64,000 bases of DNA, from the NCBI GenBank assembly GCA_937967405.1, contig CALCJV010000027.1, positions 8,527 through 72,526 on the forward strand, given 5' to 3'. Below the pieces are notes generated by a model. It was not told the DNA's origin, ran no database searches, and saw only the letters and a list, made by a program, of their open reading frames with translations. Position numbers and translations under genes: made by a program. The DNA is from an uncultured Chloroflexales bacterium. Lineage in GTDB: Bacteria > Chloroflexota > Chloroflexia > Chloroflexales > Chloroflexaceae. Shown one piece after another: positions 1 to 64,000 of the stretch (its first letter is position 1; each line of letters opens with the position of its first letter).

Positions 1-273
1 CAGCCCGCTCTGCTTAGGGCGGATGTGGTTGGCGTTGATCTCGACACCAAATGCAGCCTTACCCGGCGGGCAGTGCAGCAATGCGCCTGCCCCCGCTACC
101 GTCTCGCAGAGCACCACGCTCACGCCGCCGTGCAGGTAGCCCCACGGCTGGTGGTGGATCGCTTGGACTGGCATGGTGGCAATAACACGCTCTCGCGTCA
201 GCTCGACAAATTCAATCTGGAAGACATCCAGCAGGGCGAAAGTTGGTAGGTGGCGCAGGTCTTCAAGGTTCAT
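1..273 (-). CDS. PaaI/hotdog-fold thioesterase family protein (3' end runs off the window)
   Basis: Absent from the ORF track because it is truncated by the window edge. My reverse-complement translation from ATG (comp. 273-271) reads MNLEDLRHLPTFALLDVFQIEFVELTRERVIATMPVQAIHHQPWGYLHGGVSVVLCETVAGAGALL... and stays open to nt 1. The GYLHGG...L.ET..G pattern is typical of PaaI/TIGR00369 thioesterases. An AAGGAAAGGAAG Shine-Dalgarno-like run lies just upstream (comp. 277-290). Confidence 0.65.
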   Translation of the reverse strand, partial: MNLEDLRHLPTFALLDVFQIEFVELTRERVIATMPVQAIHHQPWGYLHGGVSVVLCETVAGAGALLHCPPGKAAFGVEINANHIRPKQSGL

Positions 274-398
274 CGGGCTTCCTTTCCTTGTGTGGTATCT
301 GCTAGTCATTGTCTCCCCTATGCTATCGGCTACTGTACCACACAATCTTACGGGAGTATGCAGCTGATCAAGGCGAGATGGGACAATCCAGCCATGCG

Positions 399-851
399 AT
401 GCAGTGCAGCAATACACGAAAGGAATGGAGCAACGTGCAATATGTGGTGCAAATCTTGATAGTCGTGATGGTGGCACTCGGCGCGAGTGGCTGCGGGCAA
501 TCGCCGCCGCCGATTCCGGTCTATCCCGAAGCAGTGCCAGTGCAGGGCGAGAACCTCGTAGCGAATGCCCTGCGCGATGCCCTGCTCAAAGAGCAGCAGG
601 CGCAAGGCTTGACGGCTACCTCACAGGTCTACACCATTCCGCGCAATCACGGCTTTGCGGAAGTACAGACATTCTACACAGAGGCTTTAGAGGCGGCTGG
701 CTGGCAACGCGATCAGATGAATATCCCCGTTCCCGATGGTGGCATTGCCGGCTGGACGCGCGGTGAGCGGCATGCCTTCGTGGTGATGGTGTTGCGCGAT
801 CCGCTCAACAACCAGACCTTGCTGCTGACGGTTGAGGCGCAGCGTGAGTAG
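399..851 (+). CDS. hypothetical lipoprotein
   Basis: ORF track 309-851. The hydrophobic stretch ILIVVMVALGASG followed by Cys (lipobox-like) suggests a lipoprotein signal. Start is uncertain: ATG 399, or GTG 435 preceded by GGAG 427-430. No family recognised. Confidence 0.5.
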   Translation: MQCSNTRKEWSNVQYVVQILIVVMVALGASGCGQSPPPIPVYPEAVPVQGENLVANALRDALLKEQQAQGLTATSQVYTIPRNHGFAEVQTFYTEALEAAGWQRDQMNIPVPDGGIAGWTRGERHAFVVMVLRDPLNNQTLLLTVEAQRE

Positions 852-993
852 GCTTGACCCACGCCGCCGATTTTCTGGTACTATAACAGCCACAGCAAAT
901 GCAATCGCTTGATGGCGTGATTGGAGAATGCACTGATCTGCACTCAGGCAAATATCACGATGATTCTATATTAATCCTAATTAAGGAGCTTGT

Positions 994-1980
994 ATGAAGG
1001 CATACCTGCAACGTTGGTGTCATCTTATCGTGCTGGTAGGGATCGGCGTGGCTCTGCTCAATCTGCCGCATGCTGTTGGGCTAGCCCAAGACACGTCGCC
1101 CGTCTACTATCCCCAAACGGGGCAATTCCTCAGTGGGGCCTTTCGGGTATTCTATGAACAAAATGGCGGTACGCCCAACTTTGGTTTCCCGATCACACCG
1201 CCCTACTTTCGCAACGAAGACCGCCAAATCGTGCAATACTTCGAGCGGGCGCGGTTTGAGCTGATCGAGGAGCCGGGTCGCCCGCCATTTATCCGCTTGG
1301 GCAACATTGGTACGGATTACATCCGCTTCAAGGGCTATAATTTCGGGCGTACTGAGCCAGTGTCGGATACGCGCACCCGCCGTTATTTTCCGGAGACGGG
1401 GCACAAGATCGAAGGCATCTTCAAAGACTATTGGGATAACAACAATGGCACGTTCTTCTTCGGCGGGCCGCTGAGCGAGCTAGTTGCGGAAGTGCTACCG
1501 AATGGCGAGCAAAAGACGGTGCAGTATTTCGAGCGCACGCGCTTGGAGCTAGGGGCAAGTGGAGCCTACGATACCTTCACGCGTGGCTCGCTCGGTAATA
1601 CGCTTGCGCCGTGTCAGTTGCAGATTCCACGCCCGCGCAATCTGCCGCCGTCGGGGCCAGTGCTAGAGGGCGACCCCAGCCAGTGTGCCAATCCCGAAAC
1701 GATTGTGATCGGGCGCGTCTTCCCAGAGAGTGGGTTGCCCGGCACACGCTTTGCCTTCGAGGCGATCCGCTTTCGCCCCAATGAGCCAATCAGCCTATGG
1801 ATCAATTTACCCGATGGCACGGTGCGCCCGATTCCGTATCAGGCCTTTGCCGACAGTGACGGCGCAGTGCTAGTTGCGTTTGATACACGTCCAGATGATC
1901 GGCTGGGCTTGTACAGCATCGTTGGCGAGGGCAACCTGAGTCGGCGCGTGCTGCTCGTTTCATTCAGGCTCAGCCGCTAG
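994..1980 (+). CDS. secreted repeat protein, function unknown
   Basis: AAGGAG at 983-988 precedes ATG 994. N-terminal signal-like segment LIVLVGIGVALLNLPHAVGLAQD. Two internal repeats: YYPQTGQFLSGAFRVFYEQNGG..FGFPIT..QYFERARFEL and YFPETGHKIEGIFKDYWDNNNG..FGGPLS..QYFERTRLEL. Confidence 0.7.
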   Translation: MKAYLQRWCHLIVLVGIGVALLNLPHAVGLAQDTSPVYYPQTGQFLSGAFRVFYEQNGGTPNFGFPITPPYFRNEDRQIVQYFERARFELIEEPGRPPFIRLGNIGTDYIRFKGYNFGRTEPVSDTRTRRYFPETGHKIEGIFKDYWDNNNGTFFFGGPLSELVAEVLPNGEQKTVQYFERTRLELGASGAYDTFTRGSLGNTLAPCQLQIPRPRNLPPSGPVLEGDPSQCANPETIVIGRVFPESGLPGTRFAFEAIRFRPNEPISLWINLPDGTVRPIPYQAFADSDGAVLVAFDTRPDDRLGLYSIVGEGNLSRRVLLVSFRLSR

Positions 1981-1990
1981 CTAACGGAGC

Positions 1991-2059
1991 GACGTACTCG
2001 CGGTACGTCTGGGGCGGTAGGCGTAAGCTAAGAAGACGTGTCAATTGGCACGTCTTTTT
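1991..2059 (+). terminator. two tandem hairpins, the second a Rho-independent terminator
   Basis: Hairpin 1: GACGTAC-tcgcg-GTACGTC (1991-2009). Hairpin 2: AAGACGTG-tcaattgg-CACGTCTT (2033-2056), followed by a T run to 2059. Both lie directly after the stop codon at 1978-1980. Confidence 0.6.
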
Positions 2060-2160
2060 ATATCGGGATGATTTGCATGGTCTTCTGAGTATGGCAACGT
2101 GGAGCAGATTGACCAATGATCCGAGTATGCTCGCTTCCTCATTCAATGTGTGCTTGTGGG

Positions 2161-2188
2161 TTGAAAAATTAGGGTTTTATGGTATACT
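2161..2188 (+). promoter_or_regulatory. sigma70-like promoter candidate for 2296-2790
   Basis: TTGAAA (2161-2166), 16-nt spacer, TATACT (2183-2188), in an AT-rich spacer of a GC-rich genome. Confidence 0.4.
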
Positions 2189-2295
2189 GTTAATCACCAA
2201 AAATCACTCTATTTGGGTTCTAGTTGGGTATCAAAAGAACAACGATTAAGTGAAGAGAGTGCCCGCCTCTAGGCAAGCACCAGAAAGATGTAAGT

Positions 2296-2790
2296 ATGCC
2301 AACGATTCCGCGTAAGTGGCCGAGCGAGCTTGAACCCGAACGCGAACAGATGCTTCAAGCGGCAACTGAGGCAGCGCAATTGTTGCTTGATGCACAGGCT
2401 AAGCTGGATACTGCCCGCGACAAAGTGCGGGCGAATCCGAACCTTGTGCTGGTGTTGCTCGCGGAGAGTGACCGTATGGTCTACAACGCATTAGCCCGCC
2501 TCGAACGCATCCAACGCTATATCGCCGTCTGTCGTGGTGCGCCGCTTGGCGGGCGGTGGCCGAGTGTCGCCATGCGCCAACGCGACCAAGCCGCGCAGGC
2601 TGTGCAGCAAGCCAGCGAGGTCCTTTCCCAAGCCCAAGAAGTCCTCAGTGATGCGCTTGAGAAATCGCACAGCAATCCAGCCCTTGTCGAGACCATGATC
2701 GCCACCGTCAGCTATCGGCAGGCCCGCGCCCTCATGCTCGTCGAACGTATCGCCCGCTTGATGACCGAAGCTGCCGTCGGGCGCGAGTAA
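2296..2790 (+). CDS. hypothetical helical protein with two copies of an A-x-x-L...NP-x-L-V...ERI module
   Basis: 164-aa ORF. Halves align to each other: ..AQAKLDTARDKVRANPNLVLVLLAESDRMVYNALARLERIQRYI.. versus ..AQEVLSDALEKSHSNPALVETMIATVSYRQARALMLVERIARLM.. The same module occurs once in ORF 3524-3829. Confidence 0.6.
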   Translation: MPTIPRKWPSELEPEREQMLQAATEAAQLLLDAQAKLDTARDKVRANPNLVLVLLAESDRMVYNALARLERIQRYIAVCRGAPLGGRWPSVAMRQRDQAAQAVQQASEVLSQAQEVLSDALEKSHSNPALVETMIATVSYRQARALMLVERIARLMTEAAVGRE

Positions 2791-2841
2791 GCCCCTGCTC
2801 ACTCCGCGCAAAACGCTCAGGAATCGCGTTTTTCACCATCC

Positions 2842-2861
2842 TCAAGAAACGATCAAGAACC
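2842..2861 (+). promoter_or_regulatory. two direct TCAAGAA(A/C)C boxes upstream of the -35 element
   Basis: TCAAGAAAC (2842-2850) and TCAAGAACC (2853-2861), 11 nt start to start. The same AAGAACC core recurs twice downstream of the promoter (2919-2940). Confidence 0.45.
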
Positions 2862-2873
2862 TTACAATAGCCC

Positions 2874-2902
2874 TTGACAGCTTGCATCCTATCGTGTATA
2901 GT
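2874..2902 (+). promoter_or_regulatory. near-consensus sigma70-like promoter for 3020-3454
   Basis: TTGACA (2874-2879), 17-nt spacer, TATAGT (2897-2902). Confidence 0.5.
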
Positions 2903-2918
2903 ACCTCTAAGTTAATCC

Positions 2919-2940
2919 AATAAGAACCTAATAAGAACCT
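2919..2940 (+). repeat. perfect 2 x 11-nt tandem repeat AATAAGAACCT
   Basis: AATAAGAACCT at 2919-2929 and again at 2930-2940, about +10 to +30 relative to the predicted promoter. Probable operator or leader element. Confidence 0.8.
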
Positions 2941-3019
2941 ATCTAGTAACTACATGATGGCCAAATGAAACCCGATAAACGTATGGGAAGGAGCTTTTCA
3001 GGGTAGCAAGGAGAAATCG

Positions 3020-3454
3020 GTGGACAGAGACGCAAAGTTGCTCGTATCCGTTTCGTTGCAGGTATCGGGCTTGTCGGTACTGTATGCAGGTGGGCTGAGT
3101 TGGCTCGAACGCCAATTTCCCCTCATCAAGCCCGATCACATTTGGGCCGAGGTTGCAGGTGGGGTCTTAATCACCCTTGTGCCTGTTGCCCTCACGGCGC
3201 GGCGGCTTACCTCCCAGCCCGATAGCAACCTCTCGTGGCGTGATTATGAGGCCGCAGTCTGGTGTGCGTTCGGGGCCTCAGGTGTGCCCATCATCTTGTG
3301 GCAGTTGGGTGAGACGCTTGTGCGACGGGCGGAGCTGCTGCAGTATGCCGCGTATCGCTTGCCAGACCGTGAGGATGAGGAGGACACGGAGTACCTAAGC
3401 CTGCATGGCAAGGTTCACATCCTGAAGCAATACCTACTATCTATCGCAGGTTAG
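3020..3454 (+). CDS. hypothetical membrane protein
   Basis: GTG start 3020 preceded by AAGGAGA (3008-3014). Hydrophobic segments: LLVSVSLQVSGLSVLYAGGL, VAGGVLITLVPVALTA, AAVWCAFGASGVPIILW. Acidic C-terminal tail. Confidence 0.55.
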   Translation: MDRDAKLLVSVSLQVSGLSVLYAGGLSWLERQFPLIKPDHIWAEVAGGVLITLVPVALTARRLTSQPDSNLSWRDYEAAVWCAFGASGVPIILWQLGETLVRRAELLQYAAYRLPDREDEEDTEYLSLHGKVHILKQYLLSIAG

Positions 3455-3523
3455 CCGATCCGCCGCACATCCGGCGGCTACACCCTGACAATCAAATAAC
3501 GCACCTTATGAAGGAGGACGATC

Positions 3524-3829
3524 ATGGAACTACCTACGCCCGCCCACGCAGAGCGTTTGCTTGGAAACGATACCTATGAGTATCACGTCGCGGAGATTCT
3601 GCGCGAAACTGCTGAACTGATTGCCCAGACGCGCCAGATCATTCAGCAAGCCCGCGCCAATCTGTGGTACAACCCAGAACTTACGGCGGTGATGCTTGAT
3701 GATCTAGTGCAGGCCCACAACACTGCTCACGATTGCACCGCGCAAGTTGCTAATTACCTGCAAACCTTATCTGTCACGGAGCTGTATCTGCCGCGCTACG
3801 CCACCCAATCGGAAGGGCTACATAGCTAG
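3524..3829 (+). CDS. hypothetical helical protein, single-module paralogue of 2296-2790
   Basis: AAGGAGG (3511-3517) precedes ATG 3524. ..IAQTRQIIQQARANLWYNPELTAVMLDDLVQAHNTAHDCTAQVANYL.. matches the NP-x-L module of ORF 2296-2790. Confidence 0.6.
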   Translation: MELPTPAHAERLLGNDTYEYHVAEILRETAELIAQTRQIIQQARANLWYNPELTAVMLDDLVQAHNTAHDCTAQVANYLQTLSVTELYLPRYATQSEGLHS

Positions 3830-4011
3830 CCGGAGCCGTTGCGCTGCATAGCACGCGGCAATTTGTCGTTATTCGGTTGCTTGCCCAAACGCGGATAACC
3901 GCACGCTGAAGAACTAAAGCCTGCACACACTGTCTGTGGCTCTCTGGTGGGATCGCTTGTTCTCACCGCTGGGCCTGCGTGTGCCCCAAACCTGAACAAG
4001 GAGCTAAACTG

Positions 4012-4260
4012 ATGTATCAGACCCTACGAGCGATTCTGCATGTTGGACGAGTTGCCCCCACCGGCAGTGCGCGGGTTGCCCGCCAACGGCTGCACGCGGT
4101 TGTGCGCCAAGCCCACACGGCTCCGCCGCCTGTGCCGCCTGTGCCGCTCCAACCACTGCCCGCTTCCGATACCGCGTTGTTGCGGCGGTTGCTGAGCCAA
4201 GAGTGTGCCCCGCCCGCCGCTTCCGAGTATGGCTATGCCGCATCTTGCCACAATGCGTAA
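4012..4260 (+). CDS. possible 82-aa leader ORF overlapping the NACHT gene start
   Basis: A good AAGGAG (3998-4003) lies 8 nt before ATG 4012. Stop TAA 4258-4260 overlaps ATG 4253 of the next frame. The product is Arg/Ala/Pro-rich and matches no family. It could be a real coupled ORF or a GC-frame artefact. Confidence 0.3.
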   Translation: MYQTLRAILHVGRVAPTGSARVARQRLHAVVRQAHTAPPPVPPVPLQPLPASDTALLRRLLSQECAPPAASEYGYAASCHNA

Positions 4261-7200
4261 TCCGTTGCGCCGCAAGCGCGGTGCGCCCGCCGCGCAGCCG
4301 CTTAGCCACGCGCTCCAGCAGAGCTTCGCCGTAAGTGGAGCCACGCTGTTAGAACAGCTCGCGCATGTGCCAGAGCAGGCCAGCTTCTTTGCCTTGCACC
4401 GCTACGCCGAGCGGCTCGTCGCCTTGCGTGATCAGCCGCCTAGCCCTGTATGGGAGCGGGCGGTGCAACAGGCGTGGGAGCAGACCACCCGCGATCCGCA
4501 CGCGCAGTCGTTGGGAGCGGCCCTGCACCTGCTCCTCAGTAGCCCGCAGCCAGTGGTGGCCCAGTTGCGTGGCATGCTGATTGCAGAGTATTTCTTTCGC
4601 AGCCAGCCGGATCGGGGGCGACTGCTCGACGCTTACCGCCACGAGGTACGGCAGCAGCACCCAGAGCTACCAGCGTGGACAATCCTTGAACCAGCGTTGC
4701 GCCACTTTTGGCAGGTGGCTCTGCGGCACGCCTTGAGTGAGCAGCGGGAGCTACGCTGGCTCTTGCTGGATCGGCGTGAGCAAGCTCTTGTTGAGCAACT
4801 CGGCTCGCCAAGCATGGAGAATGACCATGCGGCGGCACAGGCAACGCGCCTGCTGCACGCCCTGACGCACCTGCCCACACAAGCGATTGCCGCGAGCGAG
4901 GGCAGTACTATCACGCACGCCAGCCTCCAGCAAACCTTCGTGCTGGGTGCAACCGGTGCGCTCCCCGCACCTGACCTTGCGCGGCTCTACCACCGCTACC
5001 AGAGCTTCATCCTTGAGACCTTTGGCGCACTTGATTTTCGCGGCATTCTCCAGATGAAAAATGTCGTGCGCCTGCGCCTCGAAGATGTCTACATCCCTCT
5101 CTATGCCCGCCGTGTGGTGCGCGTCGGTGGTAGCCCGTCTAGCCCCACTCCGCCCCGCAAGCAGCGTCGCTGGCGCATCCCCGGCGAGGAGGATATGCAT
5201 GCTCCGGCTCCGTTGCATCAGTTCATCCGCGATCACGCCATGTTGGTGGTGCTAGGCGATCCCGGTTCGGGCAAAAGCACGCTGGTGCGTGCCTTGCTGC
5301 TGGCACTGGCAAGCGGGCGGGGCTATGCCGAATTTGGGCTGCACGATGCGTGGCTGCCCATCTTCTTCCCCGTCGCGGCCTTTGCGGATGCCCGCAGCCG
5401 CACTGGGGGGCACAGCCTTGCCCCCCTCGACTACCTCACCAGCTACTACACCGGCTTATCGCAGCCGGACTATGCGCCGCTCTTTCTGCGTGCACTGCAT
5501 GCCGGGCGGGCACTGGTGCTATTTGATGGCCTCGATGAGGTGCGCGGGGATCGGCTGGGCTTGGTGCGCTGCCTCGAAGCCTTGATCCGCGAGTGGGACG
5601 GGCCCGGCAATCGCTTCATTGCAACCAGCCGGATTGCTGGCTATGATGATGCCCCGCTTGATCCAGACCTCTTTGCCTGTGTTGCGCTGCAAGAACTCGA
5701 CGATAATGCGATCCGCCTGTTTATCAGCCGCTGGAGTAGTGCCTTTGAGCGAGCAGGAACCCAGCATCGGCTCAGCGATGCCCAGATTGCCGAACTGGAG
5801 CTGCAACGCCGTGTGGACATACGTACCCGCGACTTGACGGCAGCGGTCTTTACCAATGCCAATGTCACCACGCTGGCACGCAATCCGTTGCTGCTCACAA
5901 TCCTTGCCCTGATCCATCATCAAGGCGCAAGCCTGCCAGATCGCCGCGTAGACCTCTATCAGGTATGTGTACAAGCCTTGGCAGAGACGTGGCATCGGGC
6001 GCGTTCGCTCTCTGGGCGCGAAGTAGACCTGTATCTTGGCAACGAAAAGCTCGATGAGCGGTTCGTCGTCAATCTGCTGGGCCCTACGGCATTATGGATG
6101 CAAGAACATCGCCCCGGTGGCTTGGTCGAGCGTGATGAGCTTGAACAAACCCTCGCCCAAACCCTGATCCAGACTGACGGCTTGCCGCCGGGCCGCGCTC
6201 GCCGCACCGCACAGAGCTTCGTTGATCTGATGCACTACGAGACGGGGCTGCTGCAAGAGCGCGGACATCGGCGATACGGCTTTATGCACCTGACATTTGA
6301 AGAGTACCTTGCAGCGCGGGCCCTGCTCGAATCGGTGGTGGTTGCTAATCCGGATGCCATCATCCACGAACGCTGCGTAGACCCGCGCTGGCGTGAAGTC
6401 CTGCGCCTGACGGTGGCGGCGGCTTCACAGCGCGAGGCGCAACACTTAATCCTGCATATGCTCGCTGCACCCACAACGCCCGCAACAGCTGGACGACCCG
6501 TCGTGCTTGCAGGTGAGTGTTTGCTCGATATTGGGCGCAACAGTGCCACCCAGCAGGCATGGCTCGCCGTGCGCGAACAGCTTGTGGCGTTGTTAGCGGA
6601 TGCCCAGATTCCCCTTGCAACGCGCCTCGCGGGGGGCTTGGTCTTAGGGCGGCTTGGCGATCCGCGCCTGCTTGATATTCGGACGGGCACATCTACAACG
6701 GGTACGTATTGGTATGCGGTTCCTACAATGCCTGCCTGTCAAATTGCCAGACTGCCCGTTACCAACGCTGAGTTTGGGCTGTTTATGGCGGGGCAAGGCT
6801 ACCAACAGCAGGGATGGTGGACGGCACACGGGTGGCAGTTTGTGCAAAATCCTGCCCACGCCGAGCCACTCGTGCAGCCGAGCCACTGGACACACGCTGC
6901 CTTTGCCGCCCCCAATCAGCCTGTGGTGGGGGTGTCGTGGTATGAAGCGGCCGCCTACTGCGCGTGGCTTACTGATCAGGGGCGGCGGGCGGGTTGGCTT
7001 GCGCCAACGGCGACACTCCGCCTGCCCACATCGGCCGAATGGCATGCCGCCGCAACCCACGGTAGCGGCCGCCCCTATGTGTGGGGGGATGCACCGCCTA
7101 CTCCCGAACATGCAAACTACGATGCGACCGCTGTGCATGCCCCAACTGCCGTTGGCTGCTTTCCGCTGGGGCAAGCTGCGTGTGGTGCGCTCGATCTGGC

Positions 7201-7456
7201 GGGCAATGTGTGGGAGTGGACGTGTACCCTGTATCGCCCCACCCCCAACGATAGCCCAGAGCTATCGCCACAGGCTGATTTCGCCCCCGATCAGCAGCCG
7301 ATCATTCGTGGGGGGGCCTTCAACTGGAGCCACGAGTATTTGCACAATCAGCAGTACTACTGGTTTAGTGCCGCCCAACGCCGCAACCTTGTCGGCTTTC
7401 GGCTGGTGCGGGTAGATCATGCTGATGTGTCCACAGACGATCACAAAGGAGCTTGA
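4205..7456 (+). CDS. NACHT-family STAND NTPase with a C-terminal FGE/SUMF1-like (cysteine-less) domain
   Basis: Walker A VVLGDPGSGKST (about 5250-5282). Walker B LVLFDGLDEV (about 5514-5543). Pre-P-loop LDFRGI..LEDVYIPL context. C-terminal FGE-sulfatase signatures: VTNAEF, GVSWYEAAAYCAWL, RLPTSAEWHAAA, GNVWEWT, RGGAF, VGFRLV. Start is ambiguous (GTG 4205, ATG 4229, 4235 or 4253). Confidence 0.85.
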   Translation: MPRPPLPSMAMPHLATMRNPLRRKRGAPAAQPLSHALQQSFAVSGATLLEQLAHVPEQASFFALHRYAERLVALRDQPPSPVWERAVQQAWEQTTRDPHAQSLGAALHLLLSSPQPVVAQLRGMLIAEYFFRSQPDRGRLLDAYRHEVRQQHPELPAWTILEPALRHFWQVALRHALSEQRELRWLLLDRREQALVEQLGSPSMENDHAAAQATRLLHALTHLPTQAIAASEGSTITHASLQQTFVLGATGALPAPDLARLYHRYQSFILETFGALDFRGILQMKNVVRLRLEDVYIPLYARRVVRVGGSPSSPTPPRKQRRWRIPGEEDMHAPAPLHQFIRDHAMLVVLGDPGSGKSTLVRALLLALASGRGYAEFGLHDAWLPIFFPVAAFADARSRTGGHSLAPLDYLTSYYTGLSQPDYAPLFLRALHAGRALVLFDGLDEVRGDRLGLVRCLEALIREWDGPGNRFIATSRIAGYDDAPLDPDLFACVALQELDDNAIRLFISRWSSAFERAGTQHRLSDAQIAELELQRRVDIRTRDLTAAVFTNANVTTLARNPLLLTILALIHHQGASLPDRRVDLYQVCVQALAETWHRARSLSGREVDLYLGNEKLDERFVVNLLGPTALWMQEHRPGGLVERDELEQTLAQTLIQTDGLPPGRARRTAQSFVDLMHYETGLLQERGHRRYGFMHLTFEEYLAARALLESVVVANPDAIIHERCVDPRWREVLRLTVAAASQREAQHLILHMLAAPTTPATAGRPVVLAGECLLDIGRNSATQQAWLAVREQLVALLADAQIPLATRLAGGLVLGRLGDPRLLDIRTGTSTTGTYWYAVPTMPACQIARLPVTNAEFGLFMAGQGYQQQGWWTAHGWQFVQNPAHAEPLVQPSHWTHAAFAAPNQPVVGVSWYEAAAYCAWLTDQGRRAGWLAPTATLRLPTSAEWHAAATHGSGRPYVWGDAPPTPEHANYDATAVHAPTAVGCFPLGQAACGALDLAGNVWEWTCTLYRPTPNDSPELSPQADFAPDQQPIIRGGAFNWSHEYLHNQQYYWFSAAQRRNLVGFRLVRVDHADVSTDDHKGA

Positions 7457-7459
7457 GCG

Positions 7460-8872
7460 ATGCCGCCGGTAGATTTGAGCCTGACATTTCTCGCGCATGC
7501 AGATGCACCAACCACCCTCCTGCGTTGGGAGTCGCCCGTCATTGGCGTGCGCCAGAGCCACTTCACCCCGCCCTTTACACCCACCGTGCTTGCATTGGTG
7601 TTGCGAGCACTTGACCAAAGCCAGACAAGCCGTACCGCGCTTGGGGTCTTTACGTCGGCCGAGCAGCAGCACCTCGCGCAGCTAGGGCTGTGGCAGGCTG
7701 AAGCAGACGGGGGCGGCTTGCCCGCCGATCTGGCGGTGCGCGTGGGGCAACATCTGTTCCGCGCTGTGACGGCCGATCCGCAGGCGGCGATGGCGTTGGC
7801 GAGCGTGCGCGACTACGCGAGCCACATGAATCTGCCACTTGCGCTGCACCTACGCTTCCCACCGCGTGCGGTTGATTTGGCGGCACTGCCGTGGGAGACG
7901 CTCAGCGATCAGGATGGCATTGCGCTATTGTTAGGGCACGGGCGGGCGGCAGCATGCACCCGCTACCTCGATCTGGAGCGTGCGCTCCCGCCTCCGCCCG
8001 TGCGAAGGCTGCCGTTGCGAGTGCTGGTGATTAGCCCGCACGCGGGTATCCCGACTGCCACACGCATTGCCGAACAACACGTGCGCTGGCAGGCGTGGGA
8101 GCCGCTGCTCAAAAGCAGGCGCATCGTGGTGCATGAGATCAGCCCAGCTACCCGTGAGCAACTGCTCCATGCGCTGAGTATCTTCCCCGCGCCGGATATT
8201 GTGCACTACTATGGGCACGGGCGGTATCAGGATGGCAAAGCGGCATTGCTGCTCGATGCTCCCGATGGCGGCGAGGATTGGCTAGGGGTGCAGGCTTGTG
8301 CCGCGCTGCTGGGGCAGGTGCGGCTGCTGGTGCTGTTCGCTTGTCAGGGGGCCAGCCTGAATCCGGCTCACAACATGCTCAGCAGCCTTGCGCCTGCGCT
8401 CAGTGCGGCGGGTGTGCAGGCGGTGCTGGCCATGCAGGTTGCTGTGCGGGTGCATGCCGCCACCCGTGCAAGCAGTGTGCTGTACCGTGCGCTGGCGAGT
8501 GGCTGGAGCATGCAGCAGGCCACGGCATTGGTGCGCCAAACGCTGTACATCCACGAGCCGGATCAGGCTTCGTGGTATGTGCCGGTGCTGTATGTGCGGG
8601 CAAGTACGCCACAGCCCGTCTATCTTTTGCCGCCCGCCCCCGCTGCGGCGAATGCTGAAACGCACGCGCCAGCTATGCTGGATACGCCCGATGCGCCTCC
8701 TACCCCTGCCCCTGCGGCCTCGCGCCCAATTCGTTGGCAAGCCCCGCGCCAGCAGATCATTGCCCGCCAGCGCAGCCAAATCGCGGGCGTGCGCCTGACG
8801 GCCAGCGGTGTGGCTGAGCAACTGGTCGAGGCGAGCGACAACAGCCAGATCAGCGATGTGCAGGCGCAGTAG
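7460..8872 (+). CDS. CHAT-domain (caspase-like) protease
   Basis: ATG 7460 lies 3 nt after the NACHT stop, with AAAGGAG at 7445-7451. His-Cys dyad motifs: VHYYGHG (His codon 8216-8218) and LVLFACQGAS (Cys codon 8342-8344). Confidence 0.85.
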   Translation: MPPVDLSLTFLAHADAPTTLLRWESPVIGVRQSHFTPPFTPTVLALVLRALDQSQTSRTALGVFTSAEQQHLAQLGLWQAEADGGGLPADLAVRVGQHLFRAVTADPQAAMALASVRDYASHMNLPLALHLRFPPRAVDLAALPWETLSDQDGIALLLGHGRAAACTRYLDLERALPPPPVRRLPLRVLVISPHAGIPTATRIAEQHVRWQAWEPLLKSRRIVVHEISPATREQLLHALSIFPAPDIVHYYGHGRYQDGKAALLLDAPDGGEDWLGVQACAALLGQVRLLVLFACQGASLNPAHNMLSSLAPALSAAGVQAVLAMQVAVRVHAATRASSVLYRALASGWSMQQATALVRQTLYIHEPDQASWYVPVLYVRASTPQPVYLLPPAPAAANAETHAPAMLDTPDAPPTPAPAASRPIRWQAPRQQIIARQRSQIAGVRLTASGVAEQLVEASDNSQISDVQAQ

Positions 8873-8874
8873 CC

Positions 8875-9138
8875 ATGCCCGCCATAGTACGCGCTCTATG
8901 GGGCTATCTCACGCTCAATGCCACCCTGCTGATGCTGGCGGCGGCCGGCTTGCATGGCGGCGAGCTGTGGTGGCTCGCTACAGGTGGCTGCCTTGCACTG
9001 ATCGGCTGGCGGGTGGGGTGGTTTACGGCCCGCTATCAGCCAGAGCCGCGCCCAGTGATCGTGTATATCGTGGTGGTGGATGCCGCCCAAGAATGTGAAT
9101 TCCACAGGCAATCGGCCCACGACGGTGAGCCGAGCTAA
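8875..9138 (+). CDS. small 2-TM membrane protein (holin-like topology)
   Basis: ATG 8875 lies 2 nt after the CHAT stop. Two hydrophobic helices: LWGYLTLNATLLMLAAAGL and LWWLATGGCLALIGWRVGWF. Short charged tail. Confidence 0.55.
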   Translation: MPAIVRALWGYLTLNATLLMLAAAGLHGGELWWLATGGCLALIGWRVGWFTARYQPEPRPVIVYIVVVDAAQECEFHRQSAHDGEPS

Positions 9139-9155
9139 GCAACAGGAGCTAAGGA

Positions 9156-11048
9156 ATGACAACGAGCGAACAGAGCCAGACCTACGCGATCCGACAGGTT
9201 GGCATGACTCGTCAGCACTTTCAGATCGGGGATGCCGCCCGCATTCGCATGATTGTACTGCATGCTACCGCCGGATCGTATCCCGGCGATTACGAATGGC
9301 TGCGGCAGGGTGGCAGCGCAAGCGCACCCGTCTCAATTCATTACTACATTGACAAGCAAGGCAACATCAGCCAGATGGTCGCTGATGCTAACATTGCGTG
9401 GCACGCGGGCGAGAGTACGTGGATCGTAGATGGGCAGCAGATTAACTACGCGCATGGCTGTAATGCTGTCTCAGTCGGGATTGAGCTAGAGAATTGGAAC
9501 AACGGTAGCGACCCCTACCCCCCAGCGCAGGTGGATGCCGCCGTGTGGCTGACGCGCCAACTAGTGCAGACCTATGCCATTCCGCGCAACCAACTAGTGC
9601 GCCACCTTGATATTGCCCCCGCTCGCAAGACTGATCCGCGAGGCTTTGCGTGGGCGCAATTTGTTGAGGATGTGTATCATCCGCTTGAGCCGGAAGCCAC
9701 CCCCGCCGAACAGCTGGCCCGGCTGCGGGCGCGGTTGGTAGATTTTGCCTATCGCACGGCGGGGAGTGCCGCCCCTGATGGCTGGACCTTGCTGCGGGGC
9801 AGCATCTCGCGCAATACGGGCATGCCGGTGCGGGCGATCACGCCCCCCGCGCAGGCCAAGCAGCCGGCCGATGCAAATGCACGAGCGGTGCGCCTTGCTG
9901 GGCAAGCATTGGTGGTGGAAGCCTACGGGCGGGACTTGTTGTATGCCCCGCCGGATAACCTGTTGCAGATCCGCCAACTCAGTCAGACCAAAGGCGGTAC
10001 ACTCCGCACGGCATTACTGGAAGCCCTGTTCCGCGCCGTTGATCCCGTCTCTGGCTTCCGCCCCGATTGGGCCTTTCATCAGTATTACCTCGAACACGCC
10101 GCCGCGCTCGGTGTGCCGATCACGCCCAACTATCGCCTTGCCCGCCACACCCGTGATGGCATGGCGTATGTGGTGCAGCATTTCGCGCTGGATAGCCTGT
10201 GCGCTCCGGTCAAGAACTGGCGGCAGATTACGCGCCTCAGCAGCTTAACTGAGGCCATGTATGCGGGTGATCCGCACGATACTGCCGCCCGTGAGCTACG
10301 CAGCCTATTGCTCAATGACCTGTATCAACAGCGCACGGGCACTGCCTTCGATGCCACGGCCCTCTTCTGCCGCTATGCCATTCAGCACCAGCTTGGTGCG
10401 CCGCTTGGCCCAGCCGAACTCTTCAGCTTCAATGGGCGGCGGATGGTGGCGATGCCATTTGCATTGGATGTGATCTACTGCCACATTCCCGCCGATGCCA
10501 ATTGGGAAGGGGTGACCGTCAATGCCATGCCCCCAATGTTGGGGAGCACCACGCCACCGGAAATTGGGCGGCTGAGTGTGTTACTGCATGAAGCGGCGCA
10601 GCCCACGCTCGCTCCAGAGCTGCCCGCCCTGATCCCACCGCCCTACGCTGGACATCTGCTCGGTGCGCCCGTGCAGCAGGTGCTTGAGCGCGACCTCTCG
10701 CTGCATACACCCCTCGATCCACAACTGAGTGCCTTGCCGCCGGTTGCCCCGCAACGGCTGCTGCTGGTGCCTGCGCCGCCACTCGATGCGACTGAGCAGC
10801 CCGAACAACATTGGCATGCCTATCTGGATCGGCAGGGGGTGTTCACGCGCTTCAGCAACCTCGCCCAGCCCACCCCGCTCACCAATGGTAGCGGCTATGC
10901 CATACCGCTTGTGGTGCTGGGTGTGGAGGGTGGTACGCAGAATATGCCGCCGGCCCAACGGCGGGCATTGCTGTGCATTCTGCGCGATGTGCCGCCGCTT
11001 ATCGGCCTAAGCCAAAACCATATCTATCTTGCCCATCGCCAACAATAG
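9156..11048 (+). CDS. N-acetylmuramoyl-L-alanine amidase (Amidase_2/PGRP fold) with a long C-terminal extension
   Basis: AGGAG (9144-9148) precedes ATG 9156. Motifs: MIVLHATAG, IAWHAGES, NAVSVGIELEN, VRHLDIAPARKTDP (T7-lysozyme-type Zn amidase). No signal peptide. About 450 aa of extra sequence with two LG-x-P...F-x-LD repeats. Confidence 0.8.
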   Translation: MTTSEQSQTYAIRQVGMTRQHFQIGDAARIRMIVLHATAGSYPGDYEWLRQGGSASAPVSIHYYIDKQGNISQMVADANIAWHAGESTWIVDGQQINYAHGCNAVSVGIELENWNNGSDPYPPAQVDAAVWLTRQLVQTYAIPRNQLVRHLDIAPARKTDPRGFAWAQFVEDVYHPLEPEATPAEQLARLRARLVDFAYRTAGSAAPDGWTLLRGSISRNTGMPVRAITPPAQAKQPADANARAVRLAGQALVVEAYGRDLLYAPPDNLLQIRQLSQTKGGTLRTALLEALFRAVDPVSGFRPDWAFHQYYLEHAAALGVPITPNYRLARHTRDGMAYVVQHFALDSLCAPVKNWRQITRLSSLTEAMYAGDPHDTAARELRSLLLNDLYQQRTGTAFDATALFCRYAIQHQLGAPLGPAELFSFNGRRMVAMPFALDVIYCHIPADANWEGVTVNAMPPMLGSTTPPEIGRLSVLLHEAAQPTLAPELPALIPPPYAGHLLGAPVQQVLERDLSLHTPLDPQLSALPPVAPQRLLLVPAPPLDATEQPEQHWHAYLDRQGVFTRFSNLAQPTPLTNGSGYAIPLVVLGVEGGTQNMPPAQRRALLCILRDVPPLIGLSQNHIYLAHRQQ

Positions 11049-11171
11049 TAACAATGATCAGGATGACACGCGAGCCACGCCACGTTGCTTGGGGCTATTG
11101 ATCTCAGCCCGATGGGGTTGCTAAGCCGTGATCGTTAGTGCCGGATACTTGTCATATATGGAGACTATGCC

Positions 11172-11651
11172 ATGACGATGATTGAGTCCTATCACGTCGC
11201 CACACCGCTCCCCGCCGTGTGCGAGCTGCCGCTGCTGCACGGTACGCACGCAAGTAGCCTGTGCCCCGATGCCCGCTTGAATGTGCCGCCGTGCTTTCGC
11301 GCCGCCTTCGCTGAAGGGGCGATCCTAACCTGTGGGTATGAGGGCTGCTTGTACCTCTTGCCGCCCGCAAGCTGGCAGAGCTTGGTGCGGCAAGCCCGCA
11401 CTATCGCCCCCTCCAGCGAACAGGGTCGCTTGCAGCGGCGGCGAGTATTTGCCAGCGCATTGGCGGTAGCTCTTGATGCGGACGGGAACTTTACCCCCCC
11501 GCCAGATCTGCTCGCCTATGCAGGCATCCGTGCGCGGGTGATCTTTGCTGGGGTAGATAGCTACATCGAGCTGTGGGCGGCCCATCGTTGGCTGAGTATG
11601 CGCGATCAGCTGGCCCGCAGCGCATACCGCACCATGCACACTCAGCCCTGA
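11172..11651 (+). CDS. MraZ-like (tandem SpoVT/AbrB-type) protein, not in a dcw context
   Basis: Collinear by eye with B. subtilis and E. coli MraZ: G....PDARLNVPPCFR...ILTCGYEGCLYLLPPASW...RRRVFASALAVALDADGNFTPPPDLLAYAGIRARVIFAGVDSYIELWAAHRW. The two DxxGR motifs are degenerate (PDARL, DADGN). Start uncertain (ATG 11172 or GTG 11217). Confidence 0.6.
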   Translation: MTMIESYHVATPLPAVCELPLLHGTHASSLCPDARLNVPPCFRAAFAEGAILTCGYEGCLYLLPPASWQSLVRQARTIAPSSEQGRLQRRRVFASALAVALDADGNFTPPPDLLAYAGIRARVIFAGVDSYIELWAAHRWLSMRDQLARSAYRTMHTQP

Positions 11652-11695
11652 CACCCACCACCCGATCCCTGATACCCATCGAAAGGAGACCTTGT

Positions 11696-12814
11696 ATGCC
11701 AATCGCCCCCCCGCCTCTGCACGAACGCAGCCACGCTCTGCTGAGTCGTGTCTGGGCCCAGCCCAACCAGCCGCCGCTCCTGCTAGCGATCCCGCCGGAG
11801 CGCGTGGATGATGGCGATGCCGCTACGCCCGCGCCGCCACAGTTCCAGCCCCACCGGCACTACTTCCAAGTGCGGGTGAATGAGATGTATCTCTCGCAGC
11901 GACGTGAATGGTTTACCACCTATGATCCCCTCGTGTTTGCCGTGACCGAGTTCATCTACCATCGGCGGCACGTCGCGCTCCCATTCGTGGTCGGTCCCAC
12001 GATGCTTGAAGCGTATGGACGGCAGTTGCCACTGGGCATGCTCTTCACTAATACGCGCATCGCTGGCCCTTATCCCTATCGCGGTGGGCGCATTGCCCTA
12101 GCGATTGTGCTGTATCGGGTGCGCCGCGACAATGCCATCCGCAATGTGCTGCGCCTCCTCGAACGAGTGGCGGGTGTCGTGGATGTGGCCGGCATGGTAC
12201 ATACGTATATCAAATTAGCGGATGTTTTACTCGATGGCATGGAGACGCTGCTAAGTGCTGATGCCACCGAGCCGCGTATTGGCGTGCGGATCGAGCTTGA
12301 TCCGGCCGCAACGGGTGAGATTCGCCCCGGCTACTACGTGCTGCTCGAACCACACGCCACGCAGATCAATCCGGCGCACTTGCGCGTGCGTGAGCAGCAG
12401 CTCTGGTATGGTACCGATGCAGTTAGTGCGGAACCATTCCGTAGCAGCGATTATGTTTTGTATAGCTTGATGCAGACCAGCGAACGGAGTGATCTGACGA
12501 CGCTGGCATTCTATCCCCTGTATGAACAAGTTCTCGCGGCGGCCATTCACCCCGATGCCGAGAACTGGAAGCGAGCGCGGATCAACCTGCTCACGCTGAT
12601 CCAGAATATCGAACTCAGCCCAGATTTGACGAGCGCACAAGCCCGCGCCCTCAGCCGCCACTACACCGAGCGCGTATTACAGGCCCACCATCACGCCACC
12701 CAAATCGGTACACTCGGTAGCCGCGCCGTTGCCCACCAGCAGCGCAGCCGCCCCGACCTATCAGCCCAAGCCCAGCAACGCTGGCATGAATTAGCCCGCT
12801 ATCTGGAGCTGTAA
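11696..12814 (+). CDS. hypothetical protein
   Basis: The ORF track gives 11573-12814, but AAAGGAGA (11682-11689) precedes ATG 11696 and the upstream part overlaps the MraZ-like gene. No motif recognised. Confidence 0.55.
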
Positions 12815-12966
12815 GGCAACGCACTGCACCCCATACACCAAATGCCTGTGGTATACTGATCTTGTCACGAGGAGTGAGGGGATGCAGTATGCCGCTGCGT
12901 GGAGGCATGCCTGCGATGCCCCTGTGCCACTTGACCCTGCTAGCCCCTGCCGTGTATGAGAGGAGC

Positions 12967-15501
12967 ATGCCTGTGAAAGCTGTCATTATGGCTGGAGGCG
13001 AAGGAACCCGCCTACGCCCAATCACGATCAATCGTCCCAAGCCAATGGTAGCAGTGGTGGATCGGCAAGCCATCCACCACATCATTGAGCTATTGAAGCT
13101 GCACGGGATCACTGATATTATTATCACCGTGCAATACCTCGCCAGTACGATTCAAGATTACTACAGTGATGGCAGCAACTACGGCGTGAATATCACCTAC
13201 TCGGTCGAGACCTCGCCGCTCGGCACGGCGGGCAGTGTGCGCCACGCCATGCACTTACTGGATGAGCCGTTCCTCGTGATTTCGGGAGATGCTCTGACTG
13301 ACATTGATCTGACCCGCGTGATTGAACACCACCGCCGCACTGCCGCCCATGCGACCTTGACCTTGACCCGGGTGCCTAATCCATTGGACTATGGCGTGGT
13401 GATTACCGATGACAATGGCTATGTGCAGCACTTTCTGGAGAAACCAAGCTGGGGTGAGGTCTTTTCCGATACGGTCAATACCGGCATTTACGTGATTGAT
13501 CCGAGCGTGTTTGAGTACATTGAGCCAGACATGATGGTAGACTGGTCGCGGGATGTCTTCCCGCGCATGCTGCGCGATGGGCAGCGTATTATGGGCTACG
13601 TCGCTGAAGGCTACTGGACGGATATTGGCAATATCGAGGAGTACATGCGGGCTTGTGGGGACTATCTGGCGGGCAAGCTGCGCTTGCCGCGCGTGGGGCA
13701 GCGCGTGGGCGGTGGGCTGTGGCTGCAAGCGGATGCCGACATTGCGGCCGATGCCCAACTGCACGGCGATATTTTTCTGGGGCACGGGGTCAAAATCCGC
13801 TCTGGGGTGAGCATTCACGGGCCTACGTTCATCCGCCCGTACACGATTATAGATAGCCACGCCCGCATTGACCGTTCGTGCGTCTGGCGCAATTCGTACA
13901 TCGGTGAGCGTTCGCAGTTGCACGGTGCGATTGTGTTGCGTCAGTGCGACATCCGCAGCCAAGTGCGCCTATTTGAAGGGGTAGTGGTGGGTGATGGGGT
14001 GCAGATTGGCACCGGCGCGGTGCTGCAACCAAACGTCAAGATTTGGCCGAGTAAAGAGGTAGACGAAGGCGCAACCGTCTCGACGAGCCTGATCTGGGGC
14101 AATCAGGCGCGGCGCGTCTTGTTTGGGCGGCACGGCATTAGCGGCATGGTCAACATCGAGATCACGCCCGAATTCTGTGCGCGGCTAGGGGCGGCGTTTG
14201 GGGCGGTGTTGCCCCGCGGCTCAACCGTTACGATCAACCGTGACCCGCACTACACCCCGCGTATGCTCAAGCGGGCGTTGATCGCGGGCTTGCCCTCCAC
14301 TGGGGTGCATGTCACTGATCTGCAATCCGTACCGATTCCGGTGGCCCGCTATTACACCCACGCAAGCCAAGCGGCAGGTGGGGTGCATGTGCGCCTCTCT
14401 CCCTACGATAACCGCATGGCTGAGATTAAGTTCTTCGACCCGCGTGGGCTGAATATCAATACCAGCTTGCAACGCAAGATCGAGAGTGTCTTTTTCCGCG
14501 AGGATTTTCGCCGCGCCTACCTCGACGAGATTGGGCGCATCACCTACGGCACGGGCGTGGGCGATACCTACATGAAAGCCTTTCTTGGCGCAATCCAGCC
14601 CGATATTATTCAGCAGGTGGTCGGACGACCACCAGATATAGCCGGCACGCAGCACCCTTTGCTTGTGGTAGATTATGCCCACGCCAACGGCAGTGACATC
14701 TTCCCCAAGATTCTGCGTCGCCTCAAGATAGATGTGGTTGAGCTGAATGCCAACCTCGACGAGAACCGCATTGTCCAATCCACCGCCGATTTCGAAGCCG
14801 GCATGCACCGCTTGATGCAGATTGTACCGGTGCTGGATGCGAGCTTTGGCATCCGTATTGATGCGAATGGTGAACGGATCTTCATCGTAGATGATCGCGG
14901 TGATCGCATCAATAGCATGAATGCGCTGGTGGTGGTGGCGTGGCTCGCCTTTCGCGCCCACGGCGGCGGCAGCATTGCCGTGCCCGTGACGGCACCGCGG
15001 GTGTTCGAAGTGCTGGCGGATCAGTACGGTTGCCGCGTAATCCGTACCAAAAGCTCGCTCAGCGAGATGATGCAAATGGCGGCGGAACACCCCGATTTGC
15101 TCCTGCTTGGCGATGGGATTGGTGGCTACATCTTCCCGTCCTTCCACCCGATCTTCGATGGGCTGTTTGCTACGATCAAGATTATCGAGCTGCTGGCCCT
15201 GAATCAGGTGCGGCTGAGTGAGGTACTGAAGCAGACCCCTCCCTACCACTTGGCCCAGACCAAAGTGCCCTGCCGGTGGGACAGCAAGGGTAAGGTGATG
15301 CGGGTGTTGAACGAACGCTACTACCACCGTAGCCCCACCCAACTCGATGGGATTCGGATCGAGATGGGCGAGCGTGATTGGGTGCTGATCTTGCCTGATC
15401 CCGATAGCCCGTTCTTCCACATCTACGCCGAAAGTAGCAACGATGAACTTGCTCGTGAGCTTGCTGAACAGTATGCTGCTGAGGTTGCCTATTTGCAATA
15501 G
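12967..15501 (+). CDS. sugar-1-phosphate nucleotidyltransferase fused to left-handed beta-helix and PGM/PMM-like domains
   Basis: GAGAGGAG precedes ATG 12967. [17 protein letters not shown] signature of NTP-transferases. Hexapeptide-repeat region in the middle. C-terminal four-domain phosphohexomutase-like region with divergent active-site loops (RLSPYDN, IDANGER). Confidence 0.8.
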
Positions 15502-15575
15502 GTGCAATTTTTGTTGTGCAGGTGCGTCTATATCTATAGACGTGGCATGCCCTAAAGACGTACAAGGAGGGTGGA

Positions 15576-17621
15576 ATGCAAGGACAGGTAGCCCTACTTC
15601 ACAGCGGACAGCAGGTTGGCGATTTTGTGATCGAGGCTGAGCAGGGGCGCGGCGGCATGGCTGTCGTCTATCGGGCCCAGCAGGTGTCGCTCAAACGCAC
15701 GGTAGCATTGAAGCTGATGCTGCCCCAGATTAGCATTGATCCACAAGCAGTGGTGCGCTTTCAGCAGGAAGCCCAACACGCTGCCCGCCTCAGCCATCCA
15801 CATATCGTCACGATCTATGGCACGGGTGAACTGATGCTGCCCAATGGCTTGACTGTGCCCTATATTGCGATGCAGTATGTGGCTGGGGCGACGCTGCGGG
15901 AACTGATCCAGCACGAGCCAGTTTCGCTTGAGCAGGCAACGACGATCCTTACCCAAGTAGCGCAAGCCCTTGATTATGCCCACTCGTATGGGATGATCCA
16001 CCGCGACATTAAGCCCTCGAATATCCTTCTCAGCACAACAGGCGTTGCCTATTTGACTGATTTTGGGCTAGCTACGGCGATTGGTAGTGGCCGCGGGCTA
16101 ACCCGTTCGGGCATGGTCATTGGCACACCAGAGTATATGGCTCCTGAGCAAGCCGAAGGGCGCGGGCAGATTGGTACGACCGCCGATGTGTATGCCCTCG
16201 GCTTGGTGCTGTATGAGATGCTCACCGGGAAACTTCCGTTCGAGGCGGATACGCCGATGGGGATAATGCTAGCGCGGCTGCTGCACCCGCCGCGTGACCT
16301 GCACGAATTGCGCCCCGATCTGCCCCCTGCCCTTGCCACCGTGATCCAGACGGCCCTTGCCCGCGATCCCGCCCAACGCTACCCAACGGCGGGTGCACTA
16401 GCTGCTGCGCTGCATGCGCTTGAGCCTAGCGCAGCGGGCAATGCGAGCAACGATGCTCCGACGGTCGTTGTCGCCCCTGTAGCTGCCCATTCCCCCCCCC
16501 TCGCGGCAACCCCCGTGATTGGTGCAACGGTGAGCATGCCCAATGAACACATGCCCCTCGTGGCCACGCCGGCCCCCCCACTGTTGCCAGCCCAACCAGA
16601 CTCCGCTGCGGTGCAGACCTCAGCGCATAGCCGCTCCCGCACAAGCAATACGCTGCTCGGCTATGGCTTGATCGGCTTGGGCGGGGTAGCGTTGCTGCTT
16701 GTGTTGTTGATGCGGATCAACCCCCTTGTCGTGCGGGTGGCAAGTCCGCTACTGCTGGGCATAGGTACTTTTTTGAGCATCATTGTGATTGTGCAGAGCC
16801 TGAGTCAGCGTGGGCGGGCAGGAGCTGAGCACCACGTGCAGCGCACGCGCCTGCTTGGCGTAATTGGGGTCGGGCTGGTGTTACTGGGCGGACTGAGTGC
16901 AAACCAATTTATGCCGCAGATAGCACCCGATTCGGGCGTGACTAGCCCCCCGCCAGCTTTGTCCTATCCCGTACCTGTGCTTGCTGAGGGGGCAATTCCA
17001 CGCAGTGCTTATGACGAATCATCGCTGAGTATCTACTTTACCTATGCACGTGGAGCGTTAGAGCAAGGCAACTATAGCGCAGCGAGGGATTGGCTCGAGC
17101 CGCTACTTGAATCGGCTTCGTCGAATGCACAACTCCATACCCTGTTGGGGCACAGCTATGTGCTTGAGGCGAGTGCTATGCCCACCGGAAGTGCTGAACG
17201 TGCTCAAGCAGCGCAAAATGCAGTCGAAGCCTACATGCAAGTGCATCAAGGCAGTGCCGAACTGGAAGCTGGGCTAGGCTGGGCGTATCGCTATCTGGGC
17301 AACTTCCGCGAGGCGCGGGCCCATTTTGAATCCGCCCTCAATTTCGAGGATAAGTATGAGCCAGCCCTTTCGGGCTTGGCGTGGACGCTGTATGACAGTG
17401 CTGAGTATCAGCGGGCCGCCGATCTGTTTGAAGAAGCCCTCGATGAACTTGACGACACGACTGATCCATCCGCTAAGGAGCTGTATCTGGGCTTGGCGCA
17501 ATCGCTCGAGATGGTGCAAGACTACGATGAGGCAATTGAGGCGTATGAAAAGGCTCTGGAGTTTGATCGTGACAATGATTTGATCCTGTCAGCGATTGAG
17601 CGGCTGAAACAGTTCCGCTAG
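15576..17621 (+). CDS. Ser/Thr protein kinase with TM segments and C-terminal TPR repeats
   Basis: AAGGAGG RBS. Hanks kinase motifs: HRDIKPSNILL, DFGLA, GTPEYMAPE. Pro/Ala linker, hydrophobic segments, and a TPR-like C-terminus (..GLGWAYRYLGNFREARAHFESALNF..). Confidence 0.9.
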   Translation: MQGQVALLHSGQQVGDFVIEAEQGRGGMAVVYRAQQVSLKRTVALKLMLPQISIDPQAVVRFQQEAQHAARLSHPHIVTIYGTGELMLPNGLTVPYIAMQYVAGATLRELIQHEPVSLEQATTILTQVAQALDYAHSYGMIHRDIKPSNILLSTTGVAYLTDFGLATAIGSGRGLTRSGMVIGTPEYMAPEQAEGRGQIGTTADVYALGLVLYEMLTGKLPFEADTPMGIMLARLLHPPRDLHELRPDLPPALATVIQTALARDPAQRYPTAGALAAALHALEPSAAGNASNDAPTVVVAPVAAHSPPLAATPVIGATVSMPNEHMPLVATPAPPLLPAQPDSAAVQTSAHSRSRTSNTLLGYGLIGLGGVALLLVLLMRINPLVVRVASPLLLGIGTFLSIIVIVQSLSQRGRAGAEHHVQRTRLLGVIGVGLVLLGGLSANQFMPQIAPDSGVTSPPPALSYPVPVLAEGAIPRSAYDESSLSIYFTYARGALEQGNYSAARDWLEPLLESASSNAQLHTLLGHSYVLEASAMPTGSAERAQAAQNAVEAYMQVHQGSAELEAGLGWAYRYLGNFREARAHFESALNFEDKYEPALSGLAWTLYDSAEYQRAADLFEEALDELDDTTDPSAKELYLGLAQSLEMVQDYDEAIEAYEKALEFDRDNDLILSAIERLKQFR

Positions 17622-17650
17622 GCAAGCGGCGCAGAGCCATTGGTGCGGGG

Positions 17651-18103
17651 CTAGCTGGGGGGGAAGTCGCCGCGATTGATTTGCACCTGTATCTGCTGTT
17701 CGCCCGCAAGAAAGTTGAGGAGCGAACTAACCAGCGAGATCACCAAGCCGCCCCACAGGGCATCCCAGAAGGTATTAACCTGAAAGGCAATATGGATCGC
17801 ATCGGCCAACGCAGATGCCAGTAGCAGCAAGCCCGCATTGATCACAAATACAAACAGCCCCAGTGTAAGGATAACGAGCGGCAGCACAAACAGGACTAGC
17901 AACGGGCGCACAAGCGAATTGAGTAACCCCAGAATGATGGCCACGATGCCGAGCTGCCAGCCCGGCCCAGCAAAGGTGATACCGGGTACGATCCAGATCG
18001 CTACGAAGATGGCTAGTGTGCTAATCAGCCAGCGCAGGGTGAGCCGTCGGATGCCGTGCCACGCGAGTTGTTGCGGCGTGGGTGGTTGTGATTCTTGTGT
18101 CAT
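17651..18103 (-). CDS. DUF360 / phage-holin-4-like membrane protein
   Basis: 150 aa with four hydrophobic helices. GWQLGIVAIILGLLNSLVRPLLVLFVLPLVILTLGLFVFVINAGLLLL resembles the PF04020 family as I remember it. Confidence 0.65.
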   Translation of the reverse strand: MTQESQPPTPQQLAWHGIRRLTLRWLISTLAIFVAIWIVPGITFAGPGWQLGIVAIILGLLNSLVRPLLVLFVLPLVILTLGLFVFVINAGLLLLASALADAIHIAFQVNTFWDALWGGLVISLVSSLLNFLAGEQQIQVQINRGDFPPS

Positions 18104-18165
18104 GCTTCAAATAATACACGAGATACCCGCGTGATGCAATTGCAATTCTGTGTATAATAGCCACT

Positions 18166-18969
18166 ATGATGATAGACACAACCTCCACGCTTTTTGCCCG
18201 CGCTGAGCAGGCTGCCCGCGCCGATGGCAAAGATGCCTATTTCCGGCTGCACCGCTACCGCTACGCGGCCGTGTTGGAAGCCCTGCCGCCGCCGCCCGCC
18301 ACTGTGCTGGAGGTGGGCGTAACGCCCGGTCAGTTTACGCGCATACTGGTCGAGTCGGGCTACCGCACGAGTGGAGTAGACCTTGACCCGCACAAGCGTG
18401 CCGCGCTGTGGGCTGAGCTAGGCGTGGAAGTGCGGCAAGCAAATTTGGAGCAGGAGCCAATCCCGTTTGCCGATCAGAGCTTTGACTGTGCGGTCTTTTC
18501 GGAAGTAATCGAACACCTTGTCTACTCGCCGCTGCCGGTGCTCCGCGAGCTGTATCGGGTACTCAAGCCGGGCGGGGCATTGGTATTGAGTACCCCCAAT
18601 GAACTGTACTTCAAGAGCCGCCTCCGCACCCTGCTGCACGTCCTGCTCTGGCAGAGCCTCGACACGCCCGCCGAGTTCCGCCACAAGATGGAGCTAGAAG
18701 GCGTAGCCCGCTACACCACCCACGCCCGCACCTACACGATGCGCGAACTGGTGTGGCTGGTGCAGCAGGCCGGCTTGCAGGTTGCGGTACGCCGCTACAG
18801 TGCCGCGTGGGAGCGGGTCGGCTTAGATGAAGGGCGGCTCTGCCACAAGCCCCTACAGGTACTTGGCAAGCGGGCCTTACTCGGCATCACCACCATTGTG
18901 CCGTCCACCCGCTCAATGCTATTGCTGGTGGCGGTGCGTCCGCTACAGCCTGCCCCAGCAAGCCGCTAG
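18166..18969 (+). CDS. class I SAM-dependent methyltransferase
   Basis: Motif I VLEVGVTPGQ, post-I DL, FDCAVFSEVIEHL, LKPGGALVLSTPN. TATAAT at 18153-18158 ends only 7 nt before the ATG, so a leaderless transcript is possible. Confidence 0.8.
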   Translation: MMIDTTSTLFARAEQAARADGKDAYFRLHRYRYAAVLEALPPPPATVLEVGVTPGQFTRILVESGYRTSGVDLDPHKRAALWAELGVEVRQANLEQEPIPFADQSFDCAVFSEVIEHLVYSPLPVLRELYRVLKPGGALVLSTPNELYFKSRLRTLLHVLLWQSLDTPAEFRHKMELEGVARYTTHARTYTMRELVWLVQQAGLQVAVRRYSAAWERVGLDEGRLCHKPLQVLGKRALLGITTIVPSTRSMLLLVAVRPLQPAPASR

Positions 18970-18971
18970 CC

Positions 18972-19883
18972 GTGCCTATGCGCCTGCTGGCGGCGAACCT
19001 TGCGGCACTGCTTGCTACCAGCCTGTGGGGGGCTTCGGTCGTGGCGACGCGGGTCGTCGTGCAATCCGTACCACCGCTCACGCTCGCCGCCATGCGCTTT
19101 GGGCAAGGCACGCTCGTGCTGCTGCTCGTGCTGCTGCTGTTTGCGCCAGCCCTGCTCCGCATCAAGCGGCAAGATGTCGGCGCGATTGCGCTGGCGGGCT
19201 TCGTAATCTTTACCTGCTTCTCGATCCTGTTCAACCTGAGCCTTAGCCTGACCGAAGCCGCACGTGGCGCACTGATGCTCGCTACGGCTCCGCTCTGGAG
19301 CGTGCTGATCGGGCGCACGCTGATGGGTGAGCGACTGGCTCCGCGCCAGATCATCGGGGTTAGCTTGAGCATCATCGGCATTGCCGTCAGCCTGCTCGAA
19401 CGTGGCTTGAGCTTTGGTGCGGGCGATGTGAGCATGTATCTCGGTGACGCGCTGATGCTCTTGGCAGCCCTGTGTGTGGCAATCTATGGCGTGTTGGCAC
19501 GGCGCATCCTCCAGACCTATGCGGCCATCACGGTGACCGCCTACGCCATGCTGTTTGGCACGCTGCTACTGCTGCCCTTGCTAGTGCTCGAAGATGTCGG
19601 CGGCGCACTGGTTGCCCTCGATCAACAGACGCTGCTGTTGCTTGTGTTTCTGGGGGTGTTGGGCGGCGCACTCGCGCATTTCTTGTGGGTGCAATCGCTA
19701 TCAGCATTGGCGGCAACCCAAGTGGCGGTGTACATCAATCTCAATCCGCTTGTGGCCGCAATCTTGGGGGCGTGGCTGCTGCGCGAGCAGCTCTCGCTCA
19801 TGTTTCTGCTCGGCTTTGGCTTGGTGCTGAGCGGAGTACTGCTCGTCAACTGGCCCCACGCACACCGGTTGCACCGCACCTAA
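18972..19883 (+). CDS. DMT-superfamily (EamA-like) transporter
   Basis: About 10 hydrophobic helices in two halves. GTG 18972 (or ATG 18978) lies 2 nt after the upstream stop. Confidence 0.8.
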   Translation: MPMRLLAANLAALLATSLWGASVVATRVVVQSVPPLTLAAMRFGQGTLVLLLVLLLFAPALLRIKRQDVGAIALAGFVIFTCFSILFNLSLSLTEAARGALMLATAPLWSVLIGRTLMGERLAPRQIIGVSLSIIGIAVSLLERGLSFGAGDVSMYLGDALMLLAALCVAIYGVLARRILQTYAAITVTAYAMLFGTLLLLPLLVLEDVGGALVALDQQTLLLLVFLGVLGGALAHFLWVQSLSALAATQVAVYINLNPLVAAILGAWLLREQLSLMFLLGFGLVLSGVLLVNWPHAHRLHRT

Positions 19884-19931
19884 ACCAGACGTATACTACA
19901 AAGAGAAGCTACACAGAGGAGTATTGGACGC

Positions 19932-21677
19932 ATGCACTACACCCTTGATCGGTTTACCAATGAGATAGAACGGGCAATTCTGGCAACTGGGCGTGTGCCG
20001 GAAGAGTTGCTGGAATTGCAGCAACCCAAAGCCAATATTCCCGCCGATCTCGCTTTTCCGGCTTTTCGTGCGGCCAAAACGCTTGGCATTGCGCCGCCCC
20101 AATTGGCGCAGGAGCTGGCTGCAACGGTGCGCTTTGATCCGCAGACACTGGTGGGCGAAGTGGCAACCAGTGGCGCATACCTCAACTTCACGCTGCACAC
20201 GCAACGTTTTGCGGCGAGTGTGCTGCATGAGATCTTGACGCTGGGAGCCGCCTACGGGCACACCAATCAAGGGCAAGGACGCACGGTCGTAATTGACTAC
20301 TCCTCGCCCAACATTGCTAAACGTATGCACGTTGGGCACATCCGCAGCACCATCATTGGGCATGCGCTGGTACAACTCTACCGTGCGTTGGGGTATCGCA
20401 CGATTGGCGATAACCATTTGGGCGATTGGGGTAAGCAGTTCGGTGTGATCCTTGCTGCCATAGACCACTACGGCAAGCCCACGGCAGAGGGTGAAGCGGT
20501 GCTTGCCGAATTGGAGTCGATCTACTCACGCTACAGCACCGCGATGAAGGACGATCCGGCACTGGATGCCGCTGCCCGGGCGTGGTCGCTCCGGCTTGAG
20601 CAGGGCGATCCGCAGGCGCGTGAGCTGTGGCAGTGGTGTGTGGGTGCAACACTGGCGGCCAATCAGCGCAACTATGATCGGCTCGGTGTGCAATTCGATC
20701 ATATGTATGGTGAGAGTTTTTATGAAGACATGCTGGAGGGGGCGATTGCAGAAGCGATTGAATGCGGAGCTGCCCGCCGCGACGACGATGGTTCGGTGGT
20801 GGTTGAGCTAGAGGGCTTGCCGCTGTTCTTGTTGCAACGCAACGATGGTGGCACGCTCTACATTACCCGCGATGTGACCACGATCCAATTCCGCCTGCGC
20901 GAGTTTGCCCCTGAACGGATCATCTACGTGGTTGGCTCGGAGCAGGAGCTGCATTTCCGCCAACTGTTTGCCCTTGTACGGGCGATGGGCTACGCGCAGG
21001 ATGTGGATCTAGTGCATATCCCCTTTGGGCGCATCTTTGATGCACAGGGGCAGCCGATCTCGACACGGCGCGGCAACATGATCTACCTCGAAGATATGCT
21101 CAATGAAGCCACCCGCCGCGCCCGTGCTGTGCTGGACAGCAAGCAATCCGACCTTAGCCCCGCCGAGCAGGAGCAGGTTGCCGAACTGGTGGGGGTGGGC
21201 GCGGTGATCTACAACGATCTGTACCAAGATACGCGCCGCAATATCACGATTGATTGGGATCGCATGTTGTCTACGGAGGGTAACAGTGCCACCTATCTCC
21301 AGTACTCCTACGCCCGCTGCCGCTCGATCCTGCGCCGTGCCGCCGCCGATGGCGATTTTTCGGCCGATCACCTCCCCGCGCCCAATTCCGAGTTGGCTGC
21401 ACTGCTGACTGAACCCGCCGAGCAGCAGCTGTTGCGCCACCTTGCGCGGATGCCACAGGCCGTGCGCGAGGCGGGCAACCGCTATGCGCCATTTGTGCTT
21501 GCCGATTGGTGCTATACCACTGCCCGCGAATTCGGCGTATTCTTTGAGCAATGCCCTGTGCTCAAAGCGGCGACCCCCGATCTACGGGCGGCCCGCCTGC
21601 TGCTAATCGCGGCAACCGCGCAGGCGTTGCACAATGGGCTAGCCCTGTTGGGCATTCAAGCTCCGGAACGAATGTAG
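19932..21677 (+). CDS. argS: arginine--tRNA ligase
   Basis: 581 aa. Class I HIGH region SSPNIAKRMHVGHIRS. The C-terminal anticodon-binding helical domain ends in ..ERM, as is typical of ArgS. Confidence 0.93.
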   Translation: MHYTLDRFTNEIERAILATGRVPEELLELQQPKANIPADLAFPAFRAAKTLGIAPPQLAQELAATVRFDPQTLVGEVATSGAYLNFTLHTQRFAASVLHEILTLGAAYGHTNQGQGRTVVIDYSSPNIAKRMHVGHIRSTIIGHALVQLYRALGYRTIGDNHLGDWGKQFGVILAAIDHYGKPTAEGEAVLAELESIYSRYSTAMKDDPALDAAARAWSLRLEQGDPQARELWQWCVGATLAANQRNYDRLGVQFDHMYGESFYEDMLEGAIAEAIECGAARRDDDGSVVVELEGLPLFLLQRNDGGTLYITRDVTTIQFRLREFAPERIIYVVGSEQELHFRQLFALVRAMGYAQDVDLVHIPFGRIFDAQGQPISTRRGNMIYLEDMLNEATRRARAVLDSKQSDLSPAEQEQVAELVGVGAVIYNDLYQDTRRNITIDWDRMLSTEGNSATYLQYSYARCRSILRRAAADGDFSADHLPAPNSELAALLTEPAEQQLLRHLARMPQAVREAGNRYAPFVLADWCYTTAREFGVFFEQCPVLKAATPDLRAARLLLIAATAQALHNGLALLGIQAPERM

Positions 21678-21689
21678 GAGCCTGAGCGC

Positions 21690-22484
21690 ATGCCTATCCC
21701 GCAACCGATCCGCACGCTATTATTCGATATGGATGGGGTGCTTTATCGTGGGCAGACGATCCTGCCCGGTGTGGCCGAGGTGATCGCCTACTGTCAGCAG
21801 CACGATCTGCCGTTTGCCACGATCACCAACAATGCCACCCGCACGCGCCAGCAGTATGAGCAGAAGCTCCACGCTATGGGCTTAGCGGTGCGGGGTGAGC
21901 AGGTATTGACCTCGGCCATTATCACCAATGCGTGGCTCCGCAGGCACTATCCAACAGGGACACGAGTGCTTGCGATTGGTATGCGCGGTCTCACCGATGA
22001 ACTGTTTGGCGATGGCTACTTTGTCTCTGATGAGGAACAGCCGCAGCTGGTGGTGCAAGGGGCCGATTTTGAGCTGACCTACGAACGGCTCAAGCGCGGC
22101 TGTCTCGCCATTCGGGCGGGCGCACGCTACATCCTCACCAACCCGGATCGCACCTTCCCGACGGAGATTGGGCTAGTGCCCGGCGCAGGGGCGATCAGTG
22201 CTGCGTTGGTAGCTGCCACCGGCGTAGAGCCGACTGTGCTCGGCAAGCCCCAGCCAGCCATGTTTCACACGGCACTGCACATGCTCGGTGGCGATCCGGC
22301 CACGACGCTTGTCGTTGGGGATCGGCTTGATACCGATATTGCCGGCGCACGCAACGCCGGATTGCCGTGTGCGCTTGTATTGACGGGCGTGACTACGCCG
22401 GATGAGCTTGCGGCTAGCCCACTTCAGCCTGACCTTGTGCTGCACGACCTGACTGAACTGTACGCTGTATTGCAGCATCAGTAG
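21690..22484 (+). CDS. HAD-IIA family hydrolase (NagD-like)
   Basis: LFDMDGVLYRG (DxDG nucleophile motif), TNN, GKP, VGDRLDTDI. Confidence 0.8.
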   Translation: MPIPQPIRTLLFDMDGVLYRGQTILPGVAEVIAYCQQHDLPFATITNNATRTRQQYEQKLHAMGLAVRGEQVLTSAIITNAWLRRHYPTGTRVLAIGMRGLTDELFGDGYFVSDEEQPQLVVQGADFELTYERLKRGCLAIRAGARYILTNPDRTFPTEIGLVPGAGAISAALVAATGVEPTVLGKPQPAMFHTALHMLGGDPATTLVVGDRLDTDIAGARNAGLPCALVLTGVTTPDELAASPLQPDLVLHDLTELYAVLQHQ

Positions 22485-22500
22485 GCATGTAGGTGATTGG

Positions 22501-23412
22501 GTGCGTATGCTGTTCTTGATTGTCTACGACCAGCAGCAGGTTACGCTCCTCGTGCGCGATTGGTCTGCGGATAAGCTTTATCAGGCGTTGCAGCACGGGC
22601 AGTTTGGGGCCGCGTTACCACCGCCCGACCGGCGCGTCCTTGTGGCATTGCTCGTGGATTGGCAACGGCGGGCCCTCGGACAGGTTATGCTGCGCGATGC
22701 CATGTTGGTTGATCAGCGGCGTGGGGCGCAAGTCTACCGTTTGCTGTGCTACAGCCAGATTCGCGCCGCACAGCCGATTCCTGAGCTTGCCGCGCACCTG
22801 TTTACGCCGGGTGAGCCGCAGCCTGATCTGGCTCAGCTGCACGCCCAGCTCATTGCGCTAGCGGCTGCGCCAGCGTGCCCACCGCCTACTTGTGCCGAGC
22901 TGCACCACCTCGCCGATGTCGTCTTGCTGGCCCAGCAGCCGGGCATGGTGCTGCACTGTGTTACTACCGATGCTGATGGGCAGCCGCAGCCGATCCAACT
23001 GTCGCTTCCCGATAACCTGCTTGATCTGTTGCCCACCCAGCCCCCTACATTGATGCAAACCCCTGTGCCGCGCTTCGAGCCGCCGACGGGCTGGCGGCGC
23101 AACATCTCGGTTATGCTGGCGGTGTCCGGCGTAATCTGGTTGCTGTTGCCGCTGATGTTCGGGCAGATTCCGGTGCGTCCGGCAGGCGTTCCGCTCGGCT
23201 TGGTGACACTGGCTCTGCTGATCGGGGTGCAAGCCCAGTGGCGCGGCTATGTTGGCTCGGTGTGCCTGTGGCTCGTGCCCAATCTGCCGTGGTTTCATCA
23301 CGGCGAACGGTTTGACTGGCTGCGTACCCTGCCGTTCCTGCTGCTCGGCCTGCTGCTAATCAGCCTCGATCAACCCATCCGTGCCCTGTGGCGTTGGCTC
23401 TGGCGGGGCTAG
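22501..23412 (+). CDS. hypothetical membrane protein
   Basis: Soluble N-terminal part of about 190 aa, then 3-4 hydrophobic helices (ISVMLAVSGVIWLLLPLMF, LGLVTLALLIGV, LPFLLLGLLLISL). No family recognised. Confidence 0.5.
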   Translation: MRMLFLIVYDQQQVTLLVRDWSADKLYQALQHGQFGAALPPPDRRVLVALLVDWQRRALGQVMLRDAMLVDQRRGAQVYRLLCYSQIRAAQPIPELAAHLFTPGEPQPDLAQLHAQLIALAAAPACPPPTCAELHHLADVVLLAQQPGMVLHCVTTDADGQPQPIQLSLPDNLLDLLPTQPPTLMQTPVPRFEPPTGWRRNISVMLAVSGVIWLLLPLMFGQIPVRPAGVPLGLVTLALLIGVQAQWRGYVGSVCLWLVPNLPWFHHGERFDWLRTLPFLLLGLLLISLDQPIRALWRWLWRG

Positions 23413-23437
23413 GCAGCAGGCGCACCCCTCCCACACG

Positions 23438-25318
23438 ATGACTGCCCCGCCGCCGCCCCATTCACCTGCACCAGCCACAAGCCCTAGCGTGCCCTCGCGC
23501 ACATGGGCGCAACGCTGGCACGATCTCCGCATCGCCCTGCGGAACGTACCGCGTGCGCTTGCGTTGGTGTGGCAGGCGCATCGGCTCGGCACGCTGGCCT
23601 TGCTTGGCTTGACCATCATTGCCGCGCTGTTGCCCGCAGCCCAAGCGTGGGTAGCCAAGCTCGTCGTAGATGCAGTGCTCGTGGCGATCCAAGCCGGTAC
23701 AGACCCGCTTGTGGGAGTGCAGCAGGTCGCGCCGCTGCTCATAGTGGGCTTCATCCTCATTACCCTTGCGGCAACTATCGCCCAAGCCTTTACCCTGCTC
23801 GAGCATATGCTCAATGCCCGCCTCGCGCACACGATCAACGAGGCCCTCTTGACCAAAGCGATTGCGCTCGAGCTGCGCTATTTCGAGGATGCTGAGTTCT
23901 ACAACAAGCTCCAAAATGCCCGCCGAGAAGCCGACTTCCGGGCCCTTGCGATTGTCAACAATCTCTTCAGCATGCTGCAAAGCACGATCACGCTGCTCTC
24001 GTTTTCAGGCATCCTACTGTTGGTCAGCCCACTGATCACGCTCGTCCTGATTGGGGCAACCTTGCCCGCGTTTCTGGTACAAGCCCGCTATGCTGGGGTA
24101 TACTTCCGCCTGCTCAGCAACCGGGCCCCCGAATTTCGGCGTATGCAGTACATTGAATACCTGCTTACGGTAGATAGCACCGTCAAAGAGATCAAGCTGT
24201 TTGGGCTAGGGCCGTCCCTCTTTCATACGTATCAAGAGCTGTTCTGGCAGTTCTACCGTGAGGATGCTGCGCTAGCGCGGCGGCGCAGCATTCTCAGTGT
24301 GCTGTGGGGCACGCTCGCCACCGCGAGCTTCTATGGGGCGTATGCGTGGGTGGTGTGGCGCACGATTGCGGGCGACCTGACCCTCGGCGATCTGACGCTG
24401 TATCTGGTGGTGTTTCAGCAAACCCAAAGCACCTTTCGCAGCTTGCTGAGTGGGGCGGGACAGCTCTACGAAGGAGCCTTGTTTCTCGATAACCTGTTTA
24501 CCTATCTCGCGCAAGAACCACAGCTACCCACAGCAGCCCAGCCGCGCCGCGTGCCACGCCCGTTGCAGCACGGGATCGAATTCCGTGCGGTGTCGTTCTA
24601 CTATCCGGGAGCGACTGAGTGGGCTGTGTATAACATCAACTTGCACATCAAGGCGGGCGAAACGGTGGCACTAGTGGGGCGCAACGGGGCGGGCAAAACC
24701 ACGCTGATCAAGCTGCTAGCGCGTTTCTATGATCCCGTTGAAGGGCAGATTCTGCTCGATGGAATAGACCTGCGCGAGTATGATCTGGATGACCTGCGCC
24801 GGGCCGTGAGTGTGATCTTTCAGGATTTTGTGCAGTATCAAGCCCCGCTCAGCGATAACATCGGCTACGGGCAAGTCGAGCGGCTTGACGATGATGCACG
24901 CATCCGCCACGCGGCGGCGCAGGGCGGCGCGGATGCTGTGGCCGCTGCGCTGCCGCAGAGCTATGCTACCCTGCTTGGGCGGTGGTTTGCGGGCGGTCAG
25001 GAGCTATCCGGCGGGCAGTGGCAGAAGGTGGCCCTAGCGCGGGCCTTTATGCGCGAGGCGGAAATACTAGTCCTTGACGAACCTACAGCGGCCCTTGATG
25101 CCGAGTATGAATACGAGCTGTTCACCCGCTTTCGCCAGCTCACACAAGACAAAACGACGCTGCTGATCAGCCATCGCTTCAGCACGGTACGCATGGCGGA
25201 TCGGATCGTCGTCTTAGCCGATCAGCAGATCGTTGAGGTGGGCACACACACCGAGCTGCTGGCCCACGAAGGGCACTATGCGCGGCTGTTCCGCTTGCAG
25301 GCGCAGGGCTATAGCTAG
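23438..25318 (+). CDS. ABC exporter, fused permease/ATPase (MsbA-like type)
   Basis: Six-helix TMD, then an NBD with GRNGAGKTTLIKLL (Walker A), LSGGQWQKVALARAF (signature) and ILVLDEPTAALD (Walker B). ATG 23438 preferred over 23381 because it avoids overlap with the upstream gene. Confidence 0.9.
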   Translation: MTAPPPPHSPAPATSPSVPSRTWAQRWHDLRIALRNVPRALALVWQAHRLGTLALLGLTIIAALLPAAQAWVAKLVVDAVLVAIQAGTDPLVGVQQVAPLLIVGFILITLAATIAQAFTLLEHMLNARLAHTINEALLTKAIALELRYFEDAEFYNKLQNARREADFRALAIVNNLFSMLQSTITLLSFSGILLLVSPLITLVLIGATLPAFLVQARYAGVYFRLLSNRAPEFRRMQYIEYLLTVDSTVKEIKLFGLGPSLFHTYQELFWQFYREDAALARRRSILSVLWGTLATASFYGAYAWVVWRTIAGDLTLGDLTLYLVVFQQTQSTFRSLLSGAGQLYEGALFLDNLFTYLAQEPQLPTAAQPRRVPRPLQHGIEFRAVSFYYPGATEWAVYNINLHIKAGETVALVGRNGAGKTTLIKLLARFYDPVEGQILLDGIDLREYDLDDLRRAVSVIFQDFVQYQAPLSDNIGYGQVERLDDDARIRHAAAQGGADAVAAALPQSYATLLGRWFAGGQELSGGQWQKVALARAFMREAEILVLDEPTAALDAEYEYELFTRFRQLTQDKTTLLISHRFSTVRMADRIVVLADQQIVEVGTHTELLAHEGHYARLFRLQAQGYS

Positions 25319-25375
25319 GGTATCGGGCAGGCCTTAAATTCGCGTTGGAATCGGGCGAAAAGCGTAGTCATTTGC

Positions 25376-25405
25376 TTGACACATCAAACAAGAGTAACGT
25401 ACAAT
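25376..25405 (+). promoter_or_regulatory. near-consensus sigma70-like promoter upstream of mcr
   Basis: TTGACA (25376-25381), 18-nt spacer, TACAAT (25400-25405). This implies an AT-rich leader of about 170 nt before ATG 25583. Confidence 0.5.
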
Positions 25406-25582
25406 GGTAGATAATAATCTTCAAATCGTGAAAATATGAACATGCGTATTCATCATAAATATTTAGACATCATGCATGGGAAAAGCATCAGCACGTTCTG
25501 AAGGCAAGCACCTATCACCGAGCACAGATGGGTTCACTGGCTGTATCTTGGATAAAAGTAAACTGTAGCCAAAAGGAAAATC

Positions 25583-28500
25583 ATGGACGATTTGCAAACA
25601 TCAACTCATGTGGCTCATGCGCCAGCTGGACGGTTGATCGGCAAAGTGGCGATTATTACGGGCGGGGCAGGCAACATTGGTGAGGTGATCACGCGCCGCT
25701 ACCTTGCAGAGGGTGCGACAGTCGTGATTACTGGGCGCAACCAAACCAAGCTCAATACCTATCGGCAGGCGTTGCTGGATGATGACCTCGCGGAGCCGGA
25801 GCGCATTTTGGCTCTGCCCGTAGATGGCAGTGACATGGCCCAAGTGCGGGCAGGTGTGGCACAGGTGCTGGAACAGTATGGGCGGATTGATATTCTGATC
25901 AACAATGCGGGGAGCGCGGGCTGCAAGCAACGTCTGCCCGATGTGCCGCTCACGCCGGAGCAGGTGCGTGCGCCGGATACCGAAACACTCGCGCAGAGTA
26001 TTGGCAATCTCCTGCTACTGACGTGGAATATGGTGCGGGCCGTTGCGCCACACATGCAGCCCGGCAGCAGCATTATCAATGTCTCCACAATTTTCTCGCG
26101 CACTGATTACTATGGGCGTATTCCCTATGTGGTCCCCAAGGCTGCCCTAAATGCCTTGACTGAAGGGCTGGCCAAAGAACTCGGTGCACGTGGTATCCGC
26201 GTCAACACTGTTTATCCGGGGCCTATCGAGAGTGACCGCATCCGCAATGTATTCAAAACGATGGATAGCCTCAAGGGTGTGCCCGATGGCACAACCGGTG
26301 CAGGCTTTATGAATATCATGCGTCTTGCCCACGCCGACGCACACGGCACGGTGCAGAAGCAATTTCCTACACCAGCCGATGTGGCCGGTACGATAGTCTT
26401 TCTTGGGAGCGATGAAGCACGTGCCTTTGCCGGGCACGGTTTTGAAGTCACTAACGGTATGGCTGTGCCGGCCGAAAGCCGCACGACCTTCGTCTCGCGC
26501 CCCGGTCTCCGCAACGTAGACGCATCGGGCAAGGTGGTGCTCGTGTGTGCGGGCGATCAGATACAGGAAACACTGGCGCTGGTAGATATTCTGCGTTCGT
26601 GCAATGCCGAAGTGTGCCTGACCTTCCGTGACCGCGCCGCGCTGATCCGTATTCAGAACCTGTTTCAAGAACGCCGCTACGGCGATTCGAGCTTTGCCCT
26701 GCCGATCCTCGAATATATCAATCCGCTTGATGCTGCCCAGACTGAAGATGTGTTGCAACACATCTATGAAACGACTGGCGGACCTCACTATGTCGTCATT
26801 ATGCCCGCCAATGGGATTGAGGGCGAAACGACCTATCCATATCCAGCATCGCTGGTAGATGTGGATGATAGTTTGGTCGAACGCTTTGCTAACGAGGAGT
26901 TGGTTGGCACTATCGCGCTCGCCCGCCACCTTGCGCGTTTCTGGAATGCCCGCCAGCAGCACCCGATCAGCATGATGCCGGGTGCGCCGCATGTCGTCTT
27001 TGTGGGTAATTCGGATGATGGCAAAGGCAATCTCTACAACAACATTGCCCGTGCCGCGAATGAACAGCTGATTCGCGTCTGGCGGCATGAGTCTGCGCTG
27101 GATGCTCAGAAGCCGGGAATTGAGGGGCAGCTGCCGGAGGCTGTCCCCGTGTGGAGTAATCAGATTGTGCGCTACACCAACCACGAGGCCGAGAATCAGG
27201 GCTTTGCGTTGGCGTGGGCCGTCAAGCTGTTCAACAGTGATCGCCATATCGAGGAGATCAATCTGTATCTGCCGGATGCAATTGGCGTAACGACTGGCTC
27301 GCACCGCCTATCGTTTGGCTGGGCCGAGAGCCTGATTGGGTTGCACATCGGCAAGGTTGCGCTGATCACGGGCGGCAGTGCTGGAATTGGTGGCCAAGTG
27401 GGGCGGCTGCTTGCGCTGAGTGGGGCGAAGGTGATGCTGGCCGCACGCGGCGCAGAGCAGCTTGAGCAGATGCGCGACGCAATTGTGCAGGAGGTCCGCG
27501 ACGCAGGCTATGCCTATGCTGAGAGCCGCGTGCAGGTGATGGATGGCATAGATGTTGCCAACGAGCAGCAGCTAGCCCGCTTAGTTGAACGCACGATAGA
27601 TACTTTCGGGCGGATTGACTACTTGATCAACAATGCGGGCATTTCTGGGGCAGAAGAGATGGTGATTGATATGTCGCTCGATGACTGGCGCAATACCCTC
27701 GCGGCCAACCTGATCAGCAACTACTCACTGATCCGTAAGGTTGCGCCGTTGATGAAAGCGCAGGGTAGCGGCTACATCCTCAATGTCTCATCCTACTTTG
27801 GCGGTGAGAAGTCCGTGGCCATTCCCTACCCCAATCGGGCTGACTACGCCGTGAGCAAGGCCGGCCAGCGGGCGATGGTTGAGAGCTTTGCGCGGTTTAT
27901 GGGGCCTGAGGTGCAGATCAACGCGATTGCGCCCGGTCCGGTTGATGGAGATCGGTTGCGCGGCACGGGTGAGCGGCCCGGCTTGTTCAAGCGGCGCGGG
28001 CGGCTGATCCTCGAAAACAAACGCCTCAACGATGTGCATGCCGCCCTGATTACTGCGCTGCGCGGTGGGCATTCGCTCGCCACGCTGCTGCCGCTGCTGC
28101 TCGCCAATGATGTACAGGCGATGGCCAAGAGTGAGAAAACTCCTAAACCATTGCGTGATCTCGCTGAGCGCGTCTGGGCTGAGAGTGACCCCGACGGCGC
28201 ATCGCGGGCATTCCTACTCAATCAAGCGATTGCCGATAAGCTGTTTAATCGCTTGCAACTGGGCGGCTATTTCCTGAATACCCCCCCGGCACCTGCCAGC
28301 AACGGCAATGGGGCTGCTAGCCTAGCTCCGACAGCGAGCAAACTGGAATTGGCGATACAGCCACCGGAGCCGTTCTTTACCGCCCGCCAGATTGACCGCG
28401 AAGCCCGTAAGGTGCGTGAGGGTGTGCTTGGGATGCTGCAACTGAAGCGCATGCCCACCGAAATTGATGTGGCCCGGGCGACAGTATACTACCTCGCCGA

Positions 28501-29350
28501 TCCGGTAGTCAGTGGGGAGACCTTCCACCCCTCCGGTGGGCTGAACTTTGAGCGCACGGTGACGGAAGGTGAGCTGTTCGGGAAAGCAAGTGCAGCTGCG
28601 ATTGGGCGGCTGAAGGGCACGACTGTCTACATTATCGGCGAACACCTGCGCCGCCATCTAACGACGCTGATCCGGACTTACTTAGAAGAGTGTGGCGTTG
28701 GGCGGGTGGTGTTGATCACCGAGACGGAAGAGGCGGGGCAATCGCTGCGGGCCACCTTCCCAACACAGGTGAGTAGTGGGCAACTGGTGACGGTCGCTTC
28801 ACGCGGTGATCTGGAAGGTGCACTGGATTGGGCGTATGTCGAATTTGGCAAGCCGGGACCAGTGGTGTGTACGCCCTTCCGCCCGCTGCCCGCCAACCTT
28901 GCGCTGGCTGGCTCAACTGGCAATGACTGGGACAATGTGCTCAACGAAGCCGACTTCGCCGCGTTGGTGGAGCACAACCTGACGCACCACTTCCGCGTGG
29001 CACGGAAGATTTCGCTGGTGGATGGGGCCCAGTTGGTACTTGTGACCCCTTCGACCGGCATTGGCTCATCGGCAGAGGAGTTTGCGTTAGCCAACTTTAT
29101 CAAGACTACCCTGCACGCCTTTACCGCGACACTTGGAGTTGAGAGCGAACGCATTATTCATAATGTGCCGGTGAATCAGGTGGACTTGACGCGCCGGGCC
29201 CGCAATGAAGAACCCCGTAACGCGGCGGAAGAAGCCGAAGAACTCACGCGCTTTATCAACGCGGTGTTGCTCGTGAGTGCGCCCCAAGTCGAAGCCAAAG
29301 AGAGCCGCTATCGCTCACGCATTTATCGTGGGAACGCGATTACGGTATAA
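25583..29350 (+). CDS. mcr: bifunctional malonyl-CoA reductase (3-hydroxypropionate-forming)
   Basis: 1255 aa with two SDR modules: GKVAIITGGAGNIGEVITRRY at the N-terminus and GKVALITGGSAGIGGQVGRLL at about aa 580. Size and architecture match Chloroflexus Mcr (about 1220 aa). Sits next to pcs. Confidence 0.88.
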   Translation: MDDLQTSTHVAHAPAGRLIGKVAIITGGAGNIGEVITRRYLAEGATVVITGRNQTKLNTYRQALLDDDLAEPERILALPVDGSDMAQVRAGVAQVLEQYGRIDILINNAGSAGCKQRLPDVPLTPEQVRAPDTETLAQSIGNLLLLTWNMVRAVAPHMQPGSSIINVSTIFSRTDYYGRIPYVVPKAALNALTEGLAKELGARGIRVNTVYPGPIESDRIRNVFKTMDSLKGVPDGTTGAGFMNIMRLAHADAHGTVQKQFPTPADVAGTIVFLGSDEARAFAGHGFEVTNGMAVPAESRTTFVSRPGLRNVDASGKVVLVCAGDQIQETLALVDILRSCNAEVCLTFRDRAALIRIQNLFQERRYGDSSFALPILEYINPLDAAQTEDVLQHIYETTGGPHYVVIMPANGIEGETTYPYPASLVDVDDSLVERFANEELVGTIALARHLARFWNARQQHPISMMPGAPHVVFVGNSDDGKGNLYNNIARAANEQLIRVWRHESALDAQKPGIEGQLPEAVPVWSNQIVRYTNHEAENQGFALAWAVKLFNSDRHIEEINLYLPDAIGVTTGSHRLSFGWAESLIGLHIGKVALITGGSAGIGGQVGRLLALSGAKVMLAARGAEQLEQMRDAIVQEVRDAGYAYAESRVQVMDGIDVANEQQLARLVERTIDTFGRIDYLINNAGISGAEEMVIDMSLDDWRNTLAANLISNYSLIRKVAPLMKAQGSGYILNVSSYFGGEKSVAIPYPNRADYAVSKAGQRAMVESFARFMGPEVQINAIAPGPVDGDRLRGTGERPGLFKRRGRLILENKRLNDVHAALITALRGGHSLATLLPLLLANDVQAMAKSEKTPKPLRDLAERVWAESDPDGASRAFLLNQAIADKLFNRLQLGGYFLNTPPAPASNGNGAASLAPTASKLELAIQPPEPFFTARQIDREARKVREGVLGMLQLKRMPTEIDVARATVYYLADPVVSGETFHPSGGLNFERTVTEGELFGKASAAAIGRLKGTTVYIIGEHLRRHLTTLIRTYLEECGVGRVVLITETEEAGQSLRATFPTQVSSGQLVTVASRGDLEGALDWAYVEFGKPGPVVCTPFRPLPANLALAGSTGNDWDNVLNEADFAALVEHNLTHHFRVARKISLVDGAQLVLVTPSTGIGSSAEEFALANFIKTTLHAFTATLGVESERIIHNVPVNQVDLTRRARNEEPRNAAEEAEELTRFINAVLLVSAPQVEAKESRYRSRIYRGNAITV

Positions 29351-29373
29351 TTGCCCACGGGACAGGTGAAGCT

Positions 29374-29405
29374 GACGGGAGCGGTTATGTATTCAAACTC
29401 CCGTC
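29374..29405 (+). promoter_or_regulatory. mcr-pcs intergenic hairpin without a U tract
   Basis: GACGGGAG (29374-29381), 16-nt loop, CTCCCGTC (29398-29405). No T run follows, so it is not a canonical terminator. Possible processing or attenuation site. Confidence 0.35.
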
Positions 29406-29482
29406 GCTTCGCATTGGACGATAGATCGAGATTGTAGATCGAATGCTTGAATGAATGCAAATGGAAAAGGAGTACGTCACAG

Positions 29483-32400
29483 ATGACCCTGATAAGTGAG
29501 CCGAAACACGCTGGGGTGCGCCCGCCGCGTAGCAACCCGATCTTGACCCGTGCGGATTGGGAAGCCCAACGCGAAGCCTTTATAAAGGACCCGGGCGGCT
29601 TTTTTGGCGAGATCGCCCGCCAAATGCTGCACTGGTATGACCGTGATCTGAAGGCGTGGATTACGTGGGATGCTGAAGCACAACAGTGGCATGGTTTGGA
29701 TGCTGCGACTGGCATGACTATAGATGTTCCGTACACTGCTGCGTATCAGGTGTGGCAGCGCAGCTTCAATGCGGATCACGCGCCGTTCTATCGCTGGTTT
29801 GAGGGTGGGTTAACCAATGCCTGCTTTAATGAAGTAGACCGCCACGTCTTGATGGGCTATGGTGATGAGATCGCCTACTACTTCGAGGGGGATCGCTGGG
29901 ACTCGACGCTGAATGATGGGCGCGGTGGCCCAGTGGTCAGCTATGCTGTGACGCGCAAGAAGCTGTTACTTGAGGTGGTCAAAGCGGCGCAGGTGCTGCG
30001 TGATCTTGGCTTGAAGCGTGGGGATCGGCTGGCTCTGAACATGCCCAACATCATGGAGCAGATTTACTACACTGAAGCGGCTAAGCGGCTTGGCATCATC
30101 TACACCCCCGTATTCGGCGGCTTCAGCGACAAAACACTCAGTGACCGCATTCATAATGCAGGTGCACGGATTGTGATCACGAGCGATGGGGGCTACCGCA
30201 ACGCGCAGGTAGTGCCCTACAAAGAGACCTATACTGACCAAGCCCTTGATAAGTTCATTCCGGTTGAGGTTGCCCTTGAGATTGTGCAAACGACGCTGAA
30301 GAGCTTTAAGGAGCAGGTGCAGGAACATCATCTCGAAACGATCTTTGAGGAAGCGGCTGCCGCTGTAGAGGGGGATATTACCGTTGAGCGGCGCGACATT
30401 ATGCGTGGCGTGGGGCGGGCCCTCGATCAGCTGGCCGATGTGGATACGCTGATCCAATCGCGCATCCGCACTGCTATTGCACAGGCGTTGGTTGAGTCGC
30501 CGCCGCGTGTGGATACGGTGGTGGTGGTGCGGCACACTGGACAGGATATTGTCTGGCGCACTGAGCGGGATCGCTGGAGCCACAGCCTGATGACGGATGC
30601 GCTGCTGAAGATACTGGAGAATGCCCGCCAAGCGGGGATCAATGTGCAGAGCGAGCAGGAGCTACTCGCCTTGCCCACTGAGCAGTTTATCCGCGCCCTG
30701 TATGCCACTAGCCCAGCCGAGCCGCTCGATGCCGAGTTCCCGATGTTTATCATTTACACCAGCGGGAGCACTGGCAAACCTAAAGGCGTAGTCCATGTGC
30801 ACGGCGGCTACACGGCTGGGGTTGCCTATACCATGCGGATCAGTTTCGACTCTGAGCCGGGTGACACCATCTTTGTGGTTGCCGATCCGGGCTGGATCAC
30901 GGGCCAAAGCTACCTGCTAAGTGCTACCATGACCACGCGCTGCACCGGTATTATTGCCGAAGGCTCGCCAGTTTTTCCCAGCGCAGGCCGCTTCGCCAGC
31001 ATGATCGAACGCTACGGCGTGCATATCTTCAAAGCAGGGGTGACGTTCCTCAAGTCCGTAATGAGCGACCCGCAGAATGTCGCCGACGTGCAATTCTACG
31101 ATATGAGCAGCCTGCGGGTGTGTACCTTCTGTGCTGAGCCAGTCAGCCCAGCGGTGCAGCAGTTTGGCATGGACTTGATGTCGCCGCAATACATCAACTC
31201 GTATTGGGCCACTGAGCATGGCGGCATTGTGTGGACCCATTTCTATGGGAATGATGATTTCCCGCTGCGCCCCGATGCCCACACCTACCCGCTGCCGTGG
31301 GTGCTCGGTGAGGTTTGGGTTGCGGCAGAGAGCAGCAGCAACGGCAGTACGGTCGGCTACCAGATTGCGCCGTTTGAGGAGAAGGGTGAGATTGTGGTGA
31401 CGCACCCCTATCCTTACCTGACCCGCACCATCTGGGGCGATGTGGAGAACTTCACGATTGATGGCGACCGCATCAATCCGGCGTGGCGGGGGGATATTGA
31501 ACGCTATATCAAGACATACTGGCGGCGCGGGCCAGTGAATGCGAGTGGCGAGGAAGGTTGGGGCTATATTCAGGGCGACTTTGCCCGCAAGTATGCCGAT
31601 GGGAGCTTCAGCTTACACGGGCGCAGCGATGATGTGATCAATGTGAGCGGCCACCGCATGGGAACGGAAGAGATCGAAGGGGCGATCCTGCGCGATCAAC
31701 AGCAGTATGCCAATTCGCCCGTCGGCAACTGTATTGTGGTCGGTGCGCCCCACCGCGAGAAGGGCTTGACACCGGTGGCGTTCATCCTGACCGTGCCGGG
31801 GCGCACGATTACCAGTGAAGATCGCCGCCGCTTGAACGAACTGGTTCGCAATGAGAAGGGTGTGGTCTCAGTGCCCGAAGATTACATCGAGGTCTCAGCC
31901 TTCCCTGAAACTCGCAGTGGCAAGTATATGCGCCGCTTCCTGCGGGCGATGATGCTGGATGAGCCGCTCGGTGATACGACGACGCTCCGCAATCCAGAGG
32001 TGCTGGATGAGATCAGGCGCAAGATTCAGGACTGGAAGCTGAAGCAACGCCTTGCAGAGGAGCAACGCCTCTTTGAGAACTATCGCTACTTCCGGATCGA
32101 GTATCATCCGGCTAAGCAGCTTGGCAAAATGGCGGTGGTAACGGTGACGAACCCGCCTGTTAACGCTCTCAACGAACGCGCCCTTGATGAACTGAATACC
32201 CTCCTTGACCACCTTGCCCGCCGTGAGGATGTGATGGCGATTGTGTTTACTGGACAGGGCACCAAGAGCTTCGTAGCCGGGGCCGACATTCGCCAATTGC
32301 TGGAAGAGATGCACTCCTACGAGGATGCGATTGCGCTGCCGAATAACGCCCAGCTGGCCTTCCGCAAGATTGCGCGGATGTCCAAGCCGTGTATTGCCGC

Positions 32401-34981
32401 AATCAATGGAGTTGCGCTGGGTGGTGGAATGGAGTTTGCGATGGCCTGCCACGCCCGTGTTGCCGATATGCACGCTATCTTTGGACAGCCCGAAATCAAT
32501 CTGCGTCTGCTGCCCGGCTACGGCGGTACGCAGCGGCTGATCCGGTTGGTGCAACAGCGTCACGGTGCACAGGGGATTGTGGCTGCGCTCAAGATTCTGA
32601 TGAACGGACGCAATCTGACGGCCGATGAGGTGCTCCAGCTGGGCTTGGTGGATCTGGTTGCCCGTGACGATCAGCACGCGCTTTCACTGGCGACACAGCT
32701 GGTGTTGGAGTATGCCCAAGATGGGGAACACTCGCCTCAGAGTTCCACCCTGTCGCATCTGTTTCGCACGCGGCAGCAGCTGAATGAGCAATGGGAACAG
32801 CCCGATCCCGAATTTGCGGCTCAGATTGAGCAAGCCTTCACTGATCCAGAAATCCAGCGCATCGTTGCCCAAGCGGAATGGGCCGGGCGCAGCGATGCGA
32901 TTCGGCGCATCAAAGAGGCGGTGCTGCACGGCTATACGCATGGTATCTCAGCCGGCTTAGCCTTCGAAGCCCGAATGTTTGCCGAAGCAGTCGTTGATCC
33001 CGAAGGTGGCAAGCGCGGCATTCAAGATTTCCTCGACAAGAAAGCGGCTCCATTGCCCACCCGCCGCGTGATCAGCACTACGCCTGAATTAGAGCAGGAG
33101 CTGATCCAGCAAGGGCAATTGCTACCAGTCGGTGCACCTTTCTTCCCCGGCATTACCCCGATCCCGACCTATCAATACGCTCAAGGCGCACTGCGCGACG
33201 AAAAGACGGGTGCAGCCAATCATGGCGATCCGATTGTCGCGGAGAAGCAATTTGTCATTCCCGTCGAACGCCCCAACCCCAATCAGGTGCTCCTCTACGT
33301 GCTTGCCTCCGAAGTCAACTTCAACGACATCTGGGCGATTACGGGTATTCCTGTTTCACAGTTCGACAACCACGACCGCGATTGGCACGTCACCGGCAGT
33401 GGTGGTATCGGCTTAGTGGTGGCCTTGGGTGAAGAAGCCCGCCGCGAGGGGCGCTTGAATGTGGGCGATGTGGTCAGCATCTTCAGTGGACAGAGCAATC
33501 TGCTGTCGCCGCTCGCTGGCATTGACCCAATGTATGTGGATTTCTTCATTCAAGGCAACGAAACGCCCGATGGTTCGCATCAGCAGTTTATGCTGGTACA
33601 AGCTCCACAGTGCTTGCCAATGCTGCCCGATATGACGATTGAGGCCGCTGGCAGTTACGTGCTGAGTATGGGCACCGTCTACCGCGCTTTGTTTACGGTG
33701 CTCGACATCAAGCCCGGCTACCGCATCTTTATCGAGGGTTCAGCAACCGGCACGGGCGCAGATGCAATGACTATCGCGCTCAATAACAACCTGCACGTAA
33801 CCGGTATGGTGAGCAGCAATGAACGGGCGGGCAAGGTGCGCGAACGCGGCGCGACCGGGGTCATCAATCGCCGCGACCCGCGCTACGATGGCATCTTCAC
33901 CCGGGTGCCGACTGATCCGACGCAATGGGCCGCATGGGAAGCCGCAGGCGAGGTGTTGCTGGATGACTACCGCGCCCAGAACCATGGGCATCTCGCTGAT
34001 TACGTGGTGTCGCACGCGGGCGAGCGGTCGTTCCCGCGCAGCTTCCAGCTTCTTGGTGAGCCGCACAACGATCACATCCCAACCCTCACCTTCTACGGCG
34101 CAAGCAGTGGCTATCACTTCACCTTTATGGGCAAGCCGGGGGCGGCTGATCCTGAAACGATGCTGCGCCGGGTGCGGATGCGGGCCGGTGAAGCGGTCGT
34201 GATTTACTACGGTGTGGTGCATACGGATGAGTTGGTGGATCAGGTGGGGCTAGAAGCCATCGAGACGGCGCGGGCGATGGGCGGGCGGATCGTGATTGTC
34301 ACTGCGAGCGACGCGCAGCGCGACTTCATTCTGAGCTTGGGCTTTGGGGCGGCGTTGCAGGGTGTGATTAGCCTTGAGGAGATCAAGCGGCGTTCGGGCG
34401 ATGATTTCGAGTGGCACACGACCATGCCCGATCTGGCCGATGCCCGCACCGAAACGGAAGCCTTCAAGGAGGGCGTGCGCCGCTTTACCGACCTGACCTT
34501 CAAACCACTGGGGGCGGCCATTGGCTCCTTCCTGCGCTCGCCGGATAATCCGCGTGGCTACCCGGATCTAATTATCGAGCGGGCTGGGCACGATGCTCTC
34601 GCGGTCAGCACGATGCTGGTCAAGCCGTTTACGGGGCGGGTGGTCTACTATGAAAATATGGCTGGGCGGCGATATTCATTCTATGCGCCGCAAGTCTGGA
34701 CTCGTCACCGCCGCATCTACATGCCGAGCGCAAACATTTGGGGCACACACCTCTCGAATGCGGCTGAAGTTGCCAAGCTCAATGATGACATTGCGGCCGG
34801 GCTGCTGCAAGTGGGCGAGCCAGTTGTCGTGGCGTGGAACGAGATTGCCGAAGCGCACCAAGCCATGTGGGAGAACCGCTTGACGGGGGCGATCTACGTG
34901 GTCAATCACGCCTTGCCGCGCACTGGCTTGACCTCGAAGGATGAGCTGTATCAGGCGTGGGCGGAGCAGATGCAGCTGTAG
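29483..34981 (+). CDS. pcs: trifunctional propionyl-CoA synthase (acyl-CoA synthetase / enoyl-CoA hydratase / enoyl-CoA reductase)
   Basis: AAAAGGAG (29465-29472) precedes ATG 29483. AMP-binding motif YTSGSTGKPKGV. Crotonase segment VTNPPVNALN..GADI. C-terminal MDR-type reductase. The N-terminus (PPRSNPILTRADWEAQREAF..HWYD) parallels Chloroflexus Pcs as I remember it. Confidence 0.88.
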   Translation: MTLISEPKHAGVRPPRSNPILTRADWEAQREAFIKDPGGFFGEIARQMLHWYDRDLKAWITWDAEAQQWHGLDAATGMTIDVPYTAAYQVWQRSFNADHAPFYRWFEGGLTNACFNEVDRHVLMGYGDEIAYYFEGDRWDSTLNDGRGGPVVSYAVTRKKLLLEVVKAAQVLRDLGLKRGDRLALNMPNIMEQIYYTEAAKRLGIIYTPVFGGFSDKTLSDRIHNAGARIVITSDGGYRNAQVVPYKETYTDQALDKFIPVEVALEIVQTTLKSFKEQVQEHHLETIFEEAAAAVEGDITVERRDIMRGVGRALDQLADVDTLIQSRIRTAIAQALVESPPRVDTVVVVRHTGQDIVWRTERDRWSHSLMTDALLKILENARQAGINVQSEQELLALPTEQFIRALYATSPAEPLDAEFPMFIIYTSGSTGKPKGVVHVHGGYTAGVAYTMRISFDSEPGDTIFVVADPGWITGQSYLLSATMTTRCTGIIAEGSPVFPSAGRFASMIERYGVHIFKAGVTFLKSVMSDPQNVADVQFYDMSSLRVCTFCAEPVSPAVQQFGMDLMSPQYINSYWATEHGGIVWTHFYGNDDFPLRPDAHTYPLPWVLGEVWVAAESSSNGSTVGYQIAPFEEKGEIVVTHPYPYLTRTIWGDVENFTIDGDRINPAWRGDIERYIKTYWRRGPVNASGEEGWGYIQGDFARKYADGSFSLHGRSDDVINVSGHRMGTEEIEGAILRDQQQYANSPVGNCIVVGAPHREKGLTPVAFILTVPGRTITSEDRRRLNELVRNEKGVVSVPEDYIEVSAFPETRSGKYMRRFLRAMMLDEPLGDTTTLRNPEVLDEIRRKIQDWKLKQRLAEEQRLFENYRYFRIEYHPAKQLGKMAVVTVTNPPVNALNERALDELNTLLDHLARREDVMAIVFTGQGTKSFVAGADIRQLLEEMHSYEDAIALPNNAQLAFRKIARMSKPCIAAINGVALGGGMEFAMACHARVADMHAIFGQPEINLRLLPGYGGTQRLIRLVQQRHGAQGIVAALKILMNGRNLTADEVLQLGLVDLVARDDQHALSLATQLVLEYAQDGEHSPQSSTLSHLFRTRQQLNEQWEQPDPEFAAQIEQAFTDPEIQRIVAQAEWAGRSDAIRRIKEAVLHGYTHGISAGLAFEARMFAEAVVDPEGGKRGIQDFLDKKAAPLPTRRVISTTPELEQELIQQGQLLPVGAPFFPGITPIPTYQYAQGALRDEKTGAANHGDPIVAEKQFVIPVERPNPNQVLLYVLASEVNFNDIWAITGIPVSQFDNHDRDWHVTGSGGIGLVVALGEEARREGRLNVGDVVSIFSGQSNLLSPLAGIDPMYVDFFIQGNETPDGSHQQFMLVQAPQCLPMLPDMTIEAAGSYVLSMGTVYRALFTVLDIKPGYRIFIEGSATGTGADAMTIALNNNLHVTGMVSSNERAGKVRERGATGVINRRDPRYDGIFTRVPTDPTQWAAWEAAGEVLLDDYRAQNHGHLADYVVSHAGERSFPRSFQLLGEPHNDHIPTLTFYGASSGYHFTFMGKPGAADPETMLRRVRMRAGEAVVIYYGVVHTDELVDQVGLEAIETARAMGGRIVIVTASDAQRDFILSLGFGAALQGVISLEEIKRRSGDDFEWHTTMPDLADARTETEAFKEGVRRFTDLTFKPLGAAIGSFLRSPDNPRGYPDLIIERAGHDALAVSTMLVKPFTGRVVYYENMAGRRYSFYAPQVWTRHRRIYMPSANIWGTHLSNAAEVAKLNDDIAAGLLQVGEPVVVAWNEIAEAHQAMWENRLTGAIYVVNHALPRTGLTSKDELYQAWAEQMQL

Positions 34982-35117
34982 CGATTGCCGAGCCGATGCG
35001 GCGATCACCTCGTACAGCAATGCAGGCAGGGGCGTGGGTAGATGATCTACCTGCGCCCTTGCTCCGTCTCAAGGTATAATTGAGAAGAGGCGGAATTGCT
35101 ACCAGAGGAACTGAGCT

Positions 35118-35738
35118 ATGCCAATTACGATCCCAACTGACTATACTGAGCGCACGAGCATCCCGACAGTGCTGCGGGCCGATGGCGTGGGCGTGGTGGC
35201 ACAGGGGCAGTGGACGTATGCTACGTATGCCGCCTTGCCGCCCGACGATCTACGTCATGAAATTATTGGTGGAGTGCTGTATATGGCCCCTGCCCCCAAC
35301 ACCGCACATCAAGGTGCGATCACGCGCTTCGTGGCTTACCTCTTCCGCGATGTTGAGCAGGTTGGCTTGGGGCGCGTGCTCCCCGCACCGTGCGATGTCG
35401 AATTAGCTGCCCATACGGTGGTGCAGCCAGATGTGGTCGTGGTTCTGGCAGCGCGGCAGCATATCATCACGCCTGCGCGGGTGATTGGGGTGCCTGATCT
35501 GGTGCTGGAAATTGCCTCACCTGGCACCGTCACCTATGACCGCCACACCAAGCTCGAAGCCTATGCACGGGCGGGTGTCCCCGAATATTGGCTGGCTGAT
35601 CCAGCCTCGCGCACGGTCGAGGTGCTTGTGCTCCAAGGGCAACGGTATATGCAGGTGGGAGTATTTGCGGGGGCGGTACGGCTACCTTCGCGGATCATCC
35701 CAACCTTTGCGGCAACCGTCGAACAGTGCTTCGTGTAG
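35118..35738 (+). CDS. Uma2-family (DUF820) PD-(D/E)XK-like endonuclease
   Basis: HEIIGGVLYMAPAPNTAHQ, QPDVVVV, VPDLVLEIASPGT, K...Y..AGVPEYWLADP: the standard Uma2 pattern. Confidence 0.8.
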   Translation: MPITIPTDYTERTSIPTVLRADGVGVVAQGQWTYATYAALPPDDLRHEIIGGVLYMAPAPNTAHQGAITRFVAYLFRDVEQVGLGRVLPAPCDVELAAHTVVQPDVVVVLAARQHIITPARVIGVPDLVLEIASPGTVTYDRHTKLEAYARAGVPEYWLADPASRTVEVLVLQGQRYMQVGVFAGAVRLPSRIIPTFAATVEQCFV

Positions 35739-35821
35739 ACGCATACACGGTATCGTCCGGTTGCGTGTCGGGCGCGTTCGGTAGGGGCTGGCATTGCGAT
35801 TGATCCCCAATCAACACGCCC

Positions 35822-37684
35822 CTACTCCGCTAGCACCTCGCGCACAATCTCGCGGCTGCTGCCCTGCGGCAGGTACACATACCGCCCACCGAGCCACTCT
35901 GCCAGTTGGCGGGCTTCGCCGCGTGAGAGGAAGTTGCGTTGGGTGTCAATCACAACGGCACTGAGACCCTCGCTGCGGAGCCGTCCGGCAAGGCGTTGCA
36001 CCTCCTCACGGGCGTGAGCAAGGCGTTCGTCGCGGCTCTGGTCGGGCTGGGGCTGGAGCGGCACGTTCGGGCGGCCATCGGTGATCAGCACGAGTGAGGT
36101 TTGCTGGATGCCCCGACTGCGGGCGTGCTGGGCGATTTGCCATGCGGCCAGCAACGCCGATGCAAGCGGTGTGCCGCCGCCAGTGGGCAGCACGTCAAGG
36201 GCACGTTTGGCTAGCTCGACACTTTGTGAGGGTGGGAGTAAGACCTCTGCCTGCTCGCCGCGAAAGGCAATCAGCGCAACCTGATCGCGGTGGACATACG
36301 CCTGTTGCAGCAGCGCATTGATTGCACCTTTTGCCTGCCGCATACGGTGCAGAGCCATTGAGCCGCTTGCATCTACCAAGAAGCAGAACAGCGTACCCGC
36401 TTTGCTGCGGAACTGCTTGATGTGGAGGTCGTCGCTGCGAAGCTGCACCCGCCGCACTGGACCATCGGCACCATCGGGGGGGGGCTGTTCAGCTTGGCGG
36501 GCGGGCTGCCATGGGGCGGCGGCGCGGAGCGTTGCAATCACATCGAGCCGCCCCTGACTGGGCTTGCCCGGCACCGAGCGAATGTGCCGCCCGCGCTTGC
36601 CGAGCGTGCTGCCGCGCGAGCCACTGCGCCCCTTACGGCGAATACTGAAGGGCGTTGCTAAGACATCGGAGGTGATCTCAGTCTCCATTGCAGCCAGCAC
36701 CAAATCCTCTAGCGTAAGGGCTTCGGGGTCTGGTTCGGGCTGCTGCTCGCTGGCCTCGCTATCGGTGTGGTCTGGTTCGGTGGGGGGCGGTGGTGGCGGT
36801 TCGGCGGGGGGGCTGTCCGGCTCGGTCTCAGCGGCAAGCGGCAGGCGCGTGGCTCGCGGCAACAGCACTAGCCGCACGGCCAAAGCGAGGTCGTCTTGCT
36901 CAACCAGATCACGCCCCTCTAGGGCGGCGGCGGCAAGGGCTACCCGACACGCAAACAGATCGGCGCGTTGCCCCTCAATACCGAAGGCAAGAGCGGCTTC
37001 AGCTAATTGGTGCAGGTGCAGATCGCTGATCTGCACCGTGGGCAGCAGCGTGCGGGCTTGCTCAATTAATAGCCGTAGGGCGATGCTTTCTTCGTGCCAC
37101 GCGGCGTAATCGAGCTGCTGATTGCGGCGCACTGTTTCGGCGCGGGTGTGGACAGACGTGCGGGTGAGCGGCGCAACAATGATGCCCACGCGGTCGAGCA
37201 GGTGGCGGCGCGGTGGGCCTTCGGCGGGATCGTAGGTGGCGAGGAGCACCAAGCGGGCGGGCGAGCGTTGGCTGAGGCCCTCACGTTCGACACGCACCAT
37301 GCCAGTATCGAGGGTGGCTAAGAGGTGATTGAGGCTGCTATCATCGAGCAGGTTGATATTATCTACATACAGCAAGCCGCCATCGGCGCGAGCCAGTAGC
37401 CCAGCGCGGTAGTGGCGTGTGCCAGTCGCAAGGGTGGCTTCCAGATCAAGCCCACCGAGTAGGCGATCTTCGGTGACACCAAGCGGCACTTCGACAAGGT
37501 GGGCGCAGTGCGGCAAGCCTGCGACCAGTACGGCGAAGCCGCGCATCAGGCTACTCTTGCCAGTCCCCGCACCCGCGCCGAGTACAACTCCGCCAAGCAG
37601 GGGATCAACGGCGAGCAACATGAGGGCGTGCTGGGCCTGATCTAGCCCGACGAGGGCGGGGAAGGGGATGACCCCCTTTGACAT
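35822..37684 (-). CDS. bchD: magnesium chelatase subunit D
   Basis: N-terminal BchI-like AAA module: FPALVGLDQAQHALMLLAVDP, GTGKS, PLGVTEDRLLGGLDL, VEREGLS. Pro/acidic linker (PPAEPPPPPPTEPD..). C-terminal vWA domain with MIDAS DASGSM. Start ATG 37684 (MSKGVIPFP..) preferred; ATG 37732 is possible. Confidence 0.8.
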   Translation of the reverse strand: MSKGVIPFPALVGLDQAQHALMLLAVDPLLGGVVLGAGAGTGKSSLMRGFAVLVAGLPHCAHLVEVPLGVTEDRLLGGLDLEATLATGTRHYRAGLLARADGGLLYVDNINLLDDSSLNHLLATLDTGMVRVEREGLSQRSPARLVLLATYDPAEGPPRRHLLDRVGIIVAPLTRTSVHTRAETVRRNQQLDYAAWHEESIALRLLIEQARTLLPTVQISDLHLHQLAEAALAFGIEGQRADLFACRVALAAAALEGRDLVEQDDLALAVRLVLLPRATRLPLAAETEPDSPPAEPPPPPPTEPDHTDSEASEQQPEPDPEALTLEDLVLAAMETEITSDVLATPFSIRRKGRSGSRGSTLGKRGRHIRSVPGKPSQGRLDVIATLRAAAPWQPARQAEQPPPDGADGPVRRVQLRSDDLHIKQFRSKAGTLFCFLVDASGSMALHRMRQAKGAINALLQQAYVHRDQVALIAFRGEQAEVLLPPSQSVELAKRALDVLPTGGGTPLASALLAAWQIAQHARSRGIQQTSLVLITDGRPNVPLQPQPDQSRDERLAHAREEVQRLAGRLRSEGLSAVVIDTQRNFLSRGEARQLAEWLGGRYVYLPQGSSREIVREVLAE

Positions 37685-37685
37685 G

Positions 37686-38765
37686 TCAACGCTGCCCAAG
37701 CTGCTCGCGGAAGGTTTTGATGATCTCCTCATCGCTGGGTGGTTCGCCTTTGCTACGTTCGTAGAGCAGCGTTAATGTGGCAACATACGCCTCGCCAAAG
37801 GCGGTGGTCACGGCAGAGGCGGTGATCGCTGAGATGGTCATGCCCGCTACCGAACCCGCGCCCGGCACCAGCTTGAGCAATGCGCCGACCAACGCTCGCC
37901 CCGTGAGGGTGGCTGCTGTGCCCGTGATGACACTGCCAACCAGTGTGGTGAGGAAGCCAGTGCTGAGCGGAAAGCCAAACACAGCGGTGATCTGGGCCAG
38001 CATGCCAATCTGGATCGGCACCAGTACCACCGCATCAGCAAAAGGGATCGGGGTGGCTCCTGCTGCTGCTGCCGCCGCTGCGGCCGCCGCCACCGCCTGA
38101 TGGGCCCGATCCCGCTTGAGGTTCATGTCTACCTTCTGGGCGGCGGTTAGGGCGTTGCGGTGCGCTTCGGGCACCAGCTGCATGGTCACATCAATCAGTT
38201 CGAGCAGGCCCATCGGCGGCAAAATGTGCCCATCATCCAGCTCTTCGGGCAGTGCCCGCACGCGCATCACATTCTTGACGGCGGGGAGTTCTTCCTGTAC
38301 GATCCTGCGAAAGCCTTGATCGGCGCGGGCTTTAGTGATAATTGCCACTACCGGAACGTGCTTGGCGAGCATATCCACCAATTGGCGTTCACCATCCTCG
38401 ATGCGGCGCGTGTCTTCGGCAAGGCAGACCCACGCGACGTGCATATGCTCCTGTGGGCTGGAGCTGTGCTGCCGCTCACGGAGCAACGCTTCGAGCGGCT
38501 GCAAGGTTTCCACAAAGGCTTGCATCTCCAAGCCGCGTGTATCGAAAATCGAGACGGGGATACCCTCTTTGGTGATCTCGCGGGTGTCTTTGGTGACCGG
38601 CCGCCCCTGTCCGGTTGTGGCGAGTTGCCCCTGAAAGACAGCATTGATCAGCGTGCTTTTGCCCACGCCAGTTTTACCGGCAATCAGAATATTCACGCGC
38701 CCGCGCCGAGTGAGGGCTTCGTTCAGGGCGCGATCTACCTCGTGTACAATCGCAGGTTCAGCCAT
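37686..38765 (-). CDS. GTPase (MMR_HSR1-like G domain) with C-terminal DUF697-like membrane domain
   Basis: True start ATG 38765, with AAAGGAGA at comp. 38773-38780. G1 GKTGVGKST, G3 DTRG, G4 ITKA. A 9-Ala linker, then glycine-rich hydrophobic helices. The ORF-track N-terminal extension to 39134 runs across tRNA-Arg and is rejected. Confidence 0.8.
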   Translation of the reverse strand: MAEPAIVHEVDRALNEALTRRGRVNILIAGKTGVGKSTLINAVFQGQLATTGQGRPVTKDTREITKEGIPVSIFDTRGLEMQAFVETLQPLEALLRERQHSSSPQEHMHVAWVCLAEDTRRIEDGERQLVDMLAKHVPVVAIITKARADQGFRRIVQEELPAVKNVMRVRALPEELDDGHILPPMGLLELIDVTMQLVPEAHRNALTAAQKVDMNLKRDRAHQAVAAAAAAAAAAGATPIPFADAVVLVPIQIGMLAQITAVFGFPLSTGFLTTLVGSVITGTAATLTGRALVGALLKLVPGAGSVAGMTISAITASAVTTAFGEAYVATLTLLYERSKGEPPSDEEIIKTFREQLGQR

Positions 38766-39027
38766 GCGCGATGGGTCTCCTTTCTTGATACCATGCCTAG
38801 ACCCATTGTAGCCGTTGTCGGGGTGCTTGGCAACTGGCTGGATGCTTGCCTCCCGTGCCTCCTGACCCCTGCCCTTGACACCTGAAATCTGACACCTTGC
38901 TTCCTTCCACATGCTGCTCACATGTGAGCTAGGCCATGGGGGGATGTGTTGCTGGGAGCATGGCACTTGTGAGACACTCTTTGGGGCAAGTATAGGAGAC
39001 TGAGCAACGGCCCACGCATCGGTGGAT

Positions 39028-39104
<77 letters not shown>

Positions 39105-39251
39105 AAAGCAAGCGACGGAGAGGCCGCAACTCACGCAAGATATTATACCACAAGGGCGGGCAGGTTGGGGAGCGGTGCGCGAAGCGGATTGGGGCCGAAT
39201 CTTGGCACGAATGGCTTGATTCGGGGGGTGAAGTGTGGTATAGTGCTCAGT

Positions 39252-39326
39252 GGGCCGGTAGCTCAGTGGAAGAGCACCTGACTTTTAATCAGAGGGTCGT
39301 GGGTTCGATCCCCACCCGGCTCACCA
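39252..39326 (+). tRNA. tRNA-Lys (anticodon UUU)
   Basis: Hand-folded cloverleaf: GGGCCGG/TA/GCTC-AGTGGAA-GAGC/A/CCTGA-CT TTT AA-TCAGA/GGGTC/GTGGG-TTCGATC-CCCAC/CCGGCTC/A/CCA. 75 nt. One G-U pair in the acceptor stem and a C-A mismatch at 27-43. Confidence 0.9.
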
Positions 39327-39350
39327 TATTGACCAGAAAGGCGCACGTGT

Positions 39351-39560
39351 ATGGCGATACCCCCCGATCAACCTGTCGCGCCCCAATCTCCAGCAGCCCA
39401 TCAAGATACGTGGCTTGAGCCACAGCCCTCAGAGTCACCCACCCCTGCACCCGCGCCCCCCCGCCAGCGTGCCAACGACCTTGATGGCAAAACGTGGACG
39501 CGCTACTCGATCTCGATCTGGAGTGACATCGAGAAAACTGCGGAAGAACAATCGAAGGGG
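39351..39560 (+). pseudogene. probable 5' remnant of a resident N4/N6 DNA methyltransferase, in frame with the incoming Dam-like gene
   Basis: This GC-rich segment encodes ..RANDLDGKTWTRYSISIWSDIEKTAEEQ.., which resembles the N-terminal (S/T)GKEW..SiSiW.di.K..EE segment of beta-class DNA methylases. It is followed abruptly by a GAAGGGG RBS and ATG 39561 of a low-GC D12-class methylase. Confidence 0.35.
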
Positions 39561-40475
39561 ATGTCAAAGATGGGAAAACATATTGCTTTTGGATGGTATG
39601 GAGGCAAGTATAGTCATCTTGATTGGCTATTACCGCTGCTACCCAAAACCACTCATTTTTGTGAGCCGTTTGGTGGCTCAGCAGCGGTATTGATCAATCG
39701 TGAACCATCACCAGTCGAAACATATAATGATATTGATGGCGAAGTCGTCAATTTCTTTCGCGTACTGCGAGAGCAAAAAGAAGCCCTAATTGAGTCTATT
39801 GGACTAACCCCTTTTTCCCGCGAAGAGTTTGAACTTGCAATTAGTGAACCGCTTGATAAAATCAGCCAAGTTGAGCGTGCCCGCCGCTTTTATATTCGTG
39901 CTCGTCAGGTTCGTACTGGTTTAGCTCAGACGGCCAGTGTAGGCCGATGGGCCCATTGTTTGCTCACAAGCCGTGCTGGTATGGCTGGTGCAGTATCACG
40001 ATGGCTGGGAAGTGTCGAGGATCTCCCATTCATTGCTCAACGACTTTTGCGCGTGCAGATCGAGCATGATGATGCCATAGCAGTGATCCATCGCTATGAC
40101 AGTGAAGAAACGCTATTCTACTGTGATCCACCATACCCGCTGAGTAGTAGAGGAGGGTGTGCTTATGGATATGAATTCAGTGATGAACAGCATCGTGCTT
40201 TGGCAGCAGTTTTACGCAATGTAAAAGGAAAAGTTGCATTGTCGGGGTATCGCTGTGGTCTTATGGATGAATTATACCGTGATTGGCAATCCATTGAAGC
40301 ACCAGAGAAGTCCTGCCACTCGGTCAAAACGCCGCGAACAGAGGTGCTATGGGTTAACTTTGAAATTGATTATTCAGAGTGTGTAAAGTTGGAGCCATGG
40401 AAAACATCGTTTCCCCTTCAGCAATCCTTGATGCTGCCTACGAGCGAGCAAGCAAATACCTTGAAACACCGCTAA
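39561..40475 (+). CDS. D12-class (Dam-like) N6-adenine DNA methyltransferase
   Basis: FGWYGGKYSHL, SAM-binding EPFGGSAAV, YNDIDGEVVNFF, catalytic DPPY (FYCDPPYPL). Low GC. Confidence 0.85.
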   Translation: MSKMGKHIAFGWYGGKYSHLDWLLPLLPKTTHFCEPFGGSAAVLINREPSPVETYNDIDGEVVNFFRVLREQKEALIESIGLTPFSREEFELAISEPLDKISQVERARRFYIRARQVRTGLAQTASVGRWAHCLLTSRAGMAGAVSRWLGSVEDLPFIAQRLLRVQIEHDDAIAVIHRYDSEETLFYCDPPYPLSSRGGCAYGYEFSDEQHRALAAVLRNVKGKVALSGYRCGLMDELYRDWQSIEAPEKSCHSVKTPRTEVLWVNFEIDYSECVKLEPWKTSFPLQQSLMLPTSEQANTLKHR

Positions 40476-41545
40476 TCCCCAATGAAGAAGTTACCGAAAG
40501 GGTACGTGTTGTTGTTCGAAATCTGCAAAATCGAGCCGGAGTTCGTCTTTTGTTGGCGGCATTGTTGGCAAAAGTACATCGTCCTCACATAGATGTTCGG
40601 AAACCATATACAGAAATAGAAGGGGATGACTGCTACTCAGGACGCACTTATGATGAACGCTATGTCGCAGCCTTTATCAACACCCATCAACTACCGTGTA
40701 ACTCTACTACGGCTTTCTTAACGCCTGCTCTCCGAAATCGTAACGCAGTATTAACACCTGATTCCAATTTAGTTGGCCGTCCTGCAATTGTTTATACAGC
40801 AACACTGCAACTTCTTACAGATGTTCACGAGGGACGTGTAGATGCTGCTACGCTATTAGCAGAGACTGTACGCCAACTCTTACTGTTCCGCGATGAACGG
40901 AACCAACGTATAGAAAGTCTTTTGTCAGGATTACATGCTCTCGATGAAGGACAGCCTCTCTCTGCTGAGAGCATCATTGCACTTATCGAACAACATCTAA
41001 AGTTCAAACAGACTCATGTACGGGGAACAAGTAGATTGCCTGTGCTCATTATTGCTGCTGCATATCAATCAGTAATGGATCAACTGGGAGAGCGTGTCCT
41101 TCCACTTAGAGGACATAATACTGCTGATGAACGAACCGGTGCAGTTGGAGATATAGAGATTACCGTTACAAGCAGTGACAATGTAATCACAAGTTATGAG
41201 ATGAAAAGCCGCCTTGTGACACGAGAAGATATTGATCGTGCGCTACAAAAAGTTTATGCGCTCAACCAGAGATTGCACAACTACATTTTTATTACGACAC
41301 ATCCGATAGATCCTTTAGTGCAAGAATATGCTCAATCTATGTACGCAGTAACAGAAGGAATAGAGTTTGTTGTTTTAGATTGTATAGGGTTTCTTCGGCA
41401 CTTTTTGCATCTTTTTTACCGAAGCCGAATGCAGTTTTTGAACGCCTATCAATCATTGCTTTTAGCTGAGCCAGAAAGTGCTGTAAGCCAGCCACTCAAA
41501 GAAGTCTTTCTTGCTATGCGCCAAGCAGCTGAGAGCAGTGAATAA
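40397..41545 (+). CDS. putative cognate type II restriction endonuclease
   Basis: GGAG (40391-40394) precedes ATG 40397. Overlaps the methylase 3' end by 79 nt. Candidate PD-(D/E)XK core: GAVGDIEITV...SYEMKS. Same low GC as the methylase. No family assigned. Confidence 0.5.
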   Translation: MENIVSPSAILDAAYERASKYLETPLIPNEEVTERVRVVVRNLQNRAGVRLLLAALLAKVHRPHIDVRKPYTEIEGDDCYSGRTYDERYVAAFINTHQLPCNSTTAFLTPALRNRNAVLTPDSNLVGRPAIVYTATLQLLTDVHEGRVDAATLLAETVRQLLLFRDERNQRIESLLSGLHALDEGQPLSAESIIALIEQHLKFKQTHVRGTSRLPVLIIAAAYQSVMDQLGERVLPLRGHNTADERTGAVGDIEITVTSSDNVITSYEMKSRLVTREDIDRALQKVYALNQRLHNYIFITTHPIDPLVQEYAQSMYAVTEGIEFVVLDCIGFLRHFLHLFYRSRMQFLNAYQSLLLAEPESAVSQPLKEVFLAMRQAAESSE

Positions 41546-41638
41546 ATATTTACACTTTACTTAGCGCAACAAGGCCCCACAACCCACTGCCCTCGCTGCA
41601 AGCAGGCGCAGGCTCTGCTCAAGGAGCGTGGCGGGTCA

Positions 41639-41701
41639 GGTGTCGGGTGTCAGGTGACAGGTGTTGGGTGATGGGTGTCGGGTGGCCGGTGCTAGGTGTT
41701 A
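41639..41701. repeat. nine in-phase heptanucleotide repeats GGTGNNN
   Basis: GGTGTCG GGTGTCA GGTGACA GGTGTTG GGTGATG GGTGTCG GGTGGCC GGTGCTA GGTGTTA. Lies in the 187-nt gap between the convergent endonuclease and sppA genes. Confidence 0.85.
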
Positions 41702-41732
41702 GGGAGCGGCAGGATGCGATATTGTGACAATG

Positions 41733-43523
41733 CTAATCGTGTTCACGGATCAACCACGGCAGGATCAGCAACGGGCGGGCCAGTTGCTGCGGCGATAGCT
41801 CCAGCACAGACAGCAGAGCTTGGAGCATATGCAGCACTGGCTGTGGGGCTGGCGTGGGCGCGGGGAAGGCGGGCGGCAAGCCCATCTCGTTGCGGCGAGC
41901 TGTGGGCCGCACCCACACCCATGCATCCGGCGGAGCCTCATCCAGTTGGGCTAGGACACAGGCTTGCTTGACGGCTTCGGGCAAGCCGCCGAGTGAGTCT
42001 ACGAGCGCGTGCTGGTGGGCTTCGCGGCCTGTCCAGACTCGCCCGCCAGCGAGGGGTTCGAGGGCTTCAGGGCTGAGCTTGCGCCCAGTGCAGACGCGCT
42101 GCTTGAACTGTTCGTAGGTGTAGTGGATGCCAGCGTGGATCACCTGCCGCTCATCCTCACTTGGTGGTGTGGCAATATTGAGCAGATCAGCGCGTACCCC
42201 GCGTTGCAACACCGTCGTATTCACACCAAGCCGCTCAAATAAGCCGTGCGCGTTAGGGCGCACCGAGAGCACGCCGATGCTGCCGGTGATGGTGGTGGGG
42301 TGGGCAACGATCCGATCTGCGGCAACGGCGATGTAATAGCCGCCGCTTGCGGCAACGTTGCCCAAGCACGCGATGACGGGCTTCTTTTGGGCGAGGCGCA
42401 ACACGTCGCGCCAGATCAAATCTGATGCAAACGCATCCCCACCCGGCGAGTCAATGTAGAGCACGGCTGCGACTAGTTCGCTGTCCTGCTCCACTGAGCG
42501 CAACGCCCGCAGCACGCTCTCACTACCAACTTGACCACCATCATCGAGGGGCGAGGGAAACGGGAACGGCGAGGAGCGCGGCTCACCTTCCACCAGCGTC
42601 CCCTCAATCGGGATGATCGCTACACGGCGCGTCTGGTGGCGACGGTAGGGCAGGTGCAGGGCCCGTTGCGCCGCTTGCCAGCTTTCGAGCTTAAGCGGGC
42701 GGTCACTACCCGCATGTTGTTCAGCCAAAATTGTCTCGATCTCATCGGCATAGCAGAGCCGATCCACCAAGCCTAGCTCCAGTGCTTGCGCCGCGAAGTA
42801 GGGCGCACCGTCTATCAGTTCGCGCACCTGCTCCGGCGCAAGCTGGCGATCTGCGCTCATGCCAGCCACGAGATGCGCGAAGCGTTGTTCGAGCAGGCGT
42901 TCCGACTGTTCGCGGGCTTCGGGCGAAATCTCGGAGCGGGTGAACGAGTCGCCCGCCGATTTGTAGGGTGATACGGCGGCGACTTCCGCTGCCACGCCGA
43001 GCATCTGCAAGGCATCGCGCACAAACAACAGTTCCAAGCGCAAGCCGGTAATCCACAGACTAGCCGATGGCGGCATCAGGATCATGTTGGCGGCACAGGC
43101 GAGGTAGTACAGGCGCGTACTGGCCCCATTGAGGTACACTACCACCTGCTTGTCAGCAGCCCGCAGGGCGTGCAGCTCTGCCCGCAGATTCTCAGCCATG
43201 GCCCAGTTAGGGCTGAAGTCACGCAGCAAGAGCACCACCCCGCGCACCTGTGGATCAGCCGCAAGCAGGCGCAGTTGTTCCTGCACTTCGCCAAAGCCTG
43301 TCGTAGGGCGTACCCCTAGCATGCGCTCAAGCAGTGAGGGCGTGTCGGAGGTGATTGGCAGGTAGCCCGTCAATTCAAGGTACACAAAATCTACCGAACG
43401 TTTGCGAAAATGCCGCCACCTATTCTGTGCCCACACCCACACATTGGCAAGCTGGATACGCAGCCACGCGAGGGCGGGTAGCTTGAGCGTGATCCGCAAC
43501 CAAGATGGAAACCGTATAATCAT
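41733..43523 (-). CDS. sppA: signal peptide peptidase SppA, 67K (double S49 domain) type
   Basis: 596 aa. N-terminal TM segment and two ClpP/S49-like halves. Nucleophile region GNVAASGGYYIAVAAD. Confidence 0.85.
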   Translation of the reverse strand: MIIRFPSWLRITLKLPALAWLRIQLANVWVWAQNRWRHFRKRSVDFVYLELTGYLPITSDTPSLLERMLGVRPTTGFGEVQEQLRLLAADPQVRGVVLLLRDFSPNWAMAENLRAELHALRAADKQVVVYLNGASTRLYYLACAANMILMPPSASLWITGLRLELLFVRDALQMLGVAAEVAAVSPYKSAGDSFTRSEISPEAREQSERLLEQRFAHLVAGMSADRQLAPEQVRELIDGAPYFAAQALELGLVDRLCYADEIETILAEQHAGSDRPLKLESWQAAQRALHLPYRRHQTRRVAIIPIEGTLVEGEPRSSPFPFPSPLDDGGQVGSESVLRALRSVEQDSELVAAVLYIDSPGGDAFASDLIWRDVLRLAQKKPVIACLGNVAASGGYYIAVAADRIVAHPTTITGSIGVLSVRPNAHGLFERLGVNTTVLQRGVRADLLNIATPPSEDERQVIHAGIHYTYEQFKQRVCTGRKLSPEALEPLAGGRVWTGREAHQHALVDSLGGLPEAVKQACVLAQLDEAPPDAWVWVRPTARRNEMGLPPAFPAPTPAPQPVLHMLQALLSVLELSPQQLARPLLILPWLIREHD

Positions 43524-43610
43524 GGATATACCTTTGCCTCATGGATTTGATACTCTGTAGTATAGCATAGACAAAGGTACGTTTTATTGATTTTCTCATT
43601 CCCAATAGGG

Positions 43611-43643
43611 ATAAACAACAGCGCGAGGCAGTTGCCCCGCGCT
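43611..43643 (-). terminator. candidate intrinsic terminator of 43672-44415
   Basis: AGCGCGAGG-cagttg-CCCCGCGCT hairpin (43620-43643, one mismatch), followed on the minus strand by TGTTGTTTAT. Confidence 0.45.
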
Positions 43644-43671
43644 GGCTCCGAGACATCCTTGCTTGGGCCGT

Positions 43672-44415
43672 CTACCGCAGTTGTTCCTGTAGGCCCTGCT
43701 GGATCGTTGTCAGGAACTCGGTTGCTTTCTGTTCAACCGCTGCGGTTGTAGACCCTTCCGCCGCAATGATCTGCGCCAGCGTTTCGCCGTCCTGCATGCG
43801 CGTGCGGATCGTGCGCGGCGATAGCCCTGTCACATCAGCGGTGGCCCGTACTGCAAGCATTGTACTCATACGTTCTACACCTTGCGTGATGCGGGCTTCG
43901 ATCTGTGCCGCTAGCTCGGTGGATTGCATCAGCTCATTGGCGCGTTGCTCCAGCTCTGCGGCCCGCTGATCGGCTTCGGCTTGGGTCATGCGCCCATTCT
44001 CGATGGCACGGGCGTGGCGCACTTCGGCATCCGCCATCACGGCCTGCACCACTGCCTCCGCACTGCTGCCATTGGCGGCTGCAATCTGCGCTAAGGTACT
44101 CCCCGCTCGCACCTGTGCAGTAATCTCGGACACGCTCAAGCCCGTCAGCCGCGCTGTCTGGCGCAGCAACGCACCTAGCGGACTGATCTCGTTCGGCATT
44201 TCGCCGCGAGGGCCACCACGCCCGCGCCCACGCAGCGTCTCCATCTGCCCCATCTGCCCCATCTGCCCCATTCCGCCCATCGGGAGTGCTGCGTCAATCT
44301 GGGTGCGAGGGGCATCCTGTGCGGCGGCAGGAGTGGGTGTACCCCACAGCAGCGTGCCTGCTAGCACCGTTCCGGCCACTGCCATCAATCCGGTCATGAC
44401 GGTTGTACGTACCAT
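43672..44415 (-). CDS. secreted repeat protein, function unknown
   Basis: Signal-like N-terminus (MTGLMAVAGTVLAGTLLWGTPTPAAAQD). (MGQ)n tract. Two internal repeats: LTGLSVSEITAQVRAGSTLAQIAAANGSSAEAV and VTGLSPRTIRTRMQDGETLAQIIAAEGSTTAAV. Confidence 0.6.
   Translation of the reverse strand: MVRTTVMTGLMAVAGTVLAGTLLWGTPTPAAAQDAPRTQIDAALPMGGMGQMGQMGQMETLRGRGRGGPRGEMPNEISPLGALLRQTARLTGLSVSEITAQVRAGSTLAQIAAANGSSAEAVVQAVMADAEVRHARAIENGRMTQAEADQRAAELEQRANELMQSTELAAQIEARITQGVERMSTMLAVRATADVTGLSPRTIRTRMQDGETLAQIIAAEGSTTAAVEQKATEFLTTIQQGLQEQLR
44241..44276 (-). repeat. 9-nt in-frame tandem repeat (CCATCTGCC x3 plus one degenerate copy) encoding MGQMGQMGQM
   Basis: Perfect copies at 44241-44249, 44250-44258 and 44259-44267. 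Degenerate fourth copy at 44268-44276. Confidence 0.85.
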
Positions 44416-44667
44416 GGTCTTCTATTCTCCTTCTTGCTATATCGCTATCTTCACACCAGTTCCAAACTGATGCTTGTTGTATGGTTCTAGTCTAGCGCGT
44501 GGCGATGAAGAACCTGTGAAGAAGTTCCACAGGTCTGATAGAGATCATGAGAATCATGGGGCACGTGGCGATGATAACGATTGCTGTGTAACGGATCAGG
44601 TATGATCGTAGGACATCACAGCTGCTTGGCTTGGTCGGGGGAGTCTTTGCGCTATGGTTGGGGGCTA

Positions 44668-44693
44668 GGGCGCAGGCCGTTACCCCTGCGCCC
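44668..44693 (-). terminator. hairpin immediately downstream of pckA (no clear U tract)
   Basis: GGGCGCAGG-ccgttacc-CCTGCGCCC, a perfect 9-bp stem, 23 nt beyond the pckA stop (44716-44718). Confidence 0.4.
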
Positions 44694-44715
44694 AGCAGTG
44701 AAGTAATGGGCCTAA

Positions 44716-46320
44716 TTACACTGCTTGCGGCCCGCCTGCTAGCACATCTGCATCCACATCGGCAGCGAACTGCTCGAAGTTGGTGCGAAATAACTGGGCC
44801 AAGTGGCGGGCTTGCTGATCGTAGGCGGCTTTGTCGGCCCATGTGTTGCGCGGCTGCAACACGTCATCGGGTACGCTGGGGCAGTGCTGCGGCACATGCA
44901 CCCCGAAGATCGGATCGGGCGTGGTAGCTACGTCGTTCAGTGCGCCTTCCAACGCAGCGCGTACCATTGCCCGCGTATAGCTAATCTCCATGCGTTTGCC
45001 CACGCCATAGGGGCCGCCGCTCCAGCCGGTATTGACGAGCCACACCGCAGCACCGTGCTGCTCGATCTTTTCGGCCAGCATACGGGCATAGACTGCCGGA
45101 CGTAGCACCATAAATGGCGCACCAAAGCAGGTGGAGAAGGTGGCTTGTGGCTCGGTCACACCCTTCTCGGTTCCGGCCACTTTCGCGGTGTAGCCGGAGA
45201 GGAAGTGATACTGCGCTTGTGCGGGCGTGAGCCGACTGATCGGCGGGAGGACACCAAACGCATCGGCGGTGAGCATAATGATCGTGGTGGGATGCCCGCC
45301 GATGCCCGACAGGTCTGCATTGGGGATATAGCTGATTGGATAGGAGGCACGGGTATTCTCGGTGCGTGTGCTGTCGTTCAGGTCTACGCGGCGGGTCTCC
45401 GTATCCATTACCACATTTTCGAGGATCGTCCCGAAGCGGCGTGTGGTAGCGTAAATCTCCGGTTCAGCGGTCGGTGAGAGCTTGATCACTTTGGCATAGC
45501 AGCCACCCTCGAAATTGAAGATACCCGCATCACTCCAGCCGTGTTCATCATCGCCGATCAAGGTGCGCGACGAGTCGGCCGAGAGGGTCGTTTTACCCGT
45601 GCCACTCAAGCCGAAGAAGACCGCTGCGTTATCACCATCGGTGGCTTTGTTGGCGGAGGCATGCATAGAGAGCACCCCTTGCAACGGCAGCAGGTAGTTC
45701 AATACGGTGAAGATGGACTTCTTGATCTCCCCAGCATATTCAGTGCCGCCGATCAGCACCATGCGGCGGGCAAAGCTGAGGATGACAAACACCTCGCTCT
45801 TCGTGCCATCAATCGCTGGATTGGCGTGGAAGCCGGGCAGGCACAGGACGGTAAACTGTGGCATGAACGTGGGTAGTTCGTGGCGCGGGGGCTGGATAAA
45901 CATGTTGCGGGCAAACAGATTGTGCCACGCGCTTTCGGTAATGACCTGCACCGCGAGCCGGTAGGTGGGATCGGCTCCCGCGTAACAATCTTGTACATAC
46001 AGCTCTTTGCCCTGCGTATACGCCAGCATGCGGTGATACAGCCGCTCGAATTGGGCTGGATCGAAGGGCTGGTTGACTTTGCCCCACCAGATATTGTCAC
46101 TGCTGTCAGCCTCCTGCACGATAAACTTATCATTGGGCGAACGCCCCGTATGCTTGCCCGTCTGCACAACGAGTGGGCCCAGATGGGAGATCAAGCCCTC
46201 ACCGCGACTGACGGCATGTTCATACAGGGCGGGCGTAGTCGGATTCCACCAGACCGCCTTGGCCTGTGTAAGGCCCAATGCTTCGAGCTTCCGTGCCGAA
46301 TGAATTCCGTGTTCTTGCAT
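44716..46320 (-). CDS. pckA: phosphoenolpyruvate carboxykinase (ATP)
   Basis: Start ATG 46320 ([17 protein letters not shown]..). [11 protein letters not shown], kinase-1a [18 protein letters not shown], and the overall length of about 534 aa are typical of ATP-PEPCK. Confidence 0.92.
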
Positions 46321-46537
46321 GGTACATCTCGCTTTCGATGTGTACGCACGTCTGTCAACCAATGGCAGGCGAGGCACGCTAAAGAAGCCGCGTGCGGGGC
46401 AGTTGCACCCAAGCAAAAAACGCACCTGAGCGGCTTCTGTCAAGATAAGGATCACGTTACCTCTATTATACGCCGCTTGGCACGTGCGTCAACGCATGGA
46501 TATCAGATATAGTAGGTATGAGAGCAATACGTTATGT

Positions 46538-48154
46538 TTATAGATCGAGGCGTACCTTCGCGCCGAAGTCCTTCTTGGCGGCACTTGTGAAGTAGGTAGC
46601 GCAGGCTGCATCGAGCAGGTCTGGCGTAAGCGCAACTTTCTCCATATTGTACTTGGCAATCGAGATCATCTGGTCAATAATGTCCCGCGGCTGGCACATG
46701 CGGAAGGGGCGTTGTTCAGGCACATACCACTTAGCCACCAGATAATCTAGCCCGCGATCATCGTAGGGCACATTGCGAACTTTGCACATAATCCGCCAGA
46801 TTGCTCGCCACTGGTCTTCAGTGGGATCAATGATCTCGAATTTGAACTTGATCCGCCGCAGGAGCGCATCATCGCCGAGATCGGAGGGGTGCAGGTTGGT
46901 GGAGAAGATGATCAGCTGGTCAAAGGGAATCTGAATCTTCTGTCCAGTTACGGTATTGAGGAAGTCATAGCGTTTCTCAAGCGGAATGATCCAGCGATTG
47001 AGCAAGTCGAAGACACGCACCTGCTGCCGCCCAAAGTCGTCAATCAGGAAGATGCCTCCATTCGCTTTCATTTGAAACGGAGCTTCATAGACTTTCGAGG
47101 TTTCATTATAAACGAGGTTGAGTTGTTCGAGGGTTAGCTCACCACCGGTAATCACGACGGGGCGTTTGATCCGTATCCAGCGGCGGTCATACTCAAAATC
47201 ATCAGGGAGCGGGTCTTTCGGTTCTTCATGCACAATCGCATCATACATTTTGATCATTGCCCCATCCGCATCAATCGTGATGGGGATGAAGATTGCATCG
47301 CCCATGAGCAGCGTCATGCGCTCGGCGATGCTGGTTTTACCATTGCCGGGGTAGCCATACAGCATCACTGATGCACCAGAGTTGACGGCGGGGCCAACCC
47401 AGTTCAAGATGGACTCGTCAATCACCAAGCCTTCGAAGGCTTCACGGATGCTGCGCCGCGTCACAACGACATTCTTGATCGTCTGTTTCTTGACCGAATC
47501 GATCCACGTGGTGAGGGGCACGGGCACGGGACCAACATACTGCGTCTTAAGCATCGCATCATTAGCAGCTTGGAACCCACGCGGGGTCAGCACGTATTCG
47601 TAGTTGATGTCTCCATAGCCACGCGAGCCAGCAATATCAATATAATCCTGCCCGCGCAGCTCTTGGATCAGTTCGTCCACGATAGCATAAAACAAGCGCA
47701 TCTCTTCGGCCATTTCCGAGCCACTGGCGCGGCTTTTGTTGTAGAGAATACGGAGAAAATGCTCGGCCAAGAAGGTGCGGTTCATCCCCGTTTCGGCAAT
47801 TGTGCGCGGCATCGGTGGCGTGAAGCGATTGTCTAGCTTCGGGCGAGCTTGCTCTTCTGTTGGCGGCGGATCGCCGATCATCCGCATGGTGCGAATATCC
47901 TGCCCTTGTGCGCGGGCTTCAGCAATCAGCCGATCCAAATCCTCTTTGTGGAAATTGAGGTGCAGGAGCGCATCTGTATCATTGGCGGCAGTCGCTTTTT
48001 TGATTGACTCCATGAGGGCCCGAGCCACAATGTACTTCACGCCATCAACATACATATGGTGCAGGTATTCGGTTCCGCGCACGTAGCAGTCGGCTGGATG
48101 GCGAGGTATCTCGCGCATTTCATCGTAGGATTGCTGATCAAGCAGGAAGCGCAT
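46538..48154 (-). CDS. AAA+ ATPase with a long N-terminal non-ATPase region
   Basis: Walker A LYGYPGNGKTSIA. Walker B GGIFLIDDFGRQ. Sensor-1-like IIFSTN. LLRRIKFK arginine pair. The N-terminal 260 aa are unassigned. Confidence 0.75.
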   Translation of the reverse strand: MRFLLDQQSYDEMREIPRHPADCYVRGTEYLHHMYVDGVKYIVARALMESIKKATAANDTDALLHLNFHKEDLDRLIAEARAQGQDIRTMRMIGDPPPTEEQARPKLDNRFTPPMPRTIAETGMNRTFLAEHFLRILYNKSRASGSEMAEEMRLFYAIVDELIQELRGQDYIDIAGSRGYGDINYEYVLTPRGFQAANDAMLKTQYVGPVPVPLTTWIDSVKKQTIKNVVVTRRSIREAFEGLVIDESILNWVGPAVNSGASVMLYGYPGNGKTSIAERMTLLMGDAIFIPITIDADGAMIKMYDAIVHEEPKDPLPDDFEYDRRWIRIKRPVVITGGELTLEQLNLVYNETSKVYEAPFQMKANGGIFLIDDFGRQQVRVFDLLNRWIIPLEKRYDFLNTVTGQKIQIPFDQLIIFSTNLHPSDLGDDALLRRIKFKFEIIDPTEDQWRAIWRIMCKVRNVPYDDRGLDYLVAKWYVPEQRPFRMCQPRDIIDQMISIAKYNMEKVALTPDLLDAACATYFTSAAKKDFGAKVRLDL

Positions 48155-48416
48155 AGCAGTTCACTCTCCTATAAGGATGTATAGAACAGTTTGGGTACGG
48201 CAACCAAGCTCACTCTAGGCATCGCAAAGCATTATGCCCGCCTAATATAGATACCCTATAGTATAGCATCTTCATGGGCATGCGTCTAGCGCGTAGGCGG
48301 CAACGGGTACGCACTGCTCGGTGGCAACCGAACTGTAATGTTCTTCCCTTGTGAGTGGGCTGCTTCCGTTTTACGATAGAGCTGCGCGGTATGAGTAGCT
48401 CGTGCCGCACGGGTGA

Positions 48417-51400
48417 ATGCTAGGTCATACAATGGTGAGTGAAAGCATGCTTGGAAACCTCTTGCCCATCAAACAGATCACGACCCGCTTGCAACACGGG
48501 CGCACCAGCCAACGTGTGCGTGGGCATATCCGTGAACAAATCCGCCGTGAACCGGCGTTGCAGTTCCTGCCGGCGTTGCTCAATGTACCGCTGCCGTTTG
48601 AGCCGCGTCCCGCCTCTGCCTCCACGTTGCTCGCTGCGGGGCCGTGGGTGCAGCTTGCCGGCTCGCCCGGCAGCGGGCGCAGTCTCGCCCTGATCCAGCT
48701 TGCGTGGCAATGGCTCCAGAGTAGCCGTACCGCGCCAGTGCTGATTGTGCCACTGGCTCTGCTGGATCGCCCAGAACAATCGCCGCATGAACTGCTTCGT
48801 CAGGTGTTGGGGCAATATCATCTCGATACTGCCCTTGCTAACCCGACCAGCACCACCGGCGAATGGCTGCTCTTGATTGATGGCTGGGAAGAGTTGCCCG
48901 CTGCCCGCCGTGAGGTGTGGCAAGAGCTATTGCACCGCCTACCGCAGCTGCTCCCTGCCGCGCACGCGGTCATCACTGTGCGGCACGATACGCCGAACTG
49001 GGATGGCTACGCGCAGGTTCGCCTTGTGCCGCCCGATACCACGCTGGTGCGGCTCTGGCTAGATACGCTCCTGCCGCAACACAACACTGCCGCAATTGTG
49101 CAGCAGCTCAGCACCCAGCCTGAATTGGCGAGTGTGCGCCAGCGGATCTTTGAGCTGGCCCTGCTCGCCTTAACGTATCCACGTCACCGCCTGCCGAGTG
49201 CGCCCAAGCAACTGTATGCGCGGGTACTGGAGCTGCTCCATGCACAGCAGATCACCCTGCCAATGGTCATCCCGTTTGACCTCGATGCACCCACACCGGA
49301 TGGCTGGTTCTTGATTGGGCGGCAGATGCTGTCCTGCGCCACCCAAGCCCAAGCGATCACCCAAACGGGCAACATCACCCCACTGGTTGCGCTTGAAGTC
49401 CCTGTTCGGCACGAGGTCGCCCAGATGCTGCGCGGCACCCTAGCGAATCCGGCTCCGCTGTATGCGACGCTGTGGGAAGCCGACGATCCGCAGACGTTGG
49501 CAATCTGCCTGCGAGAGAACCCGCGTAGTGCCCCGATGTGGGCAATCCGTGTGCTTGAACGCTTGAGTGACCAACCCGCTGCTCCGCCACCTCTGCCCGA
49601 TTGCCGCACGGCTCTGCTCAATGCGCTACCCGATCTTCTGCGCTTGACGGGTAATGCCCTGAGTGATGAGCGCGTATCCCGCTTGCTTTCCATCAACGCG
49701 GCTTTGATCGGTAGTCTGCGCCTGCTGCAACTGATCGATCACATCGGGCAGCGTCCAGCGACTCGTTGGGCCGCAACTGATGCTCTGCTCCGCTTAGATG
49801 GCTCTTACGCCCCCGCCCTGCTGGTCAATACCCCTGCCCCTGATGCGTTGGCCCGCGCTATGCGCTTTTATCTGCTGGCTCTTGCAGGCCCCGCTGAGCG
49901 ACAGCTTTTGACTACGCCTGAAACCGACAACTGGGCGGCGGCATTGTTTGACCCTCACGTAGACCAGACACGGCGTACCTATGTCGCCCATGTGCTGCTC
50001 AGTAACGAGAGCTTGCCGGAGAGCCTACAGACAGTTGCGCTGGCATTGTTGCCGGAAGGGGCTGCTCCGGCGGCGCAGGCGCACGCCGTATTACGCCGCG
50101 CCTGTAGCGATAGCCGTGCCTCTGTGCGCCGAGCGGCACTCGCGGCACTGGTCACCCAAGAGCCGCAACAGGCGTTGCGCGTGCTGGATGAGTTGCTCGG
50201 CGATCCAGACTGTGCGAGTGAGGTGCAACACGATGCCCTTGAACAGGTTGCCCATTGGGATACGCCCGCCGCGCTCGCGTTGCTGCTGCGCTGCGCCCTC
50301 AGCCCACACTTGCCTGTGCTGTTGCGCTTGCGGGCGGTGCGCTGCTTGGCCCAGCCCTCAGCCCATACAGCTGCCCGCCATGCCGCACTCCAACACATCA
50401 TTGTTTCAGATCAGGCTCCGGATGTGGTCATTGCTGCGGCTACGCATCTGATTGGAACTGAGCAAGTGGCGATGGCGACAGCAGATGTGTGCCGCTTGGT
50501 GGGCAACCGCAGCGAGGCATTACTGGTGCGCCAAATTGGGCTAGATGCACTCGGCAGGCTAGGACAGCTCCCGCATGTGCGGGTGCAGGTGCTGGCCACG
50601 CTGCGTGACGTAATCCAGCGCGAGCCGGGCAACGGTCTGATCTTGGGCAGTGCGCTTCGCGCACTCGGCGCAATTGGCTCGGCAAGCTGCATGCAGATGA
50701 TCCGCGTGGTGCTTCGCGCCGAGCTTGCCCCCGCCATTCGGGCCTATTGGCAGACGCGGGTTGCTGATCTGGAGCATACCCCTGTTGCTCGCTGGCCTAT
50801 GCTCACCCAACCTGCCGAGACGCAGGTACAGCTCGCAATGCTGTGGGATCGCGGCAGCACCGATGCCGATCTACCCTCTAGCTTGGATGATTTTGTCGCG
50901 CAGCAAGTGCAGCTGATCCACGCCGCAGGGATTGCCGCACTCGGTACGCTGGCTCAGCGCAATGTCGCCCTGCTGCCCGCCGTCCGCGAGCTGCTGCTCG
51001 AACTGGCCCAGTGTCATCCAACTCAGCTTGCGGCGGTGCAGCAACTGGCCCAGCTTGCCCAGCTTGATCACGGCTACCCATTGCACCTTGCCTATGCGCC
51101 GTTGCTCCATTCGGCACACACCGCGCTGCCGTTGCGTTGGCATATCATCGAACTCCTAAGCAATGCTGGTGGATACAACGCCGTCCTGCTCAGTTGGCTC
51201 GAAGATCGCAGCGTAGATTCGTTTGTGCGCGGGCGCATTGCAGTGGCACTCGGCCAAGCGGGCGAACTGAGCGCACTGCCAACCATCCGCCGCCTCGCTG
51301 AGCAACCTGACGGCGATACCTACCTGCGGATGCAGGCGGTGCAGGCCTTAGGCGCACTCGCCGATCCCGCCACCGAATCCTCATTGCTACACATTATCAG

Positions 51401-52352
51401 TGACGAGAATGCCCCCGACAGTCTGCGTGGGGCAGCGGCAGCAGCTCTGCCAGTCGGTCTGAGTGTGCAGATGCGCCAGTGGCTCCGTGATCTGGTGCGC
51501 GGCGAACGTCTGCCAGTCGAGTTGCTTACCGGCGTGCTGCAAACCCTCGGCCGCCAGCGCAACCGCGAATCGCTGGCCGTGTTGCTGCACTATGCCCAAC
51601 ACAGCCACCCACAGGTCGCTACTGCGGCGATGCAGGGGCTAGCTCTGCTGGAGGATGATCGTGCCGTGCCGATGCTGCTGAATGTTGCCCAACAGCACCG
51701 CCTTGAGCCGATCATCCGCCTGCAAGCTGTGGCGACGCTGATCCACTTGCGCGGTGCGGAGTATGCCAGCTTACTGCGGCCGTACCTAGAGAGCGGGGTG
51801 CTCTCGCTGCAACTTCAGGCATTCGATCTCGCGCTGCACGCCAATCCTACCGATCCGCTGATTGTACGCCTGCTCACTGAGCGGAGTGCGCCCCTTGCCC
51901 TGCGGCTGCGGGCGGCGCACGCCCTCAGCCCCTACCCGATCAGCCATGACAGCATGCATACAGTGCTGCTCGATGACCGCGACGATCAGCATTTGCGGCT
52001 GGCTGTCGCAGATCTGTTGGTTGCTTCTACCCACCCCCAGACGACGCACTTGCTTTACCAGTGTGCGGTCGCCACGCACACCTCGATGCGCTTGCGTCGC
52101 CGTTGCCTTGCCGCCCTTGCCGCACGGGCGGTAGCACGGGGCTTGGCCGACCCAGCCGCCCTGATCCTGACGGAACTGAGTGCTGATCCGCAGGCTGCCC
52201 CTGCCCAGTCGGATCAGGTGCAACGGGCTTTGCTTGAGCTGATCTTTACCCCCACGCTGCCTGTCTCGGATGCAGGGCAGACTGGTGATCAGCAAAACGA
52301 TCCCCAACCTGAACTGCCCGCCCCAAACGCAGGCAGGCTATCAGAGGAGTAA
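48417..52352 (+). CDS. STAND/NACHT-like protein with an Arg-substituted P-loop and a C-terminal HEAT (PBS-lyase-type) repeat array
   Basis: P-loop-like AGSPGSGRS (Arg codon 48678-48680 where Lys is expected). Walker B LLLIDGWEEL. Many HEAT-like units follow (..SVRRAALAALV.., ..LRMQAVQALGALADP.., ..RLQAVATLIHLRG..). Confidence 0.7.
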   Translation: MLGHTMVSESMLGNLLPIKQITTRLQHGRTSQRVRGHIREQIRREPALQFLPALLNVPLPFEPRPASASTLLAAGPWVQLAGSPGSGRSLALIQLAWQWLQSSRTAPVLIVPLALLDRPEQSPHELLRQVLGQYHLDTALANPTSTTGEWLLLIDGWEELPAARREVWQELLHRLPQLLPAAHAVITVRHDTPNWDGYAQVRLVPPDTTLVRLWLDTLLPQHNTAAIVQQLSTQPELASVRQRIFELALLALTYPRHRLPSAPKQLYARVLELLHAQQITLPMVIPFDLDAPTPDGWFLIGRQMLSCATQAQAITQTGNITPLVALEVPVRHEVAQMLRGTLANPAPLYATLWEADDPQTLAICLRENPRSAPMWAIRVLERLSDQPAAPPPLPDCRTALLNALPDLLRLTGNALSDERVSRLLSINAALIGSLRLLQLIDHIGQRPATRWAATDALLRLDGSYAPALLVNTPAPDALARAMRFYLLALAGPAERQLLTTPETDNWAAALFDPHVDQTRRTYVAHVLLSNESLPESLQTVALALLPEGAAPAAQAHAVLRRACSDSRASVRRAALAALVTQEPQQALRVLDELLGDPDCASEVQHDALEQVAHWDTPAALALLLRCALSPHLPVLLRLRAVRCLAQPSAHTAARHAALQHIIVSDQAPDVVIAAATHLIGTEQVAMATADVCRLVGNRSEALLVRQIGLDALGRLGQLPHVRVQVLATLRDVIQREPGNGLILGSALRALGAIGSASCMQMIRVVLRAELAPAIRAYWQTRVADLEHTPVARWPMLTQPAETQVQLAMLWDRGSTDADLPSSLDDFVAQQVQLIHAAGIAALGTLAQRNVALLPAVRELLLELAQCHPTQLAAVQQLAQLAQLDHGYPLHLAYAPLLHSAHTALPLRWHIIELLSNAGGYNAVLLSWLEDRSVDSFVRGRIAVALGQAGELSALPTIRRLAEQPDGDTYLRMQAVQALGALADPATESSLLHIISDENAPDSLRGAAAAALPVGLSVQMRQWLRDLVRGERLPVELLTGVLQTLGRQRNRESLAVLLHYAQHSHPQVATAAMQGLALLEDDRAVPMLLNVAQQHRLEPIIRLQAVATLIHLRGAEYASLLRPYLESGVLSLQLQAFDLALHANPTDPLIVRLLTERSAPLALRLRAAHALSPYPISHDSMHTVLLDDRDDQHLRLAVADLLVASTHPQTTHLLYQCAVATHTSMRLRRRCLAALAARAVARGLADPAALILTELSADPQAAPAQSDQVQRALLELIFTPTLPVSDAGQTGDQQNDPQPELPAPNAGRLSEE

Positions 52353-52357
52353 CGTGT

Positions 52358-53302
52358 ATGGCCTATCGCATTATGATCGTAGATGATGAAGCCCTGATCC
52401 GCCAGTTGCTCACCTACCAGCTCAGTGGAGCCGGCTACACAGTTATCAGCTACGCGCAGGGGCAGCTGGCATTGGAGCGGCTGTTGCTCGATCAGCCCGA
52501 CCTTGTGCTGCTGGATGTAATGATGCCCGATCTGAGCGGCTGGGAAGTGTGCCACCAAATACGCCAGTTTTCCTCCGTGCCCATCGTGATGCTCACTGCA
52601 AAGTCGGCTGATCTGGATATTGTGACTGGGCTAAAGATGGGCGCGGATGATTACATTGCCAAGCCCTATAGCCTTGAGCAGCTCTTGGCCCGGATCGAAG
52701 CCGTCTTGCGGCGGAGCCGCAGCAGCGAGCCTGCGCCAGCAATGATTCCTGCACACGGCGTTGCGGTATTGGCCGGTGGGCGTAACGCGAGTGCTGCTAG
52801 TGCCAATGCGCCGAGTGTCCTCTATGCGCCGCTGCCGCGCTACAGCCCAGAGCGTGCGCCAGAGCCTAGCTCCATGATCTCCCCTCAACCTACATCTCCC
52901 CCCCACGCAGAGCCACCTGAGCATACCCCAGAGCCGATCCACCCAGTGCCCAATCCGCTGACGTATGCCACACTTGGGCGGCGGCTCGCCGAGACACGGC
53001 GGGCGTTAGGGCTTTCGCTGTATGATGCCGAGCGCGAGAGCGGGGTGCGCTGGGAGTTTCTGCAAGCCCTCGAACGGGGGCACTTCAGCTACATCCCGCG
53101 CCCAGAGCTACGCAGCGTGCTGCACCGCTACAGTAACTATCTGGGGCTTGATCTCCGCGAGCTAGTCCGCGCTCATGATCCGGACCATGCTCCCCAATTC
53201 GCATCTGCGCCAGCAAGCACGATCTCGCCCGCCCTCGTGATCATGCTGATCCTCGTGCTCGTAATTATGATGAGTTGGCTGCTGCTCAACATGGTACAAT
53301 AG
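52358..53302 (+). CDS. response-regulator receiver fused to a RodZ-like HTH and a C-terminal TM anchor
   Basis: REC: IVDDE, LVLLDVMMPD, MLTAK, YIAKP. A Pro-rich linker follows. HTH: LGRRLAETRRALGLSLYDAERESGVRWEFLQALERGHFSYIP. Terminal helix: PALVIMLILVLVIMMSWLLL. The start lies 6 nt after the upstream stop. Confidence 0.8.
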   Translation: MAYRIMIVDDEALIRQLLTYQLSGAGYTVISYAQGQLALERLLLDQPDLVLLDVMMPDLSGWEVCHQIRQFSSVPIVMLTAKSADLDIVTGLKMGADDYIAKPYSLEQLLARIEAVLRRSRSSEPAPAMIPAHGVAVLAGGRNASAASANAPSVLYAPLPRYSPERAPEPSSMISPQPTSPPHAEPPEHTPEPIHPVPNPLTYATLGRRLAETRRALGLSLYDAERESGVRWEFLQALERGHFSYIPRPELRSVLHRYSNYLGLDLRELVRAHDPDHAPQFASAPASTISPALVIMLILVLVIMMSWLLLNMVQ

Positions 53303-53341
53303 AGGCGAGGATTCGCTGTACATAGTTAAGAATGGGCGCAG

Positions 53342-53758
53342 ATGCACGAGCAATCAGAGGCAACGACGATCTACGAATTGGTTGGTGGCGCAGAGACGTT
53401 TCGCCGCCTTGTAGAGATATTCTATGCACGGATTGAGCACGATCCCCTGTTGCGGCCGCTGTTTCCGGCTGATCTTGAGCCGGGCAAGAAGCATCAGTAT
53501 CTCTTCTTGATGCAATACTTCGGCGGCCCGACAACCTACAGTGAACAGCGTGGCCACCCACGCCTCCGCATGCGCCACGCCCCTTTTCCCATCGGCAAGC
53601 GCGAGCGTGATGCGTGGGTGCAACATATGCATGCGGCAATTGATGCGGTGGGCATTCAGGAGCCAGCCCGCACAGCCATGCGAACCTACTTTGAACGCTC
53701 TGCGACCGCCATGATCAACCAATTTCTGCCGGGTGAAACGATGCCCACACAGGGGTAG
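53342..53758 (+). CDS. group II (O-type) truncated haemoglobin
   Basis: YELVGGAETFRRLVEIFYARI..DPLLRPLFP..GGPTTYSEQRGHPRLRMRHAPFPI..RDAWV..M: the classical trHbO pattern. Confidence 0.8.
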   Translation: MHEQSEATTIYELVGGAETFRRLVEIFYARIEHDPLLRPLFPADLEPGKKHQYLFLMQYFGGPTTYSEQRGHPRLRMRHAPFPIGKRERDAWVQHMHAAIDAVGIQEPARTAMRTYFERSATAMINQFLPGETMPTQG

Positions 53759-53765
53759 TTTGGCC

Positions 53766-54770
53766 CTAATCGGTAGGGTGCATATCGCGCAGGAATGCAG
53801 CACACGCTTCGGGCAGGGAGGGGTTGATATACATGCCACTGCCTAGCTCGAAGCCGGCCAAGCGACTGAGGCGTGGCACAATCGAAATGTACCAGTGGAA
53901 GCTACTCGCTTCATCGCCGCGCACCGGGGCGGTGCGGATGATCAGATTATAGTCTGGATCGTGCAGCCCAAAGTAGAGCCGCTGCAACACATTCCGCACG
54001 ATCCCCGCCAGATCGGCTAGCTCTTCCGCAGGCACATCGAGAAAACTTGAACGTGCAATGCGTGGCACAATCCACATATGAAAGGGTGAGGCGGCGGCAT
54101 ACAGCACAAATGCGACAAAGTACTGGCTACTCGTAACTAGTCGTTCCTGTACCGCTAGCTCATGCTCCAGCATCGCAAGGATTGGATTCTCGCCGCGCTC
54201 CTCAACGGCCCGCCGTGTTTCCGCAATGCGCCGCCGGATGCTATCCGGCACCACGGGCAAGCCTATCAACTGGCAGTGCGAGTGCATCAGCGACGCGCCG
54301 GCCCGCTCGCCGTGGTTCTTGAAGAAGATGACCTGCTGCACCCGCGTATCGGCAACCATCGCCCGCCCGCGTCGCTGCATCGTCTCAAAGACGACCTGCA
54401 CATGGTAGGGGTCCATCAAGGCCAGCGTCATATTATGGCGCGGATGATTCACCAATACCTCATGGAAGCCGATGCCGGGCATACTTGTCTGGATACCGAA
54501 GGAGACCTCAAGCGGCACACCATCGCTGGCAAGGGCGGGGTATTTATTGCGGACAACGCGGGTCAGCCACTGCCCCTGTGCAGGGAAGCGTTCAACCTCC
54601 AAATCCAACTCCTCATTGCCAAGACAGAAGGGACAGCGTGGATCATACTCGGGGCGATCAGCGGTGATTAAGCGGTTTGGTGCTTCAGCATAGGAACTGG
54701 GACGTTTCGCACGTTCACTTGCAATGATGACCCACTCACGGGTCACATAGTTTTGACGCAGTTCCGGCAT
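53766..54770 (-). CDS. GalT-family (HIT branch III) hexose-1-phosphate nucleotidyltransferase/phosphorylase
   Basis: Start ATG 54770 (MPELRQNYVTREWVII). Zn site CPFCLGNE. Active-site HSHCQLI (H-x-H-x-Q). Confidence 0.8.
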   Translation of the reverse strand: MPELRQNYVTREWVIIASERAKRPSSYAEAPNRLITADRPEYDPRCPFCLGNEELDLEVERFPAQGQWLTRVVRNKYPALASDGVPLEVSFGIQTSMPGIGFHEVLVNHPRHNMTLALMDPYHVQVVFETMQRRGRAMVADTRVQQVIFFKNHGERAGASLMHSHCQLIGLPVVPDSIRRRIAETRRAVEERGENPILAMLEHELAVQERLVTSSQYFVAFVLYAAASPFHMWIVPRIARSSFLDVPAEELADLAGIVRNVLQRLYFGLHDPDYNLIIRTAPVRGDEASSFHWYISIVPRLSRLAGFELGSGMYINPSLPEACAAFLRDMHPTD

Positions 54771-55013
54771 ACTAGCTTCCTCGTAATAGGCGCGACGCGG
54801 TGCCCCGCGTATCACCGAACGCTATGCGTTGTGGATTCGCTGCTGCTATTGTAGCATAGGCTTGTGTCCTCCGGTGCAACCTGTCCGGGCCATGTATATC
54901 GCCTTGAGCTTGGCTCCTCTGAGTGGCACGGCGGCATGGTTGTCGCCCGCTTGCCGCGTATGCTACAATATGAAGTGGGGAGAGTCGCTGTAGCCTATTT
55001 GGATACATACTTC

Positions 55014-57236
55014 ATGACAGACGATACTGCACCTTTGACAGCTTTCACCTCCGACGCAGAGGAACAGCCTGAACAGCCCGCCACGCCGTTGCCTACCCCT
55101 GAGCCACGCTCGCCGCTGCGCCTACGCACCTACGCGCTGGGCAGTATGCTGCTTGCCCTCGCATTCGGTGTGGCTGGGCAGATGGTGTTTATGGATCGGC
55201 GCGAATTTACATGGACGGGCGTGATCCTGTTCTTCCTCGCAGGCGTAACCTTCGTGCTTGCGGGGCTGCTGCACACCGCCGCCAATGCCGCTCCTGCTGC
55301 CAATGAGCCAACGACACCAGCACAACAGCGCGAACCTTCGCCGTTTGAGCAACGCCTGATCGCCTTTTTCTTGGGCCTGCTTCAGCCGCTCGTAGGGCTT
55401 GCGCTGTGGCGGCAGCTTGCCGTGCTCGGCGCACTGCTGCTCACTGGAGGCCTACTGTACATCCTGCAACGTGAACCGCGCCTCGATGATTACAACTGGA
55501 CCTTCGGGGTGTGGGTGGCAGCGATGGGCTTGTTTGTGATTGCTGTTGCCCCACCGCGCCGCGTGCCCCAGCTCGATGGGGCGGCAGTGCGGGCATTCGT
55601 GCAGCAGCACGGGCCACTGTTGGCGGGCAGCGTGGCGGTGCTCGTGGCGGCACTGGTGCTGCGGGTGTGGAATATTGCCACCATTCCGCAGACACTCGGC
55701 GGCGATGAAGCCGAGCAAGGCTGGGAAGCGATGAAGGTGCTGAGCGGCGAGATCAAGCACCCCTTCATCACTGGCTGGCTCGATGTGCCTACCATGTCGT
55801 TCTACTACACGGCCATCTTCATCGGCACACTCGGCGAGACGATCTTTGCGCTGCGCGTGGGGTGGGCCCTCGTTGGCGTGGCAAGCATTTGCACCACCTT
55901 CCTGCTGGTGCGGCGGCTCTTCGATCTGCGCCTTGCCGCCACCACTGCCGTCCTGCTCACCGTCTACCATTTCCATATCCACTACTCGCGGCTCGGCTCA
56001 ATCCAGATTGCGGATGTGCTGTTTGTCTCGCTCGCTCTGTGGTTCCTCTATCGCGGCTATGACAACCGGAGCTACCGCGATTGGGCGTTGTGTGGGATTA
56101 CGGCGGGCATTGCCCAATACTTCTACGCGGGCGCACGCCTGATTGTGTTGCTAGTGCTTGCCGTTGTGCTGTTCCTTGCCCTGCGCGATATTCTCCAGTA
56201 TGGCTGGAAGGTGCTGCGCGAACGCTACCGCGAAGCCGTTGTGCTCTTTGGGGCGATGCTGATTGCGATGGCTCCCGTGATCCAGTTTGCGATCCGCTTT
56301 CCCAATAACTACAACGCCCGCGTGAATATGGTCGGCATCTTCCAGAATGGTTGGGTTGAGCAGGAGATGGAGCGGCGCGGAGTAGGCCTAGAAGTGCTGC
56401 TGTTTGAACAAGCCCAACGCTCGTTTCTCGCCTTCCATGTCTACCCTGACCGTACCTTCTGGTATGGTGCGCCAGACCCGTTGCTCGATGCGTTCAGCGG
56501 GGTACTCTTTGGAATCGGCTTGATCTACGGGTTGTTTCATGCCTTTGATCGGCGCATGTTCCCGATGGTGGCATGGTGGGGCGGGGCAACTATTCTGGGC
56601 GGTGTATTAACAATGGATCCGCCTTCCTCGATGCGGCTTGTCACCCTCTCTGCGCCAGTGATGTTTTTTGTAGCTCTCGCCCTTGTCAAGATCAGCGAGA
56701 TTCTGCTTGGGCTATTGTCTACTACCGATCCCGCCCGCGGGCAACGTTGGCAGCTGGCCCTGCTGGCCGGTGTCGTGCTGTTTCTCGGCTTGATCAACAT
56801 TCGCTTCTACTTTCAGGAGTACACGCCCCTGCGTATCTATGGCAACTACAATGCTGTCGTTGCCACTGATCTGGGCATGCGGGCCCACACCGAATTCGGA
56901 GCCGATACGCGGATGTACTTCTTCGGGCCACCGCGTATGTACATCGGCTTCGGCACGATCCGCTACCTTGCGCCGGATGTGGAAGGCGTGGATTTCTTTG
57001 ATCCAATCACGAGTGTGGCTGATCTGGATGTGGTGCTGCCTGATAAGCATGCCGCGTTTATCTTTCTGCCGGAGCGGATCAACGAGCTTGCGCTGGTGCA
57101 GGCCCGCTTCCCCAATGGTGAGCTGATAGCGATTCAGTCGCCAGTGCCAAGCCGTTCGAGCGAGCCGCTCTACTTTGTCTATCGGGTGCCGCGTGAACAG
57201 ATCGGCACTGAATTGTTCTCGCATGGGGCTTCCTAA
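55014..57236 (+). CDS. GT39/ArnT-PMT-like membrane glycosyltransferase
   Basis: More than 10 hydrophobic helices. A first-loop acidic motif (GGDEAEQGW) as in PMT/ArnT enzymes. Soluble C-terminal domain. Start uncertain (ATG 55014 has no clear RBS; the ORF is open from 54864). Confidence 0.65.
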   Translation: MTDDTAPLTAFTSDAEEQPEQPATPLPTPEPRSPLRLRTYALGSMLLALAFGVAGQMVFMDRREFTWTGVILFFLAGVTFVLAGLLHTAANAAPAANEPTTPAQQREPSPFEQRLIAFFLGLLQPLVGLALWRQLAVLGALLLTGGLLYILQREPRLDDYNWTFGVWVAAMGLFVIAVAPPRRVPQLDGAAVRAFVQQHGPLLAGSVAVLVAALVLRVWNIATIPQTLGGDEAEQGWEAMKVLSGEIKHPFITGWLDVPTMSFYYTAIFIGTLGETIFALRVGWALVGVASICTTFLLVRRLFDLRLAATTAVLLTVYHFHIHYSRLGSIQIADVLFVSLALWFLYRGYDNRSYRDWALCGITAGIAQYFYAGARLIVLLVLAVVLFLALRDILQYGWKVLRERYREAVVLFGAMLIAMAPVIQFAIRFPNNYNARVNMVGIFQNGWVEQEMERRGVGLEVLLFEQAQRSFLAFHVYPDRTFWYGAPDPLLDAFSGVLFGIGLIYGLFHAFDRRMFPMVAWWGGATILGGVLTMDPPSSMRLVTLSAPVMFFVALALVKISEILLGLLSTTDPARGQRWQLALLAGVVLFLGLINIRFYFQEYTPLRIYGNYNAVVATDLGMRAHTEFGADTRMYFFGPPRMYIGFGTIRYLAPDVEGVDFFDPITSVADLDVVLPDKHAAFIFLPERINELALVQARFPNGELIAIQSPVPSRSSEPLYFVYRVPREQIGTELFSHGAS

Positions 57237-57244
57237 GCCTATAT

Positions 57245-58114
57245 ATGCTTTGGCTTCTCCTCGCAACCATTACAGCGTTTGCGGATGCAACCCGTAATGT
57301 GGTGATCAAAGGCAAGCTGAGTACTTTGCCAGCCCAGTTTGTTGCGTGGGTGTGGGTTACGAGCACGCTCCTGTTTCTGCTACCAACGCGCTGGTTCTTG
57401 CCGCCAGTGATGCTCCAGCCCAATCTGTGGAGCTACTGGCTCGCTAGTGTGCTGATCAATACGTTAGCAATCCTGCTCTATACATTGGCGATCCAGATGT
57501 CTGATCTTTCGCTGACGATGCCGATGATCGCCTTCTCGCCCTTGTTTATGTTGCTCACCTCGCCGCTCATGCTGGGCGAGTTCCCCTCGCTGATCGGAGT
57601 GATCGGGGTGTTGCTCGTTGTGATCGGCGCATATCTGCTCAACCTGCACGAGCGCAGCAACGGCTACCTCGCGCCCTATCGCGCCCTGTTGCGTGAGCCG
57701 GGCCCACGCCTCATGCTCGGGGTGGCGGTGCTGTGGAGCATCTCGGCCAACCTCGATAAGCTCGGTGTGCAGGCCAGCTCACCGGTTATGTGGATCATCT
57801 TGGTCAATCTGGGCTTGTCGCTCACGTTCGTTCCGTTGATGCTGCGCCAGACCCGCCAGCTACGCCAGCTGCGCGTAGCATCGGGCATGGTCGTTGCCCT
57901 GCTGGCAATCGGACTGCTGGATGCGCTCGCACTCCTCACGCAGATGTATGCGTTGACGCTAACGCTGGTGGCGTATGTGATTTCAGTCAAGCGTACTGGG
58001 ATCATCATCAGTGTGGTGCTAGGGGCGGTGCTGTTCAAGGAGCCGGGTTTTCGTGAGCGGCTGACGGGTACATTGGTGATGCTGACGGGGGTGCTGTGCA
58101 TTGCCTTTGCATAG
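57245..58114 (+). CDS. DMT-superfamily (EamA-like) transporter
   Basis: 289 aa, about 9-10 hydrophobic helices in two halves. Starts 8 nt after the glycosyltransferase stop. Confidence 0.7.
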   Translation: MLWLLLATITAFADATRNVVIKGKLSTLPAQFVAWVWVTSTLLFLLPTRWFLPPVMLQPNLWSYWLASVLINTLAILLYTLAIQMSDLSLTMPMIAFSPLFMLLTSPLMLGEFPSLIGVIGVLLVVIGAYLLNLHERSNGYLAPYRALLREPGPRLMLGVAVLWSISANLDKLGVQASSPVMWIILVNLGLSLTFVPLMLRQTRQLRQLRVASGMVVALLAIGLLDALALLTQMYALTLTLVAYVISVKRTGIIISVVLGAVLFKEPGFRERLTGTLVMLTGVLCIAFA

Positions 58115-58292
58115 GGGGCTATGTATCCACACAGCTAGTATATCCTCACGATTTTTTCATCCCATCCGGCTCCCAAATATGGTACGCTACGTACTCAAGA
58201 TAGCAAAAAAAATGCTATACTGCATGACATTGGCGGGCTGCCCCACCACATCCATGCAGCCGCTCATAGTGCGATAGAATCAGGAGCAGTGC

Positions 58293-59576
58293 ATGAACGC
58301 GCTCAAGCGTGTCTTTCTAGATTTTTTTAGCGTGCGGGTTCCGCTTTGGCTGATCGCCCCCGTGCTTGGGATGACGCTCGTCTTTGGCATGGGTGGTGGC
58401 TACGTGGGGGCGCGGCAGATTAATCCCTCGACTGAATGCCCTGAAAGCCCCGAAGTGTGTGACGCATTTGGGGTATTTTGGCAGGCATGGAATATCGCTA
58501 GTCAGCATTTCGTTGATCCTGAAGCAGTTGATCCGCAACGGATGACCGAAGGCGCAATCATTGGGATGCTCGATAGCCTCGGTGATCAGGGGCATACGCG
58601 CTTCCTCTCTGCCGAAGAAACTGCCCGCTGGACGGAATCGCTGTCGGGTTCATTTGAGGGGATTGGCGCATACATTGATGTGCGTGAGGGACAGACGGTG
58701 ATCGTCGCTCCGATTGAAGGCTCACCCGCCGAAGCAGCGGGCATTCGCCCCAACGATATTATTCTGGCCGTAGACGGCGTGTCTACCGAAGGCTGGACCG
58801 TCGAGACGCTAGTAACAAATGTACGTGGCCCACGCGGCTCGCAGGTAGTCCTGACGGTGCTCCATCGCGGTGAGACAACACCGGTTGACATAACCATTAC
58901 CCGTGATCGGGTACAAGTGCCGAGTGTCACATGGGCAATGCTGCCCGATGATATTGCCTTGGTGCGGCTCGCATCCTTCTCGCAGCGCTCAGCAAATGAA
59001 CTGGAAGCCGCTTTGACCGAAGCCCAGCAAGCGGGGGCACGCGGCTTGATCTTCGATCTGCGCGACAATCCGGGCGGCTTGGTGAATGAAGCTCTCGGCG
59101 TTGCCAGCCAGTTCTTGCCAGAAGGCTCGGTAGTGCTGCAAGAGGAGTACCGCGATGGCAGCCGCAAGGCATCACGCACCAACCGCACCGGCGTTGCCCA
59201 AGATATTCCAATGGTGGTGCTGATCAATGCGAACACAGCCAGTTCATCCGAGATTGTATCGGGCGCACTGCAAGAGGCGAAGCGGGCGACGTTGGTGGGG
59301 CTACCGACGGTGGGCACAGGCACGGTGCTGTCTACCTTTGCACTGGAAGATGGCAGCCAACTGCTGCTGGGGACATCGCAGTGGCTTACCCCACAGGGGC
59401 GGTTAATCCGCAAGCAGGGGATCACCCCCGATGTCGAGGTAGGGCTAGCGTTAGATGCACAGGTGATTACGCCCTCAGTTGTGGGCGAACTTGACCCCAA
59501 TGAGCTGATAGAGCGGGGTGACGCGCAGGTACTTGAAGCCCACCGTATCTTGACCGGCAACAGTGCCTCGCAGTAA
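58293..59576 (+). CDS. S41 family C-terminal processing peptidase with PDZ domain
   Basis: AGGAG RBS. N-terminal TM anchor. PDZ (GSPAEAAGIRPNDIILAVDG). GLIFDLRDNPGG. Nucleophile region NANTASSSEIVSGAL. Confidence 0.9.
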   Translation: MNALKRVFLDFFSVRVPLWLIAPVLGMTLVFGMGGGYVGARQINPSTECPESPEVCDAFGVFWQAWNIASQHFVDPEAVDPQRMTEGAIIGMLDSLGDQGHTRFLSAEETARWTESLSGSFEGIGAYIDVREGQTVIVAPIEGSPAEAAGIRPNDIILAVDGVSTEGWTVETLVTNVRGPRGSQVVLTVLHRGETTPVDITITRDRVQVPSVTWAMLPDDIALVRLASFSQRSANELEAALTEAQQAGARGLIFDLRDNPGGLVNEALGVASQFLPEGSVVLQEEYRDGSRKASRTNRTGVAQDIPMVVLINANTASSSEIVSGALQEAKRATLVGLPTVGTGTVLSTFALEDGSQLLLGTSQWLTPQGRLIRKQGITPDVEVGLALDAQVITPSVVGELDPNELIERGDAQVLEAHRILTGNSASQ

Positions 59577-59601
59577 CTTCGTACCATTGATATTTTATGC
59601 C

Positions 59602-59630
59602 TTGACGAAACTGAAGCGGCATGGTAGGCT
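59602..59630 (+). promoter_or_regulatory. sigma70-like promoter with extended -10, upstream of the Rrf2 gene
   Basis: TTGACG (59602-59607), 17-nt spacer ending in TGG, TAGGCT (59625-59630). Confidence 0.45.
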
Positions 59631-59660
59631 TAGGCTAGCGTTTAGCATTAGACGAGCGAC

Positions 59661-60104
59661 ATGATGCGAATTTCTAGCAAAAGCGAATATGGCGTGCGGG
59701 CTCTCTTTGATCTCGCGCAGCACTATGGGCAAGGCCCGGTGCAGAGCGAAGAGATCGCCACGCGGCAAGGCATCCCGCCCAACTACCTCAACCAAATGCT
59801 GATCTCGCTGCGGCGGGCAGGCTTAATCGAGAGCCAGCGTGGGCCGCAGGGTGGGCACATGCTTTCCCGTGCGCCAGAGCAGATTACGCTCTACGATATA
59901 GTCTTGGTGTTAGAAGGGCCGCTCGCCCGCTACGAAGCTGGGCGCGAAGACCTAACACCGACCAACCCTGAAGACGGCGAGTATGTGCATGCCGTCTGGG
60001 AAGCCCTCCGCAACGCGATTGAAACGACGTTGCAACAGATTACCCTCGAAGACCTGTGCCAACGCAAACGGCAGCGCACAGGCTTTAACATGTACTACAT
60101 CTAG
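59661..60104 (+). CDS. Rrf2-family transcriptional regulator
   Basis: MRISSKSEYGVRALFDLA.., wHTH ..IATRQGIPPNYLNQMLISLRRAGLIESQRGPQGG... No C-terminal three-Cys cluster is visible. Confidence 0.9.
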   Translation: MMRISSKSEYGVRALFDLAQHYGQGPVQSEEIATRQGIPPNYLNQMLISLRRAGLIESQRGPQGGHMLSRAPEQITLYDIVLVLEGPLARYEAGREDLTPTNPEDGEYVHAVWEALRNAIETTLQQITLEDLCQRKRQRTGFNMYYI

Positions 60105-60219
60105 CGGACGGACACGCGGCATTCCGCAGCTCTCTTACGCTGACTGTAGGGCCCAACACTGACGTTGCGTGGATCAGCGCGATGCCTGCGCTCGGTAATT
60201 GTTTTCATCCAAACTATCA

Positions 60220-60235
60220 TGTAATCTAGATTACA
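60220..60235. promoter_or_regulatory. perfect 16-bp palindrome TGTAATCTAGATTACA (candidate operator)
   Basis: Self-complementary over all 16 nt. Lies between the Rrf2 gene and the polyprenyl synthase gene, about 65 nt upstream of a TATAAT at 60300-60305. Confidence 0.5.
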
Positions 60236-60346
60236 GACAAACTGGCGGAAATTGTGCAAAGTATGAACAAGCTATGTGCATCGTGCTGCAAATGCCCTAT
60301 ATAATGCAAGCCCTGCGTACATAGCCACCATTGGAAAGGTTGTACC

Positions 60347-61417
60347 GTGTCCCACTCCGAAACGGCATTACTACCATTTGGAACCTCTCCCGTAGCACCT
60401 GATACGGACGTATATCCCCGCGTGCAAGCTGATCCTGCACGCGCCACCTCTGCGCGAGAAGCCCTTGCTAAAGCGGGCATTGTCCATGATCTGCAAGCCC
60501 TTGAAGAGCTGCTCCTGACCCGTACTGTCTCGCACTCAGACTATATCACTCGCGCTGGGGCGCATACGGTGCAAGCCGGTGGCAAACGCTTGCGGGCCGC
60601 ATTGGCGATTCTGGCGGCCCGGCTTGGTACGTATCGCTTTGAGCAGACCGCGCATGCGGCGGCGGCGGTGGAGTTGATCCACGCCGCATCGCTGGTGCAT
60701 GATGATCTCATAGACCACACCCTGCGGCGGCGTGGGCAAGTCACGGTGCATACGCTGTGGGATAACGATGTCGCCTTGATGGTGGGCGATTACTTCTTCG
60801 CCCTCGCTTCGGCAGAAATGGCCCTCTGCCCCGATCCGCGTATCATCACCTACTTCGCGCAGGCCGTCCAGACGATTGTAGAAGGTGAGTTGCATCCCGT
60901 CACCGATGTCAGTCCGTTTGCGGTGGCTATGCAGCAATACTTGTACAAGACCGGCGCAAAGACTGCGGCCCTCTTCGAGGCGGGTTGCAAGGCGGGTATG
61001 GCAACTGGCGGCGGCTCTGAAGCTGAGATTGAGGCGTTGGGGCAATATGGCTATGAGCTGGGTATGGCCTTCCAGATCGTGGATGACATTCTTGACTATA
61101 CGGGCAATGAGCAGATGCTGGGCAAGCCGGCGGGCAACGATCTGCGCGAGGGAACCATCACGCTGCCGCTGATCTATGCGATCCAGCAGGCGGATAGCCC
61201 ATTCCTCCGCGACATGATCGGCGCAAGCGATGCCTCCCCTGAGCAGCTGCAATGCGCTCTGCACCTGATCGAACAGTCGGGCGGGATTGCGCTGGCCCGC
61301 CGCGACGCAGAGCAGTACATCGCACAGGCAATAGCTCGGCTAGATCGGTTTGCGCCGTCGCCGGCCCGCACCGCCCTGATCGAATTGGCGGAGTTTGTGT
61401 TGGAGCGTCAAGCCTGA
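60347..61417 (+). CDS. trans-polyprenyl diphosphate synthase (medium/long chain)
   Basis: GTG 60347 after GGAAAGG. First Asp-rich motif LVHDDLIDH. Second, FQIVDDILDY. The GKPAGNDLREG motif. Confidence 0.9.
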   Translation: MSHSETALLPFGTSPVAPDTDVYPRVQADPARATSAREALAKAGIVHDLQALEELLLTRTVSHSDYITRAGAHTVQAGGKRLRAALAILAARLGTYRFEQTAHAAAAVELIHAASLVHDDLIDHTLRRRGQVTVHTLWDNDVALMVGDYFFALASAEMALCPDPRIITYFAQAVQTIVEGELHPVTDVSPFAVAMQQYLYKTGAKTAALFEAGCKAGMATGGGSEAEIEALGQYGYELGMAFQIVDDILDYTGNEQMLGKPAGNDLREGTITLPLIYAIQQADSPFLRDMIGASDASPEQLQCALHLIEQSGGIALARRDAEQYIAQAIARLDRFAPSPARTALIELAEFVLERQA

Positions 61418-61513
61418 TGTCTGCCCCTCATCGGGCGTGGGTTGGCATGCTAGCGCATGTGGCGTGTTGGTGAAATTCAGAAATGGTTGAGAACCCTAGA
61501 TTTGAGGATGAAG

Positions 61514-62239
61514 ATGCAATTGCAAAATACGGTAGCCGTGATTGTTGGTGGTGGGCGCGGGCTTGGGCGAGCAATTGCGCTCGGCTTTGCGGAGCAGGGT
61601 GCGACGGTGGTGGTTGCTGCACGTAGCACCGACGAGATTGCCGAAACCGTCTGGTTGATCGAAGAACACGGCAAGCAGGCATTTGCTGTTCCCACTGATG
61701 TGCGCGACAGCCAGCGAGTGGATGCGCTCGTGCAAGAGACACTGCGCGTGGCAGGTGTGCCGCAGGTGCTTGTCAATAGCGCGGGGATTGGGCGGCGTGC
61801 GCCCCTGCTTGAAACTTCTGAGGCAATGTGGGACGAGTTGCATAGCACGCTGCTGCGCGGCACCTTCCTTGTGACCCGCGCCTTCCTGCCCCATTTCATT
61901 GAGCAGAAGCGCGGCAATATTATCAACATCGGCGCACCCGTTGAGAAACTCGCCATCCCCGGCTTTTCGGCCTACAGTGCGGCCAAGCACGGCGTGCATG
62001 GGCTATCCGCAGCATGGGCGAAAGAACTCCGGCGCTACAGCATCAACGTGAATGTTGTGCATCCGGGCGGCTTTGCCAACACGCGCCTGATGCGTGAAGC
62101 CGCCCCCGAAGTTAACAAAGGCTTGCTTGAGCCAGATGCTGTCGTTGAAGCAGCAATCTACCTTGCCAGCCAGCCACCACGAGGCCTCACTGGCGAGATT
62201 ATTGATACTTCCGTCTGGCACGTGCCAGTTGCATCCTAG
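61514..62239 (+). CDS. SDR-family oxidoreductase
   Basis: VIVGGGRGLGRAIALGF (Gly-rich NAD(P) motif), NSAG, catalytic YSAAK. ATG 61514 after GAGGA. Confidence 0.85.
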   Translation: MQLQNTVAVIVGGGRGLGRAIALGFAEQGATVVVAARSTDEIAETVWLIEEHGKQAFAVPTDVRDSQRVDALVQETLRVAGVPQVLVNSAGIGRRAPLLETSEAMWDELHSTLLRGTFLVTRAFLPHFIEQKRGNIINIGAPVEKLAIPGFSAYSAAKHGVHGLSAAWAKELRRYSINVNVVHPGGFANTRLMREAAPEVNKGLLEPDAVVEAAIYLASQPPRGLTGEIIDTSVWHVPVAS

Positions 62240-62312
62240 ATCATTGCAAGCGCAACCAAGACGTAGCGAAAAAGTTGTATTGAAAATGGTATAGTCAAGC
62301 AGGAGTATTGCT

Positions 62313-63314
62313 ATGTGGGACGCAAATGCTGAGATAGATGAGCAAGAGGTGGTGGTTGAGCTAGTCGAAGAGGAAGAAATAGATACGCGCCCTATCGGGA
62401 GCGAATTGATGGAAGACTCGGTGCAGCTCTATCTGCACGAGATTGGGCAAGTGGCCCTGCTAACAGCTGAACAGGAGATAGACCTCGCAAAAAAGATTGC
62501 TCGCGGTCTGGAAGCCAAAGCGCAGCTTGAGAAAGGCTCCTTTGAGTCGTGGAAAGATCGCCTACCGTATGAGCGTGACATCGCCATTGCCGACGAAGCC
62601 CGCCGCCAACTGATCCAAGCCAACCTGCGTCTTGTGGTCAGTGTTGCTAAGAAATACATCGGCAGCTCCATGTCGTTTATGGATCTGGTGCAAGAGGGCA
62701 ACATTGGGTTGATGCGAGCTGTCGAGAAGTTTGATTACAAACGCGGTAACCGCTTCTCGACGTATGCGACGTGGTGGATCCGCCAAGCGGTGACGCGAGC
62801 GATTGCCGAGCAGAGCCGCCTGATCCGCCTGCCTGTACATCTCAGCGAGTCGATCACGCACCTGCGCCGAGCGATCTATAAGCTGGAGCAATCGCTTGAA
62901 CGTGAGCCTACCCCCGAAGAGATTGCCCAGTCGCTCGGCATGAGCCTGCGAAAGGTGCGGCGTTTGCTGCAAGCGGCCGCCCAGCCTGTTTCGCTCGAGC
63001 AGCCGCTCAACAATGACCGCGAAGGGCGGATCGGGGAACTGCTGGCCGATGAGACCCAAGAGTCGCCGATGGAGATTGCCGCCCAACGCATGCTGCAAGC
63101 TGAGCTGGCCCAAGCCCTGAGTGAGCTACCTGAACGCGAGCGCAAAGTGTTGCTGCTACGCTACGGGCTAGCTGATGGGCAACGACGCACGCTCGAAGAA
63201 GTCGGGGTGGCGTTTGGGATCACCCGCGAACGGACACGCCAGATTGAGGCAGAAGCCCTCCGCCGTCTGCGTGATCCGCAGGTCGGGCAACGCTTGCAAG
63301 GCTACCTCGAATAG
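62313..63314 (+). CDS. rpoD: RNA polymerase sigma-70 family factor (group 1/2, RpoD-like)
   Basis: Region 1.2 ([11 protein letters not shown]), region 2 ([40 protein letters not shown]), region 3, and region 4.2 ([20 protein letters not shown]). Confidence 0.92.
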
Positions 63315-63362
63315 GATTGGTGGCAACGCTCACGATCCTTACCCGGCATTGATTGACATAAC

Positions 63363-63413
63363 AAAAGCGGCACGCAACGTTCCCTATACATTCCCTATGC
63401 GCGTGCCGCTTTT
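63363..63413. terminator. bidirectional terminator-like hairpin between convergent genes
   Basis: AAAAGCGGCACGC (63363-63375) pairs with GCGTGCCGCTTTT (63401-63413), with A/T runs on both sides. The 25-nt loop holds two TTCCCTAT copies 11 nt apart. Confidence 0.5.
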
Positions 63414-63469
63414 AGGCGCAAGTACGCTGGGGAGCAGGTGTGACGGGTTAGTCAGGCAATCCACACAGA

Positions 63470-64000
63470 TTACTCGTCCTCATCATCCAATTCGTAGAGC
63501 AGATCAAGCAGGGCTTCGGCCCGTTCTTCGAGGGCTTCTTGCCCACCACGCTTGAGCGCATCCTCCACTGCGGCAATGGCCGCCTGCAAATCGGCAGAGG
63601 CTATGCCACTGGTCTGTTGCAGGGTGCGGTGGGCCCGGCGCAGAATGCTGTCCAGTTCATTGCTATGAGCGGTAACGTGTTCGTAGTCGCCCTCGATCAA
63701 GGCGGTATCGGAGCCTGCGTTGGCATCACCAAGCAACCCACCGAAGATGCCGTGCTCCCACTCGCCGAGTAATTCTGGATCAGCTCGATCAAGCTGCTCT
63801 AGCTCGTCGCGGCGGGCCCGGAGTTCGGCGGCGGAGCGGTGGGCCCGGGCGGCCTTGACCGTCATGCTGGCCTGTTTGCCACTGCCCCGATCCACTGCCG
63901 ACACACGCACGATGCCATTGATGTCGAAATCAAACTGGACCATCACCCGTGGCGGCTGGCCCGGTGTTTCGGAGCGCAAATCCTCAAACATAAACTCTCC
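63470..64000 (-). CDS. Hsp70/DnaK-family protein, C-terminal part only (5' end beyond the window)
   Basis: ..VMVQFDFDINGIVRVSAVDRGSGKQASMTV.. matches the end of the Hsp70 substrate-binding beta-domain, followed by a helical lid and an acidic tail (YELDDEDE). The frame is open to nt 64000. Confidence 0.7.
   Translation of the reverse strand, partial: GEFMFEDLRSETPGQPPRVMVQFDFDINGIVRVSAVDRGSGKQASMTVKAARAHRSAAELRARRDELEQLDRADPELLGEWEHGIFGGLLGDANAGSDTALIEGDYEHVTAHSNELDSILRRAHRTLQQTSGIASADLQAAIAAVEDALKRGGQEALEERAEALLDLLYELDDEDE

Follow-up and report, generated by a model that had tools for sequence, protein, structure and literature searches.

A gasdermin-less variant of a Chloroflexales CHAT protease cluster with an NLR-like NACHT-FGE protein

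The window, a stretch of 64,000 nucleotides (64 kb) of Chloroflexales DNA, carries a gene cluster that we read, at about even chances, as one lineage's form of a filamentous-Chloroflexales cluster coupling a CHAT protease to envelope-breaching genes. An NLR-like NACHT-FGE protein, bearing a predicted non-enzymatic ligand sensor at its C-terminus, is proposed to govern CHAT in most lineages. The window cluster is the gasdermin-less variant, with the unrelated protein unk372 in the slot held by gasdermin in relatives.

Inspection of ORFs and junctions placed four co-directional ORFs on the + strand, at 3979/4012-4260, 4205-7456, 7460-8872, and 8875-9138, and direct reading of the stops and starts confirmed the near-zero junctions described in the earlier note. 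The NACHT-FGE stop TGA (7454-7456) is followed by the CHAT ATG at 7460, with AAGGAG at 7446-7451, the CHAT stop TAG (8870-8872) by the ATG at 8875 of an ORF with two putative transmembrane segments (2-TM ORF), and the stop TAA of the latter (9136-9138) by AGGAG (9144-9148) and the amidase ATG at 9156. The first ORF is preceded by an SD-like AAGGAG at 3998-4003, 8 nt 5' of ATG 4012, and an SD-like AGGAGCT, identical ahead of three cluster starts, counts in favour of the preferred reading. The unit was previously taken to end at 9138; the co-directional cluster in fact continues through an amidase, MraZ, and unk372 up to 12814. Purifying selection is evident throughout, with dN/dS values of 0.06-0.15 for cluster genes and 0.31 for the 2-TM ORF, calculated against one relative whose proteins are ~79-95% identical to those of the window.

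The NACHT-FGE NLR-like protein (4235..7456, + strand; Pfam NACHT and FGE-sulfatase) is open from GTG 4205, from which its residues are numbered. Judged by sequence, it most likely starts at ATG 4235, where it would overlap the preceding ORF by 26 nt, as happens in the closest relative, and homology with P0121 favours 4235 over the starts at 4205 or 4253 suggested before. The protein has 921 homologues at E<=1e-5 and a dN/dS of 0.09. Its NACHT NTPase module (residues 347-512, 5243..5740, + strand) matches Pfam PF05729 with an E value of 4.6e-13 and 49.8 bits against a cut-off of 26.7, displaying Walker A GDPGSGKST and Walker B LVLFDGLDEV. Residues G351, P353, G354, G356, K357, T359, D441, D444, and E445 of these motifs are invariant in 25 homologues, upholding the NACHT assignment. 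The N-terminal all-helical domain (residues ~27-200, 4283..4804, + strand; AF2 pLDDT >92) sits at the position that an effector or adaptor takes in NLRs. With a mean pairwise identity of 36% it is less conserved than any other part of the protein, and none of its Foldseek hits in the PDB amounts to a fold match (E 0.32 at best, TM <0.25); being neither CARD- nor Death-like by Foldseek, it weighs against the preferred reading.

The C-terminal FGE-sulfatase / C-type-lectin-like fold (residues 838-1069, 6716..7411, + strand) was correctly called, matching Pfam PF03781 with an E value of 6.7e-39 and 134.5 bits against a cut-off of 23.3. Its nearest solved relatives are non-FGE members, namely the EgtB C-lobe, ToxD, and PorK. 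The human FGE motif KGGSYMCHRSYC was checked against PDB entries 2aii and 1y1e, and the catalytic Cys positions of FGE correspond to W1041 (7325-7327) and L1046 (7340-7342) in the window protein, with cysteine at the equivalent positions in 0/25 homologues. The last cysteine of the protein is C1007, and the domain retains five cysteines, so that the description 'cysteine-less' holds for the catalytic pair and fails for the domain as a whole. Sequence comparison supports a non-catalytic fold, and the FGE-like domain is predicted to be a ligand-binding sensor. The 64-kb window holds no DGR template repeat.

The CHAT (caspase-like) protease (7460..8872, + strand; Pfam CHAT, E 9.8e-20) scores 71.6 bits for PF12770 against a cut-off of 24. 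H253 (8216-8218) is invariant and C295 (8342-8344) is kept in at least 90% of sequences, bearing out the His/Cys dyad proposed earlier. PADLOC 'chat' model PDLC02988 matches the window protein at E 1.2e-40 and its Chloroflexus orthologue at E 1.7e-103, a sequence relationship that assigns the protease to the PADLOC-modelled, gasdermin-associated CHAT clade. A bacterial gasdermin (bGSDM) is cleaved and activated by a CHAT protease encoded beside it (Johnson et al.), which counts in favour of the preferred reading. The C-terminal tail (8732..8869, + strand) contains two ~20-aa repeats (RQQIIARQRSQIAGVRL / EQLVEASDNSQISDVQ), a tail type found in 16/16 distinct tails from NACHT-FGE loci and 0/9 distinct type-B tails, all nine of which are of another, short form. 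Tail type thus covaries with the presence of NACHT-FGE, which counts in favour of the preferred reading. Single-polypeptide fusions elsewhere, comprising CHAT+NACHT(+FGE), C14+NACHT+FGE, CHAT+FGE, and EAD1+CHAT+FGE, support coupling between sensor and protease. A search for a shared adaptor domain linking NACHT-FGE and CHAT found none, a point against the preferred reading.

Genome look-ups and a metagenome scan, reduced to 20 non-redundant Chloroflexales lineages, outline a conserved block in the order (MraZ), MinE-like gene, NACHT-FGE (14/20), CHAT, amidase, FtsZ, and effector slot. The constant partners of CHAT are the peptidoglycan amidase, following it in 20/20 lineages (chosen for this adjacency), usually FtsZ, and a terminal gasdermin-or-unk372 slot. 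In 14/20 lineages CHAT is immediately preceded by NACHT-FGE, and this adjacency, together with the fusions, supports the pairing of the two. The six lineages lacking NACHT-FGE count against the preferred reading. The earlier view of NACHT-FGE, CHAT, and 2-TM as a conserved triad does not hold, NACHT-FGE being missing from 6/20 and a 2-TM-like ORF being present in four lineages. Gene order has been reshuffled repeatedly, with MraZ moved, FtsZ lost, the slot swapped, the 2-TM ORF gained, and NACHT-FGE gained or lost, and the CHAT–amidase–slot association survives this reshuffling. Distant NACHT-FGE genes of other phyla have neighbours different from those of the window's cluster, and the synteny proposed for cyanobacteria and actinobacteria did not show up. 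A 53%-identical paralogue lies in a different gene context.

The slot is occupied exclusively, by unk372 in 5 loci, gasdermin in 22, and both in 0; among the non-redundant lineages (n=20), gasdermin holds it in 14, unk372 in 5 including the window, and both in 0, with 1 cut by a contig end. Two curated models recognise gasdermin in the orthologous loci: PADLOC bGSDM, with E values between 1e-69 and 1e-77, and NCBIfam prok_gasdermin, whose cut-off of 100 bits is exceeded with 178.7 bits. No gasdermin is present in the 64-kb window, which counts against the preferred reading. The occupant in the window's clade, unk372 (11696..12814, + strand), is a 372-aa member of a large uncharacterised ~350-aa family with 968 cluster representatives and has a dN/dS of 0.06; homologues of it come after FtsZ in lineages L141 and L142. 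It matched nothing in Pfam, NCBIfam, PADLOC, PHROGs, or PDB sequences, and its hhalign probability with gasdermin, 0.17%, equals that of negative controls; this lack of similarity to gasdermin or any known family counts against the preferred reading. In other genomes its homologues adjoin four unrelated protease families (CHAT, caspase C14, papain C1, and M36), making it a candidate protease-partnered, protease-activated effector.

The 87-aa hydrophobic protein (8875..9138, + strand) is restricted to the window's sub-clade, where a small hydrophobic ORF lies between CHAT and amidase in four lineages. It is a real gene that two close relatives keep, and a third relative has an analogous hydrophobic ORF. 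In L001 it is conserved and weakly constrained, in L002 it is an uncalled ORF whose alignment reaches z = 7.1 against shuffles, and in L141 an 82-aa hydrophobic ORF shows no significant similarity (z = 2.8), so that two of the three other small ORFs significantly resemble the window peptide. The two hydrophobic helices noted before stand as putative transmembrane segments, tempered by moderate hydrophobicity (best 19-residue Kyte-Doolittle mean 1.46). No match was found in PHROG, holin families included, Pfam, or NCBIfam. The hydrophobicity, holin negative, weak constraint, and sub-clade limit of this peptide are counted against the preferred reading.

The first gene of the cluster encodes an 82-aa small protein, 'up' (4012..4260, + strand; dN/dS 0.15). 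Its conservation extends over at least 11 distinct loci, with GSA.IARQRL as the motif. From its sequence it looks MinE-like, giving sub-threshold Pfam MinE matches in 3/6 sequences, while the top three PDB matches of its profile are all MinE, with the MinD-contact helix aligned (E 0.24-1.2). Downstream, the N-acetylmuramoyl-L-alanine amidase (9156..11048, + strand; Pfam PF01510, E 3.1e-32) comprises an Amidase_2 catalytic domain (residues 28-162, nt 9237-9641) and a ~450-aa C-terminal region of unknown fold, with neither signal peptide nor transmembrane segment found. H36, H150, and D160 are invariant among homologues, and by analogy with AmpD we take them to be the zinc ligands. The AF2 model (pLDDT 85, pTM 0.88) matches PDB structures by Foldseek in the catalytic domain only, involving AmpDh2, AmiD, AmpD, and endolysins, the viral matches being Lysin A endolysins (TM <= 0.27); the protein also matches PHROG lysis families. 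Since the amidase family has cytoplasmic AmpD-type recycling enzymes as its nearest kin and occurs in L140 without CHAT, FtsZ, or gasdermin, the gene may belong to the backbone and encode no effector, a point against the preferred reading. A divergent MraZ, of the division/cell-wall cluster transcriptional regulator family (11172..11651, + strand), scores 59.3 bits against a Pfam cut-off of 23 and falls under NCBIfam equivalog cut-offs; loci of the gasdermin type have their MraZ gene upstream of the cluster.

Under the preferred reading, the FGE-like domain would bind a ligand as the biological trigger, the NACHT module would switch or oligomerise, and the neighbouring CHAT protease would be licensed to cleave the executioner at the cluster end. 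This executioner would be bacterial gasdermin in 14/20 lineages and unk372, the presumed substrate of the window CHAT, in the window's clade. The amidase, taken to be cytoplasmic, follows CHAT throughout, and the small hydrophobic ORF before it in 4/5 lineages of that clade, the window included, gives a holin/endolysin-like layout; the predicted outcome is regulated cell lysis.

The division genes suggest instead a division or cell-wall remodelling operon, in which a HetF-like CHAT acts with the amidase, FtsZ, MinE-like protein, and MraZ and causes no cell death, NACHT-FGE serving as a regulatory NTPase for sensing a cue from the cell wall or from metabolism, and gasdermin or unk372 being accessory. 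MraZ and FtsZ bracket the cluster, the MinE-like gene comes first, FtsZ of Oscillochloris matches its B. subtilis counterpart at E 1e-101 and is fully canonical, the amidase is AmpD/AmiD-like, and the surroundings are housekeeping, division, and cell-wall genes syntenic between genera. The FGE domain, at 57% identity among orthologues compared with 67% for the NACHT core, is conserved well enough to fit a conserved endogenous ligand. HetF is a septum-localised, FtsI-binding CHAT-domain component of the cyanobacterial divisome required for septal peptidoglycan remodelling, and the window CHAT matches the NCBIfam HetF model weakly (E 7.9e-07, far below cut-off). HetF is, however, described as a membrane protein, whereas a hydropathy scan predicts no transmembrane segment in the window CHAT, whose clade is PADLOC's gasdermin-system model and has other members fused to EAD1, SAVED, TIR, and NACHT, typical conflict-system domains. 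A pore-forming gasdermin, ending the cluster in 14/20 lineages, is ill-suited to a purely constructive role, and FtsZ is gone from the cluster in the window and L001 while the remaining genes are kept; we regard this explanation as unlikely.

A self-contained, translationally coupled four-gene anti-phage NLR operon, acting by abortive infection with the 2-TM protein as CHAT-activated membrane effector, would account for the tight junctions, the SD sites, and the retention of the 2-TM ORF among close relatives. The literature places STAND proteins with FGE-type sensors among defence-associated clades, enters NACHT with a C-terminal FGS domain as an antigen-receptor architecture in a published in silico survey, and puts gasdermin/CHAT systems, which are toxic cell-death modules, in an anti-phage context. 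The system is 'uncharacterised' only in part: its CHAT clade is modelled in PADLOC and its NACHT-FGS architecture published. The searchable literature yielded no experimental test of this cassette. Against such an operon, the 2-TM ORF is absent from L142 and every gasdermin locus (all 14 gasdermin lineages), NACHT-FGE is absent from six, the cluster extends well beyond four genes, and PADLOC models, bNACHT and other defence models alike, fit the NACHT protein in its P-loop only. Pfam and neighbourhood checks found no defence or mobile genes beside the cluster, and the locus, in contrast to typical defence islands, is conserved by vertical descent; we regard this explanation as quite unlikely. 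Given the MinE-like first ORF and the housekeeping neighbourhood outside any defence island, the label 'conflict operon' is not established. Since every syntenic locus comes from one bacterial order, synteny is confounded by descent, which counts against the preferred reading, and NACHT-FGE and CHAT, as a two-gene module or as independent genes, might have been inserted once into an ancestral Chloroflexales division locus without forming a functional unit, their synteny merely inherited. The differing contexts of distant NACHT-FGE genes and of the paralogue agree with this, as does the lone amidase, adjoined by genes sized like the window's 164/144-aa pair with no significant homology detected. 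Persistence of the CHAT–amidase–slot association through repeated reshuffling, the independent ties of gasdermin and unk372 to proteases outside the locus, and the tight or overlapping junctions with shared SD motifs render it highly improbable.

The interleaving of the cluster with MraZ, MinE-like, and, in relatives, FtsZ genes at a fixed housekeeping locus makes a cell-death module of multicellular filaments, either domesticated or linked to division, more likely than a mobile anti-phage island. A precedent is LypABC of Caulobacter, an NLR-protease lysis system co-opted for host function.

The four ORFs that the earlier note had grouped as a conflict operon at 4012-9138 all lie on the plus strand, and direct reading of the sequence reproduced its junctions. 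The first ORF (4012-4260, +; 82 aa) starts at ATG 4012, preceded by AAGGAG at 3998-4003. Another AAGGAG (7446-7451) is located within the 3' end of the NACHT gene, whose stop codon TGA at 7454-7456 is followed by ATG 7460 of the CHAT gene, and the CHAT stop TAG at 8870-8872 is followed by ATG 8875 of the ORF for an 87-aa hydrophobic product (2-TM ORF, 8875-9138, +). This ORF ends with TAA at 9136-9138, after which come AGGAG at 9144-9148 and ATG 9156 of an amidase gene (9156-11048, +). The NACHT start, placed at 4205 or 4253 in the note, did not hold; homology favours ATG 4235, most likely the correct start, with a 26-nt overlap with the upstream ORF that is the same in the closest relative, L001. 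The four-gene unit is real but too short, as the cluster continues with the amidase (630 aa), which begins 17 nt past the 87-aa ORF, then a divergent MraZ (59.3 bits, cut-off 23) and finally unk372 (11696-12814, +), encoding a 372-aa protein. Compared with a relative whose proteins are ~79-95% identical, all cluster genes are under purifying selection, with dN/dS of 0.06-0.15 for most and 0.31 for the 87-aa 2-TM ORF. A near-identical SD-like element, (A)AGGAGCT, occurs at 3998-4005, 7446-7453 and 9144-9151, 5' of the starts of the first ORF, CHAT and amidase, and is missing before the 2-TM ORF and the NACHT gene, both of which begin inside or directly after the preceding gene.

Promoter and terminator scans gave counts not above those of shuffled sequence, with no clear promoter 5' of 4012, and the Rfam search of the window yielded two tRNAs alone, with no riboswitch or leader near the cluster. 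These two genes, at 39031-39104 (-) and 39252-39323 (+), are in divergent orientation. The G+C content of 4001-12000 is 0.62-0.63, against 0.55-0.57 over the preceding 4 kb and 0.58-0.59 over the 6 kb that follow, a rise that may mean nothing, since similar values are reached elsewhere in the window. The first small ORF carries the conserved motif GSA.IARQRL, and three of six members of its family match Pfam MinE below the cut-off (E 0.03-0.21). Its family profile, compared with 177,635 PDB sequences, gave MinE as the top three matches from three separate entries, all weak (E 0.24-1.2) and all aligned on the MinD-contact helix. It is likely, if unproven, that this ORF encodes a MinE-like protein.

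The profile searches recovered both domains claimed for the large protein (residues numbered from 4205), namely NACHT (PF05729, 49.8 bits, cut-off 26.7) and FGE-sulfatase (PF03781, 134.5 bits, cut-off 23.3, E 6.7e-39), and the Walker A and B residues of NACHT are invariant among 25 homologues. PADLOC returned P-loop-level matches only (mad8, PtuA and mad3; E >= 5e-4), NCBIfam EruA scored 20.9 bits against a cut-off of 1000, and no PADLOC bNACHT model or characterised defence NACHT family fits the protein. The N-terminal helical domain (residues 27-200) was modelled by AF2 with pLDDT above 92; it belongs to no known family, and a model-based fold search found no PDB fold match and no CARD-like fold. 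At the C-terminus, the nearest solved relatives of the FGE fold are non-FGE members, including the EgtB C-terminal lobe, ToxD and PorK, with true FGEs ranking far lower. The human FGE motif KGGSYMCHRSYC, which matches PDB entries 2aii and 1y1e exactly, contains the catalytic cysteines C336 and C341; their places are taken here by W1041 and L1046, the last cysteine of the protein is C1007, and a cysteine occurs at either site in 0/25 homologues, in agreement with the earlier note in so far as the catalytic cysteine pair is missing. Because the catalytic cysteines are replaced in the window protein and in the 25 homologues, the fold is not an FGE. The EgtB profile aligns over its C-terminal lobe only (positions 203-412 of 413; 92.6 bits, cut-off 360), and the N-terminal, iron-binding DinB-like domain required by EgtB-type enzymes is not detected by Pfam in the protein. 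With neither FGE cysteines nor a DinB domain, a binding role can reasonably be predicted for the FGE-like domain.

Mean identity among orthologues is 57% for the FGE domain, 67% for NACHT and 36% for the N-terminus, so the FGE domain is conserved about as well as the remainder of the protein and is not hypervariable. Within the window, diversification of this domain by a DGR was considered and rejected, as the domain is conserved and sensitive blastn found no template repeat of 6650-7456 there; no reverse transcriptase was present among the ORFs scanned. A paralogue of the NACHT-FGE protein with 53% identity was observed in an 11.3-Mb genome (L086:7978-13282 and 21899-23282), where its neighbours are two further NACHT genes and a transposase pair of the IS21 type, and CHAT and amidase genes are missing; this context is consistent with a lineage-specific expansion of NLR-like genes away from the conserved cluster.

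The NACHT-FGE architecture is already known in silico, as it is described in four studies. Bacterial NACHT proteins have two listed architectures of the antigen-receptor type, one of them being NACHT with a C-terminal 'FGS' (Kibby et al. 2023), FGS domains have been discussed as conflict-system modules (Kaur et al. 2020), in multicellular bacteria DGRs target NACHT-CLec proteins encoded beside peptidases (Doré et al. 2024), and a 2026 survey of defence-associated STANDs includes some with FGE-type sensors; no test of either an FGE-type sensor or this cassette is reported in any of the four. The window protein shares with published NACHT-FGS proteins the order of N-terminal domain, NACHT and C-terminal FGE/C-type-lectin fold, the enrichment in multicellular bacteria and the presence of peptidase partners nearby. 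It differs from them in having no DGR template in the window, a conserved FGE domain, no EAD and no PADLOC bNACHT match. The division-cluster context of a NACHT-FGS-type protein has not been described previously.

The partner protease was confirmed as CHAT by Pfam (71.6 bits, cut-off 24), and its dyad is intact as claimed, with H253 invariant and C295 kept in at least 90% of sequences. The window CHAT matches the PADLOC 'chat' model, whose accession is close to that of bGSDM, with E 1.2e-40, and the Chloroflexus orthologue does so nearly end to end with E 1.7e-103. Orthologues of the window CHAT, 41-54% identical, occupy clusters with curated gasdermins, and the protein belongs to the gasdermin-protease kind, though the window has no gasdermin. 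NACHT-FGE is adjacent to CHAT in 14 of 20 lineages, and four single-polypeptide fusions of protease and sensor were confirmed by Pfam: CHAT and NACHT running into FGE-like sequence at the contig end (L117; CHAT domain against the clade HMM, E 4e-127), Peptidase_C14, NACHT and FGE (P0240), CHAT and FGE (L043), and EAD1, CHAT and FGE (L057). A shared adaptor (EAD, CARD or Death) of NACHT-FGE and CHAT was sought and rejected, with none found by BLASTP, no Pfam EAD and no N-terminal fold match.

The C-terminal tail of CHAT (8732-8869, residues ~425-470) was compared between loci L001-L003, L084 and L088-L097 and loci L085 and L101-L112. Two ~20-aa repeats are present in 16/16 distinct tails from NACHT-FGE loci, and a different short tail, 'IRRLRIQEEW', in 9/9 distinct tails from NACHT-less amidase-linked loci; this correlation between tail and sensor is confounded by phylogeny, and L113 has a similar tail without NACHT-FGE. 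The tail may be a docking or autoinhibitory element, or a mere clade marker.

Related loci were collected by direct look-ups and by scanning metagenomes with a CHAT alignment specific to the clade, and were scored with HMMs built for the analysis. Clustering at 95% CHAT identity gave 20 non-redundant lineages, all selected for CHAT followed by amidase. The terminal slot, 3' of FtsZ, is occupied by a gasdermin in 8 lineages with NACHT-FGE and FtsZ and in 6 with FtsZ and no NACHT-FGE, and by unk372 in 3 lineages with both NACHT-FGE and FtsZ and in 2 with NACHT-FGE and no FtsZ (the window and its closest relative); in one further lineage with NACHT-FGE and FtsZ the contig ends before the slot. 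Counted by locus, the slot holds a gasdermin in 22 and unk372 in 5, with both in none, and in L141 and L142 unk372 has precisely the position of gasdermin in the sister clades. The gasdermin calls at orthologous loci have PADLOC bGSDM E values of 1e-69 to 1e-77 and an NCBIfam prok_gasdermin score of 178.7 bits (cut-off 100). A gasdermin HMM built from 3 locus gasdermins matched the orthologous loci strongly and gave no match across the 64 kb of the window. MraZ precedes the cluster at gasdermin-type loci, and in the window's clade it is found downstream.

No FtsZ gene is found anywhere in the window, and 18/20 lineages have one in the cluster. The Oscillochloris cluster FtsZ is canonical (E 1e-101 to B. 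subtilis FtsZ), and canonical motifs are found in the cluster FtsZ genes at L084:13467-14738, L085:10980-12056, L003:11395-12576 and L002:11581-12741. Identity of cluster FtsZ between loci and genera is 34-56%, no better conserved than CHAT. The cluster contains no mur, ftsI or ftsW gene, and so is not a dcw cluster in the sense of mraZ to ftsZ with fts/mur genes between.

The unk372 family comprises 968 cluster representatives at E <= 1e-3 and 234 at <= 1e-30 in exhaustive phmmer searches. Nearly all members are ~350-aa, single-domain proteins named 'hypothetical protein' in every source; one, from Bradyrhizobium, is fused to a DUF900 alpha/beta-hydrolase, and a near-identical protein is encoded in a 'Chloroflexaceae bacterium' MAG. 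The window protein has no match in Pfam, NCBIfam, PADLOC, PHROGs or PDB sequences, and no family member was found among 50,697 phage records. The possibility of a divergent gasdermin was rejected, as hhalign gave 0.07%, and 0.17% with deep alignments, equal to negative controls, and the profile had no PDB match. Besides the window gene, members were located at L141:14285-15301, L142:12948-14012, L145:601-1653, L147:6992-8080, L149:6860-8026 and L143:349-1476. In unrelated genomes and plasmids, unk372 adjoins four unrelated protease families (CHAT, caspase C14, papain C1 and M36): a CHAT and zinc-ribbon protease lies 30 nt downstream at L145, and an M36 metallopeptidase directly downstream at L143; on a Sporomusa plasmid the gene just upstream encodes a C1 peptidase of the papain family, and on a Pseudanabaena plasmid there is an AAA_35-caspase protein upstream and a stand-alone caspase downstream. 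Recurrent pairing with unrelated proteases is the signature that first singled out gasdermins as protease-activated effectors. Because of this repeated pairing, and of the exchange with gasdermin at the same slot, unk372 is a candidate protease-partnered effector. In MoxR-vWA (VMAP) ternary systems, caspases always have a specific partner gene, called an alpha/beta-hydrolase (Kaur et al. 2020). The Pseudanabaena unk372, between its two caspase genes and with a MoxR ATPase adjoining, resembles such a partner; compared by description only, it differs in having no hydrolase match, and the window cluster itself lacks MoxR and vWA genes.

The amidase is an Amidase_2 N-acetylmuramoyl-L-alanine amidase (E 3e-32) in which H36, H150 and D160 are invariant, residues that we take to be the zinc ligands by analogy with AmpD. 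No signal peptide or transmembrane segment was found in it. The AF2 model (pLDDT 85, pTM 0.88) has structural relatives for the N-terminal domain alone, namely AmpDh2, AmiD and AmpD, then endolysins and PGRPs; the viral matches are multi-domain Lysin A endolysins with TM <= 0.27, PHROGs places the catalytic domain in lysis families, and the ~450-aa C-terminal region has no confident match in the PDB or viral fold searches. Since the family also occurs alone at L140, without CHAT, FtsZ or gasdermin, the amidase may be an older backbone gene of the locus. It is accompanied at L140 by genes for 164-aa and 152-aa proteins (L140:12076-13071, -) that are 31% identical to each other; their sizes match those of a protein pair upstream of the window cluster, with no significant sequence similarity to it detected. 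A small hydrophobic ORF lies between CHAT and amidase in 4/5 unk372 lineages. The window's 2-TM ORF has modest hydropathy and no holin family match. Its position directly 5' of a signal-less Amidase_2 hydrolase resembles a phage holin-endolysin cassette, from which the arrangement differs in having no holin match, a unique ~450-aa amidase C-terminus and no phage genes near; moreover, AmpD/AmiD are no more distant from the amidase than endolysins are.

The neighbourhood of the cluster in the window is of housekeeping character (arginyl-tRNA synthetase, transporters, a kinase, a nucleotidyl-transferase fusion and two giant enzymes), with no defence or mobile genes flanking the cluster. Chloroploca and Chloroflexus loci have in common PheT and a paralogous 164/147-aa pair upstream and glycosyltransferases downstream. 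Such a neighbourhood marks a core locus passed on by vertical inheritance, not a defence island. The upstream pair, conserved across genera, is encoded at 2296-2790 (164 aa) and 3020-3454 (~147 aa) in the window and elsewhere at L003:3314-4181 (-), L141:4059-5506 and L142:3746-4189, the L141 copies showing 38% mutual similarity over 47 residues. Directly downstream of the cluster on the same strand, 12862-15501 encodes an 879-aa nucleotidyl-transferase/hexapeptide/phosphogluco(manno)mutase fusion, and 15576-17621 a 681-aa Ser/Thr protein kinase with C-terminal TPR repeats; both occur in the same order in L001 and may or may not share a cell-envelope theme. Further along the window are a 1255-aa ORF with two short-chain dehydrogenase modules (25583-29350) and an 1844-aa ORF with AMP-binding, enoyl-CoA hydratase and Zn-alcohol-dehydrogenase modules (29447-34981), whose domain make-ups match malonyl-CoA reductase and propionyl-CoA synthase of the 3-hydroxypropionate bi-cycle and point to a Chloroflexus-type autotroph. 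A Uma2-family putative restriction endonuclease is encoded at 35118-35738 (PF05685, E 1e-33).

Bacterial gasdermins are activated via cleavage by a neighbouring caspase-like or CHAT protease, and some of these proteases have NACHT or repeat sensors (Johnson et al. 2022); the paper makes no mention of amidase, FtsZ or Chloroflexi. The window cluster resembles bGSDM systems in the match of its CHAT to the 'chat' model, in the intact dyad and in the association of a NACHT sensor with the protease. It differs in lacking a gasdermin in the window, in the separation of gasdermin from CHAT by amidase and FtsZ at orthologous loci, and in a NACHT sensor that is a separate gene with an FGE-type C-terminus; unlike the sporadic bGSDM loci, the Chloroflexales locus is a conserved housekeeping/division locus. 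An NLR-like ATPase acting with one or more proteases leads to lysis in type II gasdermin systems (Wein et al. 2023) and in Caulobacter LypABC, which has been co-opted for host-programmed lysis under a dedicated transcriptional repressor (Banks et al. 2026). The window cluster follows the same logic and carries a MraZ-family regulator; those systems use trypsin-like or other peptidases with CARD-like adaptors, whereas the window has CHAT and no such adaptor was found. The co-option of LypABC makes a domesticated, division-linked role of the cluster plausible.

The domain identities, the intact dyad, the synteny statistics, the protease-sensor fusions and the mutual exclusivity of gasdermin and unk372 are observed. 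The most likely reading of the cluster, to which we give about an even chance, is a regulated, pyroptosis-like lysis module. The biological trigger would be a ligand sensed by the FGE-like domain, upon which NACHT would switch and license CHAT. CHAT would then cleave the terminal executioner, gasdermin in most lineages and unk372 as its putative substrate in the window, and the signal-less amidase, here preceded by a small hydrophobic ORF, would breach the wall to complete lysis. That the amidase is a lytic enzyme under CHAT control is something we only infer. A role in division and peptidoglycan remodelling without cell death is unlikely, with a precedent in HetF of Anabaena, a CHAT-domain divisome protein involved in FtsZ-dependent division and septal peptidoglycan remodelling (Xing et al. 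2021). As with HetF, the window-type CHAT occurs in a filamentous multicellular bacterium, and it is placed between MraZ/MinE-like and amidase/FtsZ genes. Its similarity to HetF is weak (27.7 bits against an NCBIfam cut-off of 1200), and it has no predicted transmembrane segment, whereas HetF is described as a membrane protein; HetF is also not associated with gasdermin or NACHT.

The model of the earlier note, in which four genes form a self-contained anti-phage operon and the 2-TM peptide is its effector, has the co-directional junctions in its favour and is quite doubtful. Its NACHT-FGE/CHAT/2-TM triad is not a conserved unit, because NACHT-FGE is missing from six of the 20 lineages and the 2-TM ORF is excluded from gasdermin loci, in every one of which the CHAT-amidase gap is < 45 nt and too short to contain it. 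Synteny in other phyla was not recovered either, the distant NACHT-FGE genes (<= 35% identity, among the matches listed) occurring without the cluster partners. The observation made there has been borne out and its interpretation in part. Inherited synteny without any shared function appears the least probable of these rival accounts. The lysis-module reading can also be extended, as a long shot that we put forward very tentatively as a single proposal: unk372 would be a new executioner class that displaced gasdermin in one Chloroflexales clade and has CHAT, caspase, papain-like and metallo-protease partners in other phyla, and the whole MraZ/MinE-like/NACHT-FGE/CHAT/amidase/FtsZ/executioner cluster would be a division-coupled programmed lysis system under an NLR sensing an endogenous cell-wall ligand. 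NOD1 and NOD2 sense muropeptides, an analogy for the lectin-like FGE domain in this proposal. Were division-coupled lysis true, sacrificial lysis could, for example, fragment filaments or seal off damaged or infected cells.

The finding is a variant of gasdermin/NLR-protease cell-death systems with two unexpected features. It is embedded in a cluster of division and cell-wall genes throughout an order of multicellular bacteria, and in the window's lineage gasdermin has given way to a large uncharacterised family whose members adjoin proteases in other phyla. The animal inflammasome has its bacterial counterparts in gasdermin-protease systems and NLR-like STAND sensors, which have so far been regarded as sporadic, mobile anti-phage modules; here, such a system is stable and vertically inherited in a filamentous order. 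The cluster offers a defined setting in which to ask for the ligand of an FGE-type NLR sensor, and unk372, should it be a new executioner, would add to the death effectors known to be activated by proteases. The interleaving with MraZ, MinE-like, amidase and FtsZ genes suggests that regulated cell death is possibly wired to division or filament maintenance, with parallels in caspases that serve eukaryotic development, in HetF as a divisome protein and in the co-opted LypABC lysis system.
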